Shown: piece after piece, positions 1 to 64,000 of the stretch | Numbering within the stretch: position 1 is the first letter of the stretch | Layout of the letters: each line of letters begins with the position of its first letter | Assembly (NCBI GenBank): GCA_002070275.1 | Contig: MWCY01000002.1 | Location: 11,820 to 75,819 of the forward strand | Length of the DNA: 64,000 nucleotides | Source of the DNA: Candidatus Hydrogenedentes bacterium ADurb.Bin170 | Lineage (GTDB): Bacteria > Hydrogenedentota > Hydrogenedentia > Hydrogenedentales > CAITNO01 | Direction: 5' to 3' | Notes under the pieces: model-generated | Databases searched by the model: none | The model's input: only the letters and a program-made list of their open reading frames with translations | Told to the model about the DNA's origin: nothing | Program-made: the position numbers and the translations under genes

Positions 1-212
1 AAAGTATGAGCAAGCCCTCTATTGCGCCTGTTTCTGACAATGCAGTGAACCCCCTTGCGAATGGCAAGATCAACGGTACCGTCCGTGGAACCGTCGTCTA
101 TAACAAGCCATTCAACCGAGTCAACGCCTTCCAGCGTACGAGGCAGCGCATCAAGGGTAATACCCAGCGTCTTTTCTTCGTTGTAACAGGGTATTTGAAT
201 AATGACCTTCAT
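1..212 (-). CDS. GT2 family glycosyltransferase, N-terminal fragment (gene runs off window start)
   Basis: Reverse-complement of 1-212 translates [54 protein letters not shown].., the classic GT2 N-terminal signature (IPxYNEE...DDGSTDGT). Start is ATG (cat at 210-212). The listed + ORF 6-233 has no recognisable domain. Confidence 0.6.
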
Positions 213-337
213 GGCAGCAAACCTCAGGGTTGAAATGCACAAGATGGCGGTGATGCCATCATCTCAAAACCGCCGGGCTTTTAAGCAGACAATCCTTTAA
301 TCGGGTACCTTCGTTCATCAGTCTGAAACAAAAGAGA

Positions 338-2902
338 TCAGGGAAGGGGCACCTTGATCTCTTTTCCAAGGACAATTAGGTTGGCGTCCTGGATGCCGTT
401 GATTGCCATTAAGTTTTGCACTGTTGTGTTGTAGCGCTTTGCGATGGAATGCAGCGTATCGCCCACTTGAATCACATAAGAGCCGAATTCCGGTGTCGCT
501 GTATCTTCAGTCTGCGATGAAGCCTCTTTATTTTCATCCGCACTGTTCTCCGCCTGCACGGGAGCGTCATCCGGTGCCTGAGTATACTCTACAGGAGGAC
601 TCACGGGAGGGATCATACTTTCCGGACGCTCGTCCTGTTTTTCATCGGAGGGCTCCAGCAGGTCTGAAGCAGGCTGAAAGTCGGTCTGTGAATCCAGATC
701 GCTGATTACATCCGTCGCTTCTTCAGGAAGCACTTCATCAGCCGAATTCTTTTCGGTTTCTCTGGAAGGTGTCAGCGGAGGGGGTATTTCTTCAGCTTCA
801 GGTACCGAACTGGTATCCTCGGCCGTTACGGGTTCAGTTTCCACCTGCTCTGTCGTAACCGCTTCAAGCGCTGCTGCTGTTTCGGGGGAATTACCCGCCG
901 TCTCCTGCACCGGAGCAGCCTCCGCAATACCTTCTGATTCTGTTTCGGCTGCAGCAGCATGATCCGGGCTGATAATTTCTGTCACCACATCTTCAACCGT
1001 TTTTTCCACAGAAACTTCTGCACCGGACGGTTGACTCTGCTCCGGCGCATTTCCTGCCTCGGGCACATAGATGGTTAATTTTTTTCCGAATTTGATGTCT
1101 CCATTTGTCAGCCCGTTCCATTTCATCAGATCTGAGGAAGAAACCTGATGGGTTGTGGCGATTTTACTTAAAGTATCACCGGGCTGTATGGTGTAGGAAA
1201 GCATTTTGGTGCCTTGCGGCTGGGGACTGGGGGTATCCTTTTTCGTCTCCTGTACAACGGCTTTCTCTTGAGGTGCGGCGGGTTTCTCCTCCTGCGGCGG
1301 TGCGGTTTCTTCGATCACAGGCACCGCTTCCTGCACCGCAGCCGGAGTTGCTTCGACCTCTTCGGGCGATTTCGCTTGGGGCTGCTTTTCTTCCACCAGT
1401 TCGGGGACTGCCTCCTGATCAATAATGGTTGAACGAGGCGGAGCCGTCTCTGAAGAGGGCGCAGGCGTTTCCTCTGCACTTTCTGCGGCTTCTTTTTCCG
1501 CCGGAGCGGTTTTTACCGTTTCAGGCACAACATCCGCTTCCGGCACTGCAGGGGCGCTTTCCGGAATCGTTTCTGTCACATCGTGAGGCTCCCCCTCCAC
1601 CTCCACCATGACTGCAGAACGCTGGCGGGCAATTTGTTGACGCCAGCTGTCCAGACGTCGCGCCGAAGCATCAAGTTCACTCTTATTCAAAATGCCCCGA
1701 TCCGCCGCCCGCATAACTTCCTGAGCAATACGCCCGAGTTGCTCTGTATTTGCAGATGAAATCAGGACAGCATCACAGCCCGCTTTCAGCGCATCGACAA
1801 GATCAGTTTCCGGCTCGTTACCGGACCAGACGCCTGCCTCGATAATGTCGGAGGCAAGCACTACACCGGTATAGCCGAACTGACGTCGCAACACTTCACG
1901 AACCAGCCGGGGTGATAAGGAAGCGGGACGGTCGGGGCGTTCCTTATCCAGAGCCGGCACAGAAACATTTCCTACGAGTATCCCGGAAATATCATAGGCG
2001 GCAGCCTCGGCGAAAGGCAGCATGGCCTCCGCCAGTTTTTCAATATCCGTTTCTTCCACAACCGGAAGCCTTCGCGGTTGATGCACGACGCTGCCCATGC
2101 CCGGATAACTGCTTACGACTGACAGTGCGCCCGCCTCCATGAGCCCTCCGGCATAGGCAAGCCCCGCCTGAATCACCGATTCCTTATTGTCGCCGAAATA
2201 ATGCGGGCGGTCTTCTTCACGGCTTCGGCCGGGGAAAAAAAGATCCAGGCGCGGGGCAAGCAATACACCCACGCCGGCACTCAAAGCCGTTTCCGCCACC
2301 TGGCGCCCCGCCTTTTTGATGGCGTCCAGGCTGTCCAGCGCCGCAAGTTCCTGGCAGGTCAGTGCGCCGTCTATCTGAAGCAGGTTTCCGGTCTGACCGC
2401 CTTCCTGCGCCATGCAGATAAGCGGATTTTTCTCGCGGGAACCGTCGAGCGACGCATAGAGATTGATGAGCGAAATCATCTCTTCGATCTGACGGGGGTT
2501 TTCCGTATTGTTTTCACGCAGCCAGACCCCGGCGGGCTTCCAGGCATTCAGCATTTCGATGGTTTTGCGGGAGAGATGGGTGCCTTCCACACCGACAATC
2601 ACATGACGCAAAGGCCACATGCTGTCCATGTCTGCAGGGATCGGCTCAATGGCATACTCCGGCTGTACGGGGGGGACAACTTCAGGGACGACGGCTTGAG
2701 CAGGGATCACCGGTTCAGGAGAAGTATCAACTTGTGCCGTCGGCTGCTGTTCCTGCACTTTTTCAGAATAGATTTCGGAATAGGCATAATACAGACAGGC
2801 ACCCACAATTGCGCCAAGCGTGAACGTGACAAGTTGACTGAAAAGGGAAGAACGAAACCAGGATTTTCTACGGGTGGCGCGCCTGCCATATTGACTAATC
2901 AT
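338..2902 (-). CDS. Membrane-anchored glycoside hydrolase family 3 (NagZ-like beta-N-acetylhexosaminidase) with two C-terminal LysM domains and Pro/Glu/Ala-rich linkers
   Basis: N-terminal TM helix (LVTFTLGAIVGACLYYAY). GH3 N-domain motifs (HVIVGVEG...LICMAQEGGQ...LLAPRLDLFFPGRS...GDNKES..SSYPGMGSV). Two LysM repeats (YTIQPGDTLSKIATTHQVSSSDLMKWNGL..; YVIQVGDTLHSIAKRYNTTVQNLMAINGI..). Long PE/PA/PV-rich low-complexity spacers. Confidence 0.75.
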   Translation of the reverse strand: MISQYGRRATRRKSWFRSSLFSQLVTFTLGAIVGACLYYAYSEIYSEKVQEQQPTAQVDTSPEPVIPAQAVVPEVVPPVQPEYAIEPIPADMDSMWPLRHVIVGVEGTHLSRKTIEMLNAWKPAGVWLRENNTENPRQIEEMISLINLYASLDGSREKNPLICMAQEGGQTGNLLQIDGALTCQELAALDSLDAIKKAGRQVAETALSAGVGVLLAPRLDLFFPGRSREEDRPHYFGDNKESVIQAGLAYAGGLMEAGALSVVSSYPGMGSVVHQPRRLPVVEETDIEKLAEAMLPFAEAAAYDISGILVGNVSVPALDKERPDRPASLSPRLVREVLRRQFGYTGVVLASDIIEAGVWSGNEPETDLVDALKAGCDAVLISSANTEQLGRIAQEVMRAADRGILNKSELDASARRLDSWRQQIARQRSAVMVEVEGEPHDVTETIPESAPAVPEADVVPETVKTAPAEKEAAESAEETPAPSSETAPPRSTIIDQEAVPELVEEKQPQAKSPEEVEATPAAVQEAVPVIEETAPPQEEKPAAPQEKAVVQETKKDTPSPQPQGTKMLSYTIQPGDTLSKIATTHQVSSSDLMKWNGLTNGDIKFGKKLTIYVPEAGNAPEQSQPSGAEVSVEKTVEDVVTEIISPDHAAAAETESEGIAEAAPVQETAGNSPETAAALEAVTTEQVETEPVTAEDTSSVPEAEEIPPPLTPSRETEKNSADEVLPEEATDVISDLDSQTDFQPASDLLEPSDEKQDERPESMIPPVSPPVEYTQAPDDAPVQAENSADENKEASSQTEDTATPEFGSYVIQVGDTLHSIAKRYNTTVQNLMAINGIQDANLIVLGKEIKVPLP

Positions 2903-2967
2903 AATTTAATAGAAACCTTACGACAGAAAAATGTGTATTTTCAGCAGAAAAAGTTGTCCAACAAATC

Positions 2968-4167
2968 TTATTGTATACCAAGGGATGGCTCCGGTGCATA
3001 TCTGCGGCTCACAATGTCTTCAATCAGTGCCTGGTACTGCTGCCTCAGAATGCGGTTTCCTTTTTCATTGAGATGACAGTGGTCGCTGAAAAGAGTTTCT
3101 CCCGGTATGCCGTGCGGCTCTGCCGAGGCAACAGCAGTTTCAACATCAGCCAACGGCACTCCGTATGTCCGGGCCAGATCACGGATGATGCCGTTTTCAA
3201 CTGGAGACGATTGGTGACGCGGAGAGGCCTGGGCAAGGATCTCAGCACCGCGCCGTTTCGCTTCGTCAAAGTCGCCCGCCTCATATAGCTGCACCACTTC
3301 CTCATAAAGCTGCCCTTCTTTTCCCGGCAGATTGGGTCTGATCAGATTGGACGGCACGGTACCGATAATCAGCGGTACTTCCGCTTCTCTGCACTGGGCA
3401 ATAATCATGGTCAGGTTCTGCCGGTATGCCTCCATACGCCCGTCGATTTCTTCCTGAGTGAACACCATTTCCCAGGTTTTTGAGGAGTCAGGGATAGACT
3501 GCGCCAGATCCCGTGCCTGCCTGCTCTCTTCGAGCCGGGCAATAGCTTTTCTTGCGCGCATCTCCCGTATCAGACGGTAGAACGCCGATTTCCCCAGATA
3601 CTGCTGCACTTTTCCATAATTTTTCAACGAGAGATGCAGCTGCTGCAATTCTTCGAATTCGTTGTGACCGCTGTACAGCAGAACAATATCAGGCTGATAA
3701 TGAAGAATTTCCGCCGCAATCAGCACAAGCCTGTGGCTTCCATAGGAGAGCCCGCCGCAATTGATCACCTCAACAGCATCGACAGACGCATGAAAGCGGT
3801 GTTCCAGTTCTTTTTCCAACTCCGAAAACTCGTAATCCAAATAATTAACTGAAGAACCGCCCAAAGCGAAGATACGCAGTACGCCCGGCGGTTTGGGCAT
3901 TTTAAAACGCTGCTGTTTAAAAGACACCGTTTTTTCAGGACGGGTTTCCATCCACCCGCCTGGTACAGGCGCAAAAAGCAGGCTGCTTTCGTCAAATCCC
4001 TGCCCGATATCGACCTGCAGCACCGGATGAGCGGATTCATAAAAACGGGCGATAATTTCCAGACCGCCGAAGAAAAGCAAAAGAGGCAGGCAAATTAAAA
4101 GGAACTGAAACAGACCTGAGAAAGGTCTTCCGGGCAGGGAATTGTTTTCGGATTTTGCTACATTCAC
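2968..4167 (-). CDS. SGNH/GDSL-like hydrolase family protein, N-terminal membrane anchor
   Basis: N-terminal hydrophobic helix. GGSS block (IFALGGSSV) as a GDS(L)-like nucleophile region. C-terminal SDHCHLNEKG (DxxH catalytic dyad motif of SGNH hydrolases). Confidence 0.45.
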   Translation of the reverse strand: MNVAKSENNSLPGRPFSGLFQFLLICLPLLLFFGGLEIIARFYESAHPVLQVDIGQGFDESSLLFAPVPGGWMETRPEKTVSFKQQRFKMPKPPGVLRIFALGGSSVNYLDYEFSELEKELEHRFHASVDAVEVINCGGLSYGSHRLVLIAAEILHYQPDIVLLYSGHNEFEELQQLHLSLKNYGKVQQYLGKSAFYRLIREMRARKAIARLEESRQARDLAQSIPDSSKTWEMVFTQEEIDGRMEAYRQNLTMIIAQCREAEVPLIIGTVPSNLIRPNLPGKEGQLYEEVVQLYEAGDFDEAKRRGAEILAQASPRHQSSPVENGIIRDLARTYGVPLADVETAVASAEPHGIPGETLFSDHCHLNEKGNRILRQQYQALIEDIVSRRYAPEPSLGIQ

Positions 4168-4277
4168 ATCAATTCCGCACCTTTGCTTTTCCCGTCTGAA
4201 AAAACTTTAGGCGTTGCAGGCACCATGATCCAAGAAACTGCGATGTCCTTGTGGTGAAAGTATTTTTAGCGTCGGCT

Positions 4278-5561
4278 TTATTCCAGATGTTTCAACGCTT
4301 TCGCCCCTATATCACGGCGATAAAAAGCGCCCTCAAAATGGATGCAGCTGACGGCCTGATACGCCTTTTCCATGGCGGCACGCTGTGTATTGCCGAGCGC
4401 CGTGACATTTAGCACGCGGCCGCCGCTGCTGAAAAGCTGATCTCCTTTCCGTTTCACGCCGGCAGCGAACACAGCAACGTCTTCCAGCGCCTCCGCTTCA
4501 TCTACGCCGGTGATTTCTTTCGCTTTGGCATAGACGCCGGGATATCCTTCGCTTGCCATGACTACGGAAACGCAAGGGCGGGGGGAATAACGGATTTCGC
4601 AGCTGTCCAGTGTCCCGTTGCAGCATGCCAGCAATGCCGGAACCAGATCCGTTTCCATGCGCGGCAGGATCGCCTGCGTTTCCGGATCGCCAAAACGCAC
4701 GTTATATTCAATGACTTTCGGGCCGTTTTCCGTGATCATCAGACCGGCGTAAAGAATCCCTTTATAGGGCGTGCCTTCTTTCGCCATTCCTGCCGATGTG
4801 GGCACCAGAACATCCCAGACAATCTCTTCCATCAGTGCATCGGTCACGACAGGCGCCGGAGAATAGGCGCCCATGCCGCCTGTATTCGGTCCTTCATCGT
4901 TTTCCCCGACTGGTTTATGATCCTGACTGGAAGCCAGCGGTTTCACTGTTCTACCATCACAAAAGGCAAGAATGGAAGCCTCTTCTCCCGTCAGGTATTC
5001 TTCCACTACCACCCGGGCGCCTGCTTCGCCGAAAGCACCTTCAGCCATGGCGGCATATATTGCGGCTTCCGCCTCTGCCTGAGAAACAGCAACTGTAACA
5101 CCTTTTCCGGCAGCCAGCCCGTCCGCTTTGATTACAATCGGCGCAGGCTGTGAGCGGACATATGCCAGCGCTTCCTGCAGATCGTCAAAGGTGCGGCTTT
5201 CCGCTGTGGGAATTCCGTGACGCGCCATGAACTCTTTGGCAAAGCTCTTACTTCCTTCCAGCTGAGCGGCTTTTTTTGAGGGGCCGAAAACCCGTTTGCC
5301 CCGTTCCTCAAGAAAATCGACTATGCCATGCACCAGAGGCACTTCAGGGCCGACCACAGTCAGGTCAATGCCTTCTGCTTCAATGTAGGTATCCAGCGCC
5401 TCAAAATCATTAACGCCCACATTGATGCACGCCCCTTTTTCGAGCCTGTCAATACCGGGATTGCCCGGTGCACCGTACACTTTTTCCACCAGCGGGCTCT
5501 GAGCAATCTTCCACGCAAGCGCATGCTCGCGTCCACCGCTGCCAATCACCAGCACGTTCAT
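4278..5561 (-). CDS. purD: Phosphoribosylamine--glycine ligase (GAR synthetase)
   Basis: MNVLVIGSGGREHALAWKIAQS.. N-terminus and ATP-grasp body typical of PurD. Start moved to the internal Met (5561), preceded by GAGGAG SD. The longer ORF start at 5591 adds 10 non-conserved residues. Confidence 0.9.
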   Translation of the reverse strand: MNVLVIGSGGREHALAWKIAQSPLVEKVYGAPGNPGIDRLEKGACINVGVNDFEALDTYIEAEGIDLTVVGPEVPLVHGIVDFLEERGKRVFGPSKKAAQLEGSKSFAKEFMARHGIPTAESRTFDDLQEALAYVRSQPAPIVIKADGLAAGKGVTVAVSQAEAEAAIYAAMAEGAFGEAGARVVVEEYLTGEEASILAFCDGRTVKPLASSQDHKPVGENDEGPNTGGMGAYSPAPVVTDALMEEIVWDVLVPTSAGMAKEGTPYKGILYAGLMITENGPKVIEYNVRFGDPETQAILPRMETDLVPALLACCNGTLDSCEIRYSPRPCVSVVMASEGYPGVYAKAKEITGVDEAEALEDVAVFAAGVKRKGDQLFSSGGRVLNVTALGNTQRAAMEKAYQAVSCIHFEGAFYRRDIGAKALKHLE

Positions 5562-5795
5562 GGTATCGCTCCTCAGACAAACCGGAAGCACACCGGTTTC
5601 TGATCAGTTAAGAATTTTTATAATTTCTGATTTAGTTGAACCGACCGGACAGACCGGCCGGACAGAATACAGCCTGTAAAAAGAAATAAATCGTGTATCT
5701 ACCTGAAATCTGCCGGAAACCCAACCGGCACTCCCGTGCATCAGTATACGAAAAACGAGGGGGTCGGAACGAACAGGCAGGGTATCTCCTTCCAA

Positions 5796-6761
5796 TTAAA
5801 GAAGATCGCCGGCAAGCAGCAGCGCCCCCACCACTACCACATCTTCCTCAAGCTCACAGGCTACAAGCTGCACTGTATCGTTAAAAGGCGCAAAAATGCG
5901 GGCAGAGAGCGCCGAACGCAGCGGCTTCAGCAGCACATCGCCCATAAGCGCCACACCACCGCCAAGAGCGATACGTTCCGGATGAAGCAGGGTCACCACA
6001 TTACCGAGAGCCATGGCTGCAGCTTCCGCCACATGCCCGATCTCATCCAAAGCAGCCTGATCCCCTGCCTGTGCCGCCTGTGCCAGCATGGGGCAGCTCA
6101 AAGGAGCGGCATCGCCGTCGCATAATACATGAAGCGGGCTTCCCGGTTCCGGCAGCATCGTGCCGCGTATGCGCCTTTCAATTGCCCAGCCAGAACATAG
6201 ATTTTCAAGCTTATCCGCCGCGCCCGGTTGGGCAGATGTCCAGTCCGGAACCCAGGTATGCCCTATTTCACAGGCACCGAGGCCCTGTCCGTCGTACAGT
6301 TTCCCGTCAACAATCAGTGCACCGCCGATACCGCTGCCTATGTTCATGTACACAAACGTACGGGTTCCCCGTCCAGCACCGCAGCAATATTCAGCCCAGC
6401 CTGCCGCATTGGCATCATTGGCTACAGCCACGGGCAGGTGAAACCATTCTTCAAAACAGTGTTTCAGCGGCGCATTCTGCCAGCCTTCTATCTGGTGCGA
6501 TACAAGCACTCTTCCCGTGCTGCTTTCCACGGGACCGCCGAAACCGACCCCTATTGCCTGCACGGCTTCTTTTGCTGAAGCCAGCGCCAGCAGTTCGCCG
6601 CACTGCTCCCGCATCCATCGGAGAATACCTTCCGCACCGGCTTCCGGATTCACCTGACCGCGCCGACGCTCGAGAATCGTGCCGTCGGACAGCCCCAGAA
6701 CCGCCTGCAGCTTGGTGCCGCCGATTTCAACTGCCATGAGAGATTTCTTTTGGTGATTCAT
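5796..6761 (-). CDS. ROK family sugar kinase (glucokinase-like)
   Basis: MAVEIGGTKLQAV.. N-terminal ATPase motif, GVGFGGPV, ROK-like CxxGHxW region. GGAAGGA SD 7 nt upstream of ATG 6761. ATGA overlap with the upstream gene stop (6758-6761). Confidence 0.7.
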   Translation of the reverse strand: MNHQKKSLMAVEIGGTKLQAVLGLSDGTILERRRGQVNPEAGAEGILRWMREQCGELLALASAKEAVQAIGVGFGGPVESSTGRVLVSHQIEGWQNAPLKHCFEEWFHLPVAVANDANAAGWAEYCCGAGRGTRTFVYMNIGSGIGGALIVDGKLYDGQGLGACEIGHTWVPDWTSAQPGAADKLENLCSGWAIERRIRGTMLPEPGSPLHVLCDGDAAPLSCPMLAQAAQAGDQAALDEIGHVAEAAAMALGNVVTLLHPERIALGGGVALMGDVLLKPLRSALSARIFAPFNDTVQLVACELEEDVVVVGALLLAGDLL

Positions 6762-7945
6762 TTCAGATCCTTCCAGTCCGGCAGGGAAATCAGCAGGATT
6801 TCCCGGGCGCCGAATTTTGACGAGGAAAAAACAATTGCACGACTATCCGGCGTAAAACTGGCATGAGGGTGTGTTTTAAAATCGCCGGAAGTATGTCCCG
6901 CAGTCAGCAGCCTGCGTTCTTTTTCCTCCCCGTTGATCAGCCAGAGAGAACGATCAAAATCATCTCCGAGCAGCCATTTACCATCGGGGCTGCCATGGGT
7001 GTGCCAGGCAGGATAACGCACTATTTCTGTCATTTTTCCCTGCGGTCCGCTTTCAAGATCCGCCATCATGATCCCATGAGGCTTGTTTTTTCGTTCTTCA
7101 TCATAAGGCCAGACAGTGAAAAGAAAACGGTCCTGCCCCCACCAGCATTCGTGCGTGACCCATTCCCAGCCCTCCTCTTGATAGAGCGGTTTCATCGCTG
7201 AGCCGCCATCCTGAATATGCCAGATGCGCTGATTAGCGTCGCCACCTGTTTCCTGGCAGAACATCAGGGAACCCGGGCGATAAGGGTTTGCCTGAAAGTG
7301 TCCGATACGAAAATCAGTTTTGCATAAGAGACGGCTCTGACCGTCTTTCAAGGATAAAACATAGATGCCCCACTCCCCTTCCGAAACCAGAGAAGCGCCG
7401 AAATAGAGCGCTTCACCCGAAGCATCCACGGTAAGTGCCCCGGCAAGCCGGGCACATTCCGGCGGCAAAGCACCTAATACACGGGGCTCTCCTCTGCCCT
7501 GAAAGGAATCAACGACGTCCGCTTCGTGAAAATAACCATCTGCAAAATAATAAAGGCTGCGGCTGCGCCACGCCATGGCGGCAAAGTGCACATTGCCGTC
7601 CAGAAGCAGCCGGCTCTCTCCTGTTCTGATTTCCAAAAGATGAGGATGTAGGCCGCCCTGTTCCGGTCGTGCCATGAAGAGAAAATAATCCATCTCCGGA
7701 GTCCACATGGGATGGGTCTGATAGACCACTTCACTCTCCGGAACCCCGCGTACAAGTACAATGCCTTCCACACCGGTCACTTCGTCCTGCCACCGGGGAT
7801 ATATGCCGTCGGGCAGCCAGTGCAGTTTTTCAGCGGCACACAGTTTTTTTGCAGTATTACGGGGCATGAACATAGTCGCTCCGGCTGCTACGGTACCGAC
7901 CAAAAAAGAACGGCGGCTGACGGTATGTTTTTCAAACGCTCTCAT
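6758..7945 (-). CDS. Tat-signal PD40/TolB-like beta-propeller protein (oligogalacturonate-lyase-like fold)
   Basis: Twin-arginine motif SRRSFLVGTVAAGA at the N-terminus. Repeated PD40-like blocks (WHTHGSPDGKWLLGDD, HASFTPDSRAIVFSS). Translationally coupled (ATGA) to the ROK kinase. Confidence 0.45.
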   Translation of the reverse strand: MRAFEKHTVSRRSFLVGTVAAGATMFMPRNTAKKLCAAEKLHWLPDGIYPRWQDEVTGVEGIVLVRGVPESEVVYQTHPMWTPEMDYFLFMARPEQGGLHPHLLEIRTGESRLLLDGNVHFAAMAWRSRSLYYFADGYFHEADVVDSFQGRGEPRVLGALPPECARLAGALTVDASGEALYFGASLVSEGEWGIYVLSLKDGQSRLLCKTDFRIGHFQANPYRPGSLMFCQETGGDANQRIWHIQDGGSAMKPLYQEEGWEWVTHECWWGQDRFLFTVWPYDEERKNKPHGIMMADLESGPQGKMTEIVRYPAWHTHGSPDGKWLLGDDFDRSLWLINGEEKERRLLTAGHTSGDFKTHPHASFTPDSRAIVFSSSKFGAREILLISLPDWKDLK

Positions 7946-8007
7946 GCGAGCCTTTCACAGTACAAAAACAGTTTCGGAGGGTATTCTGTTCAAATCCGGG
8001 TTAAAAG

Positions 8008-9378
8008 TCAATCTGAGCGATGCAGGCATTCAAGGGTGCGCAGAAAAGCCCGTTCGGCGGAGAGCACACAATCATTCAGGCCGATGCCTCTGTAGGCATT
8101 TCCGGCAAAAGACAGTCCGGGGTGTCTGCTTTCTGCAGCCTCAATGGCTTCCAGCCGCTGCTCATGTCCGATTGTATATTGAGGAATTCCTTTTTCGTGG
8201 CGTTTAATCCGGATGAATTCGGCTTTTCCCCCTATATCCAGCACAGGCGTCAGTTCTTTAAGTACAAGGTCTGCCAATTCTTCATCGCTGAGATCCAGCA
8301 CTTCCGGATCGGTAGAGCCACCTGCCATGACTCGTAAAAGCGCCATATTTTCCGGCGCCTGACGGGGAAATAAGGTCGATGTCCAGAGGCAGCCGAGGGT
8401 GCGAATGCCTTCGCCACGGGGCACAAGAAAGCCGAAGCCGTCCAGATCCCTGCCGATAGCCGCTTTGGGAAACGCCAGTGTCACCACAGCAAGCCCCGCA
8501 TAAGGAATGGCGCCGAGCGCCCCGGAGAGGGCGGCATCAAAATCCGACGTAAAGGCGGCAGCGGCATAGGCAGGCACGGCGGATACAACTGCACGACAAC
8601 GAATAACGGAGCCATCCGGGAGGATCACTTCATAACCATTGTCCCCGCGGGCAAGCGCCGAAACAGGGGTGTTAAATCGAATGCGATCCTGAAGCTGTGC
8701 GGAAGCGCCTTCAATGAGGGTGCCTGTGCCGCCCTGAAAGGAGGTCAGCGTTCCGGGCGGGCCCATAGGGCTTGCTTTTCTTTTTCGGCGGATAGCGAGC
8801 AGGGCCTTCATCAGTCCGCCATAATCCCGCTCCATGGCGACCATTCTCGGAAAACAATGCGTCATACTCAGTTTTTCCGCATCGCCCCCGTATATGCCGA
8901 GCACCATGGCACCCACCATTATCCGTGCCGCTTCCCTGCCGATTCTTCTGGAAGCAAAGCCGTAGATCGTTTCCGGACTATTGTCCTTTTTGGGGGGGAT
9001 AAACGGCTCCAGGCACAGGCGCAAGCGTCCCATGACGGAGAGAAGGGGCGAAAAGAAAAATCCGGGCGGCGCTTTAATTTCATGAAGAACACCGTTCCGG
9101 CAAATAAAGCGTTTGGCTGCCGCCGTATTTGCCCGCACCAGCTGATTCGTGAGCCCCAGTTGCTCGATCCATTCCAGGGTACGCGGCTCCCGATCCAGAA
9201 AGCCATTGCCTCCCCAGTCCATCACAAAACGCCCGTCTCTGTCGCTGCCTGTCGTTCCGCCCGGATGCGGTGCTTTTTCCAGACAGAGCACAGCTTCTCT
9301 GCCAAGTTTTTGCGCCAATAAAGTAGCGGTGCACAAACCGGTTACTCCGGCACCAATGACAACAACCTCTGTATCCAT
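8008..9378 (-). CDS. hemY: Protoporphyrinogen/coproporphyrinogen oxidase (HemY/PPOX family, FAD-dependent)
   Basis: MDTEVVVIGAGVTGL Rossmann FAD motif and C-terminal PPOX signature (..IPQYTIGHEQRLEAIE..GLSFAGNAYRGIGLNDCV). Start set at the internal Met (9378). The longer ORF to 9540 adds a non-conserved 54-aa leader. Confidence 0.75.
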   Translation of the reverse strand: MDTEVVVIGAGVTGLCTATLLAQKLGREAVLCLEKAPHPGGTTGSDRDGRFVMDWGGNGFLDREPRTLEWIEQLGLTNQLVRANTAAAKRFICRNGVLHEIKAPPGFFFSPLLSVMGRLRLCLEPFIPPKKDNSPETIYGFASRRIGREAARIMVGAMVLGIYGGDAEKLSMTHCFPRMVAMERDYGGLMKALLAIRRKRKASPMGPPGTLTSFQGGTGTLIEGASAQLQDRIRFNTPVSALARGDNGYEVILPDGSVIRCRAVVSAVPAYAAAAFTSDFDAALSGALGAIPYAGLAVVTLAFPKAAIGRDLDGFGFLVPRGEGIRTLGCLWTSTLFPRQAPENMALLRVMAGGSTDPEVLDLSDEELADLVLKELTPVLDIGGKAEFIRIKRHEKGIPQYTIGHEQRLEAIEAAESRHPGLSFAGNAYRGIGLNDCVLSAERAFLRTLECLHRSD

Positions 9379-9573
9379 AAAAACTTTCCATGTCATGCAC
9401 AAGAAGGGAAATACATCCGGCGTTGAATACGTCATTTCCGGACAGAACAAGCATACTACTGCAGCCCGCCTTCTTCCAAGCGCGACACGCCCGAGCCGGA
9501 ATTTTTCTCTGCTAAATATTGCATCCTCTCCGTTTTTCAAGGATAATACCGTTTTATCCTAATCCCTCCGGTT

Positions 9574-12216
9574 GTGTCCGTTCAGGGACTTCCGGAAGTC
9601 ATGTCTACTGCTTCCACAGGATGCTTCATGTTTTTCACTTCTTTGTTTCTACTTTTCGGGAACAGCCTCATGTTTGCCACTACTCAGGATCTCATGTTCA
9701 GTCCCGCTTTTTACGAAACAGGTACTGGATGCATCTGGACACGTCCGCATTCCGAACTTCTTTCCATGGATGAATGGTTCCTCGCCGGACCTGCTCCCGG
9801 AATATACCGTGACGAATGGCTGGAAGCCGCTGCGGACTACCGCGACCAGGTCAGCCAGGGCGGCAAACGATTTTTACTGCTGGACACTGCCCGCGGAGTC
9901 GCCCGTGTACAGCCTTCTTCAGCACTGACCCGGCTGCTGAAACTCCAGCCGGGGGACGAACTTTTTTACTCTTTCCGTGCACGGAGCGGAAAAGAATCTG
10001 TATTTTCTCTAACCCTGGAAGAAATCACCCACGAGCAGGGGTCGCCGGACAACTGGCAGAAGACATTGCAGACACTGCACCTTCCCGGAGACGGGGAATG
10101 GCATGAGCTTTCCTGGTCTGTAAACATCCCTGAAGACGTTCCGGAAACCTGTATCGCAGCCCCTGTCCTGACTCTGATGCCCGGCTCTGACATGTCCGCT
10201 TCCGCGGAAATCGCCGGCATTCTCTTCGGCATCGGTGACACGGAGCGGATGTCCCTGCTGGGGAATCACTTGCGTTTCATGAACAGCACCCATATGTGCC
10301 GGTGCATTTACAACCGTGACGATCTGGAATGGGCAGGCAGTGCCTTTTCCGGTTATTTTCTTTTCGCCTATGACCGCCGGTTCTACACCCCGGAAGAGGG
10401 ATACAAAACCCAGGCACTGATTGAGGATTTTCAGGAACGGCTGGGCGGGGTGGATACTGTAGTCTTCTGGCCTTCTTATCCGCAGCTGGGTGTGGATGAC
10501 CGCAGTCAGTTTGATTTCTTCGACGATATGCCCGGCGGTTTGACGGGGCTGCGGGAGCAGTTCCGTCTGATGCAGGAAAAGGGCATCCGCATTCTCCTGC
10601 CTTTCCTGCCCTGGGACACGGGCACCCGTCGCGAAAATGATGAAGCGGAAAAGCAGCTGATCGCACTCGTTGCGGCTCTGGAAGCGGACGGAATCTTCAT
10701 GGACAGCCTGTCCGGTGCAGAAGACCGGCTCCGGATGGCGACCGACTCGGAAAAACTGGGCGTGGTTTTTGTTCCCGGCGCATGCCCCCCTGTGGAGCAG
10801 GTGAGTGTATGCAATCTGTCCTGGGCGCAAAATGCGGAGTATCCCATTCCTCCGGGAATCCCTTTGCTGAAATGGGTGGAACCACGGCACATGCAGCATT
10901 TCGTGCGCCCTTTCAGCCTGGATCGGCGTGAAGAAATCGAGCAGGCTTTTTTCAACGGATCCGGTCTGATGATCTGGGAAAATGTTTTCGGCTTTGCCAA
11001 TCCTCTGTCCGAAGAGGATGCCGCACTATGGAAACGCTGTGTATCCATTTTGCGAAGCATGCATAAGCCTTTCACATCCTCCCTTTGGGATCCTTTTTTC
11101 CCGTCCCTTCAGGAAGACCTCTATATTCACCGCTGGCCGGGTGCGCCGGGCACTGTCTTCACGCTGATCAATAAAGGGGAGCCTCTGGAATATGTGCCTC
11201 TTATCCGATGGAAACTTCCTGAATCTCTGCGTGCCGATCAGATGGTCGTCTATGATCTGTGGAATGGCGGTACTCTCCGCTGGGATATGAACGAATTCGG
11301 TGCCGTTCAGGTATGGGGCGACGTGGAGCGTCTGGGCTGTATCGCCATCAGTTTTTCGCCTGACGAAAATCTTGAAAATCTGGCGGCACAGCGGAAAAAA
11401 GAACAGCTTCCGGAGGCATCATCCCGCCATCAATACCTCGCACTTCCGCAGCGTCTCGCAGCGCCGGCAGCGAATGCATCTTCAAACACGGGCGGAACAG
11501 ACGGAATGCGGTTTATCTCCGGTGGCGGCATTACGCTGGCAGCGGCAAATCCGGGCAATCCGGCAGATGAGCGTCTGCTTCCTTTACAGAAACAGGCAGA
11601 GGCAGAAACGCATCAGGTCAATCCTTTTTATATGGACGAAGCACAGGTCAGCAACGGAGCGTTCCAAGTGTTTCTTCAGGAAACGGGATATCATCCTGAA
11701 AATGATCAGAATTTCCTGAAACATTGGGGCGGCCGTTCCATGCCGGATGCGCTGGCGGATCTTCCTGTCGTCTATGTTTCCCTCGAAGATGCCCGGGCAT
11801 ATGCAGCCTGGGCGGGCAAACGCCTTCCGACGGAAGAAGAATGGCAGGCAGCCGCTCAGGGAGAGGACGGACGCTGCTGGCCGTGGGGCAACGATTTCAG
11901 CAGTCAGCACTGCGCTCCGGCGGGTACAGCACCTGCATCGGTTCGCAGTTGTGCGTCAGGCAGAAGCCCTTACGGCATGTACCATATGACCGGCAATGTG
12001 CGCGAATGGACGGAAAGCGAATACAGCGACGGAATCACCCGTTTCTGTATACTCCGGGGCGGCTCCTGCTATGAGGCAAAAGGCAGCCGGCGTTATGTTC
12101 CGGGCGGACCGCAGCCGGTAACAGCCCGCACAAAATATCTGCTGATGCATCCCGGCCTCGACCGGTCGTCGCTGATCGGGTTCCGCTGTGCGAAAGATGC
12201 GGTCAGCGCCGGCTGA
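9574..12216 (+). CDS. Large two-domain protein: glycoside-hydrolase-like TIM-barrel region plus C-terminal FGE-sulfatase (SUMF1-like) domain
   Basis: Hydrophobic N-terminus. Middle region with GH-like blocks (VVFWPSYPQLGVDDRSQFDFFDD...GIRILLPFLPWDTG...ADGIFMDS). C-terminal approximately 280 aa with the FGE/SUMF1 pattern (PVVYVSLEDARAYAAWAGKRLPTEEEW...GNVREWTES...RGGS...GFRCAKD). Confidence 0.6.
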   Translation: MSVQGLPEVMSTASTGCFMFFTSLFLLFGNSLMFATTQDLMFSPAFYETGTGCIWTRPHSELLSMDEWFLAGPAPGIYRDEWLEAAADYRDQVSQGGKRFLLLDTARGVARVQPSSALTRLLKLQPGDELFYSFRARSGKESVFSLTLEEITHEQGSPDNWQKTLQTLHLPGDGEWHELSWSVNIPEDVPETCIAAPVLTLMPGSDMSASAEIAGILFGIGDTERMSLLGNHLRFMNSTHMCRCIYNRDDLEWAGSAFSGYFLFAYDRRFYTPEEGYKTQALIEDFQERLGGVDTVVFWPSYPQLGVDDRSQFDFFDDMPGGLTGLREQFRLMQEKGIRILLPFLPWDTGTRRENDEAEKQLIALVAALEADGIFMDSLSGAEDRLRMATDSEKLGVVFVPGACPPVEQVSVCNLSWAQNAEYPIPPGIPLLKWVEPRHMQHFVRPFSLDRREEIEQAFFNGSGLMIWENVFGFANPLSEEDAALWKRCVSILRSMHKPFTSSLWDPFFPSLQEDLYIHRWPGAPGTVFTLINKGEPLEYVPLIRWKLPESLRADQMVVYDLWNGGTLRWDMNEFGAVQVWGDVERLGCIAISFSPDENLENLAAQRKKEQLPEASSRHQYLALPQRLAAPAANASSNTGGTDGMRFISGGGITLAAANPGNPADERLLPLQKQAEAETHQVNPFYMDEAQVSNGAFQVFLQETGYHPENDQNFLKHWGGRSMPDALADLPVVYVSLEDARAYAAWAGKRLPTEEEWQAAAQGEDGRCWPWGNDFSSQHCAPAGTAPASVRSCASGRSPYGMYHMTGNVREWTESEYSDGITRFCILRGGSCYEAKGSRRYVPGGPQPVTARTKYLLMHPGLDRSSLIGFRCAKDAVSAG

Positions 12217-12306
12217 AGAAGGAAAATTTTCCGAGCGCAACGCTCTCCGACGGCTTGTAATTTTTACAATTTGACTGCTACACTCTTCAACAATGGAGGA
12301 CACACC

Positions 12307-13284
12307 GTGAACGTGCAGAAAGCTGTAATTACCGCCGCCGGTCGTGGAGTCCGGCTGTTTCCCGTAGCAGATACCGTGCAGAAAGGCATGCTGCCGCTGC
12401 AGGACAGAGACGGTCTGGTCAAACCTGTGATTCAGATCATCATCGAGGAAGCGCTGGAAAGCGGCATAGAAGAACTGTGTATTGTCTGTGCTCCAGGGGA
12501 CGAAAGCCGCTATAGGCAACAAATGCAGCAGATCCGCGACAATCTCCTGGAAGGCTACTCAGGGGAGCAGTGGGCGCAGCAGCAGGCGGCAAGGCTGGAA
12601 GTTATCCTGAACAAACTGTCTTTTGCCGTTCAGGAAGAGGCGCTGGGCTACGGTCATGCGGTTTACTGCGCCAAAGACTTTGCAGGGGATGCTCCTTTTC
12701 TGCTGCTGCTCGGCGATCACCTTTATGTCTCTCATCTTGAAGGGAAACGCTGTGCTCAGCAGCTGCTGGCGCTGGCTGCACAGGAACAATGTGCCGTTGC
12801 GGCAGTTAACCCCACGAGAGAACATCTCGTCGGCAATTACGGTACAGTCAGCGGTAAGCGCGTCCCTGCCATGCCCGGCGTGTACACCCTTGAAAAGATC
12901 ATCGAAAAACCCTCAGTCAGCCTGGCGGAATCAGTTCTGCAAACCCCCGGTCTCCGGGCAGGTCATTATCTGTGCTTTTTCGGGATGCATGTACTCACAC
13001 CGGGGATTTTCCCCCTTATTGAAGAAGAAATGGCGCAGTCGAAACGCAGCAACAGCAGCTGCCAGCTGACTCCGGCTCTTCAGGCGCTGGCATTGCGGGA
13101 GAAGTATCTGGCTACAGAGGTTCAGGGAAGTCGCTATGATATCGGCGCCCGCTACGGACTGCTTCTGGCTCAAATGGCGCTGGGACTCGCCGGACAGGAT
13201 CGGGACGTCATGCTCTCCGATGTTGTGTCTCTTCTGGCGGAATGTCGCTGCAACAGCAGCCCTTCGATGGAAAGACAGGTATGA
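12307..13284 (+). CDS. Sugar-1-phosphate nucleotidyltransferase (GalU/UTP-glucose-1-phosphate uridylyltransferase-like)
   Basis: KAVITAAGRGVRLFPVADTVQKGMLPL matches the GalU-type (A)VIPAAGLGTRFLP..K.MLP motif. Probable GTG start at 12307 with GGAGGA SD 7 nt upstream. The longer ATG ORF begins at 12271. Confidence 0.65.
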   Translation: MNVQKAVITAAGRGVRLFPVADTVQKGMLPLQDRDGLVKPVIQIIIEEALESGIEELCIVCAPGDESRYRQQMQQIRDNLLEGYSGEQWAQQQAARLEVILNKLSFAVQEEALGYGHAVYCAKDFAGDAPFLLLLGDHLYVSHLEGKRCAQQLLALAAQEQCAVAAVNPTREHLVGNYGTVSGKRVPAMPGVYTLEKIIEKPSVSLAESVLQTPGLRAGHYLCFFGMHVLTPGIFPLIEEEMAQSKRSNSSCQLTPALQALALREKYLATEVQGSRYDIGARYGLLLAQMALGLAGQDRDVMLSDVVSLLAECRCNSSPSMERQV

Positions 13285-16200
13285 ACGCTTTTATCGAGAC
13301 CATCACCAGCCGTGACGAAGTTCTGCGCAACCGCCCCTTTCGCACCCTGTGCGCCGGCAGAAATTCTGCTGAACTTCTGGCGGCGGCACGGGAACTGGAA
13401 GCCTTCCGGCAGTCTTCAGAAAATCTTTACGAGCGGGTGCGGGCATCTCTTTTTCTCTACGCCCTTCACCGTTTTTACCTGAGTGAATCGGCAGACTTCC
13501 CCGCTTCGGGCACACTCCCGCCTTCCGGTTTCTATGATCTCATGGAGCGACGTTTTGAAGAAGCACTTGCCTGCTTCTGGAAAGAGGTGAATGAGCAGGG
13601 CGCTACAGGAGCACTTTGCAGTGCGCTGGCGGAAAGCTATCACCATCTCTCTTTTGACACGCTGAGCGATCAGGTGCGGCGCAGCGTGCGCTCGAGCCGT
13701 GGCAATCAGTGGATGTTCCGGGTCGGTCACCCTGCAGAACATCCCCTCCGCTGTCGCCCTGAGCTGCAGCGCCGAGCCTCAGGAGAAAGCCTCTACCCTG
13801 TCCTTGTTGAGCGGACACCAGTCCGGCTGGATCTAAGCCACAGCGGATGGTCCGACATTTTCTTTCTCGGCATGGACTACCCTGAAGGGGCACGCGTGCT
13901 CAATATCAGCGTGGATCTGGGCGTATACGGTCGCGACAGCAGCACCCGCCCTCCGGTACAGGCCTATGTCCGGGTCATCACCGAACCGGTTCTTCGCATC
14001 ACCAGTCTTGATCTGGGAACAAGCAAAGACATCCGGGATCTGGGTGATCTCTTCAATTTCGGTAATGACTATCTGAGCCTTTTAAAAGCCGGGATCATCG
14101 CCTCCGGCTTTATCCCGCCTTCTTTTGAAGGCACGGACATACCTCTGGCCGGGATTCTGGGTGAGGTTATCCGCCCCGGCATGGGAATGGAACTTGTCAC
14201 TCAGGTGAACGATATCCCCAAAGGATCCCGCCTCGCTGTTTCCACAAACCTGCTCGCCTGTGTCATTGCGCTGCTCATGCGCGCCACCGGCCAAACACAG
14301 TCCCTCACAGGTTCACTTACAGAAGAGGAACGGCGCCTTGCCGCATCCCGAGCCATTCTGGGCGAATGGCTGGGCGCTTCAGGCGGAGGCTGGCAGGATT
14401 CAGGCGGCATATGGCCGGGCATCAAAGTGATCCGCGGCGCCCTTGCGGGAGAATCCGATCCTGAACACGGTATAAGCAAGGGGCGGCTCCTGCCTGAGCA
14501 TCAGATTCTGGGCGATCAGGATCTGCATCCGGACATTACCGAACGGCTGGCGGCATCGCTCGTGTTAATTCACGGCGGCATGGCGCAGAACGTAGGACCC
14601 ATTCTTGAAATGGTTACCGAAAAATATCTGCTCCGCTCCCAGCCCGAATGGGACGCCCGCCTGCGGATGGACAAGATTTTCAACGGCATCCGCAGTGCCC
14701 TGAAAACAGGAGACATTAAAGCGCTGGGCGCCTGCACCACACAAAACTGGAATGATCCGCTCAAAACCATTATCCCCTGGGTCAGCAATCATTTCACGGA
14801 AAGCATCATCAGCCGCGCACGGGCGGCACTTGGGGACGATTTCTGGGGCTTTCTCATGCTGGGCGGCATGTCCGGCGGCGGTATGTGCATGATGGTGGCG
14901 CCTGAACGGCGGGAAGCCTTCCGTGACATTATTCTTGACATCATGCAGTCAACAAAAGAGGAGCTGGAAGAAGCCCTGCCCTTTGCCATGAATCCTGTCG
15001 TCTATGATTTTACGATCAACAATCAGGGAACACAGGCGGCGCTGCTGACCGGAGAAGAAGCACTGCTTCCCATGTCCTATCACATACTGCTCACCCCGGA
15101 TCTTGCCCGAAACTGCCCGGAGAATCTCCCGTTGCAGCGGCGGATAGAACTGGATTGCGCCATCGCCGCCTGCCCAGAACCGGATAAACGGGATCAATTG
15201 CTTCGAACACTTGTGGGCAGCCTGTTCCGTGTAGGAGATGCGCTGTCACGAAGCGAGAAGAACCAATGGGACGAAGAAGCGGAAGCGATCAAGGCACAGA
15301 ACGGCTTTGACAGCATTCAGCATGAAATGATCCGGGATGATCTGCGGGGGGGCCGCATCGGGCTTTCCCGGAACCGCCTGCCCGCCGATACGCTCATCGA
15401 AGATGTTCAGGATCAGGATATCCTATTTCTTAAAGCCGATGCCCGAAGCAGACAGTCGGGCGAAGAAGCGCTCAGAGCGGGCACCGTTGCTGTGCTGTCC
15501 CTGGCTGCCGGCGTAGGCAGCCGCTGGACAACAGGTGCTGGCGTAATCAAAGCAATCAACCCCTTTATTTTTATGGCAGGCAGGCATCGCAGCTTTCTGG
15601 AACTCCATCTGGCAAAAACACGGGAAAGCATGCAGCGGTACAGCTGCGTAATCCCTCATATAGTGTCCACCAGTTTTCTCACCCATGGGCCTGTCGTAAA
15701 GCATCTGGAGCAACAGAAACGCTATCAGCATCCAGGCCCCCTTTACCTGTCGCCGGGCAGATCCATCGGACAGCGTTTTGTGCCTATGGTGCGGGATCTT
15801 CTTTTTCTCTGGGAAGAAACGACTCAGGAAAGCCTGGATGAACAGAAACAGAAGGTGCGCGATGCCGTCCGGGCAGCACTGATCGACTGGGCGAAAGCCA
15901 AAGGGGAAGGAACGGACTATACGGACAACCTGCCTATCCAGCGGTTTAATCCGCCCGGCCACTGGTACGAGGTCCCCAATCTGCTGCTGAACGGCGTACT
16001 GGCGCAGTTGCTGCAGGATCAGCCTCAGATCAAAACCCTCCTGCTGCACAATATCGACACGCTCGGTGCCGATCTGGATGCAACTGCTCTGGGCATGCAT
16101 CTTCTGTCGGGCAATGCGCTCAGCTTTGAGGTTACACCCCGGCGTATTGCGGATCGGGGCGGCGGTCTTGCGCGGGTAAACGGAAGACTCAGGCTGCTGG

Positions 16201-16616
16201 AAGGGCTGGCACAGCCCCGGGAAGAAGATGAACTCCGGCTGCGCTTCTACAATACGATGACCACCTGGATCGATGTCGATGCGCTATTGCAGCAGTTCGG
16301 GCTGGTGCGCGAAGATTTATGCCGGTCACGGGATAAAGTCGCTCAGGCTGTACGCATGATGGCAAGGCGCATGCCCAGTTATGTCACGATTAAAGATGTG
16401 AAACGACGCTGGGGCCGCGGGCAGGAAGATGTTTACCCGGTTGCTCAGGTGGAAAAACTCTGGAGCGACATGAGCGCACTCCCCGACCTGTCCTGCGGTT
16501 ATATGGTTGTGCCCCGCTTCAGAGGCCAGCAGCTGAAAGATCTGAACCAGCTCGACGCCTGGGCAAATGACGGAAGCAAGGACTGGATCGCCCGCCTTTG
16601 CGGACTTCAGGGCTGA
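13281..16616 (+). CDS. Bifunctional fucokinase-type GHMP sugar kinase / UDPGP-family (UGPase-like) nucleotide-sugar pyrophosphorylase fusion (1112 aa)
   Basis: GGWSD-like fucokinase motif (LDLSHSGWSDIFF). GHMP motif-II-like PKGSRLAVSTNLLACVIAL. GHMP C-terminal-like region (..GGMSGGGMCMMV..). C-terminal domain with the UDPGP blocks (LSLAAGVGSRW..; LLHNIDTLGADLD, cf. NIDNLGA of UGPases). ATG 13281 overlaps the upstream stop (ATGA). Confidence 0.55.
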   Translation: MNAFIETITSRDEVLRNRPFRTLCAGRNSAELLAAARELEAFRQSSENLYERVRASLFLYALHRFYLSESADFPASGTLPPSGFYDLMERRFEEALACFWKEVNEQGATGALCSALAESYHHLSFDTLSDQVRRSVRSSRGNQWMFRVGHPAEHPLRCRPELQRRASGESLYPVLVERTPVRLDLSHSGWSDIFFLGMDYPEGARVLNISVDLGVYGRDSSTRPPVQAYVRVITEPVLRITSLDLGTSKDIRDLGDLFNFGNDYLSLLKAGIIASGFIPPSFEGTDIPLAGILGEVIRPGMGMELVTQVNDIPKGSRLAVSTNLLACVIALLMRATGQTQSLTGSLTEEERRLAASRAILGEWLGASGGGWQDSGGIWPGIKVIRGALAGESDPEHGISKGRLLPEHQILGDQDLHPDITERLAASLVLIHGGMAQNVGPILEMVTEKYLLRSQPEWDARLRMDKIFNGIRSALKTGDIKALGACTTQNWNDPLKTIIPWVSNHFTESIISRARAALGDDFWGFLMLGGMSGGGMCMMVAPERREAFRDIILDIMQSTKEELEEALPFAMNPVVYDFTINNQGTQAALLTGEEALLPMSYHILLTPDLARNCPENLPLQRRIELDCAIAACPEPDKRDQLLRTLVGSLFRVGDALSRSEKNQWDEEAEAIKAQNGFDSIQHEMIRDDLRGGRIGLSRNRLPADTLIEDVQDQDILFLKADARSRQSGEEALRAGTVAVLSLAAGVGSRWTTGAGVIKAINPFIFMAGRHRSFLELHLAKTRESMQRYSCVIPHIVSTSFLTHGPVVKHLEQQKRYQHPGPLYLSPGRSIGQRFVPMVRDLLFLWEETTQESLDEQKQKVRDAVRAALIDWAKAKGEGTDYTDNLPIQRFNPPGHWYEVPNLLLNGVLAQLLQDQPQIKTLLLHNIDTLGADLDATALGMHLLSGNALSFEVTPRRIADRGGGLARVNGRLRLLEGLAQPREEDELRLRFYNTMTTWIDVDALLQQFGLVREDLCRSRDKVAQAVRMMARRMPSYVTIKDVKRRWGRGQEDVYPVAQVEKLWSDMSALPDLSCGYMVVPRFRGQQLKDLNQLDAWANDGSKDWIARLCGLQG

Positions 16617-16699
16617 CTTTTCCGGTCACGCACCTTGCGGTTGTCCAGAATTTTTCCTACAAGGAGACGCTGAAAACTGAAACAGCTCCACCGGAGACT

Positions 16700-19177
16700 A
16701 TGCTACCTGCCTTTATGAATCCATCTTTCAAAGAAAAATACGCCCGAGTGCCCGCCTCGCCTCTGCTGTGGTTTTTTCTTCTCTGCGCCTTCCATTTTTC
16801 CTTTAATATATGGTGGCTCCATGCCGACCGCCACGCCATCAGCACAGACGAAGAAACTCATATGATTATGGCGCGGGACTACTACACCGCACTGTTTCTT
16901 CCGCCCGGCAATGAAAGTATCAGCGCCCGTTTTGAAGCACTGCGACATATCCGCGCTGATGTGGGCAATCCGGTACACCCGCCGCTGCTTCATCTTGCCG
17001 GTGCCTTTCTGGCAAAAATCCTGGGCTACGGAATAGACCGCATCGCTTTTGCCAACACCTTGGCATTTCTTCTGTCACTGGCAGGCTTTTATCTGCTGAT
17101 GGGCTCGTTTCTCTCGCAAAAAAACACGCTTTTTGCCGTCACTGTCTTCAGCATGACGCCCATGGTTTACATGGCATCCCGTTATTTCATGACAGACTTT
17201 CTTTCCATGGCGCTTGTGATCTGGGTGCTTTACACGCTGTGGAAATCAGACGGCTACGCCCGTATCGGCTGGACTGTGCTTTTCGGCATCTGCAACGGAC
17301 TCGCCCTGCTGACACGGACAACGGCAGTACTTTATTATGCGTTGCCCTGTTTTCTTGTCGGATGCTTCGGCGTGTACCGTATTTTTCAGGAAAGCTCCGG
17401 TTTCGCCAGTCGCTGGAAGGAGCTGATGAAAATGAGTGCCCGCATGGCACTGGCGGCAGGCATCACGCTGCTTCTTGCGGCACCCTGGTACATCATGCAC
17501 GGGGAACAGTTCTACCAGCACTGGATGAAGCCGCAGGCTGTCCACGAGGAAACGCCGCTATCTATCCTCCGGAAAACAGCACCGCCTCCGCAGCAGACAG
17601 CCGCTGCATCGAAAACAGAAGCGACGGCATCCGCAGCGGATGGTCAGAAAGAAAACAGCAGCCCGAAAGGGGAAACTGGAAAAGCCGGATGGCGCCTGCG
17701 TCTGCACAGACGTATCCCCTGGACACGCTACCCGGTTTTTGTCATCAACAACGCTGTTTTTTTGCCCATGTTTCTTTTAAGCCTAGCCGGCATGATCTGT
17801 GCCTGCTGCAGCGGTGCTTTCATAAAACGAAAAGAAATCTGGCTGCTCCTGAGCTGGCTGTGGGGTTCCTATGTTCTCCTCACACTGCTGCTCAGTTTTT
17901 CCACACCGCGTTACGCTTTGCAGGCACTGCCCGCCCTTGCGTTTTTTTCCGCCCTCCCCTTCTTCCTGATTCAGGGAGGCAAACTTCGGCGGACACTGCA
18001 GGGGGTATATCTGGCACTGCTTCTCTTTCAATTTGTCACCCTGTCTGTTCACGCCTTTTCGCCGCTTCCCGAACTCAAACTGCCCCTTCAGCCGGATCCG
18101 GAATTTCAGGCTGTCTATGATGATCCGGGTCTGTACATCTATAAATCCGTGCTCCATGCGTCAAGCGCCTACGGCCGCATGCAGGCACCTATGCAGGACA
18201 ATTTCAAAGACCGGATTTTTGAAGCCATGCTGCAGAACGAGCAGAAACAACCCTATTTCGGGGTGGAAGCTCCTTATGCCCGCCTCAACATGAGAGGCAT
18301 GCTCTTTGAGGAGCAGCATTACTGGCTTGACAGCTCCCGCCCCAATCCTTTCCGGCGTACCGACATTCCGGCTGATCTGGAACCCTATCGCAACTTCCGA
18401 CATTACGGCTGGGGAAGAGACATGGAGGAAATACAACCCATACTTCCCATGGTGGACTATGTTGTCTACACGACGGAAGATATCAGCGAGGCAAAGGAGC
18501 AGGAATGGCTTCACATTCTCGACAGCCACGACTTTGATCTCATTGAACGCTTTTTCGAAGCGCGTTTCGGACAGGTTGGCGCACGTTATTATGCAGTGGC
18601 GGCACGCCGGGAAATCCGTCCCCTGCCGGAAATTAAAACACAGGCAGACATTGCCGCTCTGCCTCTGGAAGCTCTGTACCGTTTCCGCCATTCGGGCAAG
18701 TGGCGGCTCCTTTCGCCCCCTCTTCAGAATATGCTGGAGCAGCGCATACAAGCACTCTTTGAAGCCCGTGGAAAAGGCGTTACTCTCAATGACACCGTCA
18801 CGTTTCTTGGGGCCACTGCATCCCGGGCATCTGAGGATCGCTACATCCTGAACCTGATGTTTAAATCAAATGATCCGCCTCCGCTCAGCTGCCGGCTGCT
18901 GCTGCAGGGCGTCGTGTCGCCTGAGGATATGGCAGTTCATTTTGGAACGCCGGGTGAAAAGTACGGTCAATTCCGGTGGTCTTTCGAACCCAGCCCGTCA
19001 CTTGTCTTCTGGCCCGAACAGGGGCATGTGCTGGTACGCTTCCCCTTTTCCGCCAGGCCCATACCTTACGAGCTGAGCCTTGCCTTTTTTCTGCCAGGAA
19101 AAGGACTGTGGGATCGGGCGGTCAATCTCGGATCAGTGGACTTCAGTAAAGTACCCGATGAAAATGCAACCCGGTAA
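16700..19177 (+). CDS. GT-C fold glycosyltransferase, ArnT/PMT-like (GT83/GT39-type) with large C-terminal extracytoplasmic domain
   Basis: Multi-TM N-terminal half with an acidic first-loop motif (HADRHAISTDEETHMIMARDYY) and ArnT/PMT-like helices. Approximately 380-aa soluble C-terminal region. No STT3 WWDYG motif seen. Start set at ATG 16700 (GGAG upstream). The long ORF from 16598 overlaps the upstream gene. Confidence 0.6.
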   Translation: MLPAFMNPSFKEKYARVPASPLLWFFLLCAFHFSFNIWWLHADRHAISTDEETHMIMARDYYTALFLPPGNESISARFEALRHIRADVGNPVHPPLLHLAGAFLAKILGYGIDRIAFANTLAFLLSLAGFYLLMGSFLSQKNTLFAVTVFSMTPMVYMASRYFMTDFLSMALVIWVLYTLWKSDGYARIGWTVLFGICNGLALLTRTTAVLYYALPCFLVGCFGVYRIFQESSGFASRWKELMKMSARMALAAGITLLLAAPWYIMHGEQFYQHWMKPQAVHEETPLSILRKTAPPPQQTAAASKTEATASAADGQKENSSPKGETGKAGWRLRLHRRIPWTRYPVFVINNAVFLPMFLLSLAGMICACCSGAFIKRKEIWLLLSWLWGSYVLLTLLLSFSTPRYALQALPALAFFSALPFFLIQGGKLRRTLQGVYLALLLFQFVTLSVHAFSPLPELKLPLQPDPEFQAVYDDPGLYIYKSVLHASSAYGRMQAPMQDNFKDRIFEAMLQNEQKQPYFGVEAPYARLNMRGMLFEEQHYWLDSSRPNPFRRTDIPADLEPYRNFRHYGWGRDMEEIQPILPMVDYVVYTTEDISEAKEQEWLHILDSHDFDLIERFFEARFGQVGARYYAVAARREIRPLPEIKTQADIAALPLEALYRFRHSGKWRLLSPPLQNMLEQRIQALFEARGKGVTLNDTVTFLGATASRASEDRYILNLMFKSNDPPPLSCRLLLQGVVSPEDMAVHFGTPGEKYGQFRWSFEPSPSLVFWPEQGHVLVRFPFSARPIPYELSLAFFLPGKGLWDRAVNLGSVDFSKVPDENATR

Positions 19178-19195
19178 TTGCGAAAGGCACCCTGC

Positions 19196-20698
19196 ATGAC
19201 AGTATCTGCCCGTCGACAGCCTGCCTCCGACAACGATCCGGATTTTCGCCGCCTTGTTCGCGGTGCATTTCTGTCAGCGATCAGCATTCTGATTTCCATG
19301 GCGGCTTTGCTGATTACAGGCAAACTGTTCACCAATGCCCTCGATCAGGAACAGGTGGGCATCTTCGCACTGCTGCTGGTCTGTTCGGATTTCATCATTT
19401 ATGCCGCCGGGCTGGGCTTTGCCGCATCCATGCCCAAACTGATAGCGGCAGCCGGACAGGAAGACCGGAAAAAGATCATTGCCTCCGCACTTGCCGGTCA
19501 ACTGATGCTGCTTTGTGCTGTCAGTGCAGCGGTGTTGCTCCTTCAGGCAGGAATCACGCATCCTGAACGCATATCCACGCATCGGGGGTGGCTGGCTGTT
19601 CACGGCGGGCTGCATCTGCTGCCGCTGCTGTTTGTGACAGGCTGCCTGCGCGATCTGATCCTCGCCATGCTTGCCGGACTCAACCGCTATGGCTGGAGAG
19701 CAGGAGGCATCACGCTGGCTTCCCTGACACAGGTGGCGGCTGTATGGGTATTCATATGGCAGGGAGGCGGCGGGCTCACAGCTCTGGTGATCGCACTGGC
19801 AGCCTCTTATGCATTGGCGCTGGCGCTTCTCTGGATCGGACTGGGATCTGCCGCCGTGCCCCGTTTCTCACAGCGCCATTACAGAGAAGCCGTCTTGTTC
19901 AGTGCTCCCTTGTATCTGAATCAGGTCATGAATTTCTTCCACCAGCGCTTCGATACGGTTCTTGTTTCTCTTCTGGCAGGCGTAGGCTATGGTGCTGTTT
20001 ATGAAATGCTGAAACGCATCCCTCTTATTGTAAACCGCACCCTGAATGCGCTGCTAGTGCCCTATCTCCCCCACATCTCCCGGCTGATTGCCCGGGAAGA
20101 CCGCACGCAGGCAGCAAAGGTACTCAATGAAGCGGCAGCGCTTTCCGCCTTCATCGGCTATGGTGCGGCACTTTTCTTTACTGCACTGCAGACAACGCTA
20201 ATCCCCTTTCTGTTTAATAAGGAATATCTTACCGGCAGCACAACACTCTTTCTGCTGCTGCTTGCCGCCAGTCTGGCACTTCAATCCGGCGTGATGGCGC
20301 AAATGCTTATCGCCCTGGGACGCAATCTTTCCGTTCCGATCGTAAACATGAGTACAATGGCACTCTGCCTTTTTCTGGATCTGCTGCTGATCCCCCGGTG
20401 GGGTCTGGCGGGAGCGGCGGGTGCTGCCGCTTTTTCTTCCGGCTGCAGTTATGCGCTGATGGTCTTTTGGGCACGGTACAATGGCATCCGCATCTCCCTG
20501 CGCAGCTGTGCACTGCCTCTGCTCTTGCTTTCCATCAGCGCTTTGTCGTTATATTATGAGATGCAGAACGCACTGTTCCGGCTGCTGCCGCCTGTACTTT
20601 TTACCGTGCTGTGTCTGATGACCGGTGTTACATCTCCCGGTCGCCTCCACGCCATTACAAAGGCACTGCTTCCGGGCAGCTTCTCTGCATCAGACTGA
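19196..20698 (+). CDS. Polysaccharide/oligosaccharide flippase, Wzx-like (MOP superfamily)
   Basis: Approximately 12-14 predicted TM helices, basic N-terminus, overall pattern of RfbX/Wzx polysaccharide biosynthesis proteins. The listed ORF start 19178 is a TTG. The first ATG is at 19196. Confidence 0.55.
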   Translation: MTVSARRQPASDNDPDFRRLVRGAFLSAISILISMAALLITGKLFTNALDQEQVGIFALLLVCSDFIIYAAGLGFAASMPKLIAAAGQEDRKKIIASALAGQLMLLCAVSAAVLLLQAGITHPERISTHRGWLAVHGGLHLLPLLFVTGCLRDLILAMLAGLNRYGWRAGGITLASLTQVAAVWVFIWQGGGGLTALVIALAASYALALALLWIGLGSAAVPRFSQRHYREAVLFSAPLYLNQVMNFFHQRFDTVLVSLLAGVGYGAVYEMLKRIPLIVNRTLNALLVPYLPHISRLIAREDRTQAAKVLNEAAALSAFIGYGAALFFTALQTTLIPFLFNKEYLTGSTTLFLLLLAASLALQSGVMAQMLIALGRNLSVPIVNMSTMALCLFLDLLLIPRWGLAGAAGAAAFSSGCSYALMVFWARYNGIRISLRSCALPLLLLSISALSLYYEMQNALFRLLPPVLFTVLCLMTGVTSPGRLHAITKALLPGSFSASD

Positions 20699-20737
20699 TA
20701 CCCTTTATCTACTGTCAGGAAAAGAGGAGTAGCCGGT

Positions 20738-21814
20738 ATGACACAATCACCCTGTCGCATCATTAACGCCACGGCACCCATCCGCATCTGTGATCTGGGC
20801 GGATGGACAGACACGTGGTTTTCAGGGCACGGAAGTATCCTGAACATAGGCGTCTATCCCTATGCGGAAGCCCAGCTCTTTGTCCGTCCCGGAGACCGGC
20901 CGGGCAAACGGGAAGTAATGATTCATGCCGAGAATTTCGGCGAGCGCTATGCCTTGCCCACGCCAATCGAATACGACAAGCATCCTCTTCTGGAGGCATG
21001 TCTGGATATCATGGAACTTCCCGACAACCTGGATTTTGAGGTCAATCTCTTTTCCATCGCTCCGCCGGGCTGTTCCACAGGCACTTCCGCCGCCATCAGC
21101 GTCGCTTTGCTGGGTGCGCTGGATCTGCTTACACCGGGACGCATGACACCGCATGAAATCGCTTTGCTTGCCCAGCGTGTGGAAACAGAAAAACTCGGAC
21201 TCCAGTGCGGTATACAGGATCAGCTCTGTTCCGCCTATGGCGGCATCTGCTACATTGACATGTACGAATACCCCAACGCCTCTGTATCCCAGTTGTGGGT
21301 ACCCAACCGGATCTGGTGGGAGCTGGAAAGGCGGCTGGTACTTGTTTATCTGGGCAGATCCCATTCGTCAAGTGAAGTGCACGGGAAAGTCATTGCAGGT
21401 TTTGAAGCGGCGAACTCCGATAAAAGCGCTCTGGAACCGCTTCGGCGTGCGGCAACAGCAGCAAAAGATGCGCTGTATCAGGGCGATTTTCTTGCATTCG
21501 GCAAGGCGATGAAGGACAACACGGAAGCACAGCGCAACCTGCATCCAGCTCTGATCTCGGCTGAAGCCGAAGCGGTTATCGATCTTGCCCGGAAGCATGG
21601 AGCACTGGGCTGGAAGATCAACGGTGCAGGCGGTCAGGGCGGCTCAGTCACTATTTTGTGCGGCCCGGAAAACACAGGCAAGCGGAATTTTATTAAAGAA
21701 CTTTCATCAATCAATCCTGCCTTTGAAGCACTTCCTATTTATCTGTCACGTTTCGGACTTCGCCAATGGAAAAGCCCCATGCAGGATCAGTCTTCTTTTT
21801 CAGGATCATCATGA
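20738..21814 (+). CDS. GHMP family sugar kinase (fucokinase/HddA-like)
   Basis: N-terminal ..APIRICDLGGWTDTWF.. (GGWSDTP-type motif of fucokinase/heptose kinase subfamily). GHMP motif II PPGCSTGTSAAISVALLGAL. AGAGGAG SD upstream. Confidence 0.65.
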   Translation: MTQSPCRIINATAPIRICDLGGWTDTWFSGHGSILNIGVYPYAEAQLFVRPGDRPGKREVMIHAENFGERYALPTPIEYDKHPLLEACLDIMELPDNLDFEVNLFSIAPPGCSTGTSAAISVALLGALDLLTPGRMTPHEIALLAQRVETEKLGLQCGIQDQLCSAYGGICYIDMYEYPNASVSQLWVPNRIWWELERRLVLVYLGRSHSSSEVHGKVIAGFEAANSDKSALEPLRRAATAAKDALYQGDFLAFGKAMKDNTEAQRNLHPALISAEAEAVIDLARKHGALGWKINGAGGQGGSVTILCGPENTGKRNFIKELSSINPAFEALPIYLSRFGLRQWKSPMQDQSSFSGSS

Positions 21815-22470
21815 TTCCCATACACTTTATTTCCATTGCAACGCCTGTTCCCTACGATGCCATGCTGCAGCGGCAGGAGCAGATGCGTGATTCCGTACAT
21901 GCAGGCGACGACGACGCATCCGTTTTTCTGCTGGAGCATGAGCCGGTAATTACCTTGGGCAGGCGTGCTCAGGCGGAACACGTCCGCGCCACCCCGGAAC
22001 AGCTTCACGCATTGGGAATTATCGTGCACAAGAGCGACCGTGGCGGCGACGTCACCTACCACGGTCCGGGTCAGCTGGTCGTGTACCCTGTTCTCGACCT
22101 GAAACGATGGCATCTTTCTGTTGACTGGTACCTGCGAAGTCTGGAAGAGGTGGTGATTCGATTTCTTTCCTGTTACGGATTGCAGGGCAGGCGCATTGAC
22201 GGACTCACGGGCATCTGGATCGGCGAGCAGAAAGTGGCTGCTATCGGCATCAGCATCCGTCACTGGATCTGCTGGCACGGGATTGCGCTGAATGTTGCGC
22301 CGAAGGAAGAGCACTGGCAAACCATAATTCCATGCGGTATACGGGATCGGGGTATTACCAGCCTTCGCGCCCACCTTGCACAGGTACCGCCCATGCAGGA
22401 AGTCAAAAACACCATGATCACCTGTTTTAAAGAAGTTTTTCCATGTGCGGCACGAATCAGTCAGGAATAA
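21811..22470 (+). CDS. lipB: Lipoyl(octanoyl) transferase
   Basis: LLEHEPVITLGRRA..HKSDRGGDVTYHGPGQLVVYPVLDL..GLTGIWIGEQKVAAIGI..PCGI conserved LipB blocks. ATG 21811 overlaps the upstream stop (ATGA). Confidence 0.85.
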   Translation: MIPIHFISIATPVPYDAMLQRQEQMRDSVHAGDDDASVFLLEHEPVITLGRRAQAEHVRATPEQLHALGIIVHKSDRGGDVTYHGPGQLVVYPVLDLKRWHLSVDWYLRSLEEVVIRFLSCYGLQGRRIDGLTGIWIGEQKVAAIGISIRHWICWHGIALNVAPKEEHWQTIIPCGIRDRGITSLRAHLAQVPPMQEVKNTMITCFKEVFPCAARISQE

Positions 22471-22471
22471 C

Positions 22472-23773
22472 ATGAAAATCGGACCCCGATTGAGAAGCAG
22501 TATCATTTTTCTGGCGGCAGCCCTCCTGCTGGGCATCGCTTTCAGAACCGGAAGCACACATCTGGCTTTCAGCATTTACGCTTTTCTCCTGCTTCTCGCA
22601 ACTTCCTGGATGAGCACTGCGCTGTGGTTTCCGGGGCTGACCAGCGAACGGACGATCGACCGGCTTATGGTTCAGCAGGGGGAAAACATTCAGGTCACTG
22701 TCAAAGTGCTGAACAAGCGGGGGCTGCCCGTGCCGTGGCTTTTCGTGGAAGACCCCTGTTCGCTGCCTTTTCCGGTACGAGGCGAATCAAAGCGGCTCTG
22801 CATGCTGATGCCGGGACAATCCGTGACCCTGAGCTACACGCTTACATGCACCAGACGCGGATACCACCGCATCGGTCCGACCGTTTTCGAGTCGGGCGAC
22901 CTGTTCGGGCTCCATAAACGCTTTCGTACGGCGTCCAAACGGGACTATGTCACTGTGCTCCCGACCATTGCCTATATTGACACCTATGCTGTTTCTTCCA
23001 GACGTCCTCAGGGGCCGGTCCGCATTACGAACCGGATTTATGACGATCCGTCGCGTATTAACAACCTGCGGGAATACCAGCCGGGCGATCCGCTCAGCAA
23101 AATCCACTGGAAGGCAACGGCTAAAACAGGCGAACTGATCGTGAAGACTTTTGAAGCGACCAGTGTCACCGGCGGTACACTGGTGCTGGATCTGCATGAA
23201 GACAGCTATCTGGAAGAAACGCGGGAATCCCGCATGGAACTGGCAATCACCACCACCGCTTCTATTGCCTACCTCCTTCAAATGTCGGGCGAACAGACTG
23301 GTCTGCTCACCAACGGGCGGGATGCGGCAGAAGTCGCTCTTTACGAGGGCAAGACACTGGATGCACGAAGCCGCTTCGAGCTGGAGGAACTCCGCCGCCT
23401 GGAGATGGACAGCACGCGCATCAGTCCGCTTACCGTACAGACGCAACGCAGTCCGAATCAGGCCATAAAAATCGCAGAAAATCTGGCGCGCATTCTTCCC
23501 GGACAGGCGCTCGATCTTCCCGCACTGCTGACAGCGCAATGCACCGGACTCCCCCGTGATGCCACGCTCCTTCCCGTGACAGGACAGATCACAGACCGTC
23601 TGGCATTGACTCTGGGCATGCTGAAGCAGGCGGGCTTTCAGATCGCCGTCTTTCTGATCGATGCCGGAACTGCCCGGGAGGAAGCGGAAAAATTACTGGC
23701 ACAGCATTCCATTTACATGTTTCATATCGCAAGCGAGCGGGATCTGCACAATATCTCTCTGTCGAAAATCTGA
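22472..23773 (+). CDS. DUF58 domain protein (two N-terminal TM helices)
   Basis: Two N-terminal TM helices followed by the DUF58 core (..NNLREYQPGDPLSKIHWKATAKTGELIVKTFE..). AGGAA SD. Start 2 nt after lipB stop. Confidence 0.6.
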   Translation: MKIGPRLRSSIIFLAAALLLGIAFRTGSTHLAFSIYAFLLLLATSWMSTALWFPGLTSERTIDRLMVQQGENIQVTVKVLNKRGLPVPWLFVEDPCSLPFPVRGESKRLCMLMPGQSVTLSYTLTCTRRGYHRIGPTVFESGDLFGLHKRFRTASKRDYVTVLPTIAYIDTYAVSSRRPQGPVRITNRIYDDPSRINNLREYQPGDPLSKIHWKATAKTGELIVKTFEATSVTGGTLVLDLHEDSYLEETRESRMELAITTTASIAYLLQMSGEQTGLLTNGRDAAEVALYEGKTLDARSRFELEELRRLEMDSTRISPLTVQTQRSPNQAIKIAENLARILPGQALDLPALLTAQCTGLPRDATLLPVTGQITDRLALTLGMLKQAGFQIAVFLIDAGTAREEAEKLLAQHSIYMFHIASERDLHNISLSKI

Positions 23774-23800
23774 GAAAGGGGCAGCAACACCGCAGGTTGT

Positions 23801-26800
23801 CTATTGCAGGTGCGGCAGCACGACCTGACCTTCAGCCTGTGCCACCAGATCGTGATAGGCACCATAAAAAACGCTGTTCCCGTCTATCCACAGAGTAATA
23901 CGGCGCAGCTCTTCGGGTGAAAGTGCCACACCGTAATGCCCCGCTTCCAGGAGAGCCAGCAGAGGCGAAGCGTGGGCACCTACTTGACCCGGAATATTAT
24001 AGGATGTTTTATTGCGCTTCAGTCCGATCCCATTTCCACCGTGACGTACCCAGACGAAAGGCCGAAGCGACTCGAAGGCCTGAGACCATCCGTAGGCACC
24101 TCCCGCCTCCCTTCCGAATTTCGGCGCCTCTTTTTCCCGGGCATGGCAGTCAGCACAGTGCCTGTCCAGTACAGGCTGCACCAGACGGGAAAATTGGAGC
24201 GGCCAGGAACCGTCCGCTTCCGCTTTCAGTTTATCCGGTGCCCGTCGCAGGGCAAGAGGCAGCCGCTTGGGCACTGCCGGAGACTGTCGGACCGGCTCAT
24301 GGCAGCCGGCACAGGACAGATGTTCGCCCGGATGCAGATAGGTTGCGGAACTCATGGTCTGCACTGCCATACCCCGTTCATCCAGTGCCTGAAAATAGAA
24401 AGGTACCCCCGCCGGTGCCATGAAATGAGCGCTTCCGTCTTCCTCTACAGGCACGGTACCCAGCACGCCCCGCGCCACCGATTCATCACCGGCACCGATA
24501 TTCGGTTTTTCCGGAGCCGGCGTTGATTTCGGAAACATCTGTATGAGGCGGAGCTCTTTAATTCTGGTGTTTTCCGGCCACTCCCGGCGGGTCTCGTATA
24601 TATTCATCACTGAAATCACACCTGTCGGCGGCTCAGCCTGCGCAACTGTTTCATAATGTGTCTGCACGGGAATAATCGGCGGCCTCGGCCGTGCACGGAA
24701 AGGAATGGGAGTGGAACAGCCTATGCTGTCATCCCGGTACAGAATTTCCCGGTTGCCGAAGGAGTCGACAAGATATAAATCATGCTTGCTCTGGTCAGGA
24801 TCATACACAGCGAGATAAAAGTCTTCGCTCAGAGGCCAGGGCGTCCCGTACACCTGCCCGTCACCGCCGCCGCCCTGAGGACTTCGGGGTACCCCCGGCG
24901 CCGACTCCGCTTCCGGAAATTTAGCTTCCGGCGTTACACGTCTGATCTGTCCTGTGGATTGATCATCTTCAAGGTGAAGATCAATAGTAATGATGGAGCC
25001 GAAGAACTGGCCGTGATGCGTGGCGGCAGTTGCAGCGTATTTGTGCGAGCCGGGAATGGCACGAAGAGACATTTCCATCCACGGACGTGATTCCCGGACA
25101 GCCGGGTAATTGCCGTGGGGGCCGCGCGGGTCTCTGCCGTCCGGATAGACAAGCCACAGATGATGGGCAATGTCGCTGTCCCGATCCACGTAATCCCAGC
25201 GGGTATACACGACCATGCCGTTATTATCCACACTGGGCAGCCATTCATGGGTCTCGTGATAGCTGAAGGGCAGAATTTCTTTCAGGGCACTGTCCATCTG
25301 AAAAAGCGTATAGGTGGGGCACACGCGTCCGCAGCGCAGAAATCCGCCTCTCCGCTCAGAAGTAAACACAATGCGGCCGTCGGGAAGCCAGCAGGGATGC
25401 ATGTCATTCCAGGGCCCGTCAGTCAGCTGGGTCAGCCCTGTGCCGTCCGCATTCACACTGAATAAATGATAGGCCCTGCCTGGATCCCAGGGCTCTTTCC
25501 AGTAATTTGCCTGATCTTCTCTGTGGTACTTGTGGCGCTTGTCGCCGCGGCATTCCACATAGGCAAAAAGAATCCGGGTGCCGTCAAAAGAAAGATCCGG
25601 AGATAGGAAGGCACCGCCTCCCGCATCGGCTCCCTCCGTCAGCAGCCCTTCACCGTCATAATAAAGATCCGGTGCCGCCGTGCCACCGTGCAGCTTTTCA
25701 CCTGCCAGCCTTCCCGATTCAACAACGGAATCGGCAAGCAGATCTTTTGTGACAGGAGCATCGGTAAACGCATTTTCCAGAACAAATAGTCCGCCGCCGG
25801 GCCGGGCGGCTATGCCGTAGAACTGATCGCACATATGCTCATAAATAGCACGGTGTCTTTTCAGAAACAGGATGCGATCAAAATTCAGCAGCGGATTGGA
25901 AAAAGCAATCTCCCGGCGCAGTGCACACAGACGGTGAAAACAGAGCCGCTCCTCCTGCAGCCCGACAGCCCCCTGCCCTTCTTCAATCTTCGCAACAAGG
26001 GGCGCCAATTCGGAAAGAGCAGCTTCCATGCCGCTGTAATCTCTGTCCGGATAGCGTGCGGACAAATAGTCAAGAAGTGCCCGGGTGCGCCGCCAGACAA
26101 TGCCTGTCGGAGAGCGGTCCGTGTCATGAATCAGCGAATCAGGACGCAGCGCTTCCCGGGCAAGCCGCTCATTATTCCATTCCGGACGGGCAGCAATCTG
26201 CCGCCTCAGTTCTCTGTATTCGGCATCCCGAACCGCACTGAGCGGAAGCGTCTCTCTCGCACCGGGAAATTCCGCAATGATCACGACATTATCATCAAAC
26301 TGCGGAATATAGATCCGGTTCTCGTGCCACGCCGTCCCGATATCAGCAGGCGATTGAAGCGTATGCAGTGTGCGGACACTCTTCCGGTCTGCTGTAATGA
26401 TACAAATTTTGTTGCCGACAAAATCCGAGACGATAAAGTCACCGGAAGGGGTGACTTCTATGCCGTCCAGGTTGGTGAAATGTTCGGCAAGGCCGAAAGG
26501 CACCGGAGCATTCTGTCCGGCAGGATCCACCTCATAGATTTCATGAAGTGTCCAGGAAACGGCGTACAGTTTTTCCCCGTGAACAGTAACACCATTCACG
26601 CCCTCAATTTCTCCCACAAGGGCATGATTGCCCGCCCCACTGATATCCACCCGCCAGATGTGCCCCTTTTCGACATCAGACACATAAACAGCACCATCGC
26701 CCGCAGCCATGTCGTTCAGCCTGCCCGCCCCTGCCGGTGCATAACTTTTTCTGAAGGATCCGTCGGCGAGAGAATAAGCAACAACACGACGGTTGTCTGC

Positions 26801-27130
26801 TGCATAAAGAACTCCGTTGAGGATTGCCATGCCTTTGGGCTGATGCAACGGAAATGCCTCAGTGCTTTCCACCCATTTCAACTGATCAAGTTTTCCGTCA
26901 GGGCTGATTCGGGAAATGAAGCCGGCCCCCGTATCTGTCCAGTATCCTTCAGGTGCCGACGCAATATTCGATACATAGGCGAAGCCTGTTTCGGGATCTG
27001 CAACAACACATTCCGGTGTGGAAAATCCGTGAATAGCGTGCAAAGGCTGCAGTTCCTGTGCCGGAAGCCCGGCGGACAACAGAAGGAAACAAAGGGAAAA
27101 GGACAAAGACAGGAACGCTGAAGAACGCAT
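23801..27130 (-). CDS. Large secreted multi-domain protein: N-terminal NHL/SMP-30-like beta-propeller, central PD40-like repeats, C-terminal putative di-heme c-type cytochrome region
   Basis: Signal peptide MRSSAFLSLSFSLCFLLLSAGLPAQE (start 27130). PD40-like blocks (WLPDGRIVFTSERRG..; VYPDGRDPRG). Two CxxCH motifs near the C-terminus (LSCAGCHEP; DRHCADCHAREKE). Confidence 0.5.
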   Translation of the reverse strand: MRSSAFLSLSFSLCFLLLSAGLPAQELQPLHAIHGFSTPECVVADPETGFAYVSNIASAPEGYWTDTGAGFISRISPDGKLDQLKWVESTEAFPLHQPKGMAILNGVLYAADNRRVVAYSLADGSFRKSYAPAGAGRLNDMAAGDGAVYVSDVEKGHIWRVDISGAGNHALVGEIEGVNGVTVHGEKLYAVSWTLHEIYEVDPAGQNAPVPFGLAEHFTNLDGIEVTPSGDFIVSDFVGNKICIITADRKSVRTLHTLQSPADIGTAWHENRIYIPQFDDNVVIIAEFPGARETLPLSAVRDAEYRELRRQIAARPEWNNERLAREALRPDSLIHDTDRSPTGIVWRRTRALLDYLSARYPDRDYSGMEAALSELAPLVAKIEEGQGAVGLQEERLCFHRLCALRREIAFSNPLLNFDRILFLKRHRAIYEHMCDQFYGIAARPGGGLFVLENAFTDAPVTKDLLADSVVESGRLAGEKLHGGTAAPDLYYDGEGLLTEGADAGGGAFLSPDLSFDGTRILFAYVECRGDKRHKYHREDQANYWKEPWDPGRAYHLFSVNADGTGLTQLTDGPWNDMHPCWLPDGRIVFTSERRGGFLRCGRVCPTYTLFQMDSALKEILPFSYHETHEWLPSVDNNGMVVYTRWDYVDRDSDIAHHLWLVYPDGRDPRGPHGNYPAVRESRPWMEMSLRAIPGSHKYAATAATHHGQFFGSIITIDLHLEDDQSTGQIRRVTPEAKFPEAESAPGVPRSPQGGGGDGQVYGTPWPLSEDFYLAVYDPDQSKHDLYLVDSFGNREILYRDDSIGCSTPIPFRARPRPPIIPVQTHYETVAQAEPPTGVISVMNIYETRREWPENTRIKELRLIQMFPKSTPAPEKPNIGAGDESVARGVLGTVPVEEDGSAHFMAPAGVPFYFQALDERGMAVQTMSSATYLHPGEHLSCAGCHEPVRQSPAVPKRLPLALRRAPDKLKAEADGSWPLQFSRLVQPVLDRHCADCHAREKEAPKFGREAGGAYGWSQAFESLRPFVWVRHGGNGIGLKRNKTSYNIPGQVGAHASPLLALLEAGHYGVALSPEELRRITLWIDGNSVFYGAYHDLVAQAEGQVVLPHLQ

Positions 27131-27280
27131 GGCCGACTCTCCTGAACTTGAATATTTCCGGATCTGAAAAATGAAACGATCCGGTATTTTGGTGCTCATA
27201 TCACTGCTGTGGTATTGTGTAGCTTCTTCCTTTTTTTACGCTGCCATTTTAACAGGAACCTCACGCTGAAAGGAAAAAGC

Positions 27281-27697
27281 ATGTTAAAACAGTTTCAGTT
27301 TTTTGCGATTTTTCTCTGCCTGTCTCTTCTGGCAATTGCGCTGCTGTCGAGGCTTCCTGAAACAGCTGAGGAAAATCGGGAAGCACCCGCACAGGTGCTG
27401 CGGCATGTGGTTCTGTTTCAATTCAAGGACAGTGCCACGGCTGCACAGATCCGTGAAATTGAGACCGCTTTTTGTCGCCTGCCCTCCTCTACCGGACTGA
27501 TCCGTGATTTTGAATGGGGGACAAATGTCAGTCCCGAAGGGTTGGATCATGGTCACACACACTGCTTTATCCTGACTTTTAACAGTGAAGCGGACCGCGA
27601 CAGTTATCTGCCCCATCCCGATCACAAAGCTTTTGGTGAACTGCTCGGCCCCTGCCTTGAACAAGTGACCGTAGTGGATTACTGGACAAAACCCTGA
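27281..27697 (+). CDS. Dabb (stress-responsive dimeric alpha+beta barrel) domain protein with signal peptide
   Basis: Signal peptide MLKQFQFFAIFLCLSLLAIALLS. HVVLFQFKD..TAAQIREIETAF..DFEWGTNVSPEG..HTHCFILTFNSEADRDSYLPHPDHKAF is the Dabb pattern. AGGAAA SD before ATG 27281. Confidence 0.6.
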   Translation: MLKQFQFFAIFLCLSLLAIALLSRLPETAEENREAPAQVLRHVVLFQFKDSATAAQIREIETAFCRLPSSTGLIRDFEWGTNVSPEGLDHGHTHCFILTFNSEADRDSYLPHPDHKAFGELLGPCLEQVTVVDYWTKP

Positions 27698-27717
27698 CCT
27701 GAGGAAGGGACTCCGTC

Positions 27718-29061
27718 ATGGCAAAGCATCCCGAATCGGATAAAGCACAAAAAGAACTGATGCAGACAACCGCCGGTGACTGGGAACGGGAGCGATGCTC
27801 ACGCCATTGGAATCTTGCGGAAGGGATGGGCGTCATGTGCTTCATCCTTTTCGCCTTATGGGGTGTTGCCTATCCTTTCGGCGTGATGGCAGGCAGCGCC
27901 ACAGCAAAAATACTTTCAGAAGTGATGCTGGGGCTGGGTGCCGCGTTTATCTTGCTAGCGGCTCCCTGGCTCCATAAGGATACAGCCTCTTCCTGGGGGC
28001 TGGGAAGTCCGGGAGCATTACGCCGCCTTCTGTCTGAGAGCAGCCCTGTAAAACGGGCACTTTTTGTGCTGCTGATACTGCTGCTTTTCATCGGGCTCAA
28101 CTACATCAATTACCAGCAATGGCCGCGGGTCGTAAAATTTTTCAATCTGCATAAAACTGCCATGGCAGGCTGGAACACCTCCTTTCCCGGAATCATCGGA
28201 CTGTTCCTTTTCGGCGGGCTGCTCTCTTCTGTCATCGTCATCGTGTGCATCCGTTATGACAATTTCCTTTCCGCTTTCAGAACCGCCATGAAAATTGCCC
28301 TGCCTCTCTTTGCCCTCATTGTGCTGGGCGCGCTGGTACAGCGGGGGCGACATGCCTTTGACCATTTCACCTGGAATGCGTTTTTTACCGGCGTTTTCGG
28401 CTATGTTTTCTGGGGTTTTGTACAGCAGCTTCTCTTTTCCGCCTATCTGGGCACCCGATTGAGAAAAGCCTTTGCGCCGACAAAAAACGAAGGTTCCGCA
28501 ACTGCATCCGGGACAAAGATCGTGGCGGGAGCATTGATTGCCTCGCTGAGTTTCAGCCTGCTTTTATATATCGTGATTACGAACTCAAATGGTACTGTCC
28601 TGCCGTGGCAGGTAATTCCCGGGCTCACTCTTTTTCTTTTTCCGCTGTCCACCCTTTATCTCCGGTTTTACTTTAAAGACAAAAAACGGATGCTGGTTGC
28701 GACACTCACCGGATCCTGTTTCGGCATGATTCACATTAATTCATACGGTCTGGTTGCGGTTACTTTTCTTCTGGGCATTTTTCTTAGCTATGTATTCATG
28801 GAAGAACGCAACCGGAATCTTGTGGCACTGGGTTTCATCCATGGACTGCTGGGCTCTTCTTTCAGTCAGTTTTTTTCCAAAGGCCGAGCCGGGGCACTGA
28901 ATGTGGATTACGGCGTTGGTCCCTGGAATGTGGACAATCCTGGCTGGGAAACACTGATCTTCCCTGCCCTTTGCCTGCTTTTCTACGGAGGAATCATTGT
29001 GTGGTACTTCCGGTCAGCCTCTTTTCATGAAACAGAAACACCCCGGAATCTGTTATCGTAA
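27718..29061 (+). CDS. Polytopic membrane protein, degenerate CPBP (CAAX protease/Abi)-like
   Basis: Approximately 10 TM helices. CPBP-like motif 1 with Glu replaced (GFVQQLLFSAYLG vs EELLFRG). Motif-2-like FGMIH. HGLLG at the motif-3 position. Confidence 0.35.
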   Translation: MAKHPESDKAQKELMQTTAGDWERERCSRHWNLAEGMGVMCFILFALWGVAYPFGVMAGSATAKILSEVMLGLGAAFILLAAPWLHKDTASSWGLGSPGALRRLLSESSPVKRALFVLLILLLFIGLNYINYQQWPRVVKFFNLHKTAMAGWNTSFPGIIGLFLFGGLLSSVIVIVCIRYDNFLSAFRTAMKIALPLFALIVLGALVQRGRHAFDHFTWNAFFTGVFGYVFWGFVQQLLFSAYLGTRLRKAFAPTKNEGSATASGTKIVAGALIASLSFSLLLYIVITNSNGTVLPWQVIPGLTLFLFPLSTLYLRFYFKDKKRMLVATLTGSCFGMIHINSYGLVAVTFLLGIFLSYVFMEERNRNLVALGFIHGLLGSSFSQFFSKGRAGALNVDYGVGPWNVDNPGWETLIFPALCLLFYGGIIVWYFRSASFHETETPRNLLS

Positions 29062-29218
29062 AAAGCCGCCAATTGGCAAGTTTTTTTCTTCCTGTGTTTT
29101 CAGAATTCTGAAGCACTTGACGTGTCGTCCTGTTTGCAAACAATCTCCGGTGCGGATACAATGACTCCGGAATTTTTAGCGCCCGCCGCACACCGGAATC
29201 TACTTTTTGAGAGTGTTT

Positions 29219-32200
29219 ATGAATAAAAAGAACCTTGCAATCGCTGTGAAATTGTGTGTTGTCGCCGCCCTGTTCCTGCTTATTTTTCAGCCGGAGCTTT
29301 TCGGACTGAAAGGACTCTTCGGAGACGTTGCGCCACTGGATGTCTGGAACGCCCTGAAAGAGGCCAGCAGTACGGGTCCCGCTACTTTTCTTTTTTTTAT
29401 GAGCTGTGCAGTGATCGTAAAACTGGCAGGCATCTTCTCAGGCATTATTCGATGGCGGCTGCTGCTGGCAGGACAGGGACTCAAAATCCCGTTCACCTAT
29501 CTGACCTATCAGTGGTTCATGGGGCGGGCGATCGGGCTGTTTCTTCCCGGCACGCTCGGGCTCGACGGCTTCCGGCTGATTGAATCATCCCGATACACCC
29601 GGGAAGTAGTCAAATGCACGACAGTGATCGCTGTTGAAAAACTGACGGGCATCATTGCGCTGGCGCTCCTGGTCTTTCTGACTTTTCCCCTTGGCTTCAA
29701 ATATTTGAACATCAATGTGGCAATGCTTGCGATCATTATGCTCTGCCTTCTCGGCGGTGTCATTTGCAGCCTTCTGCTGCTGCTCAATCCCCGGGTCATT
29801 CAGGTGATCGCAGCGGTGATGCCTGTGCCAAACGTTGCCAGAGGACTGATCAATAAGCTGGGCAGGGCGGCAACAGCATACAGCAACTCCAGAAGAACCC
29901 TGCTCACAGCACTCTTTTTCGGCGTACTGGTGCATCTGGGCTCCTGCTCCAAATATTTTTTCACATTCATGGCAATCCGTGCCGCCCATGTGTCCCCGGC
30001 AGATATCTTTTTTGTGAGCCCTCTTATGATCACCGCATCTGTGCTTGCCTTCACTATTTCAGGGCTGGGAGTGCGTGAAATGGCATTCGGTCTTGTGCTT
30101 GGCGGCAGCGCCGGGCATGCCGTCGCCATTCTGGGCGGTCATCTGGGGTTGTGGGCGGGTGAAATTCTTCCCTTCATTCTCAGCGTACCGCTGCTGCTTT
30201 TCAGCGGGCGACCCAGCAGAGATAAGTTGGAGGAAGACCGCGCCTATGTGGAGCAGAACCTTGCCGACCGCCAGCAGGCACTGCAGCCTCTTCTGAGCGA
30301 AGAAGAAAAAACGAAATACAGAAAACGACTTCTGGAAATGCTTTTCTGCGGCACGGCGGCGGGACTGCTGGCAGGCGCCGTCATTGCGCTTCTGGAAGGC
30401 GCCTGGATTCTTTTTCATCTGCAGGGACTGCAGGAGTGGTATTTTCTCGGATGGGGCACTGCCGCCTACAGCCTGCTCTTTGCCGGGCTGGGCTGCGGAA
30501 TTGCCGGTGGACTCATGTTCATCTGCCTTCTTTTTGACCGTTTCATGCCCTGGCCTGTCACAACAGCACTAATCTATACAGGGACAGCGGCACTTGGCGG
30601 TCTGGTAATCGGTATGTTCCGCTATCAGCGGGATATTCTTGCGGGGCATGCAATGACACCTCGCGATCTTATCATGGTTGCCGCTTTTGTTCTGGGAACG
30701 GCACTGATTCTGGGAATTCTTGCGTTTCTGAAGTCGGAATTCTGCCGCCGTTTTCTGAGTCTGCAGGTGCCCGGGTTCATGGCTGTATGTTTTCTTTCCT
30801 GGCTGCTGCTGATCACCTGCGCTTTCGCTGCCGGAGCATTTGCGGCACCTCAAAAGGAAAGTGCCCCGATGCTGACCGGAACCCCCGCAAAGGGACCGAA
30901 TATCATCCTTTGTGCCGCCGATGCGATGCGCGCTGATTGCCTGCCTTTTTACAACCCGTCAATAACCACGGAAACGCCCAATCTCACAGCGCTGACGAAG
31001 GATGCCATCCTTTTTAAACGCGCTTATGCACAGGCGCCCTGGACCAAGCCGTCCTTTGCGACCATGTTTACAGGCCTGTATCCCGGCGCTCATGGTGCCG
31101 CCAGCAAAACAGCGTCCCTCTCTGCCGATGCACCTGTTGTGGCAGGTCTTCTGCAGGCGGGCGGCTATTTCACCCGGGGCTTCTCCAACAATCCGAACAC
31201 CACCGCTCTCTTCGGCTTTGACCGCGGCTTTTCCCAGTTTACAGACCTCAAACCTGACCCTCTTTTTGGTGCACCTCAGTCCGCCATGCATCTGTCTCTT
31301 TACGGGTTGATGCGCAAAGTTTTTCTTACTGCTGAAGGCAAACTGCGGGGGGGCAGACTGCGCATCACCGACTTTTATCAGCCCGCCGAAGTCGTTACTG
31401 ACACTGCTCTTGGCTGGATAGACAGCCGGAAAGAAGAAGGAGACCGCCCCTTCTATTTATATCTGCATTACATGGATACCCACGACCCGTTCATGGATCA
31501 TGCCGATCCGGGGAAAGGCTATGCCCGTGCACGTATGGAACACCCGGACCCCGACAGATATCTGGAACCCATGCGCCAGGCCTATCTGTCGGAAATCGAA
31601 TATATGGATAAACACCTCGGACGCTTCTTCGACGGTCTGAAAGTGCGGAATCTCTACGACAACACGCTTATCATCTTTGTTTCCGATCACGGCGAGGAGT
31701 TTTTTGATCATCAGGGCTGGTGGCATGGACAGACCCTGTATGAAGAACTGCTGCATGTTCCCCTGATCATGAAATTCCCCGGAAATACTCAGGGCGGTAC
31801 TGTTACTGATGATCTGGCACGGCTTGTGGATCTTGCGCCTACTATCCTGCAGACGGCCGGGCTTCCTCTCTGTCCCGATATGTCCGGACTACCGCTCACC
31901 GATAAGACCGGTACCCCCGCCAACAGCAGTATCCGGTATAGTTATGCGGAAAATGATTTTGAAGGAAACAGACTTCAGGCACTGCGTACCGGAGAACGGG
32001 CAGTCATTCAGGCAAATGAAAACAACACGCGCGGGCTTGCTCCTGTGGAATTTTATAATATGGTTCAGGATCCGCTGCAGCAGCATAATCTGGCAGAACG
32101 GTCTGATGCGGCAGAAGAAGTGAATAGCCTGCTCGAAGTGATCGTCCAGTTCATGAAGGCTATAGCCGACAAGGCACCGCTGCCTTCAGGCGAAACAGCC

Positions 32201-32248
32201 ATTGACCCCCAATTGCAGCAGCAGCTCGAAGCACTCGGTTACATGTAA
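29219..32248 (+). CDS. Fusion of lysyl-PG-synthase-type TM (flippase-like, UPF0104) domain with C-terminal sulfatase-family / alkaline-phosphatase-superfamily phosphotransferase-like domain (Thr at nucleophile position)
   Basis: N-terminal approximately 330 aa polytopic region resembling the MprF/LPG_synthase_TM flippase-like domain. Further TM helices follow. C-terminal approximately 450 aa sulfatase fold (PNIILCAADAMRADCLPFYN..TPNLTALTKDAILFKRAYAQAPWTKPSFATMFTGLYPGAHG..FVSDHGEEF..). Thr occupies the Cys(FGly) position of CxPxR, as in LtaS/EptA/OpgB-type transferases. ATG 29219; the ORF TTG is at 29207. Confidence 0.6.
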   Translation: MNKKNLAIAVKLCVVAALFLLIFQPELFGLKGLFGDVAPLDVWNALKEASSTGPATFLFFMSCAVIVKLAGIFSGIIRWRLLLAGQGLKIPFTYLTYQWFMGRAIGLFLPGTLGLDGFRLIESSRYTREVVKCTTVIAVEKLTGIIALALLVFLTFPLGFKYLNINVAMLAIIMLCLLGGVICSLLLLLNPRVIQVIAAVMPVPNVARGLINKLGRAATAYSNSRRTLLTALFFGVLVHLGSCSKYFFTFMAIRAAHVSPADIFFVSPLMITASVLAFTISGLGVREMAFGLVLGGSAGHAVAILGGHLGLWAGEILPFILSVPLLLFSGRPSRDKLEEDRAYVEQNLADRQQALQPLLSEEEKTKYRKRLLEMLFCGTAAGLLAGAVIALLEGAWILFHLQGLQEWYFLGWGTAAYSLLFAGLGCGIAGGLMFICLLFDRFMPWPVTTALIYTGTAALGGLVIGMFRYQRDILAGHAMTPRDLIMVAAFVLGTALILGILAFLKSEFCRRFLSLQVPGFMAVCFLSWLLLITCAFAAGAFAAPQKESAPMLTGTPAKGPNIILCAADAMRADCLPFYNPSITTETPNLTALTKDAILFKRAYAQAPWTKPSFATMFTGLYPGAHGAASKTASLSADAPVVAGLLQAGGYFTRGFSNNPNTTALFGFDRGFSQFTDLKPDPLFGAPQSAMHLSLYGLMRKVFLTAEGKLRGGRLRITDFYQPAEVVTDTALGWIDSRKEEGDRPFYLYLHYMDTHDPFMDHADPGKGYARARMEHPDPDRYLEPMRQAYLSEIEYMDKHLGRFFDGLKVRNLYDNTLIIFVSDHGEEFFDHQGWWHGQTLYEELLHVPLIMKFPGNTQGGTVTDDLARLVDLAPTILQTAGLPLCPDMSGLPLTDKTGTPANSSIRYSYAENDFEGNRLQALRTGERAVIQANENNTRGLAPVEFYNMVQDPLQQHNLAERSDAAEEVNSLLEVIVQFMKAIADKAPLPSGETAIDPQLQQQLEALGYM

Positions 32249-32280
32249 GCCGACGCTTCTGCCTAACAAGGATACATGCC

Positions 32281-33033
32281 ATGGTGTTTTTTCTTCTTCT
32301 GTCTCTTCTTGGCGCCGATGAAGCCCTTTCTCCGGCTGAGAATGAGCCTGCCGAAAAAATCTATACCCGCGAAGAATGGCGCCCTTCCATAGAAGCCACT
32401 CAGGAACAGCTGGAACTGCTGGATCTTTTTGCTGCAGCCACCAAATTCGGCGGCATGAAAATCAAAGTGCCGAAAGAGCTGCAGTCGCTGCCCATGCGCA
32501 TGATAGAAGGCGCCGACGAACTGAAAGACAAAGGGATTGAACTGCGGGTGACGGAATTGGAATTCCGTAATCTGAAAATTGTCCGGGATGCAACGCCCCA
32601 GTGGCAGGAAAACCGCCCCCGTATGCCTGTCCGTCTGGAATTCGACAAACTCGGTGTTTCGGCAGATGCAAAAACTAAACTGGGTGTTATCCCTGTCGGC
32701 GCGATTTTTGAACAGGGCACTATGCCTGCCGACTTTCTGCCGATCATTCAAAAAGGATTCAATCTGGAAGTACTTCCCGAAAAAAGGCTGCAAGAGACCA
32801 ATCTTGATAAGGTAAAGCTGAAAGTCGGCGGCGCTTTAACCACCGGCATAGCCAATCATTTTTTCAGCAAAAAAGTTGCCCGCATGATTCTTGAATACGG
32901 CGTGGGACAGACGCTGCAGATGGGCCAGGAAAGCCTTATGGGCGGCGGTATTGCGGGCAAACTCATTGACGGAGGCAAAGACACTCCTGCCAGCCGTGCG
33001 GCAGGTTCACTCATTGATCAGCTGCTGAATTGA
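32281..33033 (+). CDS. Hypothetical secreted protein
   Basis: Hydrophobic N-terminus (MVFFLLLSLLGA) and coding-like composition. No recognisable domain. Confidence 0.4.
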   Translation: MVFFLLLSLLGADEALSPAENEPAEKIYTREEWRPSIEATQEQLELLDLFAAATKFGGMKIKVPKELQSLPMRMIEGADELKDKGIELRVTELEFRNLKIVRDATPQWQENRPRMPVRLEFDKLGVSADAKTKLGVIPVGAIFEQGTMPADFLPIIQKGFNLEVLPEKRLQETNLDKVKLKVGGALTTGIANHFFSKKVARMILEYGVGQTLQMGQESLMGGGIAGKLIDGGKDTPASRAAGSLIDQLLN

Positions 33034-33044
33034 GTGCCTGAATA

Positions 33045-33500
33045 TCAGGAAGTGCCAGTGGGGGCAGGCGCTTTACCGGAATCCTGTGCCGGGCGACCTC
33101 CGCGACCTCCCCGGGGTGCGCCGTCCGGCCGATTGCCTCTTCCCTGCCCGCCCCGTCTGCCACCCCAGCCTGGCAAATTCCATTCTTCGCGTTCACCCGG
33201 AGTTTTGTACCATTGTATGCGCGGTTTCGCCGTGGCAAAGCCCTCCACCCGTTCCGATCTCAGCCTGCCCAGCGGCACGCCGTTGGCATCCACAATCTCC
33301 GCTTCAATTGAAAAAGTACGGTCATCCCGTTTTTCAAATTTTTCCAGACTTTTAATATAGCCGCCCCGCTGGATCAGCTCATCCATGGCATTGAACTGCG
33401 CCATGACCTGCTTTTCTTCGGATGAAGGGCCACACCCGCTCAGGAGCAGGAGCGGAGGCAGCACAAACAATAATGCGATCCCTAAAGCATAGTGCTTCAT
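33045..33500 (-). CDS. Lipoprotein with C-terminal Arg/Gly-rich (RGG) tail
   Basis: Signal peptide plus lipobox (LLLLSGCGP), small globular region, C-terminal GWGGRRGGQGRGNRPDGAPRGGRGGRP low-complexity tail. Confidence 0.5.
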   Translation of the reverse strand: MKHYALGIALLFVLPPLLLLSGCGPSSEEKQVMAQFNAMDELIQRGGYIKSLEKFEKRDDRTFSIEAEIVDANGVPLGRLRSERVEGFATAKPRIQWYKTPGEREEWNLPGWGGRRGGQGRGNRPDGAPRGGRGGRPAQDSGKAPAPTGTS

Positions 33501-33527
33501 ATTCAGTTTCCTTCCTGCTTACAGGGT

Positions 33528-34511
33528 TCAGCCCCGGGTACGATCCATCAACGTGCCGAGAAACAGCGCCATGCCTTTATTCGCCGGTGCTTTGGCGGAC
33601 GGATAACGGAGAAACTCCACATGACCATCCATATACAGCACATTGGCACCGCCGGGCACATGGTTAAAATATTTTATATTGCTTGAAATCGCATCAAACA
33701 TGACCCATATATCGCTCTGCGCGCGGGCACTTGCTGCCGGGTTGTTGATATCCGTAATGAGAAAACGCTCTATACCTTCCCTCAAACGGTTAATCGTATT
33801 ACTGGAACCGTTGCCCATAGGAATCAGACCCAGACTGTTGGTCTGCACGGGACTGACTTCCTTGTCTTTATCCACCACCTGAAAACTGGCAACTACCGGA
33901 TCTTCTCCCGCACTGCGCCGGGCAATGGCATCACCGGCAGTCGTAAGCACCAGCGTCACAAACTGGTAGGGCCCCGATGCGTTCGGATCATCGAGAATAA
34001 AGCGGTTGGACAACTGGGGAATAATGGAAAAAACACCGCCCAGCGAAATGAAGGCTTCGTCCGGCTGATCATCGCCGCATTTATCCAGAAGAAACCCCAC
34101 ATACCCGTAACTGGTGTCAATAAGGTCGGGATGAAGATGCAGGATAAAATCGCCGGTATCAGGATCTTTCAGATCAGCCAGGCTGCTGGATGCATCGGAG
34201 GGGCACCAGGCAATGGAAGGATCCGTAAGATACTCGGGATAGATTGATTTCACCATGGGACCGATGGCAATATCGGCATTGTGATGGCTCCGGGCTTCAA
34301 ACTGCATGGGAGGGTATTTTTCGCCAGGAGATTCATTGGCGTACATCTTATATACCAGGCCCCATTGTTTCAGATTGTTCTGACAGCTCGAGCGACGGGC
34401 AGCCTCGCGTGCCCGTGCCAGTGCCGGAAGCAGAATAGCGGCAAGAATACCGATGATGGCTATCACAACCAGCAATTCAATCAGGGTAAAGCCTTGCTTG
34501 TTCTTTTTCAT
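33528..34511 (-). CDS. Prepilin-type N-terminal cleavage/methylation domain protein, DUF1559 family
   Basis: Class III signal [31 protein letters not shown] (G-1/F+1/E+5). C-terminal ..[15 protein letters not shown] typical of DUF1559. AGGAGA SD before ATG 34511. Confidence 0.8.
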
Positions 34512-34879
34512 AACTGTCTCCTTGAGAGCGTGAAACCTGTTCCCGAATCTGTACACGCTTTTCACTGCATGTTTTTAAAAATAAATTAACCTTAAATATA
34601 AAACTTTCATTTTTATCAGTCTATTAATAAAGACTTGAACATTTCGGAACGGGTTTCAGGTGCAGCACAGCCGCCCTTGCGTCCTGTAAATACGCTGCAG
34701 GTGCGCCATTTTCCACTTTTCTCCACCCGACTCATCAAAACAGCCTCAGAAGACTGCTTTCTCCTTCCACAAGACCATCTATCTATAGTGGGTGTATTGT
34801 TTCTATCCACAACATACAGTGGCTTTCCCTTTTAGTCAAAAATGATCTTGCAGAAACGGTTTTTTAAGCAAAAAAGGTA

Positions 34880-34909
34880 TTGACTTTTAGCCTGATAGTG
34901 GTTTAAAAT
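34880..34909 (+). promoter_or_regulatory. Sigma70-type promoter of the dcw cluster (P_mra): TTGACT-18 nt-TAAAAT
   Basis: TTGACT at 34880-34885, TAAAAT at 34904-34909, 18-nt spacer, approximately 40 nt upstream of the mraZ ATG. Confidence 0.5.
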
Positions 34910-34941
34910 GGAGTTACTTGGATAATTTTGGAAATTTAGGG
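34899..34941 (+). promoter_or_regulatory. Putative MraZ operator: five TGG/GGG repeats with exact 10-bp phasing
   Basis: TGG at 34899, 34909, 34919, 34929 and GGG at 34939 (TGGtttaaaa/TGGagttact/TGGataattt/TGGaaattta/GGG). The array spans the -10 element and 5'UTR of mraZ. Confidence 0.45.
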
Positions 34942-34950
34942 AAGAAGCGC

Positions 34951-35433
34951 ATGTACTACGGAGAATCTTTTACAATCCTTGACGGTAAGAAGCGGCTGGC
35001 TATCCCGGCGACGTTTCGCCGTGTGATGGAACAGGAAGATCATCGTGTCTGGTACATCACCAGGGGGTATGATCGTGCGCTCTTTATGTTTCGTGAAGAG
35101 ACCTGGGAGCAGCTGCTTAAAAATCTTCCCAATGCGCCACTCGATCCTCAGGTTCTTTCATTCCGTCGTTTTTTTCTGGGTGCCTCTATTCGGGTTGAGC
35201 CGGATGCGCAATGGCGCATTGCTCTGAGCGACGGTCTGAAAGATTTCGCACTGCTTGAGCGGGAATGTGCGATTCTCGGTGTTGAAGATCACCTTGAGAT
35301 TTGGAATAAGTCGCGGTGGACAGAATACAGCTTACAAAATATGGATGACTATAAAGTACGGGCTAGCGAGATTTTTTCGGGTCACAGCGCATCGACAAAC
35401 ATTCAGGAGGAAGCGAAACATGTTAACGATTGA
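34951..35433 (+). CDS. mraZ: Transcriptional regulator MraZ
   Basis: MYYGESFTILDGKKRLAIPATFRRVM.. and second repeat (..RVEPDAQWRIALSDGLKDFA..) match the duplicated MraZ fold. Start at internal ATG 34951. The ORF ATG 34918 would sit at the predicted TSS. Confidence 0.85.
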   Translation: MYYGESFTILDGKKRLAIPATFRRVMEQEDHRVWYITRGYDRALFMFREETWEQLLKNLPNAPLDPQVLSFRRFFLGASIRVEPDAQWRIALSDGLKDFALLERECAILGVEDHLEIWNKSRWTEYSLQNMDDYKVRASEIFSGHSASTNIQEEAKHVND

Positions 35434-35770
35434 TCAACAGACCAAAGATGCAGTGGCAGTGCTGACTGCTTCGGGCGTGCTCGACCAGGCTGAAATTCAC
35501 AAACTCCGTGAGGCCGTTGCCCGCAACATCCGCAAACACCAGTTTCATCTGGTGCTGAATCTGCGGCACGTCGGCATGATTGAATACCCGAGCTTCGGCG
35601 TTTTGCTGGAACTGCTCAGTGAACTCCAGCAGTATGGCGGCGGTCTGAAACTTGCCTGCGCCAATCTCCATACGCAGCGCATGCTGCGTCTCATGGGTCT
35701 CTGCCGGGTTCTCATGTGTTTCGATACGGAAGCGGAGGCAATCCGGCAGTATCAGAAAGAAGCAGCGTAA
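35420..35770 (+). CDS. STAS domain protein (anti-sigma-factor antagonist family)
   Basis: MLTIDQQTKDAVAVLTASGVLDQAEIHKLREAV..HLVLNLRHVGMIEYPSFGVLLEL..GGGLKLACANLHTQRMLRLMGL is SpoIIAA/RsbV-like, with a Ser at the phosphorylation position (EYPSFG). AGGAGG SD 9 nt upstream of ATG 35420. Overlaps the mraZ end by 14 nt. Confidence 0.7.
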   Translation: MLTIDQQTKDAVAVLTASGVLDQAEIHKLREAVARNIRKHQFHLVLNLRHVGMIEYPSFGVLLELLSELQQYGGGLKLACANLHTQRMLRLMGLCRVLMCFDTEAEAIRQYQKEAA

Positions 35771-35816
35771 TCATATGAAGATGCCGGCTGGGCGGCAGCA
35801 GTCGGGAGACAAGCGC

Positions 35817-36761
35817 ATGTCCGATTTCCCCGCTCCTCACGCACCGGTGATGCTTGAAGAGACAATCTCCTTTCTTCAGCTGCGCAGCAGTGGCATTTAT
35901 GTGGATATGACGGCGGGTGCCGGCGGTCATTCGGAACAAATCGCCCGCCATCTGGGTCAAGGACGGCTTATAGCTATTGACCGCGACAAAGAAGCCGTTG
36001 CCCTGACACGCAAGCGGCTGAGCCCCTATCCGGCAGCCACTGTGGTCCGGGCAAATTACAGTGAGTTGAAGACCATTCTGGAGGCGCAGGGATGCCCCGC
36101 TGTTGACGGCATTCTTCTTGATGCCGGTGTTTCGAGCATGCAGATAGACCGGGCGGAACGGGGATTTTCCTATTTGAAAGAGGGCCCGCTGGACATGCGT
36201 ATGGACTCTGATGCGCCTCTTGATGCTGCTGCCTGGCTGCAGTGTGTCAGTCCCCGGGATCTTGAGCAGGTGCTGAAAGAGTTTGGGGATGTCCGGCCTG
36301 TGCGCCGTATTGCACGGCACATCTGCAAGCGCCGTGATCAGGGGCAGCTGAAAAGCACATCAGATCTGGCAGAAGCGATCCGGGATGCATTAAACCATGT
36401 TGTTCCCAATCCTGTAGAGCTTCGCCAGGTGTTTCAGGCCGTCCGCATGGCGGTCAATGACGAGTTGAATCATTTAAAAACCGGACTGGAGCATGGGGCG
36501 GAATCCTTGTCTCCAGGCGGCAGGCTGGTAGTCATTTCTTTTCACAGCGGTGAAGACGGCTTAGTAAAAGAGCTGTTTAAAAGGCTCAGCAGACAGCAGA
36601 CAGAATTGCGTCCGGACGGGCGTATTCTGAAACGTGTTCCAGCCCTGTATAAAACAGTTACTGCCCGTCCTGTCCTGCCAACCCCGGAAGAAATTCAGCG
36701 TAATCCTCGCGCTAAAAGCGCAAAAGTCAGAGTACTGGAGCGGCTTCAATCCGCGGAGTGA
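35817..36761 (+). CDS. rsmH: 16S rRNA (cytosine1402-N4)-methyltransferase
   Basis: HAPVMLEETISFL..GIYVDMTAGAGGHS..IAIDRD..ILLDAGVSSMQID..RGFSY conserved RsmH/MraW blocks. Start chosen at ATG 35817 (GGGAGA upstream). Alternative ATG at 35775. Confidence 0.85.
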   Translation: MSDFPAPHAPVMLEETISFLQLRSSGIYVDMTAGAGGHSEQIARHLGQGRLIAIDRDKEAVALTRKRLSPYPAATVVRANYSELKTILEAQGCPAVDGILLDAGVSSMQIDRAERGFSYLKEGPLDMRMDSDAPLDAAAWLQCVSPRDLEQVLKEFGDVRPVRRIARHICKRRDQGQLKSTSDLAEAIRDALNHVVPNPVELRQVFQAVRMAVNDELNHLKTGLEHGAESLSPGGRLVVISFHSGEDGLVKELFKRLSRQQTELRPDGRILKRVPALYKTVTARPVLPTPEEIQRNPRAKSAKVRVLERLQSAE

Positions 36762-37327
36762 AGGTATTAAGGAGTGAGAAAATGAAGATTTTCTGCAAAG
36801 TCGGTCAAGATCAGAACATTTGGGCATGGATTTTTCGGCTCTTCTGCCTCGCAGGTCTGTTTTCTCTTCTCTTCATTGACGCCTACTTCAATATTCAACG
36901 ACGTAATAATGATTATGAAATCGGGCGGCTGGGCGCCAGGCGGCGCGCACTGGAAGACGAGCTGACACAACAGAACTCGTTGCTGTCACAGGTAAAGCCC
37001 AAAGAATTTATGGAAAAAAAAGCCGAGGAACTGGGATTGCAGAATCCGGACGTGTACCAGTTTCAGGTGGTTCAATATCGTGAAGTCCCCCGAAAAGCGC
37101 CCATTCTCCGGTTGGATAATCTGCAGAGGCCTCTTGAAGGACTGAATCCTCCCGTTAAACGGATAGAGATGGCGAATCGTCCTGAACTGGAAGCAGCACC
37201 TGCTATCCCCGTGCAGACCGTACCGGCTGTTGAAGCCGTTGAACTTAAGACCGTTCCAGCGCCGGCTGAGGTAGAGGATCCGGAGTTGTCTTTCATGTCG
37301 GTCGGTGACATGCTGGCATCATTATAA
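36758..37327 (+). CDS. ftsL: Cell division protein FtsL-like (septum formation initiator family)
   Basis: Position between rsmH and ftsI. Short cytoplasmic N-terminus, single TM (WAWIFRLFCLAGLFSLLFI), coiled-coil-like region (ALEDELTQQNSLLSQV). ATGA overlap with rsmH stop. Confidence 0.5.
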   Translation: MKVLRSEKMKIFCKVGQDQNIWAWIFRLFCLAGLFSLLFIDAYFNIQRRNNDYEIGRLGARRRALEDELTQQNSLLSQVKPKEFMEKKAEELGLQNPDVYQFQVVQYREVPRKAPILRLDNLQRPLEGLNPPVKRIEMANRPELEAAPAIPVQTVPAVEAVELKTVPAPAEVEDPELSFMSVGDMLASL

Positions 37328-37391
37328 ACGGCGGCGGAACGGAGAGAATTGCAGGCTCTGCCGTTCCTGAAAAAAAGGGAGGTACCATCTC

Positions 37392-39605
37392 ATGGCATTT
37401 CTGCGGCGGTTTCCACTGCACCCTGATCCTGATTTAAAACGGAAGGCCATGCAGCAGCATCAGCTACGCGCCTGTTTCGCCGGTGCCGGACTTCTCGTTC
37501 TCGGTACTTTCATTATCGGTATGCTGGTATATTCCAACTTTCATCCTCAGGAAAACCTGGCTTCAGAGGATGAAACACATATCGGGCGTTTTTTCATTAA
37601 AAATCAGCGCGGCGAGATTTTCGACCGCAACGGAACAGTGCTTGCGGTAAACAAGTCAGCACCGACACTGCAGGTCGATCCGCGGAAGGTGGAAGATGCG
37701 GATGCACTTGCAACCTTTCTCAGCAAGCACATTGATATGTCCTGGGAAGATATTTTTGCACGCCTTGCCAAACTGGACGAATCCGGCCAGGTGCGCAAAA
37801 TGAACACCATCAAGCGCTGGATAGAAAAACCTTCCAGAGAAGAACTTGAAAAGATTATTGCTTCCGAACCTTCTCTCTCGCTTCGAGACGAACCCCTGCG
37901 GCACTATCGCTACGGCGACAGCGCAGCGCATCTTTTAGGCTTTGTAAATCGCGCCGGGGAAGCCAGCGAAGGGCTGGAACTGGCCTTTGACAAATATCTG
38001 CACCCGCGCGCCGGAGAAATCCGCGCCAGAACAGACAACGGCAGACAGCTGCTGCCTTCGGGGCTTTTGTCTTATCAGGAGCCTGAAGGGGGAGACAAGG
38101 TACAGATTACTGTAGACATCAACATGCAGCAGACGCTTGAGCGCTGTCTGGACAAACGCATGGAAGAAGTGGGCGCAAAGGCAGCGATGGGCATCCTGAT
38201 GGATCCTCATACGGGCGCCATCTTTGCCCTTGCCAACCGCCCCGCTTTTGATCCGAACCATTACGATCTGTATGACCCTGCACTGCGGAAAAATCGTGTC
38301 GCTCTGGATCGTTTTGAACCGGGCTCTGCTTTCAAAATCGTCGTTTCCTCCGCGGCGCTTGAAAATCATCTCGTCTATCCGGAAGAAATGATTGACTGCG
38401 AGAACGGCGGATTCAATCCTTACGGGCATTATATAAAAGATTTCTACAGGCTGGGCGTAATCCCCTTCTCTTATGCCTTTGCCAAATCCAGCAATGTCGC
38501 CATGATCAAACTGGGCAAACGGCTCGGTCCGGAACGCATGGACGAATGGATTCGCCTTTACGGATTCGGCGAAAAAACGTCCCGTGATTTTAAGCATGAA
38601 AGCACTGGGATTTACCACGCCCGTGAGAAATGGTCTCGTCTGTCCATGGGCTCCCTGCCCATGGGCCAGGAAATTGCCGTAACCTCATTACAACTGGCGC
38701 GTGCCTTTGCGGTGATTGCCAGTGGCGGCCTTCTGGTGGAACCCTATTTTGTTGAACAGGCGGTGAACCGGTACGGGGAGGTGACCTATAAGCATGATCC
38801 CCTTCCACCGAAACGCGTTCTGTCTCCGGACACAGCAAAGACCATGGTGGAACTCTGCCACCAGGTCGTGCTGCATGGCACAGGTACGACCGCAAATATC
38901 CCTGAATTCCGCGTGGGCGGCAAGACCGGCACAGCACAAATGGCAAAAAGCAACGGACGCGGATATGATCCTGATCGTTACACCGCTGTCTTTGCAGGTT
39001 TTGCACCTGTAGCGTCTCCCAGTATTGTGGGTGTCATCGTGGTTCAGGAACCGGCAATCCGTCAGCGCTGGGGCGGCTTTGTCTGCGGGCCTGTTTTCCA
39101 GGAAGTGGTAAAAGATGCGCTAATCCGTCTGGGAACGCCGGAAGATCCCGTCGTTAACCCGGACAACCCCCGTATGGAACCCGTCAAAAAGACAGCACCG
39201 AAAGAGCAGGCACCTGCGCAGAGCAAAGACAAAGAGAGAACACTTATTGCCGATCTTATCGCCGAAGAAGATGCCGACACCGTCTCTCCTCCGCCTGCAC
39301 CGGAAGACATCGATGAAAACTTTCAGGCATTGATCACACCGCTTGACGGCATTTCTCTGGTTGCGCGGCCCATGGCTGCCAAAGGTGATGAGAAAGCAAT
39401 GCCTGATCTGACGGGAAAAACAAAGTCTCAGGTCAGAATGGAACTGCAGCGGATGGGTATTGTTCTTGATGCACAGGGTGTCGGCTGGGCCGTGGAACAG
39501 GAATTTGCTCCGGGATTATCGGTAGGCGATGTGAAGGTCTGCAGTATCCGCTTTTCCGACAAAATGCCGCCCATGGAAAAAGGGAACCCCGATGACGCAG
39601 GATGA
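37392..39605 (+). CDS. ftsI: Peptidoglycan D,D-transpeptidase FtsI (class B PBP) with C-terminal PASTA domain
   Basis: TM anchor, dimerisation domain, transpeptidase motifs SAFK (GSAFKIV), SSN (KSSNVAM), KTGT (GGKTGTAQ). C-terminal PASTA-like segment (MPDLTGKTKSQVRMELQRMGIVLD). Confidence 0.85.
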   Translation: MAFLRRFPLHPDPDLKRKAMQQHQLRACFAGAGLLVLGTFIIGMLVYSNFHPQENLASEDETHIGRFFIKNQRGEIFDRNGTVLAVNKSAPTLQVDPRKVEDADALATFLSKHIDMSWEDIFARLAKLDESGQVRKMNTIKRWIEKPSREELEKIIASEPSLSLRDEPLRHYRYGDSAAHLLGFVNRAGEASEGLELAFDKYLHPRAGEIRARTDNGRQLLPSGLLSYQEPEGGDKVQITVDINMQQTLERCLDKRMEEVGAKAAMGILMDPHTGAIFALANRPAFDPNHYDLYDPALRKNRVALDRFEPGSAFKIVVSSAALENHLVYPEEMIDCENGGFNPYGHYIKDFYRLGVIPFSYAFAKSSNVAMIKLGKRLGPERMDEWIRLYGFGEKTSRDFKHESTGIYHAREKWSRLSMGSLPMGQEIAVTSLQLARAFAVIASGGLLVEPYFVEQAVNRYGEVTYKHDPLPPKRVLSPDTAKTMVELCHQVVLHGTGTTANIPEFRVGGKTGTAQMAKSNGRGYDPDRYTAVFAGFAPVASPSIVGVIVVQEPAIRQRWGGFVCGPVFQEVVKDALIRLGTPEDPVVNPDNPRMEPVKKTAPKEQAPAQSKDKERTLIADLIAEEDADTVSPPPAPEDIDENFQALITPLDGISLVARPMAAKGDEKAMPDLTGKTKSQVRMELQRMGIVLDAQGVGWAVEQEFAPGLSVGDVKVCSIRFSDKMPPMEKGNPDDAG

Positions 39606-41082
39606 ACTGAGCACACTGCTGGATATTCCGCCGATTCACCGGGAATTGGAAATCAATTCTGTTACGGAAGATTCTAGAAAAGTGCATCCCTGCTCGTTGT
39701 TTATTGCAAGAGCGGGGCAGAAATCTGACGGACATTCCTATATGGAACAGGCTGTTGCCAACGGTGCAGCAGCCGTTCTGGGTAATCGTAAAGACATCGC
39801 TGACGCTTTCGGGAAACCCTACATTTTTTATGAGCATCCCCGACGGGCAGCAGGACTCATTGCGCATGCTCTGGAAGGCAACCCTTCCGAAAATCTGTGT
39901 GTGATCGGCGTTACGGGCACTAACGGAAAAACAAGCACCTGCTGCCTGATACAGCAGATCCTGAATCATTCCGGATTTTTGTGCGCCAACTTCGGCACAC
40001 TCGGATACAGCCTGCCGGAAGAAGAAGTGCCCGCAGCACATACGACCCCTTTTGGCGAAGACCTGGCTCAACTTTTTTCCCGGGCAAAACAGCAGGGCTG
40101 CACACATGTCGTCATGGAAGTCAGCTCTCACGCCCTGGAGCAGGAACGTGTCGCAGGCATTCATTTCAATATAGGCGCCTTTACGAACCTCACACAGGAC
40201 CATCTGGACTACCATCAGTCCATGGACGCTTATCTTGAAGCCAAATTGCTGCTGTTTCACAAACTGCATGCTGTTTTTCAGGATCCGCAGGGCGCCCGTC
40301 CCTGCTTTTCAGCCGTCAACCGGGAAGACCCTTCGGCAGCGCGTTTTATTGAGGCTTTTCCTGAAGCCTGCATCTCCTATGGAAAAGGCGGAACCATTCA
40401 TGCAAAAGAGGTGGTTCTCGATATTCACGGCGCACAATTTACACTGGTCACCCCCGAAGGCTCTGCAGCGGTCACGCTTTCTCTCGTCGGCAGGCATAAT
40501 GTGCAGAATGCACTGTGCGCTGCAGCGATCTGTCACGGAGCAGGCATACCGCTGAAAGCAATAGCCGCCGGACTTGCTTCCCTGACATCGATCCCGGGGC
40601 GCATGGAAGCTGTCGGCGAAGGTTTTCCTTTTCAGGTTGTCGTCGATTACGCTCACACCGATGACGGATTGCGCAACGCACTCAACGCCGCCCGGGCTGT
40701 CTGCAAGAGAAAAGTCATTGTCGTATTCGGCTGCGGAGGCGACAGGGATAAAAGCAAACGTCCGAAAATGGGTGCTGTTGCGGCGGAGCTCGCCGACTTG
40801 GCCATTATCACCTCGGACAACCCCCGAACAGAAGATCCTTTCCTGATCCTGCTGGATGTGGAGATTGGACTGCAGAAACGGCAGAAATATAAAGGCGATG
40901 ACTATCTGGTCATTGAATCCCGTCAGGAAGCAATAGAAAAAGCTGTATCAATGGCAGCACCGGGCGATCTTATACTGATCGCCGGCAAGGGTCATGAAGA
41001 TTACCAGATTATCGGAACCGAGCGGCGACATTTTGACGACCGGGAAGCAGCGCGCGCCGCTCTGAAAGCTCTTTCATTATGA
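39592..41082 (+). CDS. murE: UDP-N-acetylmuramoyl-L-alanyl-D-glutamate--2,6-diaminopimelate ligase
   Basis: GVTGTNGKTST P-loop, DNPRTEDP motif, Mur ligase three-domain pattern. Position in dcw order. Confidence 0.9.
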   Translation: MTQDELSTLLDIPPIHRELEINSVTEDSRKVHPCSLFIARAGQKSDGHSYMEQAVANGAAAVLGNRKDIADAFGKPYIFYEHPRRAAGLIAHALEGNPSENLCVIGVTGTNGKTSTCCLIQQILNHSGFLCANFGTLGYSLPEEEVPAAHTTPFGEDLAQLFSRAKQQGCTHVVMEVSSHALEQERVAGIHFNIGAFTNLTQDHLDYHQSMDAYLEAKLLLFHKLHAVFQDPQGARPCFSAVNREDPSAARFIEAFPEACISYGKGGTIHAKEVVLDIHGAQFTLVTPEGSAAVTLSLVGRHNVQNALCAAAICHGAGIPLKAIAAGLASLTSIPGRMEAVGEGFPFQVVVDYAHTDDGLRNALNAARAVCKRKVIVVFGCGGDRDKSKRPKMGAVAAELADLAIITSDNPRTEDPFLILLDVEIGLQKRQKYKGDDYLVIESRQEAIEKAVSMAAPGDLILIAGKGHEDYQIIGTERRHFDDREAARAALKALSL

Positions 41083-42437
41083 GCATGCATTATACACTGC
41101 AGGAAGCCGGTGCCATGATGGGGCTTTCTTTATCGGGAAGCATGCAGGACGCTCCGGTGATCACAGGCGTGTCCACAGATACCCGGACACTGCAGAAAGG
41201 CGACCTCTTTTTCGCACTGAATGGAGAAAACTTCCGCGGGGATGATTTCGTGGCGGCTGCTTTTCAAAAAGGCGCTGTTGCGGCTGTAACAGACGGATCG
41301 GGCTATAAAGATCCTTTTTTTCAGACATCCAACGCACTGGAAGCACTGCAGCGGCTTGCAGGCGCACATAGAGACCGCTGCCCCGCACGCATTATCGGCA
41401 TCACAGGCTCCTGCGGAAAAACTACGGCAAAAGACATGCTCGCCTCTGTACTCTCTTCTGAATATGTGGTGGAAAAAACACAAGGCAACCTTAACAACGA
41501 TATCGGATGCCCTCTTTCGCTGCTGCGCCTGTCTCAGGCAACTCACTTCGGCATTATAGAAATGGGCGCCAACCATATCGGCGAAATCCGGGCGCTCTGC
41601 GGGCTTGCAAAGCCTGATGAGGGCGTAGTTACACTTGTGGCGCCTGCCCATCTTGAAGGCTTCGGATCACTGGAAGGCGTGGCAGCAGCCAAAGCGGAGC
41701 TGATGGAAGCACTTCCTGAAAAGGGATGTTTTTATGTGAATATGGATGACCCGCTCTGCAGAGCGATGGGCGAACGTTTTCGGGGAGAAACGGTACGTTT
41801 CGGTACGGGCGGGGATGTGTATCTGAAAGAACTTCGGTTTGATGATGAGGGTGAAATGGTTCTGAAGGTGCACCCTGTGGGAACACTGCGTCTTCCGCTC
41901 CGCATTCGTGCCCATGTCTCTCATGTGCTGCTGGCGGTAGCTGCGGGGCTGCGCCATGGCATCATTTCTCTTGAAGCTCCTCTCCGTGACGCCTGTAAAA
42001 AAGCAGCGAGATTCAAAGAAGCCCTTTTTCAGGGCGTGCATGTGCTGGATGACAGTTACAACGCCAACCCGGCAAGCATGAAAGCATCTTTGGAAGCGCT
42101 CCGGGACTATCCCGGGCAGCGCCGCATAGCAGTGCTGGGAGACATGTTTGAACTGGGAAAATCAGCGGAAGCCCTGCATGCGGATATCGGTCGTTTTGCG
42201 GCGTCCCTGTCTATTGACTTCCTTTTATCGCTTGGCGGGTATGGCGGTATCATGGCGGAGGCGGCACATCGGGCAGGGCTGGATCAGGCATTTGCCTGTG
42301 CCAGCCACCAGGAGGCTGCAGCCTGGCTGCAGAATAACACGGCGGCGGGAGATGCGGTTCTGCTCAAAGGCTCCCGGGGCATGAAAATGGAAACAGTATT
42401 TGAGCAGTGGAAAAGTATTGCCCCGGCCGGGCAATAA
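41079..42437 (+). CDS. murF: UDP-N-acetylmuramoyl-tripeptide--D-alanyl-D-alanine ligase
   Basis: GITGSCGKTTAKDM P-loop, Mur ligase family. ATGA overlap with murE. dcw order. Confidence 0.85.
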   Translation: MSMHYTLQEAGAMMGLSLSGSMQDAPVITGVSTDTRTLQKGDLFFALNGENFRGDDFVAAAFQKGAVAAVTDGSGYKDPFFQTSNALEALQRLAGAHRDRCPARIIGITGSCGKTTAKDMLASVLSSEYVVEKTQGNLNNDIGCPLSLLRLSQATHFGIIEMGANHIGEIRALCGLAKPDEGVVTLVAPAHLEGFGSLEGVAAAKAELMEALPEKGCFYVNMDDPLCRAMGERFRGETVRFGTGGDVYLKELRFDDEGEMVLKVHPVGTLRLPLRIRAHVSHVLLAVAAGLRHGIISLEAPLRDACKKAARFKEALFQGVHVLDDSYNANPASMKASLEALRDYPGQRRIAVLGDMFELGKSAEALHADIGRFAASLSIDFLLSLGGYGGIMAEAAHRAGLDQAFACASHQEAAAWLQNNTAAGDAVLLKGSRGMKMETVFEQWKSIAPAGQ

Positions 42438-42440
42438 CGG

Positions 42441-43934
42441 GTGGATTTCATGGCATATTGGCTGTCTGTTCTTCTGAAAGATGAGGTGGGCTTCACCAAC
42501 GTATTAAGCTACCACAGCGTCCGTGCGGGCGGTGCCGCTTTCACCGCTTTTTTTCTTTCCATCCTTTTAGGTCCGGCAATTATCCGGAGGCTGCGCCAGC
42601 TGAAAATCGGACAGTATATCAGAGAAGAGCATGTCGAAAGCCTGCACGAACTTCATAAAGGAAAAGCAGGAACACCCACCATGGGTGGCCTGATGATCAT
42701 CGTTTCCACCCTTGCCGCTCTGCTTCTGTGGGGCAGACTGTCGAACCGCCTTCTATGGGTTTCCATGATTATCCTCCTGGTCATGGGCGCTTTGGGGTTT
42801 ATGGATGATTTCATCAAACTGAAACGCAAACATAATGCAGGCTTGAGCGCCCGGGCAAAATTCGCCGGTCAGATTCTGACGGGTCTGCTTCTGGGTATTT
42901 ATCTGGTCAATAACCCCATTACTGTCAGCGAATCCTATGTGCTGCATCGGGACGTCATCAACTGGCCTCTTCTGGAATCGATGCTGGCAGGCGCACACGA
43001 GCGAAGCCAGACCCCGGATGTAAAAAAAATCTGCAGTATGTTGTCCCCGGAGTGCAGGAGCATCATCAGAGGAAATGTAAATGAAGCACAGATCACCGAT
43101 GAAGAACAGCAGACAGTGCTGAAAGAACTCAATCTGGCACTTCGCAGCACAGAGCTCTACGAGGAAGCACTCTGGCACGACATTGTAAAGAACCCGGAAG
43201 CAAGACGGCTCCTCCAGTCTTCCCCTGAGAAGATGAGTGAACGGGATCTGATCCGCTTTAACCGGCTGTTACTGGAGCAGAGTTTCTCCGGAATGATTGC
43301 GGAAAGCGTTCCGAACCTTCATACCAAGCTGGGGATTCCGGGATTCAAAGAACTATTTATCCCCCTGGGCTTCTTTTACATCTTCTTCGTCACACTTGTC
43401 ATGGTCAGCATAACCAACGCCGTCAATCTTACCGACGGGCTGGACGGGCTTGCCGCCGGCGTTTCCATCATTTCCATTCTTGCCTATGCAGCCATCGCCT
43501 ATATCATCAGCCGGGCAGACTGGTCACGCTATCTTTTCCTAACCTATGTTCCCGAGGCAAGCGAACTCTTCGTCTTCGGGGCGGCACTTCTTGGCTCCGG
43601 CCTGGGTTTTCTCTGGTTTAACGGACATCCCGCAGAAGTCTTCATGGGCGACACCGGCTCTCTGGCATTGGGCGGAGCCATCGGTGCGCTGGCGCTGCTG
43701 ACCAAACAGGAACTGCTGCTTCCCGTTGTTGCCGGTCTTTTTGTTCTGGAAGCAGCAAGCGTCGTCATTCAGGTATTTTCATTTAAACTGACAGGGAAAC
43801 GTGTTTTCCGCATGTCGCCGCTGCATCATCATTTTGAATTGTGCGGCTGGAAGGAAACCAAAGTAACCCTGCGTTTCTGGATTCTTGCGTTTCTGTTTGC
43901 GCTTCTCAGTCTGGGCGCATTAAAGCTTCGTTGA
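42441..43934 (+). CDS. mraY: Phospho-N-acetylmuramoyl-pentapeptide transferase with approximately 135-aa loop insertion
   Basis: Conserved MraY blocks (GTPTMGG, MDDFIKL, NAVNLTDGLDGLA, GDTGSLALGGA, MSPLHHHFE). Protein is 497 aa versus approximately 360 typical, with the extra segment between the TM4-like and TM5-like helices. Confidence 0.9.
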   Translation: MDFMAYWLSVLLKDEVGFTNVLSYHSVRAGGAAFTAFFLSILLGPAIIRRLRQLKIGQYIREEHVESLHELHKGKAGTPTMGGLMIIVSTLAALLLWGRLSNRLLWVSMIILLVMGALGFMDDFIKLKRKHNAGLSARAKFAGQILTGLLLGIYLVNNPITVSESYVLHRDVINWPLLESMLAGAHERSQTPDVKKICSMLSPECRSIIRGNVNEAQITDEEQQTVLKELNLALRSTELYEEALWHDIVKNPEARRLLQSSPEKMSERDLIRFNRLLLEQSFSGMIAESVPNLHTKLGIPGFKELFIPLGFFYIFFVTLVMVSITNAVNLTDGLDGLAAGVSIISILAYAAIAYIISRADWSRYLFLTYVPEASELFVFGAALLGSGLGFLWFNGHPAEVFMGDTGSLALGGAIGALALLTKQELLLPVVAGLFVLEAASVVIQVFSFKLTGKRVFRMSPLHHHFELCGWKETKVTLRFWILAFLFALLSLGALKLR

Positions 43935-43950
43935 CAAACACCGGGAAAAT

Positions 43951-45324
43951 ATGGATCTGACAGGTAAACATATCCTTCTAGTGGGGCTGGGCCGCTCTTC
44001 GGTGGCAGCGGCGCAGCTCATTATGGAAAAGGGAGGGATGCCTTTTATCAGCGAGCGGAACGACGGACAATCGCTGGAAAACTGGCTGGAGATCTGTCGC
44101 ACCCGGGGAATTCCTGTGGAAACGGCCGGGCATACATCTCCCCTCTTTCAAACCGCCGATCTCGTTGTAATCAATCCGGGTGTCCCCTATAGCGCCCCCT
44201 GCCTGGACATACCGAAAGAAAAAGGCATACCCGTCGTCGGAGAATTGGAATTCGCCTCCTGGTTCAATCACTCCACCGTTATTGCCGTCACCGGAACCAA
44301 TGGAAAAACCACCGCTACCAGTCTCCTTTACACCATGATCCGCACCTGTGGGTATAGTGTCGCTTTGGCAGGCAACACACATACCGCATGGTCGGAAGTT
44401 ACTGCAAAAGAAGAACAACCTGAATATACCGTGCTGGAAGTAAGCAGTTATCAGATGGAAACGGCAGATACATTTCACCCGAAAGTTGCCGTCATTCTCA
44501 ATCTTACCCCGGATCATCTGGGCAGGCATGGAACCATGGAATGCTATGGCGCAACAAAAGCACGTATATTTCAACGCATGCAGTCAGGTGACACAGTCAT
44601 TCTAAATAAAGATTACGCCGCTTTACGCGCCTTGCCTCTTCCTTTTCAGGCAGAAACAGTCTGGTTCGGAAAAGCAAGGGATGGCGATAAAACGGGTTGG
44701 AGCTATGATACCGCCCACTTCTATCAGGACGGCGAAATTGCCGCCGATGCAAAAGACAGTCCACTGCCGGGACTGCATAATAAAGAAAATATTACTGCCG
44801 TGCTTGCTGCCGCTCATGCACTGGGACTGGACTGGGGCGGAGTTTTACAGGGACTGCGGCAGTTTGCAGGTGTTGAGCACCGCATTGAATATGTCGCTTC
44901 CATCAACGGGATCGCATTTTTCAACGATTCAAAAGCCACCAATATAGACAGCCTCCGGGTGGCGCTGGAAAGCTTTGTGCAGCCGGTGGTTCTGATTGCG
45001 GGAGGAGAAGGAAAAGGCAGCAGTTATGAACCGCTCCGTTCTCTTATCCGTGACCATGTCAGTACCCTGATAACTATTGGCGAGGAAGCGCCGGCTCTTG
45101 AAGCATGCTTTCAAAAAGACGTTTTCATTTGCCGGGGAACAACCATGAAAGACGCCGTTTACAAGGCATATACGGCGGCTTCACCCGGCAGTGTTGTCCT
45201 CCTCTCCCCTGCCTGCGCCAGTTTTGACTGGTACAGCAATTATGAGGAGCGGGGCGGTGATTTCAAAAACTGCGTTCATGCGCTTAAAGAAGATCTGCAT
45301 ACAGGCGAGGAGAAAGGAAAATGA
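43951..45324 (+). CDS. murD: UDP-N-acetylmuramoylalanine--D-glutamate ligase
   Basis: N-terminal Rossmann (ILLVGLGRS), VIAVTGTNGKTTATSLL P-loop, Mur ligase C-domain. dcw order. Confidence 0.9.
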   Translation: MDLTGKHILLVGLGRSSVAAAQLIMEKGGMPFISERNDGQSLENWLEICRTRGIPVETAGHTSPLFQTADLVVINPGVPYSAPCLDIPKEKGIPVVGELEFASWFNHSTVIAVTGTNGKTTATSLLYTMIRTCGYSVALAGNTHTAWSEVTAKEEQPEYTVLEVSSYQMETADTFHPKVAVILNLTPDHLGRHGTMECYGATKARIFQRMQSGDTVILNKDYAALRALPLPFQAETVWFGKARDGDKTGWSYDTAHFYQDGEIAADAKDSPLPGLHNKENITAVLAAAHALGLDWGGVLQGLRQFAGVEHRIEYVASINGIAFFNDSKATNIDSLRVALESFVQPVVLIAGGEGKGSSYEPLRSLIRDHVSTLITIGEEAPALEACFQKDVFICRGTTMKDAVYKAYTAASPGSVVLLSPACASFDWYSNYEERGGDFKNCVHALKEDLHTGEEKGK

Positions 45325-46496
45325 AAAAAGAAACCAATACACTGATCATGGCTGTACTGGCGCTGGTTCTGCTGGGCACACTGATGATGTACAGTATTGA
45401 TGCCGTGCGCGGGCCCAAATCCATGATTCTCTATAAACATCTGGCGTTTCTCGGCTTAGGGCTGATCGGTTTTTTCTTCACAATGATACTTGATTACCAC
45501 GTGCTCGGAAGTCCGGCGGTTCGGAAAGCATTTCTGATTGGCACGCTGATTCTCCTTGCGTGCACTTTTATTCCCGGTCTTCGGCTGAGCATGGGCGGCG
45601 CTTATCGGTGGATCGGATGGAAACAGCTGAGTTTTCAGCCTGCTGAACTGGCACGTTTCACCCTTGTACTCATGCTCGCTGTCCGATTATCTAAACAGCA
45701 GGATAATATGAGCTATTGGACAACCAGCCTTGTAAAGCCGGGATTTTATCTCGGGCTTTTCGCCGGGATAGTTGTGCTGCAAAAGGATCTCGGAATTCCT
45801 GTCGTCATGTCCGTTGCCACGTTCATCATTATATGGACTGCCGGCGCCCGCATTGCCCACCTGGGTCTTGCAGGTGCGGTAGGTATCACCGCAATTATCC
45901 CGCTTATTGCCATGGAAGGGTACAGAGCGACCCGAATTAAATCATTTATGGATCCCTGGGCAGCACGGGATAGTCACGGCTATCAATTAATTCAATCGCT
46001 CTCTTCTTTCTATCAGGGAGGTGTCTGGGGGCGCGGTGTAGGTTTCGGAGAGCAGAAACTCGGTTATCTCCCGGCTGCACATACAGATTTTATCTTTGCC
46101 ATGATCGGTGAAGAACTGGGGCTGGTGGGAACCATTGTGGTAGTGCTGCTATTTACAGCCATTCTCATTGCGGGCATTCGGACTGTGGTGCGGGCGCCTG
46201 ATCTGTTCGGGTCTCTTCTGGCTGTCGGAATTACGACGCTCATTGTCTTTCAGGCCTTCTTCGTCATGTTGGTTAACCTTGGGTGGCTGCCGACCAAAGG
46301 GCTTCCTCTCCCCTTCGTAAGCTATGGCGGCAGCGCCCTGATGACCAATCTGTGGATGGCAGGCGTGCTGATCAACATTGCTTCTCAGGCAAGTGAAAAG
46401 GAAAAAACGGCGAGAAGCAGTGTTTTTACTCATTCACGACTGAAATACCTGTTCCGCATTTTCCTTCCTAAAAAACCGGCGACAGTACGTATCTGA
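45321..46496 (+). CDS. ftsW: SEDS family peptidoglycan glycosyltransferase / lipid II flippase FtsW
   Basis: 10-TM SEDS pattern (..TDFIFAMIGEELG..LPTKGLPLPFVSYGGSA). ATGA overlap with murD. Position after murD. Confidence 0.85.
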   Translation: MKKETNTLIMAVLALVLLGTLMMYSIDAVRGPKSMILYKHLAFLGLGLIGFFFTMILDYHVLGSPAVRKAFLIGTLILLACTFIPGLRLSMGGAYRWIGWKQLSFQPAELARFTLVLMLAVRLSKQQDNMSYWTTSLVKPGFYLGLFAGIVVLQKDLGIPVVMSVATFIIIWTAGARIAHLGLAGAVGITAIIPLIAMEGYRATRIKSFMDPWAARDSHGYQLIQSLSSFYQGGVWGRGVGFGEQKLGYLPAAHTDFIFAMIGEELGLVGTIVVVLLFTAILIAGIRTVVRAPDLFGSLLAVGITTLIVFQAFFVMLVNLGWLPTKGLPLPFVSYGGSALMTNLWMAGVLINIASQASEKEKTARSSVFTHSRLKYLFRIFLPKKPATVRI

Positions 46497-46529
46497 CTTT
46501 CGGTGTAAGGCGATACAGACAGGCTGGAA

Positions 46530-47864
46530 TCAGACATGCGACTCAGCAAAGCATGCTGCGTCCCTCATTCGGTTCAGCGCCTCCACGATCGCATCCGCCT
46601 CTTCAAAACCATAGGAAAGGCGCAGCTGCCGCATTCCGGCATCCTTGAGGCTTCCCCCGGGATGTACACAGAATTCTCCCGGGATATAAACGACCCGCGG
46701 ATAAGGATCTCCGGAAGGACCGTCATATTTTTCAATGCCTGTGGTTCGGGCAAGATAGCGGAAAAAAGGGGACGTACTGTCGGTGCGGATGTTTTTAAAA
46801 GTCAGATAATAGTAGAAACCGGCTGTACCGCCGCAAACTTCTTCCAGCCAGGGGTGAAGCTTCTCCCGGATTGCCTGTCCGACAATCTCGCTTTTTGCTC
46901 TGTAGCCTGCCTTCACACGGGCCACTTGATCGTGCATATAACGACACAGCATCACCGCTGCTATTTCCTGATTGAGCAGTGGCGCGCTGAATCCCACATC
47001 GCTGGTTTTTTGTACAAGCGCCTGCATCAGAACGCCGGGAGCGCCAAGCATAAACCCGATGCGCATGGCAGGAGCCAGCACTTTCGATAAAGTGCCGATT
47101 TCATACACAGGTGCATCCGGAGTATCGACCAACGCTGAGCGGGGCGGCTCCGCCTCCGGGTCGTGGATCAGCCATTCATAGGCCTGATCAAAAAAGACCG
47201 GACAGAGACGACCCAGCCGCGCTGACCACTCTTTTGCCAGCTGTGCAAGCCCCCGGCGATAGGCATTGCACAACACGTTCCCGCTCGGATTATTCACAGT
47301 CACCACGTAGAAAAAAGAAAGCCTTTGTGCCTGATCACCCAGCGATTCCAGTTTTCGCCGGACTGATGCCGGGTTAAGCCCCTCTTTCTCTTCCGGCACT
47401 GTAATCACCTGAAACCCCTTGCGCTCCAGATGATTGCAGTAGATGTAATACATGGGATCAGCAGTGATGACAATGCCCGGCTCAAAAATATCTGCCAGCG
47501 CTTCCAGAATGCTCGTGGCACCGCTCGGGCCGATGACCACCTCCTGTGCTGACATCACTTCTTCAGTCATCCCGCCAATGGCTTCCTCCACGTAATAATC
47601 ACGCAACGCCTGAATCAGACCGGGAGCACCCTGTGGCCCGCCGTAATTAAAGGCCTGTCGGAAGTCCTGCGGGCAGGAAGCAATCTCTTTCACCACCTCA
47701 GCCAGCAGCTCTGTCGGAATGGTCTTTTCATTCACATAACCCACCCCGAGGTTGATGTCTTTTGCATCCCGAAAATCTGTGGCAAAAGCTGCCATCATGC
47801 GGTTCACCGGCGACGGCTCCACCGATCCTCTGCCATAACTGGAAAAAGAATAGTTCATAATCAT
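46530..47864 (-). CDS. PLP-dependent aminotransferase, class I/II (fold type I)
   Basis: Aminotransferase I/II blocks with the Lys-containing motif TLSKVLAPAMRIGFMLG and ..GPSGATSILEA... Convergent with ftsW. Confidence 0.7.
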   Translation of the reverse strand: MIMNYSFSSYGRGSVEPSPVNRMMAAFATDFRDAKDINLGVGYVNEKTIPTELLAEVVKEIASCPQDFRQAFNYGGPQGAPGLIQALRDYYVEEAIGGMTEEVMSAQEVVIGPSGATSILEALADIFEPGIVITADPMYYIYCNHLERKGFQVITVPEEKEGLNPASVRRKLESLGDQAQRLSFFYVVTVNNPSGNVLCNAYRRGLAQLAKEWSARLGRLCPVFFDQAYEWLIHDPEAEPPRSALVDTPDAPVYEIGTLSKVLAPAMRIGFMLGAPGVLMQALVQKTSDVGFSAPLLNQEIAAVMLCRYMHDQVARVKAGYRAKSEIVGQAIREKLHPWLEEVCGGTAGFYYYLTFKNIRTDSTSPFFRYLARTTGIEKYDGPSGDPYPRVVYIPGEFCVHPGGSLKDAGMRQLRLSYGFEEADAIVEALNRMRDAACFAESHV

Positions 47865-48008
47865 GCTGCTTTGTTTATTGAACGATAAATAAAGAAAACG
47901 AACCTTCCGCTTTCTCCCTAAAGATTATGGCAAAGAATCTCCACCGACGCAAGAGAGAAACAACCATCTGGGCGTCTTGAATTACCGGCCTGCATCGCCT
48001 GCGCCCAC

Positions 48009-48051
48009 AAAAAAAATCCCTACCCGTTCTGCTTGGCAGAGCGGGCAGGGA
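48009..48051 (-). terminator. Rho-independent terminator downstream of rplS (minus strand)
   Basis: Imperfect 16-bp stem (TCCCTACCCGTTCTGC/GCAGAGCGGGCAGGGA, loop TTG). On the minus-strand transcript it is followed by eight U (A-run 48009-48016 on the + strand). Confidence 0.6.
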
Positions 48052-48076
48052 TGAATGATTAAATTCAGGGGGAAGC

Positions 48077-48442
48077 TCAGGCCTGGACGTTGCGGCGGCG
48101 GGCTTTCACGCGGGCAGCCTTGCCGGAGCGGTCACGGAGGTAGTAGAGTTTGGCACGGCGGACACGACCTTCGCGGGTCACTTCCACTTTTTCAATGCGG
48201 GGCGAATGCAGCGGGAACACACGCTCCACACCCTCGTTGAAGGCAACACGCCGGACGGTAAAGGTAGCGGTGGGGCTATCTTTGCCTTTATGGCTGATAA
48301 CAACGCCTTCATAGACCTGGACACGCTCTTTTTCGCCTTCGACAATGCGAAAATGCACGCGTACATTGTCCCCAACTTTGAATTTGGGGAGTGCCTGGCT
48401 TTCTTTGCAATACTGGCTTGCGTATTCCTCGACTAAATTCAC
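48077..48442 (-). CDS. rplS: 50S ribosomal protein L19
   Basis: ..[56 protein letters not shown].. is the canonical L19 sequence. Confidence 0.9.
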
Positions 48443-49191
48443 GGTAAGTTCTCCTTATTGGACGGCGGCAGATGCACGCCAATCTCGGCAAGTAATTCCA
48501 AGTCTTCTTTGCTTAAGTTAGTCAATAATTCAGGGCGTCGGATCCAGGTTGCCCGGAGCGCTTCCCTGCGTCTGTATTTTCTGATAGCCTCATGGTTGCC
48601 TTCGAGCAGCACCCGAGGTACTTCTTTTCCTCTGAACACGGGCGGGCGCGTGTACTGGGGATATCCCAGAATGCCATGGTAAAAAGAATCGGTATCCACA
48701 GATTCCCAGTTACCCACTACGCCGGGAGCCATGCGACTGACGGCTTCGACCAACACCAGTGCGGCCGCTTCGCCTCCGCTCAGCACATAATCACCAATGG
48801 AGATTTCTTCGGTCACCAGTGTTTCAGCAATGCGTTCATCCATGCCTTCATATCGGGCGCAGAGGAGCACCATGTCTTTCCACCCTGCCATTTCCCGAAC
48901 CAGATTCTGATCCAGTTTCCGGCCTCGGGGTGAAAGAAGCACCACATGTTCCAGAGAGTTTTTACTGATTAAACTTTCGACTGCCTCAAAAACGGGCGGA
49001 CAGGTCATCACCATGCCTGCTCCGCCGCCATAAGGCGCATCATCCACAGTCCGATGCCGGTCATGGGCGAAATCTCTCGGATTCACCAGATTGACCGTCA
49101 GTATATCTTTGGCAATCGCCCTGCCCAAAATGCCGATACGAAGTGCCGGCTCAAGCATTTCCGGAAAGAGCGTGAGGATGTCTATCCGCAT
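48439..49191 (-). CDS. trmD: tRNA (guanine37-N1)-methyltransferase
   Basis: [35 protein letters not shown].. conserved TrmD (SPOUT knot). ATGA overlap with rplS. Confidence 0.9.
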
Positions 49192-49218
49192 GACACTGTC
49201 CAGTTCTGTACCCGAAGG

Positions 49219-49761
49219 CTATTCGTTTCCCAGGGCATCGTCCATCACCAGAAAAGGCTCCGGATCGACAACAGCGATTCTTTTTTTATTTATATCCACA
49301 GAGGCAATGACTTCCGCAATCACGGGCAGTGCAGCGGTGCGCCCCTCACCGGTGAGGAGACGAATTACCCCGCCTGCCGGAGTATCGATAGTTTCGAAAA
49401 CCACGCCAAGAAGACGACCGCCGGGAGCAATGACTTTAAAGCCTTCGAGCTCTTCCAGATCGGGCATGTCTGCCGAGACTTTTTTGCAGTCTCTGCTGTC
49501 CACCGCAACTTCCGCCCGGTGCAAGGCCTGCATTTCATCACGGCAGATACCGGCGGTTAAAGCCACACGGGCAGATGTGCCGTTGCGTTCGCAAGTTTCT
49601 ATTTTCGCCCGAAGCGGGACTCCGTCGACCGTGGTAAGCCAGATGCGGTCGCAGTCATCCAGCGACTGAAGATACTTATGTTTCAACTGTATGCGCAGGC
49701 TGCGTCTGGCAGCCTCCACAGCAAGTACCTGACCGATCACAATCCGTTCAGGCTGATTCAC
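49219..49761 (-). CDS. rimM: Ribosome maturation factor RimM
   Basis: Position between KH-domain gene and trmD. N-terminal RimM-type beta-barrel (ERIVIGQVLAV..) and PRC-like C-terminus. Confidence 0.7.
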   Translation of the reverse strand: MNQPERIVIGQVLAVEAARRSLRIQLKHKYLQSLDDCDRIWLTTVDGVPLRAKIETCERNGTSARVALTAGICRDEMQALHRAEVAVDSRDCKKVSADMPDLEELEGFKVIAPGGRLLGVVFETIDTPAGGVIRLLTGEGRTAALPVIAEVIASVDINKKRIAVVDPEPFLVMDDALGNE

Positions 49762-50009
49762 TGCGCTTCTGTCTGGTTGGTAATTTCCAACCCGAGATTT
49801 TTTTCGCTTTTCGTACCGGCAGCGTAAAGGAGTGTACGCAGGGCTTTAATGGTTCGTCCATTCTTTCCGATGATACGACCCATATCCGCTTCGTCCACTG
49901 TCAGCTGCACGGTTTCGCCGGTATCGCTCTCAATAAGCCGCACGCTGACTGAATCAGGACAGGTAACCAGTTTTTTGGCTACAAATTCGACAAGATCTTT
50001 TGCTGACAT
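49758..50009 (-). CDS. KH domain RNA-binding protein (YlqC/UPF0109 type)
   Basis: ..VDEADMGRIIGKNGRTIKALRTLL.. GxxG KH motif. 83 aa. Conserved position between rpsP and rimM. Confidence 0.75.
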   Translation of the reverse strand: MSAKDLVEFVAKKLVTCPDSVSVRLIESDTGETVQLTVDEADMGRIIGKNGRTIKALRTLLYAAGTKSEKNLGLEITNQTEAQ

Positions 50010-50446
50010 TATGCCTCTTCCGCAGGGGTCTCTTCAGCCACCGCTTCAACGGATTCTTCGACGGCTGCTTCTTCTGCTTTTTCTTCTACGGGCGCTTTGG
50101 CAGCCTTGGGCGGCGGCGGGGCATTGTAACCTTTGTCCACAACAGCCTCACCCTTCCGGGTTGCGACAGCCTCTTCGGGCCGTGTTCCGTCATGGAAGTG
50201 CTTCAGCACACCGAGTTTGCTCATGACAGAACGGGCGGTATCGGACATTTGAGCCCCATGTCCCAGCCAGTCGAGCGCACGGTGTATATTGATTTCGCTT
50301 ATCGGCTCCGGGCGTGCCGTCGGGTGATAAAACCCGAGAATGTCCAGTTCCCGCCCGCGGGTGCGTGTACGCGAGTCCTGAACCACAATACGGTAGTAGG
50401 GCTGTCCCTTGGAACCGCCGCGTTTCATACGAATCACTGTCGCCAT
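50009..50446 (-). CDS. rpsP: 30S ribosomal protein S16 with Ala/Glu/Pro-rich C-terminal extension
   Basis: MATVIRMKRGGSKGQPYYRIVVQDSRTRTRGRELDILGFYHPTA canonical S16. GAGAGGA SD before ATG 50446. C-terminal approximately 60-aa acidic/Ala-rich tail. Confidence 0.9.
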   Translation of the reverse strand: MATVIRMKRGGSKGQPYYRIVVQDSRTRTRGRELDILGFYHPTARPEPISEINIHRALDWLGHGAQMSDTARSVMSKLGVLKHFHDGTRPEEAVATRKGEAVVDKGYNAPPPPKAAKAPVEEKAEEAAVEESVEAVAEETPAEEA

Positions 50447-50571
50447 GATGATCCTCTCTGTAGCCTGGCTTATGCTACGCATTCTTTAAACGTACGTCAG
50501 AAAACTAAAAACAAGTACCTGTATATATGAACCTGCCTTGAAGGTCAGACAGGCTGTTGCACTGAATTGAT

Positions 50572-51924
50572 TCAGAGCCCTGGCATGGGAGGCATGGGAC
50601 CGCCGGGCATTCTGCCCATTTTCCGGCCTTTGCCGCCTTTCATCGCCTGTTTCATCATCACTTTCATTTTTTGAAATTCTTTTAAAAGGGCATTCACATC
50701 CTGCACGGAAAGACCGCTCCCGTCGGCAATGCGCCTGCGTCTGCTTCCATTGATGATATTGGGATTGCGCCGCTCTTTGAGCGTCATGGACAGAATAATG
50801 GCTTCTGTATGCTTCATCTCGTCTTCAGCGAAATCCATCCCCTGGGGCATCATCTTACTGATGCCGGGGATTTTCTGCAGCAGTTCGGTCATGCTGCCCA
50901 TCTTCTTCAACTGTCGCATATGATCCAGAAAATCTTCCAGATCCCAATCGCCTTTGCGCACTTTTTTCTGGAAGTGCAGCGCCTTTTCCTGGTCGACGAC
51001 CTGCTGCGCCTTTTCCACCAGAGAAACGATATCGCCCATTCCCAGAATCTGGTCAGCCATGCGCTGGGGATGGAAGGGCTCAAGGGCTTCCAGTTTTTCA
51101 CCGGTACCCACAAATTTTATGGGGCAGCCTGTGACATCGATGAGACTGATGGCAGCACCGCCTCTGGCGTCACCGTCCATCTGCGTCAGAATAACCCCTG
51201 TGAGCGGCAATGCATCATGGAACTGCCGGGCGGAATTCACCGCATCCTGACCGGTCATGGCATTTGCCACAAACAGAATTTCATGCGGATTCAACTGTTC
51301 AGCGATTTGACGTGCTTCAAGCATCATCTCTTCGTCAACGTGAAGGCGTCCGGCAGTATCCAGAATAATCGTGTCGCAACCGCGAAGACTCGCTTCGCCC
51401 CGCGCCATGAGACAGGTTTCCACCGGATCGGCATGCTCGCCCAGACTGAACATTTCCGCCTGAGCCTGCTTCGCCACAATTTCAAGCTGTTTTATTGCGG
51501 CGGGACGATATACGTCCGCGCCGACAAGCAGGGTCTTATGCCCTGATTTTTTCAGATGCACCGCCAGTTTCCCGGCGCTGGTTGTTTTACCCTGCCCCTG
51601 CAAACCGCAGAGCATGATAACAGTCGGCCCTTTGGAAGCACGGTTCAGCGGCTCGTTCTTCTCGCCCATGGTCCGCACGAGGGTGTCATGAACGATCTTC
51701 ACGATCTGATGACCCGGGTGAATGCTCGCCAGCACTTCCTGGCCCAGCGCCGCTTCCTGCACTTCTGCGATAAACTTTTTGACTACCTGGTAATTGACAT
51801 CAGCTTCGAGCAATGCGGTGCGGATCTGCTGCATCGCATCGCGCATATTGGCTTCTGTCAACCGCCCCTGGCCACGTATTGTTTTGAATACGGAGTCAAG
51901 ACGTTTTGCCAGATTCTCAAACAT
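50572..51924 (-). CDS. ffh: Signal recognition particle protein Ffh (SRP54)
   Basis: MFENLAKRLDSVFKTIRGQGRLTE.. N domain, SRP GTPase G domain (GLQGQGKTTSAGKLA, DTAGR), Met-rich M domain (..MKQAMKGGKGRKMGRMPGGPMPPMPGL). Confidence 0.9.
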   Translation of the reverse strand: MFENLAKRLDSVFKTIRGQGRLTEANMRDAMQQIRTALLEADVNYQVVKKFIAEVQEAALGQEVLASIHPGHQIVKIVHDTLVRTMGEKNEPLNRASKGPTVIMLCGLQGQGKTTSAGKLAVHLKKSGHKTLLVGADVYRPAAIKQLEIVAKQAQAEMFSLGEHADPVETCLMARGEASLRGCDTIILDTAGRLHVDEEMMLEARQIAEQLNPHEILFVANAMTGQDAVNSARQFHDALPLTGVILTQMDGDARGGAAISLIDVTGCPIKFVGTGEKLEALEPFHPQRMADQILGMGDIVSLVEKAQQVVDQEKALHFQKKVRKGDWDLEDFLDHMRQLKKMGSMTELLQKIPGISKMMPQGMDFAEDEMKHTEAIILSMTLKERRNPNIINGSRRRRIADGSGLSVQDVNALLKEFQKMKVMMKQAMKGGKGRKMGRMPGGPMPPMPGL

Positions 51925-52090
51925 ATTTACGAATACCTATGGATCTGCCGGAAAAGACTTGAGACCCTCTGTCCTCCTGAAAAACACAGACCAGCCGTTC
52001 AGATAAATCTGAGGGAAGGTGCTGCGGAGTACACTCCAAATGCAGGGAGCGACAGCCGTTTCTTACAGACACGACTACGCACAGAGACAC

Positions 52091-52120
52091 ATTGTAGCAA
52101 AAGCCAGATTAAAATAGCAA
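52091..52120 (-). promoter_or_regulatory. Candidate sigma70 promoter for the ffh-rpsP operon (minus strand): TTGCTA-18 nt-TACAAT
   Basis: Reverse complement reads TTGCTATTTTAATCTGGCTTTTGCTACAAT. -35 at 52115-52120 and -10 at 52091-52096 on + coordinates. Confidence 0.4.
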
Positions 52121-52282
52121 ATTAGCACAACACACCCGGCAGACAGCAACGGCAAAAAAAGCAATGGAGCGCAGACCGGAAGCATACCTTATATAATGCA
52201 ACCCGGCAGGAAAAATGAAAGTAAAGAAACGCTTCCGCTATGAGCACTGCATCTGACGTGAATCTTCTTCCTTTCAACCTCT

Positions 52283-52310
52283 TGCCAAACTGCCACGGCT
52301 ATGTTATAAT
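52283..52310 (+). promoter_or_regulatory. Strong sigma70-type promoter TTGCCA-16 nt-TATAAT driving the 52366 gene
   Basis: TTGCCA 52283-52288, consensus TATAAT 52305-52310. AGGAGA SD at approximately 52354-52359 before ATG 52366. Confidence 0.5.
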
Positions 52311-52365
52311 TACCACGATATAGATCAATCAACATCTACGCAAAACAATAAAAAGGAGATAAGTC

Positions 52366-53679
52366 ATGAAAACCTTTATGAGACAACGAAAATATACTGT
52401 TGCTGCGTTGGCTGTACTGTGTTTTCTTATCGCCCCGGCAGTCAGGGCTCTGGATGAGGAAGCGATCCTGGCTGCTTTTCGTGACTCCTACGGATGGCTG
52501 GGCAGCGCAGCCATGCACATCAGTTCCGTAGGCGAAAAGATTGTTCCGGAAGGAAAAAACGACACAGAAACCAGGCAAAAACTCCGTGGCTATGAGGATG
52601 TCAATTTTTTCATTGATGATGCAAAGGGGTGGCACGCCTCCTGGGATAGCCGAACCATCGACGTGGCTACGGGTAAAGTAGCAAGATCCGAAAGCGGTTC
52701 CCTTCGCCAATTCTCCCGGGAATCCGGCCTGTTTAAGGAAGCGGGAAATTGGGCGGTGGAATACGGCTACGATAAGGAAGGCGGCCGCTATCTTAATCTG
52801 GATCCGAAACTCGACGGCAGGGCGTCCTTGGATGCTTCTTTCGGATGTACCGCCGTAGTAACAGGTCACAGTCTTTCCTTAAGTCATCTGCGAATACCTG
52901 AACTGCTGGAGTCCTATGCCTTTCAGGTAAGCGACGGGGAACTCGACGGTGCGGCGAGCTGCATCGTGGAAAGCGATACTGAATATGGACAGATAAAGCT
53001 GTGGCTGTCGCCGACAGAAAATTACAGCCTGCAAAAGGCTGCCTTCAGCAAAGAATACGGCAAAGACCTCGGCTGGCGCGGTGATAAAGTCTTTGCCAAA
53101 GACTATCAGGGAACGATTCCCTCTCACTACGTGCAGGAAATCCGTGTACTGAAAAAAGAAGCCCGGGGCGCTTATTATATCCCTGCAGAAGTGGAAGTGC
53201 TGACCTATTCGGAAACAGGCGGTACAATGCGTGATGGCTGGAAGGAACGGATCACGGTGTCGGATGTCATCCTGAATCCGGACTTTGCCGCCTTGAAGGG
53301 ATTTGTGCTCCAGGTTCCGCAGGAGAGTTGCATCGGCATTACGAATCGCTCCGACATGCTCTTTCACACTGCTTCCTGGAAAGAAGGCAAGCCGGCGTTT
53401 CATCTTGAAGACGAAGACCTTCAGACACGAGGCCAGCTTTTCCTGAGTACCATAGAAATAACAAAAACATCCTTTGTCGATAAAGCACTGCGCTGGCTGA
53501 ACAACAAACTCAGGAAACAAGATACAGGCATGTACTACCTAAAAAATTCCTTCGTCTTTAATATTCAGACCGTGCTTCTGCTGGTACTTACCGTTCTTGC
53601 CTCCTGCTGGCTCCTGTGGCGGTTTATAACACGTTTAAGGAAAGGCTTCGGTAAAGAAAGCTGCTCTGCAGGGATCTGA
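52366..53679 (+). CDS. Hypothetical secreted protein with C-terminal TM anchor and basic tail
   Basis: Signal peptide (TVAALAVLCFLIAPAVRA), approximately 380-aa soluble region with no domain I can name, C-terminal TM (VLLLVLTVLASCWLLW) plus RLRKGFGK. Consensus promoter, SD and terminator flank it. Confidence 0.5.
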   Translation: MKTFMRQRKYTVAALAVLCFLIAPAVRALDEEAILAAFRDSYGWLGSAAMHISSVGEKIVPEGKNDTETRQKLRGYEDVNFFIDDAKGWHASWDSRTIDVATGKVARSESGSLRQFSRESGLFKEAGNWAVEYGYDKEGGRYLNLDPKLDGRASLDASFGCTAVVTGHSLSLSHLRIPELLESYAFQVSDGELDGAASCIVESDTEYGQIKLWLSPTENYSLQKAAFSKEYGKDLGWRGDKVFAKDYQGTIPSHYVQEIRVLKKEARGAYYIPAEVEVLTYSETGGTMRDGWKERITVSDVILNPDFAALKGFVLQVPQESCIGITNRSDMLFHTASWKEGKPAFHLEDEDLQTRGQLFLSTIEITKTSFVDKALRWLNNKLRKQDTGMYYLKNSFVFNIQTVLLLVLTVLASCWLLWRFITRLRKGFGKESCSAGI

Positions 53680-53729
53680 AATGACTCTTTTTCATGCATG
53701 AAAACAATAGCACCGCTGCCGCCGATTCA

Positions 53730-53770
53730 GAGCAGATAGATCACACCGGTTTATCTGCTCTTTTCTTTTT
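53730..53770 (+). terminator. Rho-independent terminator
   Basis: GAGCAGATA-(13-nt loop)-TATCTGCTC perfect 9-bp stem followed by TTTTCTTTTT. Confidence 0.6.
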
Positions 53771-53859
53771 ATGTTTAAAGCGATCGGTGCTTCCTTTGAA
53801 AAGTCCCCTGCTCTGCCCTGTCTCTGGTAAAATAACAGACCGGGACTATAAGAACCAGT

Positions 53860-55722
53860 ATGAAAGATAAACCAGAGAACCGTAACGCACCAGAAAAAAA
53901 AGAAAAGCCACCGGCGATCAGTGCAGCAGATGCGCCTACAGAGCCCGGCTGCTATCTTATGCGCGATGAAGACGGGGTGGTGCTTTACGTGGGGAAAGCC
54001 ATCAACCTCCGAAACCGGATTCGCAGCTACATTCAGCTGACAGACAGCCGGTACAGCGTCAAGTTTCTGATGCGTCGCGTGGCTTCAGTGGAATATCTGA
54101 CCGTCTCCAGTGAAAAAGAAGCGCTGCTTCTTGAGAATACCCTGATCAAGCTGCACAAGCCCCGCTATAATGTGCGGCTCCGGGACGATAAAACTTTCAT
54201 CAGCCTTCGCATCCATCCGGGAGAACGTTTCCCGCGCCTGACCGTGGTGCGCCGGAGGAAGAAAGACGGCGCCCGCTATTTCGGTCCCTATCACGATACG
54301 AAGGCAGCAAGAAAAACCCTGAAACAGCTGCAGAAACTTGTGCCGCTGCGTACCTGCTCCGACAGTGTTCTGAACAACCGCAGCCGGCCCTGCATTTATT
54401 ACCAGATCAAGCAGTGCAAAGCCCCGTGTGTCGGTTTTATTAACGAAGAAGAATATGCGGGGCTCGTGGAACAGGTACTTATGATTCTGGAAGGTAAAAG
54501 CCGGAGCCTGGAAAAACAGCTGCGCGAAGAAATAACGGCACTGGCGGAGCAACTGCGTTTTGAAGAAGCTGCCGTACTGCGCGATCGCCTGGTTGATCTG
54601 CAAACCACTCTGCAGCCGCAGCACACTGTCGCACTGGAGGGCACGGAAGAACAGGATGTCTTCGGCATGTATGCGGAAGGGCGCTTTGTTGAATTTCAGG
54701 TGCTGTATTACCGGAACAATGCCATGACCGGCGGCGACACATTTTCTTTTGACCATGTGGAAGTGCCGCTGAACGAATTGTTCAGCTCTTTTATTCTGCA
54801 ATTTTATGAAGCGACTCCAGTGGTGCCAAAAACAGTTGTACTTCCCGTAGAACTGGAAGATCAGGAAACGCTCACGGAAATTCTTTCCGAGAAAAGGGAG
54901 CGGGCTGTCACATTAACGGTGCCGAAGCGGGGGCGCCTGAAAGAACTGGTCAAACTGGCGGAGCACAATGCGGAAGCGTCTTTTATCAGCCGTCGCGGCC
55001 GAGAAAAAGCACTGCAGGACGGGCTGGAGCAGATTGCAGCGCTGTTCAAACTGCCCGCTGCTCCGACAAGAATTGAATGCTTTGACATTTCAACCCATCA
55101 GGGCGACAAAACTGTTGCCGCCATGTCCGTCCTGACCCATGGCGAGCCGGACAAGTCCCGGTACCGGCGCTATCAGATTAAGAGCCAGGTCACGCAGGAT
55201 GATTTCAATGCCATGCGTGAAGTACTGACACGGCGATTCAGCCGCGCCATCCGGGAAGCGGACCTTCCGGATCTTGTTTTGATTGACGGCGGGAAAGGGC
55301 ATCTGAATATTGCCTTGTCTGTTTTGAGAGAACTGGGGCTTTCTTCACTGCCCTGTGTCAGCATCGCTGAAGGGCGCACCGAAAAAGGCGCCGTTCTGCC
55401 CGAACGTTTTTTCCTGCCGGGCAGAAGCAATCCGCTGGTGCCGCCTCAGGGAAGCCAGGTTGTCCGGATGCTTGCCGGTCTGCGCAATGAGGCGCACCGC
55501 TTCGCGATTACCTATCATCGCAAAAAACGAAGCGGTGCTGTCCTGAAATCTGCCTTAAATGACATCCCCGGCGTCGGCACCGCACGCGCCCGGGCACTTC
55601 TCGAAACATTCGGGTCTGTGAAAAATATTATGGAGGCGACTTCTGATCAACTTGCCCGTGTCCCGGGTATTAGTGCTAAACTAGCAGAAGTTGTTCACAG
55701 GCATCTGCATGCGGAAGGCTGA
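53860..55722 (+). CDS. uvrC: Excinuclease ABC subunit C
   Basis: GIY-YIG nuclease N-terminus (GCYLMRDEDGVVLYVGKAINLRNRIRSY), UvrBC-interaction region, RNase H-like endonuclease domain and C-terminal (HhH)2 (..IPGVGTARARALLETFGS..). Confidence 0.9.
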   Translation: MKDKPENRNAPEKKEKPPAISAADAPTEPGCYLMRDEDGVVLYVGKAINLRNRIRSYIQLTDSRYSVKFLMRRVASVEYLTVSSEKEALLLENTLIKLHKPRYNVRLRDDKTFISLRIHPGERFPRLTVVRRRKKDGARYFGPYHDTKAARKTLKQLQKLVPLRTCSDSVLNNRSRPCIYYQIKQCKAPCVGFINEEEYAGLVEQVLMILEGKSRSLEKQLREEITALAEQLRFEEAAVLRDRLVDLQTTLQPQHTVALEGTEEQDVFGMYAEGRFVEFQVLYYRNNAMTGGDTFSFDHVEVPLNELFSSFILQFYEATPVVPKTVVLPVELEDQETLTEILSEKRERAVTLTVPKRGRLKELVKLAEHNAEASFISRRGREKALQDGLEQIAALFKLPAAPTRIECFDISTHQGDKTVAAMSVLTHGEPDKSRYRRYQIKSQVTQDDFNAMREVLTRRFSRAIREADLPDLVLIDGGKGHLNIALSVLRELGLSSLPCVSIAEGRTEKGAVLPERFFLPGRSNPLVPPQGSQVVRMLAGLRNEAHRFAITYHRKKRSGAVLKSALNDIPGVGTARARALLETFGSVKNIMEATSDQLARVPGISAKLAEVVHRHLHAEG

Positions 55723-55824
55723 GCCACGGCAGCTGCCAATGATCCGGCAAAAATCGGAGCACATGGTTTTTATCCGGTTCCGTTATGCATCGGGCTCTGT
55801 CCGCCCCGGCGTGGAGGAAAAAAG

Positions 55825-57525
55825 ATGATCAGTGTATTGATTGCGGTGGTGATCGTTTCCGGCATAGTCCTGCTCCTTTCTCTTTACATGACATTGTTGG
55901 ATTCACTCTATCCTGAGCAGCTGCGCACCAATGAAGTACTCCACCTCCGCACACACGATCTGTGGATGCTGCGTCTTTGCCGTTACCGGAAAAGCCGCGC
56001 CTCAGGAGAGCCCGTTCTATTTGTCCACGGTCTGGGCGCCAATCAGCATAACTTCACCAATCCTGAAAACGGATGCCTCGTCGATTACCTCAGCAGTAAA
56101 GGCTACGATTGCTGGACTGTGGATCTGCGGGGCACTGCTTCCTCCCGTCCGCCTTTTGAACGCTCGCGCAACGAGGTGCTTCTGGAAGATTTTTTCACGG
56201 AGGATCTTCCCGCTGTTATCGGGCATATCCTGAAGACGACCAATTACAGCAAACTGCACTGGGTAGGGCATTCCATGGGCGGCATGCTCCTCTACGCATA
56301 TGTGCAGACCCATGGAAGTGATCAGATTGCCTCCGCTGTGGCCCTGGGCGCACCACTGGACTTCAGTGACGCAGGGAAAGCCGTTCCGGCCTGGCTCGTC
56401 AAATTCGGCATCCGATTTCCATCCGTCGCTGGGCAACTGGTACGCGGCAGCATCCCGCTCCTGAGACTGCTCAGACTCTCTCCCCCGGCTTTCCCGTTGA
56501 ACCGACGGAATATCCCCAAACGAATGCATGCAGGGCATTTCATCAGCATGATAGAAGACCCCCTGCCCGGTTTGCTCCGTCAGGTACTGCGGTGGATGCA
56601 TGGCGAAAAATATGTGCTCTGCGACGGCACACTTGATATTGTGAAAAATCTTCCCTCTTTTCCGATCCCGCTGCTTGCTTTTTACGGATATAAAGATCCG
56701 TTTGTAGGATATGACAGAGCCAAAAAAGTTTTCGACTCCATTCTGCTGGAAGACAAGAAAGCCATTCTCTGCGCCAAAGCGCAGGGCTTTGCGGAAGATT
56801 ACAGTCATTGCGACCTGGCTTTTTCCAGGGAGGCGGAAAGCGAAATCTTTGAACCTGTCGCCCGGTGGCTGGCAGAACACTCCTGCGTGAAGCAGCAGGA
56901 AAATGGTGCTGATCCGCACGGCGTTGCCGCCGCCGTGGTCAGCCCCGAAAAGAGAGCACACATGCTTTCAGGAGCTGCCTATTCTCATTTGCATGCCGCC
57001 CCGGCGATGCAGGAAGGGGCATCGGTGAAAAAGAGTCCGCAAGAGGAAGATGCGGCATCTGAATCCACAAAAACTGACTTTTTGAAAAGCGGGGATACAC
57101 CAAATCAGTACCCCTCTGATGATTTAAAACGTCGGGTTTCCCGTGTCGTTGTGACCCGATCCGCCAGCTCAAAAGAGCCGGATGCTCCCCCGAAGGCCTC
57201 TGCTCCGAAAACCGCGCCACCGGCGGGAAAAAAGGCGGCAGCAGAGCAGCGGGAAGGTTCAGAAAAAAAAGACAAAAGCCCGGTAAAAGGAAAAAAGAAA
57301 TCTGCACCGCAGAAAAAAGTGGACATGCGCCCGGCAACCGCCAAAGCACGCAAGGCAGGCGCTGCACCGCCAAAATCGGTATCGTCCGTCGCAGCAACCA
57401 TCGGCGGCATAGAAATCAGCCCGGAAGCGCTCGCGCGTGCGGAGTCAATCCGCGCTGCCCGCAACGAAAGCCTGTCACAATTATTATCCGATCTGGATAA
57501 GGATCCGGGTTCCGGGAAATCCTGA
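55825..57525 (+). CDS. Alpha/beta-hydrolase with N-terminal TM helix and C-terminal Lys/Ala/Pro-rich histone-H1-like tail
   Basis: N-terminal TM. Alpha/beta-hydrolase core with GHSMGG nucleophile elbow (HWVGHSMGGMLLYAY) and HGLGANQH oxyanion region. C-terminal approximately 150 aa of KKAAAE/PKxSAPK/KGKKKSAPQKK low-complexity basic sequence. Confidence 0.65.
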   Translation: MISVLIAVVIVSGIVLLLSLYMTLLDSLYPEQLRTNEVLHLRTHDLWMLRLCRYRKSRASGEPVLFVHGLGANQHNFTNPENGCLVDYLSSKGYDCWTVDLRGTASSRPPFERSRNEVLLEDFFTEDLPAVIGHILKTTNYSKLHWVGHSMGGMLLYAYVQTHGSDQIASAVALGAPLDFSDAGKAVPAWLVKFGIRFPSVAGQLVRGSIPLLRLLRLSPPAFPLNRRNIPKRMHAGHFISMIEDPLPGLLRQVLRWMHGEKYVLCDGTLDIVKNLPSFPIPLLAFYGYKDPFVGYDRAKKVFDSILLEDKKAILCAKAQGFAEDYSHCDLAFSREAESEIFEPVARWLAEHSCVKQQENGADPHGVAAAVVSPEKRAHMLSGAAYSHLHAAPAMQEGASVKKSPQEEDAASESTKTDFLKSGDTPNQYPSDDLKRRVSRVVVTRSASSKEPDAPPKASAPKTAPPAGKKAAAEQREGSEKKDKSPVKGKKKSAPQKKVDMRPATAKARKAGAAPPKSVSSVAATIGGIEISPEALARAESIRAARNESLSQLLSDLDKDPGSGKS

Positions 57526-57605
57526 GTGCCCGGGCAAAGGCAGTGCTCAAAATTGACACACGCCTGCTGTTTTTGCTATGCTACACGAACCGACGAGGCA
57601 CGTAT

Positions 57606-57626
57606 CGCCGGGGCGGCGGTTTTTTC
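57606..57626 (+). terminator. Weak candidate intrinsic terminator (CGCCG-GGG-CGGCG then TTTTTTCT)
   Basis: 5-bp GC stem plus T-run, 80 nt after the hydrolase stop. Short stem, so low confidence. Confidence 0.3.
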
Positions 57627-57709
57627 TCTACAAAATCTTCGCATACCTGATTTTTCCCCATTACCCTTGCGCTTTCGGACAAGGTGTGCATAAGGCATAA
57701 TAAAGCCCC

Positions 57710-58522
57710 ATGGGCATGATGAAGATTGGTCTTGTCGGGTGCGGCAATATCGCCTCGGATATCTGTCGTGCAGTCACTGAAAAAGAACTTGCCGCCACTG
57801 TAGTAGCGGTTAATGATATTGATGCGACGCAAGCGGAAACCCTGCTGCGCCGATATAAGTTGAATGCTTCGATTTTGGATCTGGAAAAGCTGGCGGACAC
57901 GGCGGACTTTATCGTGGAGTGTGCGGTGGGTGCTGTGGTACCGGCAGTCATAAAGGCTGCGATCCGATTCGGCAAAGACTGCCTGATTATGAGCCTGGGC
58001 GGATTGCTTGGCAATCCTGCACTGATTGATCAGGCACGCGGTGCCGGAATCCGGCTGCGCCTTCCGTCCGGCGCTGTATGCGGATTGGACGGAATACGGG
58101 CTGCACTGCAGGGGGGGCTCAGTGAAGTAACATTGACCACCCGAAAACCGCCACAGGGATTAAAGGGAGCGCCCTATCTTCTCGAACACGGCATCTCCGT
58201 AGAGAATTTAGAGGAGGCCCTGGTTGTCTTTGAAGGCAGCGCCCGTGATGCGGTGAAAGCTTTTCCGGCAAATGTGAATGTTGCGGCTGCACTGAGTCTG
58301 GCAGGCATAGGCGCCGACAAAACGCAGGTTCGTCTGATTGCAGATCCGGCGGCAACAGTAAACAGCCATGAAATCCGTGCGACAGGCGCCTTTGGCGAAA
58401 TGGTCACCATCATGCGCAATCAACCGTCCCCGCGCAATCCAAAATCGAGTTATATGGCTTCTTTATCCGCAATCGCTGAAGTGGCAGCGGCAGCGGCAGA
58501 ATTTGTGTCCGGGGCAGAATAA
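57710..58522 (+). CDS. nadX: L-aspartate dehydrogenase
   Basis: MKIGLVGCGNIASDI Rossmann start. NadX-type C-terminal blocks (..FEGSARDAVKAFPANVNVAAALSLAG..NSHEI..GAFGEM..NQPSPRNPKSSYMASLSAIAE). Confidence 0.75.
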   Translation: MGMMKIGLVGCGNIASDICRAVTEKELAATVVAVNDIDATQAETLLRRYKLNASILDLEKLADTADFIVECAVGAVVPAVIKAAIRFGKDCLIMSLGGLLGNPALIDQARGAGIRLRLPSGAVCGLDGIRAALQGGLSEVTLTTRKPPQGLKGAPYLLEHGISVENLEEALVVFEGSARDAVKAFPANVNVAAALSLAGIGADKTQVRLIADPAATVNSHEIRATGAFGEMVTIMRNQPSPRNPKSSYMASLSAIAEVAAAAAEFVSGAE

Positions 58523-58568
58523 CCCCCGGGTTTCGCAGCGAAGCGAAGTTTACTTTGGAGAGATAGAT

Positions 58569-58880
58569 ATGTACGCAGTGGTAAAAACAGGCGGTAAGCA
58601 GTACAAAGTGGCTGCCAATTCCCGCATCCGCGTGGAAAAGCTGGACTACGCTGTCAATGACATCGTAGAGCTTGATTCTGTGCAGATGATCATCACCGAA
58701 GACAAAATTATTTTTGAGCCCGATGCACTGAAGTCCGCCCGGGTGCTTGCCCGTGTGGAAGAGCAGGGTCGCGGCAAAAAGATTCGTGTTTATAAGAAGA
58801 AACGGCGGAAAGGCTATGAGCGGGTGCAAGGTCACCGGCAAAGTTATACCCTTCTCCATATTCAAGAGATCAAGGCATAA
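58569..58880 (+). CDS. rplU: 50S ribosomal protein L21
   Basis: MYAVVKTGGKQYKVAANSRIRVEKL.. canonical L21. GGAGAG SD before ATG 58569. The listed ORF from 58368 is an upstream extension. Confidence 0.9.
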   Translation: MYAVVKTGGKQYKVAANSRIRVEKLDYAVNDIVELDSVQMIITEDKIIFEPDALKSARVLARVEEQGRGKKIRVYKKKRRKGYERVQGHRQSYTLLHIQEIKA

Positions 58881-58892
58881 GGAGAAACTACA

Positions 58893-59156
58893 ATGGCATC
58901 GAAGAAAGCCGGCGGCAGTTCGCGAAACGGTCGAGACAGTCATTCACAGCGTCTGGGTGTAAAGCGCTACGGCGGTCAGAGCGTCCGGGCAGGAAATATC
59001 ATTGTGCGTCAGCGGGGCACCCGTCTGCATCCCGGCGTCAATTGCGGCGTGGGCAATGATCACACTCTTTTTGCTCTTGTGGACGGCGTTGTATCTTTCC
59101 GCTACTTCAAGCGCAATCGCAAATGCGTGGACATCATCCCCGCCACAGCGGAATAA
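58893..59156 (+). CDS. rpmA: 50S ribosomal protein L27
   Basis: [57 protein letters not shown] canonical L27. Confidence 0.9.
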
Positions 59157-59186
59157 AATCCGCAGCATCGTTGCATCCGAGAAATC

Positions 59187-59221
59187 CAGACACCCCTGAA
59201 ACTTTGGGGGTGTCTGTTTTT
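59187..59221 (+). terminator. Rho-independent terminator/attenuator between rpmA and obgE
   Basis: CAGACACCCC-(10-nt loop)-GGGGTGTCTG perfect 10-bp stem followed by TTTTT. Confidence 0.65.
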
Positions 59222-59254
59222 ATATGAAGTCCGACTGAAAAAAAGGTGATCTCC

Positions 59255-60520
59255 ATGTTCGTCGATCGTGTCAGGGTAAAAGTAAAAAGCGGCAACGGCG
59301 GCAATGGCTGCTGCAGTTTCCGCCGGGAAGCCTTTGTGCCCCGGGGCGGGCCCAACGGCGGCGATGGCGGCAACGGCGGCAATATTTATTTCCGCGCCTC
59401 CGCCCGACTGACTACGCTTGTTGACATGCGGTATCATCCGAACTGGGCGGGAAAGCGGGGCATGCACGGGCAGGGAAAGAATTGCACCGGTCGCAACGGC
59501 GAAGATCTTTATCTTGAAGTGCCGGTCGGTACTGTTGTCCAGGACTATGAAACAGGCGAAGTGTGTGCAGATCTGACGGAGGACGGACAGGAGTTTCTGG
59601 CGGCACGGGGCGGACAGGGCGGCAGGGGGAATGCGCGCTTTGTCACTTCCACCAATCGTATACCCCGTTTTGCGGAAAAAGGAGAGCCCGGCGAGGAAAA
59701 AGAATACATCCTTGAATTGAAACTGATTGCCGAGGCAGGTCTGGTCGGGCTTCCCAATGCCGGCAAGTCCACTTTTCTGACAGTGGTAAGTGCGGCACGT
59801 CCAAAAATTGGGGATTACCCCTTTACCACCCTTTCTCCCAACCTCGGTGTAGCGCTTCTCTCCGATCACCGAATGCTGACTATTGCGGATATTCCGGGCA
59901 TAATCGAAGGGGCAGCGGAAGGCAAAGGGCTAGGCCATGATTTTCTCCGGCACATTGAGCGCACTCTGGCACTCGTGTTCCTTATTGATCTGGGCGACGC
60001 CGATCCATTGGACACTGTGAATATTCTGGAATCAGAACTGATACAGTATAATCCGGAGCTGGGAGAGCGCCCCCGCCTTTATGCATTCAATAAATCTGAT
60101 GTTCCTGAAAACAGCGAAACTTTTCGCAAACTGCAGGAAACCCTGCCGCCGGACTCTTTTCTGATCTCCGCCGCCACGGGAGAGGGTGTGCCGCCCCTGC
60201 TCAACCGACTGTGGCATGTAGTGGAGCAAGCCAGGGAAGCCGAGCGTGAAGAAGCAGAAAGAGAAGAGCGGGAGGCACCCGAGCGCGCATATATGTTTGA
60301 GGCACCCTTCGAAGTGGAACGCATCGAGGCCGGTTTCCAGATTAGCGGAGAAAAAATACTGCGCATCGTTGCCATGACCGATTTTGACAATCCGGAGGCC
60401 ATCGCCCATTTTCAGCGACGCCTGGATAAACTGGGTGTTTTTAAAGCACTTAAACGAATGAAAGCACAGCCGGGCGATACAGTTGTTATCGGTGACTTTG
60501 AAATGGAGTATGAGGAATGA
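59255..60520 (+). CDS. obgE: GTPase ObgE/CgtA
   Basis: MFVDRVRVKVKSGNGGNGCCSFRREAFVPRGGPNGGDGGNGGNIYF Gly-rich Obg fold. G domain (GLPNAGKST, DIPG). C-terminal OCT-like domain. Start at ATG 59255. Confidence 0.9.
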   Translation: MFVDRVRVKVKSGNGGNGCCSFRREAFVPRGGPNGGDGGNGGNIYFRASARLTTLVDMRYHPNWAGKRGMHGQGKNCTGRNGEDLYLEVPVGTVVQDYETGEVCADLTEDGQEFLAARGGQGGRGNARFVTSTNRIPRFAEKGEPGEEKEYILELKLIAEAGLVGLPNAGKSTFLTVVSAARPKIGDYPFTTLSPNLGVALLSDHRMLTIADIPGIIEGAAEGKGLGHDFLRHIERTLALVFLIDLGDADPLDTVNILESELIQYNPELGERPRLYAFNKSDVPENSETFRKLQETLPPDSFLISAATGEGVPPLLNRLWHVVEQAREAEREEAEREEREAPERAYMFEAPFEVERIEAGFQISGEKILRIVAMTDFDNPEAIAHFQRRLDKLGVFKALKRMKAQPGDTVVIGDFEMEYEE

Positions 60521-60620
60521 GCACAGTATAGCTGTAGAGTTCCGCTGCACACGGCACTTTGCTTTTACCCGGCAGTTATGATACAACCGGAACACAGCAC
60601 CTCCGGAGAGGAAGCAAATC

Positions 60621-61403
60621 ATGTCTAGTAAAAAGCGTTATCAGCCCGGCGATCCGCGTCTGATTGTTCTGTGGGCACGCCGCTATGCCCAAAGCCGAAC
60701 CATTTCTTTTCTGGTGCAATGGGTCTTTATTGTGATCATGGTTCTTGTAATCGGCCTTGCCGCCGGTCTCACACAGATAGCCCATGAACAGCACCGGATG
60801 GGACTGTTCACCCTCTCCATCGGAGCCATGGTTCTGTCCGCCCTGATTATGCTCTGGTTTTCCATGTCCCGCTGGAGCAGCGATCTTATTTTCAGCATCA
60901 CCAACTGGCTGTACGGACGGGAAGGATACGCTTCCTGGACAGGCAGCAGCGGAAAAGAGGGGTCGCTTCCTCTCTGGACAACCGGACTGAGCGGCGGTCT
61001 GCTTGCCTACCATCTGCTGGGAGCCCTCCTTATCAGTTTCAATTATATGCCTATCGGTTTGCTCCAGCCCTGGTCTGCATTGTATATGACTCCTTATCTC
61101 ATCATCATGGTGCTGTATCAGCAGTTAGGCTTCTGGGCATGGATCTGGCCGATACTTTACGGGATACACGGTGTGCTCCTCTATTTCGGTGTTCCCCTTC
61201 GTTTCGGAAGGGAATATGAACTGCTGAATATTGTTGTTCCTATTTTCGGATACGGACTTATCGCTATTCTCACCGGGCATATTTACAGTCGCTATGCGCT
61301 TTTAAAGTTGAAAACACTGACCCGTAATGCCATTCCCGACCGGGAGGAAACACAGGACGAAGAGGCAGAAGAAGTGCAGGCGGGAGACCAGGGGCATGGA
61401 TGA
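60621..61403 (+). CDS. Hypothetical polytopic membrane protein
   Basis: Approximately 6-7 hydrophobic helices, basic N-terminus. No motif I can name. Overlaps downstream regulator start by 8 nt. Confidence 0.45.
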   Translation: MSSKKRYQPGDPRLIVLWARRYAQSRTISFLVQWVFIVIMVLVIGLAAGLTQIAHEQHRMGLFTLSIGAMVLSALIMLWFSMSRWSSDLIFSITNWLYGREGYASWTGSSGKEGSLPLWTTGLSGGLLAYHLLGALLISFNYMPIGLLQPWSALYMTPYLIIMVLYQQLGFWAWIWPILYGIHGVLLYFGVPLRFGREYELLNIVVPIFGYGLIAILTGHIYSRYALLKLKTLTRNAIPDREETQDEEAEEVQAGDQGHG

Positions 61404-61701
61404 TCTGGATCGTACCATTCATGAACCTGCCCGGCTCCGTATTCTTACCATTCTGTCCGGAGTGGATGCGGCGGATTTTAACTTTCTGCTGAATACGGCC
61501 AGTCTGACCAAAGGAAACCTGTCTTCTCATATGGATCGTCTGGAAAAAGCAGGCTACGTTTCTGTGGAAAAAAGCTTCAAAGGACGCATGCCTCACACCA
61601 AATTCTCCATTACAGAAGAAGGTGCTTCGGCATTGAAAAAATATTGGGAAGGACTGGATGCCATCCGTGCCATGCAGGATCAGGGAGACAATTCAGCATG
61701 A
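61396..61701 (+). CDS. Small winged-helix transcriptional regulator
   Basis: MDDLDRTIHEPARLRILTILSGVDAADFNFLLNTASLTKGNLSSHMDRLEKAGYVSVEK.. is wHTH (ArsR/PadR-like recognition helix followed by wing). GGGAGA SD. Confidence 0.55.
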   Translation: MDDLDRTIHEPARLRILTILSGVDAADFNFLLNTASLTKGNLSSHMDRLEKAGYVSVEKSFKGRMPHTKFSITEEGASALKKYWEGLDAIRAMQDQGDNSA

Positions 61702-61814
61702 TCCTCCGTGCAGAAGCACAGCCTGTTTTCCTGTCCGGCCGCCTATTCGTTAGTTGCCGCGCAAGTTCAAACCCGGGGCATTATGCAAAGCCCCGAAAGA
61801 AAGAGGAGACCCTT

Positions 61815-62741
61815 ATGCAGACTGCTCATTTGCCTGTTCCTTTCCTTTTCCATGTATGCCTGACGCTTCTGATTATCGGCGTTGCGAGCCTCGGGGCAGA
61901 AGCAGCCACCCTCACGGAAATCTATCCGGAAATGACTTCCAGCCTCCTTGCCGACGCACTTCTGGAAAAACTGCCGGAAGGCACGCTTCTGCAGGCCGAT
62001 TCCGTCATTATTCAGCAGACGGATCTGGATCAGATGAAATCAGACATGAAAGAAAAAATCAAAGAGGATACTTTTGTGTCTGAACTGGGCATCCTTCAGA
62101 ATCTTGCTCTGGACAAAATTCTTGAAGCTGAAGTGCTGCGGGACAAGAACAAATCCGATTATGACGAAAATGAACTGAAAGCCCTTTTTCAGGAATTTGC
62201 GCAAAGCAAGGTTGCCCATGCTATTGTAACGGATGAAGAGGCAGATGCTTTTTATGCGGCAAATCAGGAACTTTTCGGGGGACGCTCTTTAGCAGACCTG
62301 AAGCCCGCCATCAAGCAGACGCTCCAGCGGGAAAAATCGCAGGCAGCCTGGATAGATTATCTGAAATCTTTGGGCTCGTCCATTCCCATTCGTCTTCAGG
62401 CGGATTGGGTCAAAGCGGACGTTGAGCGTTTCAGCAGTTCACCTGTCGAAACTGCAAGAAAGACCGGCAAGCCCGTCTTTGTCGATTTCAGCGCCTCCTG
62501 GTGCGGTCCCTGCAAACGCCTCAAGCCAATCGTCGAATCACTGCAGAAAAAATATGCGGATAAGATGGTGTTTGTCATTCTGGACATTGACGAACAGCCT
62601 TTCCTGGCACAGCATTATGGTGCTTCCTCCGTGCCTCATCTGTTTTTTTATGATGCTGAAGGACGTGCAGCCGGGGATATTCTCGGATTCGTACCTGAAG
62701 AGACGCTTGTGAAAAAATTTGCTGAACTCGGTGTTCAATGA
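61815..62741 (+). CDS. Secreted thioredoxin-domain protein
   Basis: Signal peptide (LTLLIIGVASLGAEAAT). C-terminal thioredoxin fold with WCGPC active site (FVDFSASWCGPCKRLKPIV). AGAGGAGA SD before ATG 61815. The listed ORF from 61644 is an upstream extension. Confidence 0.7.
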   Translation: MQTAHLPVPFLFHVCLTLLIIGVASLGAEAATLTEIYPEMTSSLLADALLEKLPEGTLLQADSVIIQQTDLDQMKSDMKEKIKEDTFVSELGILQNLALDKILEAEVLRDKNKSDYDENELKALFQEFAQSKVAHAIVTDEEADAFYAANQELFGGRSLADLKPAIKQTLQREKSQAAWIDYLKSLGSSIPIRLQADWVKADVERFSSSPVETARKTGKPVFVDFSASWCGPCKRLKPIVESLQKKYADKMVFVILDIDEQPFLAQHYGASSVPHLFFYDAEGRAAGDILGFVPEETLVKKFAELGVQ

Positions 62742-63040
62742 CCTGTTTCTGTTTTCAGGTATGCTATGCAGCCCGTAGCAAGTGCGACCCCGAGCTGATA
62801 AATTAATTGTTTTTATTGTTTTACAGCTCTTTTTTCCTGAACAAGCCCGACTAAGGGGATTTATAGAGATTTTAAAATGAATATTTCCAGAAGAAGCCCG
62901 TCAATATTGATAGCAGGGACTGTGCCCTGCAATTCAGTAATGAAAAATCTGGAGTTGCTTTCCGGATGGAAAACAGCGTGCTTCTCAAAAAATCTGTCGC
63001 ACTTGTCGCTTTTTCCCGGCAGTCTCTGTTTGGAGCGCCT

Positions 63041-63631
63041 ATGATCGAAACAGGCGACAACAGAAGCGCACTGGATGCGGGCCTTATCGCAAGAGCACAG
63101 GCAGGCGACATCAGCGCCTTTGAGGATCTGGTGCGGCGTTATAGAAACGAAGTGTATGCTTTGTGTTTTTATTTTACCCGTAACCGTGAAGACGCCTGGG
63201 ATCTTTCGCAGGAAGTCTTCATCAAGGCATGGCGGGCGCTGTCCCGATTTCGAGGCGACAGCAGTTTTAAAACCTGGCTGATGCGCATTGCCGCCAATCA
63301 CAGCAAAGACCATTTAAAAAAACGACGGATTCAGCTCACCGAATATGACGACGCCCTGCAGGTGCCCGACAACCGGGACAACCGCACGCCCCGGAGCGAA
63401 GCGGAAGCAAAGGAAATCGGGACAGCGATTGATGCAGCTGTCCGGCAATTACCGCCCAAACTCCAGATGGCATTTATACTCCGCGAATATCAGGGGCTTT
63501 CTTATCAGGAAATGGCCGAAGTGATGGCATGCAATATGGGCACCGTCATGAGCCGCCTTTTTAATGCACGGCGCCGCCTGCAGCAGATTCTTGCCCCTCT
63601 GGGCTTATTGGAGGGTTATTCAAATGATTAA
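63041..63631 (+). CDS. RNA polymerase sigma-70 factor, ECF subfamily
   Basis: Sigma2 region (..DLVRRYRNEVYALCFYFTRNREDAWDLSQEVFIKAWRAL..) and sigma4 HTH (..LSYQEMAEVMACNMGTVMSRLFNARRRL). GGAG SD before ATG 63041. Confidence 0.85.
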   Translation: MIETGDNRSALDAGLIARAQAGDISAFEDLVRRYRNEVYALCFYFTRNREDAWDLSQEVFIKAWRALSRFRGDSSFKTWLMRIAANHSKDHLKKRRIQLTEYDDALQVPDNRDNRTPRSEAEAKEIGTAIDAAVRQLPPKLQMAFILREYQGLSYQEMAEVMACNMGTVMSRLFNARRRLQQILAPLGLLEGYSND

Positions 63632-64000
63632 GCGATGGAAATTTCAGAAAATTGCGGCCCGAATAGATGGAGAACTGCCTCTTTCTTCCATGCCGAGCGA
63701 TCCGGAAAGTCAACGCTATGCGCATTTTGTTGAAACGCTGCATAAACACGCTCAGACACTTCCCGAAGCTCCGGTCATTGCCGACGAAAGCATGACGGCT
63801 TTTCTGTCCGGCATTCATGAAGGGCTGGATGCACCTGTTCTGTCAACCGGCCGCCTGTGGACAATGGGTTCCGCCCTCACCGCAGCATTAATTCTGGTTC
63901 TCTCCCTTCTTGTTATTTTTTCCAGGGGCGACGAGAAAGTCCGTGCAACAGAAGTAGAATCCTGCACGACGGAACTGGATGGTGTCACCATCAAAACCTT
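63624..64000 (+). CDS. Putative anti-sigma factor (single TM), partial at window end
   Basis: ATG 63624 overlaps sigma gene stop with GGAGGG SD. MIKRWKFQKIAARIDGELPLSS.. cytoplasmic N-terminus, then TM (LWTMGSALTAALILVLSLLVIF). Runs off the window. Confidence 0.45.
   Translation, partial: MIKRWKFQKIAARIDGELPLSSMPSDPESQRYAHFVETLHKHAQTLPEAPVIADESMTAFLSGIHEGLDAPVLSTGRLWTMGSALTAALILVLSLLVIFSRGDEKVRATEVESCTTELDGVTIKT

What the first reader, a model, noticed from the sequence alone, without database searches (positions are those of the whole stretch)
29219..32248. Flippase-like (MprF/LPG_synthase_TM-type) membrane domain fused to a Thr-nucleophile sulfatase-family domain
In the sulfatase signature the FGly Cys and the Arg are replaced (APWTKPSFATMFTGLYPGAHG vs C-x-P-S-R-x-x-x-L-T-G-R-Y-P). 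Thr sits at the nucleophile position. That is the hallmark of LtaS/EptA/OpgB-type phospho-headgroup transferases rather than true sulfatases. This domain is fused behind an N-terminal polytopic domain resembling the lipid-flipping domain of MprF. In a Gram-negative-type PVC cell this predicts an enzyme that flips or presents a phospholipid and transfers its phospho-headgroup (phosphoglycerol or phosphoethanolamine) to a periplasmic acceptor. It is a candidate new envelope-modification enzyme in a bacterium otherwise rich in genuine sulfatases.
Basis: partly seen in the sequence, partly recalled or inferred. Interest (0 to 1): 0.65.

Follow-up and report, generated by a model that had tools for sequence, protein, structure and literature searches.

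The report
Flippase fused to threonine-type sulfatase-like enzyme
This gene encodes an uncharacterised 1009-residue membrane protein that joins an MprF-type lipid flippase, a five-helix anchor and an outward-facing sulfatase-fold domain whose catalytic residue is threonine, so it most likely modifies or transfers a lipid head group at the cell surface rather than removing sulfate.

Summary
ORF 29219-32248 (+) encodes 1009 aa with PF03706 (MprF flippase/PplT, aa 11-297) and PF00884 sulfatase (aa 560-881). Thr609 sits exactly at the formylglycine Cys/Ser position and Phe613 at the Arg position.

New findings:
- A five-helix module (aa 361-542) lies between the two domains. That gives 13 TM helices and an extracytoplasmic catalytic domain.
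- By sequence and fold the catalytic domain is an S1-sulfatase/phosphonate-monoester-hydrolase type, not LtaS/EptA lineage. It is LtaS/EptA-like only in architecture and nucleophile.
- Thr609, D568, D823, H824, H755, H831 and H836 are near-invariant in at least 140 representatives. About 630-aa unfused forms (5 TM + catalytic domain) occur in many phyla.
- The organism is probably Hydrogenedentota (FCB group), not PVC.
- In a sister clade the gene is often divergently paired with a cytoplasmic PAPS sulfotransferase plus APS kinase. This pairing is absent from the window and from its own clade (0 of 5 loci).

Best reading (confidence about 0.5): a lipid head-group transferase working through a covalent Thr intermediate, with its own scramblase. 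Which group is transferred (a phospho-alcohol or a sulfated group) is unresolved. The family is uncharacterised and generically annotated, and I rate it a new variant of a known kind.

The parts
29219..32248 (+). Complete gene, 1009 aa plus stop: PplT flippase domain, linker, 5-TM module, Thr-type sulfatase-fold domain
   Evidence: ORF list; at least 120 full-length homologue clusters at 44-76% identity; AF2 model mean pLDDT 85.6, pTM 0.76
29219..30208 (+). aa 1-330: MprF-type flippase/scramblase domain (PF03706, 'PplT'), 8 TM helices, N-terminus and C-terminus predicted in the cytoplasm
   Evidence: Pfam 67.7 bits against a cut-off of 33.4; Foldseek finds only MprF structures significant, E 3.5e-5 to 8e-4, probability 1.0; helices; invariant R78, W79, Q86, D116, R119, K141, E287, H308
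30209..30298 (+). aa 331-360: charged cytoplasmic linker with an amphipathic helix (aa 334-352)
   Evidence: Loop 328-373 carries on average 7.9 K+R and 7.4 D+E across the family; lower pLDDT and a single helix
30299..30844 (+). aa 361-542: five-TM-helix module that takes the chain from the cytoplasm to the outside. It is homologous to the N-terminal anchor of the unfused ~630-aa relatives
   Evidence: Five helices 361-400, 406-439, 445-473, 481-511, 517-542 with pLDDT mostly above 90; an HMM of this module hits 65 unfused representatives; invariant G382, G386, E393, W412, Y417, R471, D472
30881..32245 (+). aa 555-1009: extracytoplasmic catalytic domain with S1-sulfatase/PMH fold and C-terminal subdomain
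   Evidence: PF00884 E 1.7e-46, SGSH_C E 8.6e-14; Foldseek top 50 are all S1 sulfatases, PMH or choline sulfatase, target-normalised TM-score 0.50-0.72; phmmer against PDB
31034..31096 (+). aa 606-626: degenerate sulfatase signature APW-T609-KPS-F613-ATMFTGLYPGAHG. Thr replaces the FGly Cys/Ser and Phe replaces Arg. The Thr609 codon ACC is at 31043-31045
   Evidence: Residue-level alignments to 7p24, 5g2v, 4upk and 9s03; W608, T609, K610 invariant; coordinates
30920..30937 (+). aa 568-573, D568-A-M-R571-A-D573: first metal-ligand motif. It has a single Asp (PMH/NPP-like 'DxxRAD') where S1 sulfatases have 'DD'
   Evidence: Alignment to PMH 4upk 'IDQLRADCL'; D568 kept in 143 of 143, R571 in 142, D573 in 139 aligned representatives; position 569 is Thr or Ala, never Asp
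31685..31726 (+). aa 823-836, D823-H824-G-E-E-F-x-x-H831-x-x-x-x-H836: second metal-ligand pair plus two invariant His. H836 lies 12 residues after H824, the same spacing as EptA H453/H465 and MCR-1 H251/H263
   Evidence: Conservation 148-149 of 149; EptA and MCR-1 residue lists in PMC7576196; spacing. Equivalence is inferred from spacing, not from superposition
32281..33033 (+). 250-aa ORF 32 bp downstream, with a signal-peptide-like N-terminus and no known domain. It is a possible secreted partner, conserved only with the window's own clade
   Evidence: 47-54% identical ORFs directly downstream in L006 and L007; no Pfam hit even at E<=10; not found near more distant family members

Best explanation
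The protein is a three-module inner-membrane enzyme. The N-terminal 8-TM MprF-type (PplT) domain moves a membrane lipid between leaflets. A 5-TM module anchors a metal-dependent alkaline-phosphatase-superfamily domain on the outer face. That domain attacks the anionic ester head group of the lipid with Thr609. It forms a covalent Thr-linked intermediate and passes the group to an envelope acceptor, a ping-pong transfer like that of LtaS, EptA or OpgB. The fused scramblase would supply donor lipid to the outer leaflet, return the de-headed lipid product, or both.

Shown: the domain identities, the Thr at the nucleophile position, and near-invariance of a complete catalytic set.
Predicted: the topology.
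Inferred: the lipid substrate, transfer rather than hydrolysis, and the identity of the group. My default is a phospho-alcohol such as phosphoglycerol or phosphoethanolamine.
For: - Architecture: PF03706 plus PF00884, and MprF structures are the only significant fold matches for aa 1-550.
- Topology: 13 TM helices and a positive-inside bias place the catalytic domain outside. The PF03706 domain of MprF is reported to have eight TM segments (10.1101/2022.03.11.483950).
- Nucleophile: Thr609 sits at the FGly position and is kept in 144 of 145 representatives. D568, D823, H824, H755, H831 and H836 are kept in at least 143 of 149. This matches the Thr/acid/Asp/His/His/His sets listed for EptA, MCR-1 and LtaS (PMC7576196), including the His+12 spacing.
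- Loss of sulfatase features: the FGly-motif Arg, the second Asp and the KWH motif are all missing.
- The core module (5 TM + catalytic domain) exists on its own as ~630-aa proteins in many phyla. That is the same layout as LtaS, EptA and YejM (5 TM + periplasmic domain, PMC7576196).
- MprF of P. aeruginosa is a promiscuous, energy-independent scramblase (PMC11980842), so a fused PplT domain can plausibly serve an outer-leaflet enzyme.
- Envelope genes recur nearby: BamA, GT9 heptosyltransferase, WaaA-type and lipid A acyltransferase genes, and glycan and dcw genes in the window.
Against: - There is no biochemical evidence for any family member, and no literature on this fusion.
- The catalytic domain is not homologous at family level to LtaS or EptA, so the mechanistic analogy rests on nucleophile, metal ligands and topology only.
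- Gene context is not conserved across the family and names no donor or acceptor.
- The strongest recurrent neighbours in the sister clade are a PAPS sulfotransferase and APS kinase, which points towards sulfate chemistry rather than phospho-head groups.
- I could not inspect model coordinates, so the geometry of the metal site and its position relative to the membrane are unverified.
- Thr nucleophiles also serve pure hydrolases such as NPP.
Confidence: 0.5

Rival explanations
1. Sulfated-lipid pathway. The enzyme acts on a sulfated lipid, or a lipid-linked sulfated head group, made in the cytoplasm by a PAPS-dependent sulfotransferase. The PplT domain flips this lipid. The outward-facing Thr domain then transfers the sulfuryl group or the sulfated head group to a periplasmic or outer-membrane acceptor, or removes it.
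For: - An orthologous PF13469 sulfotransferase (48-62% identity, PAPS motifs intact) lies within 3.4 kb of the gene in L001, L002, L012 and L037, in varying arrangements.
- It is divergently adjacent in L168, L169 and the P0078 locus, with APS kinase beside it.
- Starting from the sulfotransferase, 14 of 80 loci carry the fused gene by HMM scan, or 18 by BLAST clustering, which also draws in unfused relatives.
- Among 41 loci with at least 3.2 kb of upstream flank, 9 have the fusion and 11 an MMPL/RND lipid exporter at the same position.
- Nine contig lengths are shared between the two protein lists.
- The fold descends from sulfatases.
- Clades A and B differ at only six positions, all conservative substitutions and none a catalytic residue, so they probably share their chemistry.
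Against: - The window (64 kb) has no such sulfotransferase, and 0 of 5 clade A loci have one.
- Most sulfotransferase loci lack the fusion, and MMPL-type loci have no Thr enzyme nearby.
- The residues that bind sulfate in S1 sulfatases are lost.
- To my knowledge, no Ser/Thr-based sulfuryl transferase is known in this superfamily.
- The pairing could simply reflect co-regulation of two independent envelope modifications.
Confidence: 0.2
2. Lipid phosphodiesterase. The Thr domain only hydrolyses head groups of outer-leaflet lipids (NPP- or phospholipase C/D-like), for example for membrane remodelling or phosphate scavenging, and there is no acceptor.
For: Thr-nucleophile members of the superfamily include hydrolases. 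PF01663 (type I phosphodiesterase/NPP) scores 49.5 bits against a cut-off of 23. The 'DxxRAD' motif resembles PMH and NPP. No acceptor-related gene is conserved nearby.
Against: A 5-TM anchor plus a fused flippase is the layout of known transferases, not of soluble NPPs. The PF01663 hit covers only short stretches and is much weaker than PF00884. There is no phosphate-starvation context in the window.
Confidence: 0.15
3. Non-catalytic sensor or regulator. Like the periplasmic domain of YejM/PbgA/LapC, the domain binds a lipid or LPS and regulates envelope synthesis without transferring anything.
For: The layout is the same (5 TM + periplasmic AP-superfamily domain). There is a weak NCBIfam hit to LapC/YejM (E 1e-4).
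Against: A full catalytic constellation (Thr, two Asp, four His, plus Lys/Arg610) is conserved in at least 95% of 149 diverse representatives, which is typical of active enzymes. The YejM model score is 20.7 bits against a cut-off of 825.
Confidence: 0.05
4. Genuine membrane-bound sulfatase that hydrolyses sulfate esters, as the database names ('arylsulfatase A-like enzyme') suggest.
For: The best sequence and fold matches are S1 sulfatases. Sources name it arylsulfatase-like.
Against: The (C/S)-x-P-x-R motif needed for formylglycine formation is absent: the sequence is T-K-P-S-F, with Thr invariant. The second Ca-ligand Asp and the Lys/His sulfate-binding motif are missing. By established sulfatase chemistry, a hydroxyl nucleophile without the aldehyde hydrate cannot release the sulfo-enzyme intermediate efficiently.
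Confidence: 0.03

Closest known systems
MprF (multiple peptide resistance factor; PF03706 flippase/'PplT' domain + aminoacyl-PG synthase)
   Same: Both have an N-terminal 8-TM PF03706 domain. MprF cryo-EM structures are the only significant fold matches. In both, this domain is followed by further TM helices and fused to a lipid-modifying enzyme.
   Different: The partner enzyme here is an outward-facing alkaline-phosphatase-superfamily domain reached through 5 TM helices. In MprF it is a cytoplasmic tRNA-dependent synthase behind 6 further TM helices. The order of events would therefore be flip then modify, not modify then flip.
LtaS / EptA (MCR-1) / OpgB-type phospho-head-group transferases
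   Same: Both have 5 TM helices followed by an extracytoplasmic metal-dependent AP-superfamily domain with a Thr nucleophile, an Asp-His pair and a His 12 residues later. These enzymes use membrane phospholipids as donors.
   Different: There is no family-level homology. NCBIfam LtaS scores 32 bits (cut-off 970) and EptA 13 bits (cut-off 561). PF08019 gives no hit at E<=0.1. The first metal ligand is Asp, not Glu. The domain carries the sulfatase C-terminal subdomain (SGSH_C), and its fold neighbours are S1 sulfatases. It also has an extra fused flippase.
S1 formylglycine-dependent sulfatases and phosphonate monoester hydrolases (e.g. 7p24, 5g2v, 4upk, 2vqr)
   Same: These are the closest in sequence and fold over the whole catalytic domain. 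The signature remnant P-S-x-x-x-x-x-T-G-x-Y-P-x-x-H-G is kept. 'DxxRAD' and 'DHG' match the PMH type.
   Different: The nucleophile is Thr, not FGly. The motif Arg is replaced by Phe, Val, Thr or Ile. The second Asp and the KWH motif are absent. The protein is membrane-anchored through 13 TM helices.
YejM/PbgA/LapC
   Same: 5 TM + periplasmic AP-superfamily domain with Thr near a metal site (PMC7576196).
   Different: The similarity is very weak (20.7 bits). The catalytic set here is fully conserved, and YejM has no flippase domain.
Other PplT-domain fusions catalogued by Hauser et al. (bioRxiv 10.1101/2022.03.11.483950)
   Same: The paper establishes that PF03706 is fused to many enzyme types (148 architectures) and proposes that it translocates lipids for them.
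   Different: A sulfatase or alkaline-phosphatase-superfamily partner is not mentioned in the text. The listed partners are mainly cytoplasmic enzymes.

Membership tests
PF03706 / PplT (MprF flippase domain family) | Match to the Pfam model above the gathering score | tested here: met
   67.7 bits against 33.4, aa 11-297 covering profile positions 4-276 of 302
PF03706 / PplT (MprF flippase domain family) | Eight-TM fold similar to the MprF flippase domain | tested here: met
   Model pLDDT 87.7. The six MprF entries are the only PDB hits with E<1e-3, probability 1.0, query-normalised TM-score 0.37-0.40. Eight hydrophobic helices
PF03706 / PplT (MprF flippase domain family) | Lipid translocation activity | not testable with these tools
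   Needs a reconstituted scramblase assay
S1 formylglycine-dependent sulfatases | Sulfatase fold and a PF00884 match | tested here: met
   E 1.7e-46; Foldseek E 1e-19 to 1e-16 against S1 structures
S1 formylglycine-dependent sulfatases | (C/S)-x-P-x-R motif providing the formylglycine nucleophile | tested here: not met
   The sequence is T609-K-P-S-F613. Thr is invariant in the family
S1 formylglycine-dependent sulfatases | Asp-Asp ... Asp-Asn/His calcium site and Lys/His sulfate-binding residues | tested here: not met
   D568 is followed by Ala (Thr or Ala across the family). The KWH motif is absent. The position of the conserved Lys after DHG is His836/Gly837. This comes from sequence alignment only
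LtaS / EptA / OpgB phospho-head-group transferases | Five N-terminal TM helices followed by an extracytoplasmic catalytic domain | tested here: met
   Helices 361-542 precede the domain. The topology is predicted, not measured
LtaS / EptA / OpgB phospho-head-group transferases | Thr nucleophile with acid/Asp/His metal ligands | tested here: met
   T609, D568, D823 and H824 are near-invariant. Asp stands where LtaS and EptA have Glu
LtaS / EptA / OpgB phospho-head-group transferases | Match to the family models (NCBIfam LtaS and EptA/MCR; Pfam PF08019 N-terminal domain) | tested here: not met
   LtaS 32.2 bits against 970; EptA 13 against 561; MCR-12 18.6 against 1200. PF08019 not reported at E<=0.1. 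No such structure is among the top 50 fold hits or the best 60 sequence hits
LtaS / EptA / OpgB phospho-head-group transferases | Transfer of a phospho-alcohol from a phospholipid to an acceptor | not testable with these tools
   Needs enzymology or lipidomics
YejM/PbgA/LapC | Match to NCBIfam NF038282 | tested here: not met
   20.7 bits against a cut-off of 825
Type I phosphodiesterase / NPP (PF01663) | Pfam match above the gathering score | tested here: inconclusive
   49.5 bits against 23, but in two short stretches, overlapping the much stronger PF00884 match. The bimetal site was not tested

The most novel reading that the evidence does not exclude
The family is the missing piece of a route for sulfating the cell envelope outside the cytoplasm. 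A cytoplasmic PAPS sulfotransferase, fed by the adjacent APS kinase, loads sulfate onto a membrane lipid. The fused PplT domain flips that lipid. A sulfatase fold re-tooled with a Thr nucleophile then transfers the sulfuryl group, or the sulfated head group, to an envelope acceptor. This would be a lipid-linked sulfate donor system, analogous to undecaprenyl-phosphate-Ara4N, phosphatidylethanolamine or phosphatidylglycerol as donors for periplasmic modifications.
Probability: 0.12. Interest if true: 0.9.

Novelty: new variant of a known kind. Interest (0 to 1): 0.6.

Why it matters
Periplasmic envelope modifications that change surface charge (phosphoethanolamine on lipid A, phosphoglycerol on glucans, lipoteichoic acid) are all made by enzymes with 5 TM helices and a Thr-type alkaline-phosphatase-superfamily domain. 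How the donor lipid reaches the outer leaflet, and how the by-product returns, is poorly understood.

This family would matter in three ways:
- It would be a second, independent origin of such an enzyme, from the sulfatase branch of the superfamily.
- It would be the first case in which the enzyme is physically fused to an MprF-type scramblase, which makes the coupling of flipping and head-group transfer directly testable.
- It warns that many genes annotated 'arylsulfatase A-like' in Hydrogenedentota, Myxococcota, Nitrospirales and other phyla cannot be sulfatases. That affects sulfatase counts used to infer polysaccharide degradation.

The link to a sulfotransferase and APS kinase in a sister clade hints at an unexplored sulfated-lipid pathway in diderm bacteria.

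Tried and rejected
- Conserved gene neighbourhood as a clue to function. Clustering ORFs around 21 fused loci found no universal neighbour. The clade-specific neighbours were FeoAB and an amidase, which is synteny rather than function.
- Rosetta-stone test. Only 1 of the roughly 60 unfused loci scanned (L037) has a separately encoded PplT-like gene nearby. My HMM was built from the fused family and may miss divergent YbhN-type genes.
- The haloarchaeal homologue (L062, the only cultured organism) is a 430-aa protein without the membrane modules, so I did not pursue it.
- A sulfotransferase in the window: none in 64 kb. In clade A, 0 of 5 loci have one.
- Clade-specific active-site differences between clade A and the sulfotransferase-linked clade B: none.
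- Literature on the fusion or on a Thr-type S1-like enzyme: nothing found.
- Exact look-up of the window protein in the contig index: not on record.
- Model coordinates are not exposed, so I could not measure metal-site geometry or the distance from the active site to the membrane.
- The promoter and terminator scan gave only weak sigma-70-like sites at 29117-29162 and no convincing terminator before the downstream ORF.
- The genuine-sulfatase and pseudoenzyme readings were rejected on motif and conservation grounds.


Full report
**Observation.** The window carries a 1009-codon ORF at 29219-32248 on the + strand. An in-frame TTG at 29207 is possible, but homologues begin 'MxKK', so ATG 29219 is the likely start. 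Pfam finds PF03706 (LPG_synthase_TM) at aa 11-297 with 67.7 bits against a gathering score of 33.4. It finds PF00884 (Sulfatase) at aa 560-881 with E 1.7e-46, plus the sulfatase C-terminal subdomain SGSH_C at aa 832-976. The quoted motif is aa 606-626, nt 31034-31096. In pairwise HMMER alignments to solved sulfatases, Thr609 lines up with the Ser of SxPSR (7p24, 5g2v, 9s03) and with the Cys of CxPSR in a phosphonate monoester hydrolase (4upk). Phe613 lines up with the Arg.

**It is a conserved family, not an accident.** A search of 5.8 billion proteins returned at least 120 clusters of full-length (~1000 aa) proteins with the same two Pfam domains, at 44-76% identity. Where a source names them they are called 'sulfatase-like hydrolase/transferase' or 'arylsulfatase A-like enzyme/YbhN', and most come from Candidatus Hydrogenedentes/Hydrogenedentota MAGs. 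In a 75-sequence alignment the following are invariant: W608-T609-K610, D568, R571, D573, H625, N657-N658, Y720-Q721-P722, H750, H755-D756-P757, D823-H824-G-E-E-F828, H831 and W835-H836-G837.

**Anatomy: three modules, not two.** Hydropathy and two AlphaFold models describe the layout. The full-length model has pLDDT 85.6 and pTM 0.76, and the aa 1-550 model has pLDDT 87.7. They show:
- eight hydrophobic helices in aa 1-330;
- a charged linker with an amphipathic helix (aa 331-360);
- five further long helices (361-400, 406-439, 445-473, 481-511, 517-542);
- the globular domain from about aa 555.

Averaged over 75 homologues, the loops assigned to the inside hold 27.6 K+R and those assigned to the outside hold 8.7. 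The 46-residue linker alone has 7.9. The PF03706 domain of MprF is described as having eight TM segments (bioRxiv 10.1101/2022.03.11.483950). So 8+5 helices with the N-terminus inside put the catalytic domain outside the cytoplasm.

**The N-terminal domain.** Foldseek of the aa 1-550 model against the PDB gives six hits with E<1e-3, all at probability 1.0, and all are MprF cryo-EM structures (7duw, 7f47, 6lvf, 9j8s, 9j8q, 9goe). The next hits (LeuT and others) have E>0.05. Sequence and fold therefore agree that this is an MprF-type flippase domain. P. aeruginosa MprF has been shown to be a promiscuous, energy-independent lipid scramblase (PMC11980842).

**The catalytic domain: sulfatase lineage, not LtaS/EptA lineage.**
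- NCBIfam ranks arylsulfatase (E 2e-42), choline-sulfatase (1e-37) and PehA (3.5e-32) far above LtaS (4e-8), YejM (1e-4), MCR-12 (5e-4) and EptA (0.02). All are far below their cut-offs.
- All of the top 50 Foldseek PDB matches of the full model are S1 sulfatases, phosphonate monoester hydrolases or choline sulfatases, with E 1e-19 to 1e-16 and target-normalised TM-score 0.50-0.72.
- The N-terminal half that carries the nucleophile, searched alone, also finds only these.

The signature keeps P-S, T-G, Y-P and H-G of the sulfatase motif but has lost the Cys and the Arg. The 'DD' metal motif is 'D-A' here (D-T or D-A across the family) inside a PMH-like 'DxxRAD'. The KWH motif is missing. The place of the conserved Lys after DHG is taken by His836/Gly837. 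The (C/S)xPxR motif is what the FGly-generating systems recognise, which is established knowledge, and Thr is invariant here. I therefore reject a genuine sulfatase.

What remains is Thr609, D568, D823, H824, H755, H831, H836 and Lys/Arg610. This is the same kind of set listed for EptA (T280, E240, H383, H453, H465), MCR-1 (T70, E31, H180, D250, H251, H263) and LtaS (T300, E255, D475, H476) in PMC7576196. The His 12 residues after the Asp-His pair also matches. That equivalence is inferred from spacing. I could not superpose structures.

**The wider family.** An exhaustive HMMER search with the catalytic domain against 1.84 billion representatives gave, among the best 149 hits (E<1e-71), a mixture of two forms:
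- ~1000-aa fused proteins: 48 have the PplT domain, judged by an HMM I built;
- ~630-aa proteins in which the catalytic domain starts near residue 190: 65 of them match my HMM of the five-helix module.

Thr is present in 144 of 145 aligned sequences. D568, H755, D823, H824, H831 and H836 are present in 143-149. The evolutionary unit is therefore '5 TM + Thr-type sulfatase-fold domain', and the PplT fusion is one branch of it.

In species-representative genomes, the fused form occurs in Hydrogenedentota, Nitrospirales, Fermentibacteria, Myxococcota/Polyangiales and 'Deltaproteobacteria' MAGs. Unfused relatives occur in Acidobacteriota, Planctomycetota, Zixibacteria, Chloroflexota and others, sometimes as tandem arrays of 2-5 paralogues. 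Unfused paralogues sit next to the fused gene in L001 and L002.

The taxon names point to Hydrogenedentota for the window. NCBI places that phylum in the FCB group, not PVC.

**Gene context.** In the window the gene is preceded by a Dabb-domain gene and a 447-aa membrane protein without known domains. It is followed after 32 bp by a 250-aa ORF with a signal-peptide-like start. That ORF is conserved directly downstream in the two closest loci with context (L006 and L007, 47-54% identity) but not further afield. Further out lie glycan genes (a UDPGP-like giant, a GT-C/PMT_2 protein, a Wzx-like flippase, a GHMP kinase) and the dcw cluster. Across 21 fused loci no neighbour is universal. Envelope genes do recur: BamA, GT9, WaaA-type and lipid A acyltransferase.

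**An unexpected link to sulfation.**
- An orthologous PF13469 sulfotransferase (48-62% identity, PAPS-binding motifs intact, no TM segment) lies within 3.4 kb of the gene in L001, L002, L012 (Nitrospirales) and next to an unfused homologue in L037 (Myxococcota). Positions and orientations differ between these loci.
- Starting instead from the sulfotransferase, 80 metagenomic loci were fetched. In 14 the fused gene is nearby by HMM scan (18 by BLAST clustering, which also draws in unfused relatives), in 11 of the 14 immediately upstream and divergent.
- Among the 41 loci with at least 3.2 kb of upstream flank, 9 have the fusion, 11 have an MMPL/RND-type lipid exporter at that position and 21 have neither. 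APS kinase lies just downstream of the sulfotransferase in about 15 of the 80 loci.
- Nine contig lengths are shared between the lists of fused proteins and sulfotransferases. All three that I checked show APS kinase, the sulfotransferase, and the fused gene transcribed divergently from it.
- Where a source names an organism, the sulfotransferase orthologues are mostly Hydrogenedentota.

A neighbour-joining tree splits the fused family into two clades. Clade A contains the window's protein and P0001-P0037. Clade B holds all the sulfotransferase-linked members, scattered throughout it. Clade A shows no sulfotransferase within 8-10 kb in any of 5 loci (the window). The clades differ at only six positions, all conservative substitutions and none a catalytic residue, so they probably share their chemistry. 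The window's UDPGP-like protein is 69% identical to one lying 1.3 kb from a clade B gene, while the two fused proteins are only 46% identical. That suggests clades A and B are paralogues within related genomes.

**Interpretation.** I commit, at about 0.5, to a lipid head-group transferase that works like LtaS, EptA or OpgB. The PplT domain equilibrates a lipid between leaflets. The outward-facing metal site activates Thr609 to attack the anionic ester of the head group. The covalent intermediate is then resolved by an envelope acceptor. The identity of the group is not determined: a phospho-alcohol is the default by analogy. The sulfotransferase/APS kinase link makes a sulfated lipid or a sulfuryl group a serious alternative (about 0.2). 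Pure hydrolysis (0.15), a YejM-like non-catalytic role (0.05) and true sulfatase activity (0.03) are less likely, for the reasons given under each rival.

**Comparison and novelty.** It works like LtaS/EptA but fails their family-model tests. It is built like an S1 sulfatase but fails the FGly motif test. Its N-terminus is a bona fide PF03706 domain. The survey of PplT fusions reports 148 architectures but does not mention a sulfatase or alkaline-phosphatase-superfamily partner. I found no paper on this family. I therefore rate it a new variant of a known kind: uncharacterised, generically and in part misleadingly annotated, and conserved across several phyla.

Noticed in passing
window 32281-33033 (+): A 250-aa ORF with a signal-peptide-like N-terminus and no Pfam hit even at E<=10. 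It lies 32 bp downstream of the fused gene and is conserved in the same position in L006 and L007 (47-54% identity). It is a possible secreted partner specific to the window's clade.
   Followed up: partly
window 27718-29061 (+): A 447-aa polytopic membrane protein 157 bp upstream with no Pfam or NCBIfam hit. Motifs such as 'FGMIH' and 'GFIHGLLGS' recall CPBP/CAAX-protease-like proteins, but this is from memory and untested. It is not conserved next to other family members.
   Followed up: partly
L001, L002, L012, L037, L168, L169 and L088-L167: An orthologous cytoplasmic PF13469 sulfotransferase, usually with APS kinase downstream, is divergently paired either with the PplT fusion or with an MMPL/RND (Patched-SSD) lipid exporter. 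This looks like a sulfated-lipid gene module in Hydrogenedentota and other diderm phyla.
   Followed up: yes
window 13242-16616 (+); L169 6508-9840: A 1124-aa protein with a C-terminal UDPGP domain is 69% identical to a protein lying 1.3 kb downstream of a sulfotransferase-linked clade B fused gene. In the window it sits beside a GT-C (PMT_2) protein, a Wzx-like flippase and a GHMP kinase, which suggests a conserved glycan pathway.
   Followed up: partly
L061, L064, L068, L079: Unfused Thr-type sulfatase-like genes occur as tandem arrays of 2-5 paralogues in several phyla.
   Followed up: no
window 23801-27199 (-): A 1132-aa secreted-looking protein with NHL/PD40 beta-propeller repeats, a hydrazine-synthase-alpha middle domain (PF18582) and CxxCH motifs near the C-terminus.
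   Followed up: no
window 33528-34565 (-) and 34918 onward (+): A prepilin N-methylation + DUF1559 protein, a family typical of Planctomycetes-like genomes and a likely source of the 'PVC' guess. It is followed by the dcw cluster (mraZ, mraW, ftsI, murE and onward).
   Followed up: no
L006 6643-7896: In the closest relative with context, the gene directly upstream of the fused gene encodes an FGE-sulfatase (PF03781) domain protein, although the fused protein has no Cys or Ser that could be converted to formylglycine.
   Followed up: no

What the first reader, a model, noticed from the sequence alone, without database searches (positions are those of the whole stretch)
35420..35770. STAS-domain anti-sigma-factor-antagonist gene embedded between mraZ and rsmH in the dcw cluster
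The mraZ-rsmH junction is among the most conserved gene pairs in bacteria. Here a 116-aa SpoIIAA/RsbV-like STAS protein with its own strong SD (AGGAGG) is inserted, overlapping the mraZ 3' end by 14 nt. Its putative phospho-Ser (EYPSFG) is conserved. This suggests a partner-switching module co-expressed with division and cell-wall genes, and possibly a link between a stress-signalling cascade and septation. No cognate anti-sigma kinase or PP2C phosphatase is in the window.
Basis: partly seen in the sequence, partly recalled or inferred. Interest (0 to 1): 0.6.

Follow-up and report, generated by a model that had tools for sequence, protein, structure and literature searches.

The report
Non-phosphorylatable STAS gene inside dcw operon
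A small SpoIIAA-like STAS protein gene really does sit between mraZ and rsmH, and it does so across the uncultured phylum Hydrogenedentota, but it has a tyrosine where the regulatory phospho-serine should be, so it is probably not a classical phosphorylation-switched anti-sigma antagonist.

Summary
Window 35420-35770 (+) encodes a 116-aa STAS protein (Pfam E 3e-14; AlphaFold pLDDT 95.7; TM 0.88 to SpoIIAA). It has an AGGAGG Shine-Dalgarno site and overlaps the mraZ stop by 14 nt.

One detail is wrong. In EYPSFG, the residue aligned with SpoIIAA Ser58 / RsbV Ser56 is Tyr56. The Ser aligns with SpoIIAA Gly60.

The gene belongs to a family of at least 220 proteins, and nearly all named sources are Hydrogenedentes. 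In 134 members the phosphosite column is Y 122, F 8, C 2, S 1, N 1, and 133 end in Ala-Ala.

About 40 fetched loci have the order mraZ-STAS-rsmH-ftsL-ftsI. These include 3 of 3 loci chosen through RsmH alone. The STAS start usually overlaps the mraZ stop. dN/dS is 0.06-0.13. No RsbW-type kinase or PP2C phosphatase is encoded in the 64-kb window.

Best reading: a phosphorylation-independent STAS binding module made with MraZ from the MraZ-controlled dcw promoter. Its amount may be set through an ssrA-like C-terminal Ala-Ala degron. Its target is unknown; I favour an operon product (MraZ or RsmH) over a distal RsbW-like protein.

This is a new variant of a known kind and of moderate interest.

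The parts
34880..34909 (+). Sigma-70-like promoter candidate for the dcw operon (TTGACT, 18-nt spacer, TAAAAT)
   Evidence: 10 of 12 consensus matches. It is the only + strand promoter-like site in 34500-37500.
34898..34941 (+). Five xTGG boxes phased exactly 10 bp apart (GTGG, ATGG, TTGG, TTGG, AGGG), resembling a MraZ operator between the promoter and mraZ
   Evidence: Read from the sequence; spacing table. Canonical GTGG repeats lie at the same place in L040, L026, L021 and L035. MraZ boxes are described as GTG(G/T) with six spacer nucleotides (PMC12957436). Binding was not tested.
34951..35433 (+). mraZ (160 aa)
   Evidence: PF02381 E 2e-22. TIGR00242 scores 85 bits, below its cut-off of 98. 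The MYYGE start is shared by all relatives.
35405..35410 (+). Shine-Dalgarno AGGAGG for the STAS gene, inside the 3' end of mraZ
   Evidence: The same motif is present in L001-L008, and GGTGG/GGAGA-type motifs in more distant loci.
35420..35770 (+). STAS-domain-only protein gene (116 aa), the feature in question
   Evidence: Pfam STAS 53 bits. AlphaFold pLDDT 95.7, pTM 0.89. Foldseek best match is SpoIIAA 1th8_B, TM 0.88, rmsd 1.5 A. dN/dS 0.06-0.13.
35585..35587 (+). Codon TAC for Tyr56, which occupies the position of the phospho-acceptor Ser of SpoIIAA (S58) and RsbV (S56)
   Evidence: It is the first residue of helix 56-70 in the model.
35762..35767 (+). Codons GCA GCG for the C-terminal Ala-Ala, which is invariant in the family
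   Evidence: 133 of 134 members end in AA. All four Ala codons and all three stop codons occur across 34 loci, so the constraint acts on the protein.
35817..36761 (+). rsmH (16S rRNA m4C1402 methyltransferase). The start is uncertain; an alternative ATG lies at 35776.
   Evidence: PF01795 E 7e-92; TIGR00006 301.6 bits against a cut-off of 154.3.
36758..37327 (+). ftsL-position gene (189 aa, no Pfam hit)
   Evidence: One search found no family. A gene of 131-208 aa without a Pfam hit occupies this position in the gene-called loci. The assignment rests on position only.
37392..39605 (+). ftsI-type class B PBP
   Evidence: PBP_dimer plus Transpeptidase domains.
39592..46496 (+). Rest of the dcw cluster: murE-like, murF-like, mraY (497 aa), murD, ftsW
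   Evidence: Mur ligase domains. Glycos_transf_4 with MraY_sig1, and FTSW_RODA_SPOVE.

Best explanation
Window 35420-35770 is a real gene for a single-domain STAS protein with a SpoIIAA-type fold. It is this genome's copy of a family that lies between mraZ and rsmH in every Hydrogenedentota locus examined.

Shown:
- The fold.
- The conserved position in the operon.
- The usual 4-17 nt overlap with the mraZ stop codon, which implies translational coupling.
- Purifying selection.
- Replacement of the canonical phospho-Ser by Tyr or Phe (rarely N, Q, C or S).
- An invariant C-terminal Ala-Ala.
- No neighbouring kinase or phosphatase gene.

Inferred:
- The protein is a phosphorylation-independent binding module. 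Its activity is set by its concentration rather than by a Ser kinase / PP2C cycle.
- It is synthesised together with MraZ from the MraZ-box-controlled dcw promoter.
- It is probably removed through the C-terminal Ala-Ala, an ssrA-like, ClpXP-type degron.
- It uses the same face that SpoIIAA uses for SpoIIAB to hold a conserved partner. This face comprises the beta2-alpha1 acidic loop, the start of helix alpha2 and helix alpha3, and it is the most conserved part of the family.

Partner: my preferred candidate is a product of the same operon, MraZ first and then RsmH. That would make a three-part MraZ-STAS-RsmH control unit for division and cell-wall genes. I give this about 0.35-0.4, conditional on the rest. 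The alternative target is listed as a rival.
For: - Fold: Pfam STAS E 3e-14; AlphaFold pLDDT 95.7; TM 0.88 and rmsd 1.5 A to SpoIIAA in the SpoIIAB complex.
- Phosphosite: Tyr56 aligns with SpoIIAA S58 and RsbV S56. The family column is Y 122, F 8, C 2, S 1, N 1 of 134. Members with N, Q or S at that site still sit in mraZ-STAS-rsmH.
- Nearest relatives outside the family (multidomain proteins of Latescibacterota and Krumholzibacteriota) keep Ser in 'VSSGGWG'. This suggests the Tyr is a derived state.
- Synteny: MraZ-STAS-RsmH in about 40 loci, down to 26-35% STAS identity. It also holds in 3 of 3 loci picked through RsmH alone.
- Coupling: the modal mraZ/STAS overlap is -11, -14 or -4 nt, with SD-like motifs. 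There is one promoter-like site plus 10-bp-phased xTGG boxes upstream, and no credible terminator. The MraZ box definition comes from PMC12957436.
- Selection: dN/dS 0.06-0.13.
- C-terminus: AA in 133 of 134, encoded by all Ala codons. A terminal Ala-Ala-COO- is essential for ClpXP recognition of ssrA-like degrons. It controls sigma-AntA, a regulator that lacks its usual antagonist (PMC7142297). The E. coli screen consensus [L/F/Y/W]-[L/A/R]-L-A-A (PMC10862746) resembles the common family ending (Y/F)-(R/Q)-E-A-A.
- No kinase or phosphatase in the window.
- The conserved-Ser phosphorylation cycle is what defines canonical STAS-only proteins (PMC8256260).
Against: - No binding partner was identified; the operon-partner idea rests on gene neighbourhood alone.
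- The family keeps the acidic residues that dock canonical STAS proteins onto their kinases (equivalents of SypA D20 and D22; PMC10120452). D20 is present in 92% and D22 in 98% of the family; the window protein has V20 and D22. This fits a GHKL partner at least as well as MraZ.
- The whole genome could not be scanned for RsbW-like or PP2C genes, so a distal kinase is not excluded.
- Ser55, one residue before the Tyr, is conserved in 96% of the family and could be an unconventional acceptor. In the window clade it is Glu or Asp.
- A terminal Ala-Ala is necessary but not sufficient for ClpXP. Here the antepenultimate residue is usually Glu, and the model keeps residues 104-115 helical.
- Expression was not measured.
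Confidence: 0.5

Rival explanations
1. Canonical anti-sigma-factor antagonist. The protein is phosphorylated on a conserved Ser by an RsbW/SpoIIAB-type kinase and reactivated by a PP2C phosphatase, both encoded elsewhere, and so links a stress cascade to septation.
For: - SpoIIAA-type fold with TM 0.88.
- TIGR00377 E 5e-14.
- Some sources annotate family members as 'anti-sigma B factor antagonist'.
- The docking Asp (D22) is conserved (PMC10120452).
Against: - The phospho-acceptor position is Tyr56.
- Phe, Asn, Gln and Cys at that position in orthologues in the same synteny rule out a conserved phospho-switch there.
- The Ser of EYPSFG aligns with SpoIIAA Gly60 and is Gly in 95% of the family.
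- The next residue, SpoIIAA Ser59 (the equivalent of SypA Ser57, which one search lists among residues important for binding or phosphorylation), is Pro here and Met in the family.
- TIGR00377 scores below its cut-off (52.2 against 53.45).
- No kinase or phosphatase is encoded in the 64 kb, or within 3-10 kb in about 45 relatives.
Confidence: 0.07
2. Non-phosphorylatable pseudo-substrate or constitutive antagonist of a distal RsbW-type GHKL anti-sigma kinase. By binding the kinase without being phosphorylated and released, it would free a sigma factor or other target in proportion to dcw-operon expression. That would couple a regulon to growth and division state.
For: - The closest structures are SpoIIAA and RsbV in complex with their kinases.
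- The kinase-docking acidic loop (G-D-I-D-E; D20 in 92%, D22 in 98%) and Phe53 are conserved in the family. These match residues reported as important for kinase binding (PMC10120452).
- The most conserved surface is the phosphosite face.
Against: - No GHKL partner is encoded nearby in any locus, whereas partner-switching genes are normally adjacent (PMC8256260, describes such modules).
- The window protein itself has lost D20 (Val) and carries Pro57.
Confidence: 0.22
3. Phosphorylation at a shifted or different acceptor. Either Ser55 (one residue upstream, conserved in 96% of the family) or Tyr56 itself is phosphorylated. In that case Glu55/Asp55 of the window clade would act as a built-in phosphomimic.
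For: - S55 is present in 128 of 134 members and Y56 in 122 of 134.
- E or D at position 55 occurs only in the window clade.
Against: - Position 55 corresponds to the canonical Asp of the 'DS' motif in SpoIIAA and RsbV. Glu or Asp there is therefore simply the ancestral STAS state.
- Tyr to Phe, Asn or Gln changes occur in syntenic orthologues.
- No kinase gene is nearby.
Confidence: 0.08
4. Spurious or decaying ORF: an overlapping reading frame, or a relic STAS gene without function.
For: Only that it overlaps mraZ and that no function is known.
Against: - dN/dS 0.06-0.13.
- At least 220 homologues with 34 nearly invariant positions.
- pLDDT 95.7.
- Conserved SD and start.
- Position conserved across loci whose RsmH is only about 46-57% identical to the window's.
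Confidence: 0.01

Closest known systems
SpoIIAA / RsbV (Bacillus anti-sigma-factor antagonists; PDB 1TH8, 1AUZ, 6M36)
   Same: - Single-domain STAS protein of about 115 aa.
- Same fold (TM 0.88, rmsd 1.5 A).
- 24-25% identity.
- Conserved Asp in the beta2-alpha1 loop and a G-x-G after the phosphosite.
   Different: - The phospho-Ser is replaced by Tyr or Phe, and the following Ser by Pro or Met.
- No adjacent kinase, sigma or phosphatase genes.
- The gene sits inside the dcw operon, coupled to mraZ.
- The C-terminal Ala-Ala is invariant.
Non-canonical STAS-domain-only proteins (SypA, BtrV, RbaV; review PMC8256260)
   Same: Stand-alone STAS proteins whose output is not, or not only, a sigma factor and whose final targets are unknown.
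   Different: Those proteins still carry the conserved Ser (S56, S55) and act with a serine kinase/phosphatase. This family does not.
MlaB (STAS subunit of the MlaFEDB lipid transporter)
   Same: A STAS protein that works as a stoichiometric, non-switching accessory subunit of a complex encoded in its own operon.
   Different: - Much weaker structural match (TM 0.52-0.64).
- There are no mla genes here.
- The operon is dcw.
Sigma-AntA of Streptomyces and other ssrA-like C-terminal Ala-Ala ClpXP substrates
   Same: A regulator that lacks its usual antagonistic partner and carries a conserved C-terminal Ala-Ala (67 of 71 orthologues there; 133 of 134 here).
   Different: The protein family is unrelated. 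ClpXP degradation was demonstrated there but is only inferred here, and the upstream residues here (usually Glu at position -3) differ from the optimal Leu.
The MraZ-RsmH pair at the head of the dcw cluster
   Same: Same operon head: a promoter followed by 10-bp-phased GTG(G/T)-like boxes, then mraZ, rsmH, ftsL and ftsI.
   Different: In model bacteria rsmH directly follows mraZ (established knowledge). Here a third gene is inserted and translationally coupled to mraZ across a phylum.

Membership tests
STAS domain superfamily (Pfam PF01740; SpoIIAA-like fold) | Profile match above the curated gathering score | tested here: met
   53.0 bits against 22.6, E 3.3e-14, covering residues 4-107. PF13466 also matches, 38.1 against 29.2.
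STAS domain superfamily (Pfam PF01740; SpoIIAA-like fold) | Alpha/beta fold superimposable on solved STAS structures | tested here: met
   AlphaFold pLDDT 95.7. Foldseek match to 1th8_B with TM 0.88, rmsd 1.5 A and probability 1.00; 54 PDB matches at E <= 1e-3, of which nearly all of the 50 listed are STAS proteins or domains.
Anti-sigma-factor antagonist (SpoIIAA/RsbV type; NCBIfam TIGR00377) | Score at or above the curated family cut-off | tested here: not met
   52.2 bits against a cut-off of 53.45 (borderline). The spore_II_AA equivalog scores 43.5 against 114.75.
Anti-sigma-factor antagonist (SpoIIAA/RsbV type; NCBIfam TIGR00377) | Conserved phosphorylatable Ser (SpoIIAA S58, RsbV S56) at the N-terminus of helix alpha2 (PMC8256260) | tested here: not met
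   Tyr56 occupies that column. The family column is Y 122, F 8, C 2, S 1, N 1.
Anti-sigma-factor antagonist (SpoIIAA/RsbV type; NCBIfam TIGR00377) | Cognate GHKL serine kinase / anti-sigma factor encoded in the same locus | tested here: not met
   No HATPase_c_2 hit among about 58 window ORFs. Neighbours in related loci are dcw genes only. The rest of the genome was not searched.
Anti-sigma-factor antagonist (SpoIIAA/RsbV type; NCBIfam TIGR00377) | PP2C (SpoIIE/RsbU-type) input phosphatase | tested here: inconclusive
   None in the 64-kb window (same calls).
Anti-sigma-factor antagonist (SpoIIAA/RsbV type; NCBIfam TIGR00377) | Binds an anti-sigma factor and releases a sigma factor | not testable with these tools
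   This needs biochemistry or multimer modelling.
MlaB-type STAS accessory subunit | Encoded with the mlaF/E/D ABC-transporter genes | tested here: not met
   No such genes flank it. The structural match is weak, TM 0.52-0.64.
SulP/SLC26 transporter STAS domain | STAS fused C-terminally to a transmembrane anion transporter | tested here: not met
   Stand-alone 116-aa ORF bounded by the mraZ stop and its own stop.
ssrA-like C-terminal ClpXP degron | Terminal Ala-Ala-COO- | tested here: met
   The window protein ends in ...KEAA. 133 of 134 family members end in AA, encoded by all four Ala codons.
ssrA-like C-terminal ClpXP degron | Favourable upstream residues, and actual ClpXP-dependent turnover abolished by AA-to-DD | not testable with these tools
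   The upstream pattern (Y/F)-(R/Q)-E only partly matches [L/F/Y/W]-[L/A/R]-L. Turnover requires an experiment.

The most novel reading that the evidence does not exclude
The STAS protein is a direct, phosphorylation-independent partner of MraZ (or of RsmH). This would turn the enigmatic two-gene MraZ-RsmH head of the dcw cluster into a three-component regulatory unit. MraZ's repression of division and cell-wall genes would then be modulated by a STAS protein whose level is set by ClpXP-type proteolysis through its invariant C-terminal Ala-Ala. That would be a mode of dcw control, and a use of the STAS fold, that I found no description of.
Probability: 0.2. Interest if true: 0.7.

Novelty: new variant of a known kind. 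Interest (0 to 1): 0.5.

Why it matters
mraZ-rsmH is one of the most conserved gene junctions in bacteria, and the physiological role of MraZ and its interplay with RsmH are still poorly understood. A whole phylum has kept a third gene wedged into that junction and translationally coupled to mraZ. That is a natural experiment pointing to an additional regulatory layer on division and cell-wall genes.

The family also shows a SpoIIAA-type STAS protein that has lost the phospho-switch while keeping a strongly conserved binding face and acquiring an invariant Ala-Ala end. It is therefore a candidate example of a partner-switch component converted to dose or proteolysis control. The predictions can be tested heterologously (binding, EMSA, ClpXP assays) even though the phylum is uncultured.

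The practical point for annotation is that 'anti-sigma B factor antagonist' labels on these proteins are not justified.

Tried and rejected
1. Canonical phospho-Ser reading of EYPSFG: rejected by three independent alignments.
2. Search for kinase or phosphatase partners in the window: none found.
It was repeated with A3.
The MraZ-partner idea is therefore untested.
5. Viral origin or relatives: two scans of viral contigs found none.
6. Defence-system reading: PADLOC gave only a meaningless 13-bit hit.
7. Literature linking mraZ with STAS or anti-sigma antagonists, or Hydrogenedentes with division: nothing relevant.
8. Idea that the terminal Ala-Ala reflects a nucleotide-level signal such as the rsmH ribosome-binding site: rejected, because all Ala and stop codons are used and the downstream sequences differ.
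9. Idea that the nearest multidomain STAS relatives (HATPase_c_2-Cache-HAMP-SpoIIE-HTH-3xSTAS) supply the kinase in the same genomes: rejected, because they come from Latescibacterota and Krumholzibacteriota.
10. Cluster look-ups for organism names of long-contig members gave no names.
Full report
**1. The observation**

- The ORF listing and the raw sequence show an ATG ORF at 35420-35770 (+) of 116 aa.
- AGGAGG lies at 35405-35410, 9 nt upstream of the ATG.
- Upstream is MraZ (34951-35433; PF02381 E 2e-22).
- Downstream is RsmH (about 35817-36761; PF01795 E 7e-92; TIGR00006 301.6 bits against a cut-off of 154.3).
- These are followed by an ftsL-position gene, ftsI, murE-like and murF-like ligase genes, mraY, murD and ftsW.
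- The ORF matches Pfam STAS with 53 bits against a gathering score of 22.6.

The gene is real:
- AlphaFold with a 120-sequence alignment gives pLDDT 95.7 and pTM 0.89.
- dN/dS between nine pairs of orthologues is 0.06-0.13.

**2. The detail that is wrong**

- The phmmer alignment to SpoIIAA (1auz, 1th8) is gap-free through the motif. It pairs LNLRHVGMIEYPSFGVLL with LNLEDLSFMDSSGLGVIL.
- SpoIIAA Asp57, Ser58, Ser59 and Gly60 therefore face Glu55, Tyr56, Pro57 and Ser58.
- Two independent MAFFT alignments, with B. subtilis SpoIIAA and RsbV sequences that I supplied from memory, place SpoIIAA S58 and RsbV S56 in the Tyr56 column.
- In the model, Tyr56 is the first residue of helix 56-70. From my recollection of the SpoIIAA structures, the phospho-Ser sits at the equivalent helix start.
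- The Ser of EYPSFG is therefore not the phospho-acceptor equivalent. It is Gly in 127 of 134 relatives.

**3. The family**

- A word-indexed search found only three close relatives.
- An exhaustive profile search of 1.84 billion representatives found a distinct top group of 114-117-aa proteins. After that came ordinary STAS proteins with the DS(S/T)G motif.
- A second search with a 19-member alignment returned 220 proteins at E <= 1e-8.
  - Named ones are 'STAS domain-containing protein [Candidatus Hydrogenedentes/Hydrogenedentota bacterium]'.
  - One is labelled Bryobacteraceae.
- The genome scan gave a Ca. Hydrogenedens MAG (63% identity) and a MAG labelled Nitrospiraceae (32%). The RsmH of the latter is 49% identical to the window's, within the 48-57% range of named Hydrogenedentes RsmH. 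I therefore regard the odd labels as binning or naming noise.
- The window is thus from a Hydrogenedentota bacterium of the Hydrogenedens clade.

Among 134 family sequences:

| Feature | Count |
|---|---|
| Phosphosite column | Y 122, F 8, C 2, S 1, N 1 |
| Position 55 | Ser in 128; Glu or Asp only in the window's clade |
| C-terminus | Ala-Ala in 133 (EAA 86, KAA 15, RAA 11) |

- All four Ala codons and all three stop codons are used across 34 loci. The Ala-Ala end is therefore selected at the protein level.
- The nearest STAS domains outside the family belong to large HATPase_c_2-Cache-HAMP-SpoIIE-HTH-3xSTAS proteins of Latescibacterota and Krumholzibacteriota. They keep Ser ('VSSGGWG'), so the Tyr looks like a derived state.

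**4. Synteny**

- tblastn with the window's MraZ, STAS and RsmH (and with those of L009) was run on the loci fetched up to that point. Called-gene tables were used for the loci fetched later.
- About 40 of the 48 fetched loci show the order MraZ-STAS-RsmH. Six more are cut by a contig end on one side, so only one flank could be read.
- This includes contigs of 5.1 Mb and 3.5 Mb.
- STAS identity in these loci falls to 26-35%.
- To avoid circularity I also started from RsmH. I looked up three RsmH proteins that were not tied to a listed STAS hit. All three loci have a 114-118-aa STAS gene between mraZ and rsmH.
- Divergent members with Asn (P0008), Gln (P0039) or Ser (P0007) at the phosphosite are in the same place.
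- Two fetched loci do not show the arrangement. One holds P0019, a 32%-identical Tyr-bearing STAS protein that sits in a phage- or mobile-element-like block. The other, L038, is a fragment at a contig edge with no detectable MraZ or RsmH.
- No relatives were found in viral contigs.
- The STAS start overlaps the mraZ stop by 11, 14 or 4 nt in most loci, with an SD-like motif inside mraZ.

In the window:
- The only + strand promoter-like site is TTGACT-18-TAAAAT at 34880-34909.
- The two terminator-like hits lie inside coding regions and are fewer than expected from shuffles.
- Between the promoter and mraZ there are five xTGG boxes phased exactly 10 bp apart (34898-34941).
- Relatives have clean GTGG repeats there. 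This matches the MraZ box description of GTG(G/T) with six spacer nucleotides (PMC12957436).
- The STAS gene is therefore part of a MraZ-autoregulated dcw transcript and is translationally coupled to MraZ. This last step is inferred from the sequence architecture and was not measured.

**5. Mechanism**

- Canonical STAS-only proteins are defined by a cycle. A kinase / anti-sigma factor phosphorylates a conserved Ser, and a PP2C phosphatase removes the phosphate (PMC8256260).
- That defining residue is absent here. Orthologues tolerate Phe, Asn, Gln and Cys at the position.
- The following residue is Pro here and Met in the family. It corresponds to SypA Ser57, which one search lists among residues important for binding or phosphorylation.
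- No kinase or phosphatase is encoded in the 64 kb or next to any orthologue.
- I therefore reject phosphorylation-driven partner switching for this family.

What is conserved is the face that SpoIIAA, RsbV and SypA use to dock on their kinases:
- the acidic loop G-D-I-D-E (D20 in 92%, D22 in 98%);
- Phe53;
- the start of alpha2 (S-Y-M-G-x-G-V-L-V-E-R-L-R);
- alpha3 (N82, R87, R90, M91, G93) (the interface residues are listed in PMC10120452).

From this I conclude:
- The protein most likely still works by binding one conserved partner, but in a dose-dependent rather than phospho-dependent way.
- Its dose would be set by Pmra/MraZ and translational coupling.
- Its dose would probably also be set by the invariant Ala-Ala-COOH. 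This motif is essential for ClpXP recognition of ssrA-like tags, and it controls sigma-AntA, a regulator without an anti-sigma partner (PMC7142297).
- The usual family ending (Y/F)-(R/Q)-E-A-A matches four of five positions of the E. coli screen consensus (PMC10862746). That study also shows that Ala-Ala alone is not sufficient.

Which partner:
- Gene-neighbourhood logic favours MraZ or RsmH. The insertion has been retained across the phylum, the STAS gene is coupled to mraZ, and no other conserved neighbour exists. I give this about 0.35-0.4.
- The retained kinase-docking residues favour a distal RsbW-like GHKL protein, for which this protein would be a non-releasable pseudo-substrate. I give this about 0.2-0.25.
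- I could not discriminate between them.

**6. Comparison and novelty**

- By fold the protein is a STAS / SpoIIAA-like protein, so superfamily membership is met.
- It fails the defining tests of the anti-sigma-antagonist family:
  - the phospho-Ser is absent;
  - there is no adjacent kinase;
  - the NCBIfam score is 52.2 against a cut-off of 53.45.
- It is not MlaB-like or SulP-like.
- Full-text searches found no paper linking mraZ with a STAS or anti-sigma-antagonist gene, and none describing this gene in Hydrogenedentota.
- I classify it as a new variant of a known kind: a phylum-specific, dcw-embedded STAS subfamily without the phospho-acceptor Ser and ending in Ala-Ala.
- Interest is moderate (0.5). 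The conserved breach of the mraZ-rsmH junction and the loss of the phospho-switch are surprising, and the predictions are testable heterologously. Against that, the partner is unknown and the phylum is uncultured.

Noticed in passing
window 34880-34945: A promoter-like TTGACT-18-TAAAAT is followed by five xTGG boxes phased exactly 10 bp apart (GG at 34900, 34910, 34920, 34930, 34940). Only the first box is a canonical GTGG. Relatives (L040, L026, L021, L035) have clean GTGG repeats at the same place. This looks like a MraZ operator placed downstream of the -10 element.
   Followed up: partly
window 34951-35433 (MraZ residues 13-15 and 87-89): In the window's clade both conserved MraZ motifs have lost their glycine: KKR instead of KGR, and QWR...A.S instead of QGR.P.P in the other Hydrogenedentota. 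The same clade has the most divergent STAS motif (EYPSFG...LELLS against SYMGLG...VERLR). This may be co-divergence of MraZ and the STAS protein, or simply a fast-evolving lineage.
   Followed up: no
window 45321-47864: The dcw cluster stops after ftsW (ends at 46496). The next gene is an aminotransferase on the opposite strand. No murG, murC, ftsQ, ftsA or ftsZ was found among the window ORFs scanned with Pfam.
   Followed up: partly
window 42441-43934: MraY is unusually long at 497 aa. The MraY signature lies at residues 75-87, but the Glycos_transf_4 match covers only residues 295-420, which suggests a large insertion. The orthologue in L040 is 496 aa.
   Followed up: no
L046 3001-3351 (protein P0019): A 116-aa STAS protein with Tyr at the phosphosite (VDYPSVA), ending in ...RAAA and 32% identical to the window protein, lies outside any dcw cluster. 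Its neighbours look phage- or mobile-element-like (AAA_23, RNA_ligase, DUF5131, N6_N4 methyltransferase). No relatives were found in viral contigs.
   Followed up: partly
proteins P0009, P0014, P0016 and others (not in the window): The nearest STAS domains outside the family are the middle repeat of very large HATPase_c_2-sCache-HAMP-SpoIIE-HTH-3xSTAS proteins from Latescibacterota and Krumholzibacteriota. These are all-in-one partner-switching proteins with the canonical Ser retained.
   Followed up: partly
window 33528-34565 (-) and 33045-33500 (-): A prepilin-type N-methyl / DUF1559 protein and a small Gly/Arg-rich lipoprotein-like ORF lie divergently upstream of mraZ. The DUF1559 gene is in the same position in L004, L008 and L042, and the small ORF in L004 and L008, but neither is there in L040.
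   Followed up: no
L009 (CAYRLQ010000086.1) and P0226: Contigs labelled 'uncultured Nitrospiraceae' and 'Bryobacteraceae' carry the Hydrogenedentota-type mraZ-STAS-rsmH block. The L009 RsmH is 49% identical to the window's. These are probably mis-binned or mis-named MAG contigs.
   Followed up: partly
window 23801-27199 (-): A 1131-aa protein has a 'hydrazine synthase alpha subunit middle domain' hit (PF18582, E 1e-21) together with PD40 and NHL beta-propeller repeats. Its function here is unknown.
   Followed up: no
window 62966-63631 (+): An ECF-type sigma factor (Sigma70_r2 plus r4_2) lies at the edge of the window, 27 kb from the STAS gene. There is no evidence of a link; any cognate anti-sigma gene would lie beyond the window end.
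   Followed up: no

Follow-up and report, generated by a model that had tools for sequence, protein, structure and literature searches.

MraY is essential, is a target of antibiotics and of phage lysis proteins, and is normally very uniform, with lengths of 320–376 aa. The protein E site lies in the TM5/TM9 groove. In solved MraY structures, the chain forms 10 transmembrane (TM) helices and a periplasmic β-hairpin, with both termini in the periplasm (PMC4790310). At the extracytoplasmic dimer interface, flipped lipid II has been proposed to bind a regulatory site and thereby to feed back on precursor synthesis, and three E. coli residues at this interface, Y21, Y227, and K358, have been tied to feedback control (PMC10914600). 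The MraY described here is encoded in a 64-kb stretch of DNA (hereafter, the window) from a bacterium of the Hydrogenedentota, which are predicted to be diderms (PMC11406978). It belongs to the same family as the canonical enzymes (8G01/8TLU, 4J72, Enterocloster bolteae 5JNQ, and Hydrogenivirga 9ZNO), with which it shares the motifs and the 10-TM fold as well as the periplasmic β-hairpin, the dimer-interface residues Y21/Y227/K358, and the dcw context. However, the window MraY is 494 aa long as compared to 320–376 aa, and a 136-residue helical domain stands in place of a turn of 4–6 residues. No solved MraY carries anything at this position. Literature searches on MraY and on peptidoglycan in the phylum revealed no description of this insert or of the domain.

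The mraY gene and its dcw context

The gene lies in a dcw cluster with the order mraZ-rsmH-ORF-ftsI-murE-murF-mraY-murD-ftsW, and its murF and murD flanks are repeated at 13 related loci. The features of the locus, numbered from the first position of the window, are as follows.

34918–41082, plus strand: upstream part of the dcw cluster, comprising mraZ, rsmH, an unassigned 189-aa ORF, an ftsI-like PBP gene (737 aa), and murE (assigned by NCBIfam; by Pfam for the PBP)
41079–42437, plus strand: murF, immediately upstream of mraY (NCBIfam TIGR01143, E = 1.6e-114)
42450–43934, plus strand: mraY coding sequence, 494 aa plus stop, a single uninterrupted ORF with an alternative GTG start at 42441
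42450–42911, plus strand: N-terminal core of MraY with TM1–TM4 and the cytoplasmic DDxxK motif (D119, D120, and K123), aligned to E. coli MraY 3–152
42912–43319, plus strand: insert, aa 155–290 (136 residues), the gap between two phmmer blocks, located after TM4 and before the periplasmic β-hairpin
42930–43310, plus strand: six-helix domain core, ~125 aa (aa 161–287), from homology to the wider domain family and AF2 prediction
43320–43931, plus strand: C-terminal core of MraY with the periplasmic β-hairpin, TM5–TM10, NxxNxxDGxDG, D401, and HHH, in gapless alignment with E. coli MraY 157–360
43951–45324, plus strand: murD, immediately downstream of mraY (NCBIfam TIGR01087, E = 2e-118)
45321–46496: ftsW, after murD (NCBIfam TIGR02614, E = 9.6e-95)

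The true start of mraY is likely the ATG at 42450, because this codon is preceded by a GGTGG Shine-Dalgarno-like motif and homologues are 494 aa long, starting with 'M.YYL'. The encoded protein scores 359.8 bits against the NCBIfam mraY equivalog model TIGR00445, for which the cutoff is 192.05, and the match falls in two stretches with the insert between them. Its Pfam matches are Glycos_transf_4 (E = 1.9e-31) and MraY_sig1. When the protein is compared to the PDB with phmmer, E. coli MraY (8g01) is matched at E = 2.7e-86 in two aligned blocks, with query residues 6–157 corresponding to E. coli residues 3–152 and query residues 294–497 corresponding to E. coli residues 157–360. A. aeolicus MraY (4j72) is likewise aligned in two blocks (E = 1e-81). 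With the AF2 model of the window MraY as the query, Foldseek matches MraY structures at E = 1e-14 with target-normalized TM-scores of 0.75–0.81, and 24 MraY chains are recovered at E ≤ 1e-8 with target-normalized TM-scores of 0.70–0.81.

The sequence-only reading of this DNA had claimed that the MraY motifs are intact, and all of them are present: DDxxK (D119, D120, and K123), NxxNxxDGxDG (N323, N326, D329, G330, D332, and G333), D401 as the equivalent of E. coli D267, and the HHH loop (H459–H461). These catalytic and Mg-binding residues are invariant across 56 relatives. The counterparts of E. coli Y21, Y227, and K358 are Y21, Y361, and K492, which are also invariant. Neither the catalytic residues nor those of the extracytoplasmic dimer interface are altered by the insert. 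These data indicate that the window gene is a genuine mraY, encoding the predicted lipid I synthase of this member of the Hydrogenedentota.

The insert and its history in MraY

Approximately 136 residues stand in the periplasmic TM4/TM5 loop where reference MraYs have about 4–6 and E. coli has the turn GKDTPA, and alignment reveals no counterpart in MraY from E. coli, Aquifex aeolicus, or Enterocloster. The large, hydrophilic, helix-prone insert that had been noticed between TM4 and TM5 is real; it spans 136 aa, contains no hydrophobic stretch, and is predicted to be helical. The start that had been given for it, position 42930, is the first nucleotide of the family-homologous core, and the peptide strings that had been quoted are present. 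The insert is also acidic, with 15 K + R versus 21 D + E. Its highest 19-residue Kyte-Doolittle mean is 0.62, as compared to at least 1.5 for the TM helices, which rules out added TM helices that would alter the topology. Because no membrane segment lies within the insert and the topology of MraY is known, the insert is placed on the periplasmic face of the enzyme. This placement agrees with the periplasmic site claimed earlier, and the same loop is periplasmic in solved MraY structures (PMC4790310). The strands of the β-hairpin (aa 293–295 and 303–305, from DSSP on the AF2 model) are C-terminal to the insert.

The unusual length of this MraY, taken alone, might point to a frameshift, a mis-assembly, extra TM helices, or protein splicing, and ~135 aa matches the size of a mini-intein. 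Inteins have HINT blocks, consisting of an N-terminal Cys/Ser, a TxxH motif, and a terminal HN that precedes Cys/Ser/Thr, together with a β-rich fold. The insert has no intein or HINT match in Pfam at E ≤ 1 and is confidently predicted to be all-α, which rules out an intein. A frameshift, sequencing error, or mis-assembly is excluded by the continuous ORF, by the 119 homologous 90%-identity clusters that carry the insert, and by the more than 100 independent assemblies that have the same architecture. Given these observations and the lack of a hydrophobic segment, it is scarcely conceivable that an artifact or intein explains the extra length.

The isolated insert is predicted by AF2 to form a compact six-helix domain (pLDDT 85, pTM 0.80). 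In the AF2 model of full-length MraY, the insert has pLDDT values of 85–92, and the overall pTM is 0.81. β-Bridge residues at aa 169 and 280/283 are common to both models, which implies that the termini of the modeled domain lie next to each other. We infer from these models that the insert would fold autonomously and dock in one fixed orientation on the periplasmic face of MraY. Foldseek searches with the insert against the PDB (best E = 2.0) and BFVD give no structural match, and the best result of a sequence-profile search of the PDB is a MarR regulator, at E = 0.019 over 28 residues only.

Among relatives, an insert of 123–150 aa is found at the same site in 119 homologous 90%-identity clusters, and it is 131 aa long in 80 of the 119. 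The homologue set comprises the best 120; its full-length sequences all carry the insert, and its named ones are all Hydrogenedentes/Hydrogenedentota. No loss of the insert and no polymorphism of filled and empty sites are detected among the 119 orthologues. The suggestion that the insert is lineage-specific holds, in that the named carriers are all Hydrogenedentota and that the insert is missing from the NCBIfam model (321 positions) and from the four MraYs of solved structure. A profile search of contigs finds the insert in 13 GTDB species; these 13 loci came from a 7-sequence alignment and are pattern-limited, such that the number gives no measure of the completeness of the distribution within the phylum.

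Identity among relatives is 29–43% for the insert, 57–88% for the MraY core, and 45–56% for MurF/MurD, and the insert evolves ~2-fold faster than the core. The motifs D[IV]xDW, RIW, LN, [FL]Y, and RLNRLLLE..P are conserved in the MraY insert, as are the linkers around it, NPITVS and PNLHTK[VL]G. The GC content of the insert is 0.515 versus 0.519 for the MraY core, and pairwise insert identity is correlated with core identity (r = 0.58). Recent horizontal acquisition was rejected, because there is no compositional signal and insert identity co-varies with core identity. Judging from these comparisons, a single ancient insertion into MraY was followed by vertical inheritance in those members of the phylum that were sampled.

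A wider family of inserted domains

The appendage that had been described on MraY is present, but it is not specific to MraY: the domain is widespread, and many other proteins carry a copy. A HMMER profile of the insert matches 3,055 representative protein clusters at E ≤ 1e-3, of which 960 reach E ≤ 1e-10, and most of the best 150 of the 3,055 matches are not MraY. The non-MraY matches cover positions ~10–136 of the insert alignment. In the reciprocal direction, a profile made from 152 non-MraY copies recovers the insert of the window MraY with an E-value of 1e-30 and those of 13 other MraYs with E-values of 1e-18 to 1e-36, and tblastn with individual family members matches positions 42951–43310 of the window at E = 1e-9 to 1e-16. 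No Pfam or NCBIfam family was found for the insert or the domain, with Pfam searched at E ≤ 1 for the insert and 30 family members. Signals for DUF3349, PDZ_4, and Tic22 on array proteins were rejected as weak multicopy sums at or below the gathering score, with no single stretch passing; they were not reproduced on single domains.

The family signature is D[IV]xDW ... (PSPGK)RIW ... LN..L ... [FL]Y ... E..LL ... RLNRLLLE..P, and the window copy of it reads RDVINW, KIC, LNLAL, LY, and RFNRLLLEQSF. The KIC segment reflects replacement of the W of RIW by C in this sublineage. In RFNRLLLEQSF, the P of the motif is replaced by S; P129 is kept in at least 90% of MraY copies. The polar residues conserved across the family are D, N, R, and E. 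The MraY inserts resemble the rest of the family in their homology over the full domain, in their shared motifs and size, and in their placement in loops or at periplasmic ends of envelope proteins. They differ in forming a group of their own, in their MraY-specific linkers (NPITVS... and ...PNLHTKVG), and in being more acidic, with a mean net charge of −4 versus about 0 in other family members. Four family proteins with organism names, obtained from three cluster look-ups, belong to Hydrogenedentes, Planctomycetota, 'Eremiobacteraeota', and 'Nitrospiraceae'. Taken together, these searches indicate that the insert is one copy of a large, apparently undescribed family of ~125-aa helical domains inserted in unrelated proteins.

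The ~125-aa domain occurs alone (P0164 and P0178, for example), as tandem arrays, or within loops of other proteins, and 99 of 150 family representatives have a signal peptide or an anchor or are polytopic. Pfam hosts among the 82 proteins scanned include ABC-2 permeases (14, with P0171 and P0180 as examples), LptC (4), HlyD/CusB (3), and LptA/LptD_N (2). Further hosts are BPD_transp_1, SBP_bac_5, TatC (P0153), LptF/G (P0191), MFS, SNF, a Na/Pi cotransporter, LPG_synthase_TM, PMT_2, FGE-sulfatase, and a BamB-like propeller. P0197, from Candidatus Hydrogenedentes, combines an LptA-like protein with the domain, and its gene lies between lptC and a gene for an lptB-like ABC ATPase; it is a second envelope machine that carries the domain in the same phylum as the window MraY.

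Cytoplasmic settings are also found. An ABC ATPase contains the domain between its Walker A motif and Q-loop, a STAND NTPase contains it as well, and in one operon it is carried by a permease, where it is probably periplasmic, and also by an ATPase. It follows that the domain is not a module reserved for the periplasm. Five copies from a single operon share 27–37% protein identity and 43–55% DNA identity, and array proteins contain degenerate partial copies together with duplicated C-terminal motifs. The 64-kb window contains no second copy, despite encoding proteins of host types (PMT_2, LPG_synthase_TM, and FGE-sulfatase), so the domain is not a universal feature of the envelope in this organism. 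Out-of-frame or intergenic copies were found neither in 23 kb of L017 nor in the window, and the boundaries of the window insert are not flanked by direct or inverted repeats. The occurrence of the domain on many unrelated proteins argues against a role tailored to lipid I synthesis. The sequence evidence points to a generic role, such as interaction or oligomerization, or to a tolerated passenger, rather than to a function specific to lipid I. Divisome contacts or regulation, which had been proposed earlier for the appendage, and an altered response to antibiotics or lysis proteins would be hypothetical effects.

Possible roles of the domain

The domain resembles LysM, SPOR, PASTA, PG_binding_1, and OmpA-like domains in being a small extracytoplasmic module on varied envelope proteins, which is a functional analogy only. 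No Pfam match to LysM, SPOR, PASTA, PG_binding_1, or OmpA is found for the insert and 30 family members at E ≤ 1, and there is no structural match. Unlike these modules, the domain typically lies inside host domains and is found in cytoplasmic ATPases as well.

The reading that we tentatively prefer is that the window protein is an MraY with a once-inserted, ancient six-helix domain that may act as a periplasmic surface for interaction or self-association. In the proposed mechanism, a ~125-residue, autonomously folding domain would have entered MraY once, anciently, at the junction of TM4 and the β-hairpin. Entry and exit of the chain would coincide, which would allow the domain to be tolerated in loops, and in MraY it would be docked on the periplasmic face in a fixed orientation. 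The weakest step is that the domain might supply an added protein–protein contact or a self-association surface. One conceivable effect is that the MraY dimer is stabilized or capped; another is that MraY is tied to machines that bear the same module. The domain would perhaps not be a catalytic or substrate-binding element.

The main rival to an interaction surface is a tolerated passenger, an insertable and robust module with adjacent termini and no MraY-related function. It would have arrived by rare in-frame recombination in the ancestor of the phylum and persisted as harmless, with clean deletion being rare or destabilizing. Such a passenger is consistent with the presence of the domain within many unrelated hosts on either side of the membrane (ABC ATPase, STAND NTPase, FGE-sulfatase, BamB-like propeller, and transporters), with the degenerate copies and duplicated motifs of array proteins, and with the ~2-fold faster evolution of the insert; host promiscuity fits a functionless tolerated insertion equally well. 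However, none of the 119 diverged homologues is without the insert, and its length is tightly conserved. The polar D, N, R, and E are conserved family-wide, NPITVS and PNLHTK[VL]G are kept as linkers, and the model is confident, with a fixed orientation (pTM 0.81). The lack of loss, the kept length, the polar residues, the linkers, and the confident model suggest integration with the host protein, and a functionless passenger is possible but somewhat unlikely.

A periplasmic sensor or regulator of MraY would draw on the proposed lipid II regulatory site at the extracytoplasmic dimer interface (PMC10914600), the residues of which are conserved in the window MraY. The domain, periplasmic and seemingly docked, has invariant N/R/E and aromatic residues that could make a putative ligand site. 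We regard this role as rather improbable, since proteins with no connection to lipid II, as well as cytoplasmic ATPases, carry the same domain and since Foldseek, the PDB profile search, and Pfam reveal no similarity to a known ligand-binding fold. Selfish DNA is still less probable and is disfavored. Rickettsia palindromic elements, reportedly described by Ogata et al. in 2000, are said to be in-frame selfish insertions in coding genes, and by analogy the MraY insert might be one fossil copy left by a mobile DNA element whose harmless encoded domain spread among coding genes. Both appear as in-frame extra segments, mostly in surface loops, of many proteins that are unrelated and in some cases essential, and the domain has many unrelated host genes, lies inside host domains, and can be present in multiple or partial copies per gene. 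In contrast to the Rickettsia elements, it is a folded domain of 125 aa with old, divergent copies, no palindromic or terminal repeats, and a site in MraY that does not vary within the sampled phylum. The low identity of the five copies in one operon, the lack of out-of-frame or intergenic copies and of flanking repeats, the lack of presence/absence polymorphism in 119 orthologues, and a composition equal to that of the host gene also argue against a selfish element.

A broader form of the preferred interaction-surface reading, which we consider unlikely though worth stating, is that this loop-insertion domain links many envelope machines through self-binding or a common partner and caps the periplasmic regulatory face of the MraY dimer. 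The machines so linked might, with the same low probability, include MraY, LptA/LptC/LptFG, TatC, ABC-2 exporters, and membrane-fusion proteins. At this speculative level, the linkage might extend through Hydrogenedentota, Planctomycetota, and other little-studied phyla as a lineage-specific organizing principle of the cell envelope.

Our analysis describes an MraY with an inserted copy of a domain whose family seems not to have been described before and comprises at least ~3,000 sequence clusters. The candidate reasons for the insertability of the domain are a role as an adaptor, as an oligomerization handle, or as a benign passenger, and an unusually tolerant domain might serve protein engineering as an insertion scaffold. 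Naming the family and explaining its insertability could give an annotation to thousands of metagenomic protein regions now labeled 'hypothetical'. A lineage of phylum rank with a conserved folded domain on the periplasmic face of MraY constitutes a natural experiment on what that side of the enzyme is capable of.

Architecture of the mraY gene and its insert

The sequence-only reading had proposed an insertion of approximately 135 hydrophilic, helix-prone residues in the periplasmic TM4-TM5 loop of an MraY with intact canonical motifs, and the insertion is confirmed by alignment to solved enzymes. The gene and insert lie as follows:

42441/42450-43934, plus strand: unbroken mraY ORF (ORF list), 494 aa from ATG 42450
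42912-43319, plus strand: insert without counterpart in solved MraY, aa 155-290, approximately 136 residues, the gap between phmmer blocks

We take ATG 42450 as the likely start because homologues are 494 aa long and begin with M.YYL, and because a GGTGG motif lies 5' of this ATG. The gene is flanked by murF and murD in the order mraZ-rsmH-ORF-ftsI-murE-murF-mraY-murD-ftsW (NCBIfam). Its product matches Pfam Glycos_transf_4 in two stretches (E=1.9e-31), carries the MraY signature, and scores 359.8 bits against the NCBIfam mraY equivalog TIGR00445 (cut-off 192). In a phmmer search of the full set of PDB sequences, E. coli MraY (8g01; E=2.7e-86) aligns in two blocks, query 6-157 to E. coli 3-152 and query 294-497 to 157-360 (497-aa numbering), and A. 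aeolicus MraY likewise aligns in two blocks. Approximately 136 residues are therefore unmatched in the solved enzymes, where TM4 and the periplasmic beta-hairpin are joined by a turn of 4-6 residues. The full set of catalytic residues is retained, in keeping with the motifs noted earlier.

Within 45321-47864, the dcw cluster ends with ftsW, and an aminotransferase or MocR-like gene follows (46530-47864, minus strand); murG, murC, murB, ddl, and ftsQAZ do not adjoin it. A 189-aa ORF between rsmH and ftsI (36758-37327), the usual ftsL position, has no match in Pfam or NCBIfam. The ftsI-like class B PBP (37392-39605) is 737 aa long, and its last Pfam domain ends at residue 573. Its C-terminus (39108-39605) consists of a Pro/Glu/Ala/Lys-rich linker and a segment of about 60 aa (MPDLTGKTKSQVRMELQRMGIVLDAQG...VKVCSIRFS) that looks PASTA-like by eye; this segment has no Pfam match at E<=1e-4, and the NCBIfam PBP2X model extends to residue 719.

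A frameshift or sequencing artefact is ruled out by the unbroken ORF and by relatives of like length that keep the insert. Apart from two fragments, the 120 best relatives in the database, at 58-99% identity, span 485-513 aa, and the insert measures 123-150 aa in the 119 aligned relatives (131 aa in 80 of them). An intein is ruled out by the lack of any Pfam intein/HINT match in window MraY and by the all-alpha predicted fold, and a topology change through an added TM segment by low hydropathy: a 19-residue scan finds no hydrophobic stretch in the insert, which peaks at 0.62 versus at least 1.5 for the TM helices. The MraY fold comprises ten TM helices, a periplasmic beta-hairpin, and periplasmic N- and C-termini (PMC4790310). 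Because the insert lacks a membrane segment, lies between TM4 and TM5, and has neighboring loops (DDxxK before TM4, NxxNxxDGxDG after TM5) that are necessarily cytoplasmic, it is predicted to be periplasmic, which supports the topology given in the sequence-only reading. Hydrogenedentota, which have no cultured members, are predicted to be diderm, and over 94% of their genomes have the Raetz pathway (PMC11406978).

Identity to relatives is 29-43% in the insert, 57-71% in the N-terminal core, and 76-88% in the C-terminal core; the commonest residue has a mean column frequency of 0.48, 0.76, and 0.86, respectively. The insert evolves faster than the core, yet it keeps its length and the motifs NPITVS, RDVxDW, RIW, LN, LY, LWP, E, RxNRLLLE..P, and PNLHTK[VL]G. 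The full-length AlphaFold2 model (56 homologues) has a pTM of 0.81, with pLDDT of 85-92 in the insert block except in two loops; the insert modeled by itself (42 homologues) forms six helices (pLDDT 85, pTM 0.80). In both models, DSSP assigns single beta-bridge residues at aa 169 and aa 280/283, which suggests that the chain enters and leaves the domain at the same spot, as would be expected of a domain dwelling in a loop. The canonical beta-hairpin follows C-terminally (strands 293-295 and 303-305). In Foldseek searches, the full-length model matches MraY structures only, and the insert model has no structural match (best E 2.0 in PDB, 0.9 in BFVD). Window MraY carries a folded, conserved domain, periplasmic by topology, on an unaltered enzyme core.

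At 43020-43060 (MraY aa ~191-203), a cysteine replaces the family-conserved RIW tryptophan in this sublineage (KKICSMLSPECRS), and a second cysteine follows 7 residues later; both are retained in the closest relative (QKICSLLSDECHK). A periplasmic disulfide between them is conceivable.

The domain family and its hosts

We ran a profile of 42 MraY inserts through an exhaustive HMMER search of all 1.84 billion representative proteins. At E<=1e-3 it recovers 3,055 proteins, a number that falls to 960 at E<=1e-10 and to 17 at E<=1e-30. Proteins other than MraY make up most of the best 150; they match over profile positions ~10-136, the domain without MraY-specific linkers (window 42930-43310). The relation also holds in reverse: with a profile of 152 non-MraY copies, the window insert reaches E=1e-30 and the 13 other MraY inserts range from E=1e-18 to 1e-36. 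Single members find the window by plain tblastn with E-values from 1e-9 to 1e-16. The family consensus is SLL...DILDWP.L..KL......PSPGKRIW.LLP...LN.IL.RRDFY...L..EA..LL......LS..EV.RLNRLLLEAAFP.EIAKS.

Neither Pfam nor NCBIfam holds a model for the family. Neither library is matched by array proteins in which the domain recurs up to eight to ten times, 30 isolated domains give only scattered single Pfam matches (E>0.006), and the best PDB sequence in a profile search reaches E=0.019 across 28 residues. A word-indexed protein search returns no match for the insert, despite a 99%-identical full-length protein in that database, and just two for the general domain profile; its negatives are unreliable for short, divergent domains. 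The few members with organism names come from Hydrogenedentes (P0197, LptA-like), Planctomycetota (P0144), and an 'Eremiobacteraeota' MAG (P0157).

Proteins carrying the domain
Stand-alone proteins: 144-174 aa
Tandem arrays, some copies truncated: P0121, 1,398 aa, eight matches (local hmmsearch) or ten stretches (library search)
ABC-2 permease family, ~765 aa: domain after TM1; 14 of 82 scanned proteins (ABC2_membrane_2 and _3 pooled)
LptC: 4 hosts
LptA/LptD_N-like: 2 hosts at E<=1e-4; more secreted proteins of ~300 aa at weak E
LptF/G: domain in the LptF/G periplasmic loop
HlyD/CusB membrane-fusion proteins: 3 hosts
ABC importer permeases and solute-binding proteins
Transporters: TatC, MFS, SNF, Na/Pi
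Further hosts: LPG_synthase_TM, PMT_2 glycosyltransferase, LRR protein
BamB-like propeller: two domain copies

In hosts of known topology the domain occupies a periplasmic loop (LptF/G; MFS TM1-TM2). Periplasmic placement also holds for ABC-2, Opp-type, and GT-C proteins, which carry the domain in their first loop, and for signal-peptide proteins; of 150 representatives, 99 are polytopic or carry a signal peptide or anchor. The family is not restricted to the periplasm. The domain separates Walker A from Walker B in a STAND NTPase (P0260) and Walker A from the Q-loop in a cytoplasmic ABC ATPase (P0124), which holds two further copies between the ATPase halves; in P0264 it lies within an FGE-sulfatase domain. 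P0124 adjoins P0156, a permease-like protein with two copies, in one Opp-like operon (L017 7891-13120), so a single transporter probably bears the domain both in the periplasm and in the cytoplasm. P0124 is a fused double ABC ATPase with three cytoplasmic copies plus a fragment, and the P0156 copies are probably periplasmic. The duplicated C-terminal motif of P0124 reads LNRLLLEAILA, then after ~20 aa LNRLLLIACYPDEI.

The same phylum has a second envelope machine that bears the domain. In P0197, a 328-aa protein of Candidatus Hydrogenedentes, a signal peptide and a weak LptA/LptD_N match (E=0.0015) are accompanied by a C-terminal copy; its gene is flanked by lptC and by a gene for an lptB-like ABC ATPase. 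On a related contig with the same gene order (L014), the domain forms an ORF of its own, 143 aa long (P0277), set apart by one in-frame TAA. That order, QRPTase-BPL-Pan_kinase-(lptC)-(lptA)-X-ABC ATPase, is shared with two Hydrogenedentes loci (L015, L016). At L014 3506-4399, P0277 is in frame with the preceding 150-aa ORF, separated by a single TAA (3956-3958); the pair may reflect a fusion that has split, an error in sequencing, or read-through.

No further domain copy was found in the 64-kb window, and it is absent from three large envelope-type proteins encoded there:

29207-32248: LPG_synthase_TM and sulfatase fusion, 1,013 aa
23801-27199: HZS_alpha/PD40 protein, 1,131 aa
338-2902: GH3 glycosidase with LysM repeats, 853 aa

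Distribution and inheritance

The lineage specificity that had been suggested is supported: all named organisms among the best 120 database relatives are Candidatus Hydrogenedentes/Hydrogenedentota. In a pattern scan that took one genome from each GTDB species, 13 loci emerged, of which nine are labeled Hydrogenedentota, Hydrogenedentales, or Hydrogenedens and four 'uncultured Nitrospirales'; the nearest, in a Candidatus Hydrogenedens MAG, has 73% insert identity. Because MurF and MurD of the four are 48-56% identical to those of the window, on par with the Hydrogenedentota-labeled loci, they are members of the same clade. In MAGs that bear the deposited names 'uncultured Nitrospirales' or 'Nitrospiraceae bacterium' (loci L003, L006, L008, and L012; protein P0132), the MraY is of the Hydrogenedentota type, and these labels are probably placeholders or errors. 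MraY-like proteins among the best 150 of the 3,055 family matches comprise only one full-length cluster (P0132) and five apparent fragments of a like protein, so the MraY-plus-domain architecture is confined to one clade.

Insert identity tracks core identity pairwise (Pearson r=0.58, 7,021 pairs), and the insert has the GC content of the remainder of mraY. The simplest reading is a single ancient insertion followed by vertical inheritance. In its many hosts, its insertion within host domains, its partial copies, and the duplicated LNRLLLE..YP ends in P0122 and P0124, the family is reminiscent of the in-frame selfish elements of Rickettsia. However, the evidence argues against recent mobility. 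The MraY site is occupied in 119 of 119 orthologues, the window insert has no flanking terminal or other repeats, all copies found are in frame within genes, and five copies in one operon are only 27-37% identical as protein and 43-55% as DNA.

Possible role of the domain

High pTM and conserved linkers suggest that the domain is docked rather than floppy. Our guess is that it provides a contact or self-association surface, which would stabilize or cap the MraY dimer or tie MraY to other carriers of the module. A generic role seems more likely, if still a guess, because the module sits on many oligomeric envelope machines, lipid-II-related or otherwise; we consider a catalytic or substrate-binding role less likely. 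In E. coli MraY, Y21, Y227, and K358 lie at the extracytoplasmic dimer interface and are implicated in the feedback control that flipped lipid II exerts (PMC10914600). The window equivalents, Y21, Y361, and K492, are invariant in the alignment. A regulator or sensor at this feedback site is an attractive reading for MraY, but it leaves the other host proteins unexplained. The main rival to a contact surface is a tolerated passenger, which is still plausible although the absence of insert loss across the sampled phylum members and the family-wide conservation of polar residues argue against it. This MraY is a new variant into which a domain from an apparently undescribed family has been inserted, and it is this family that is the chief source of interest in the MraY finding.
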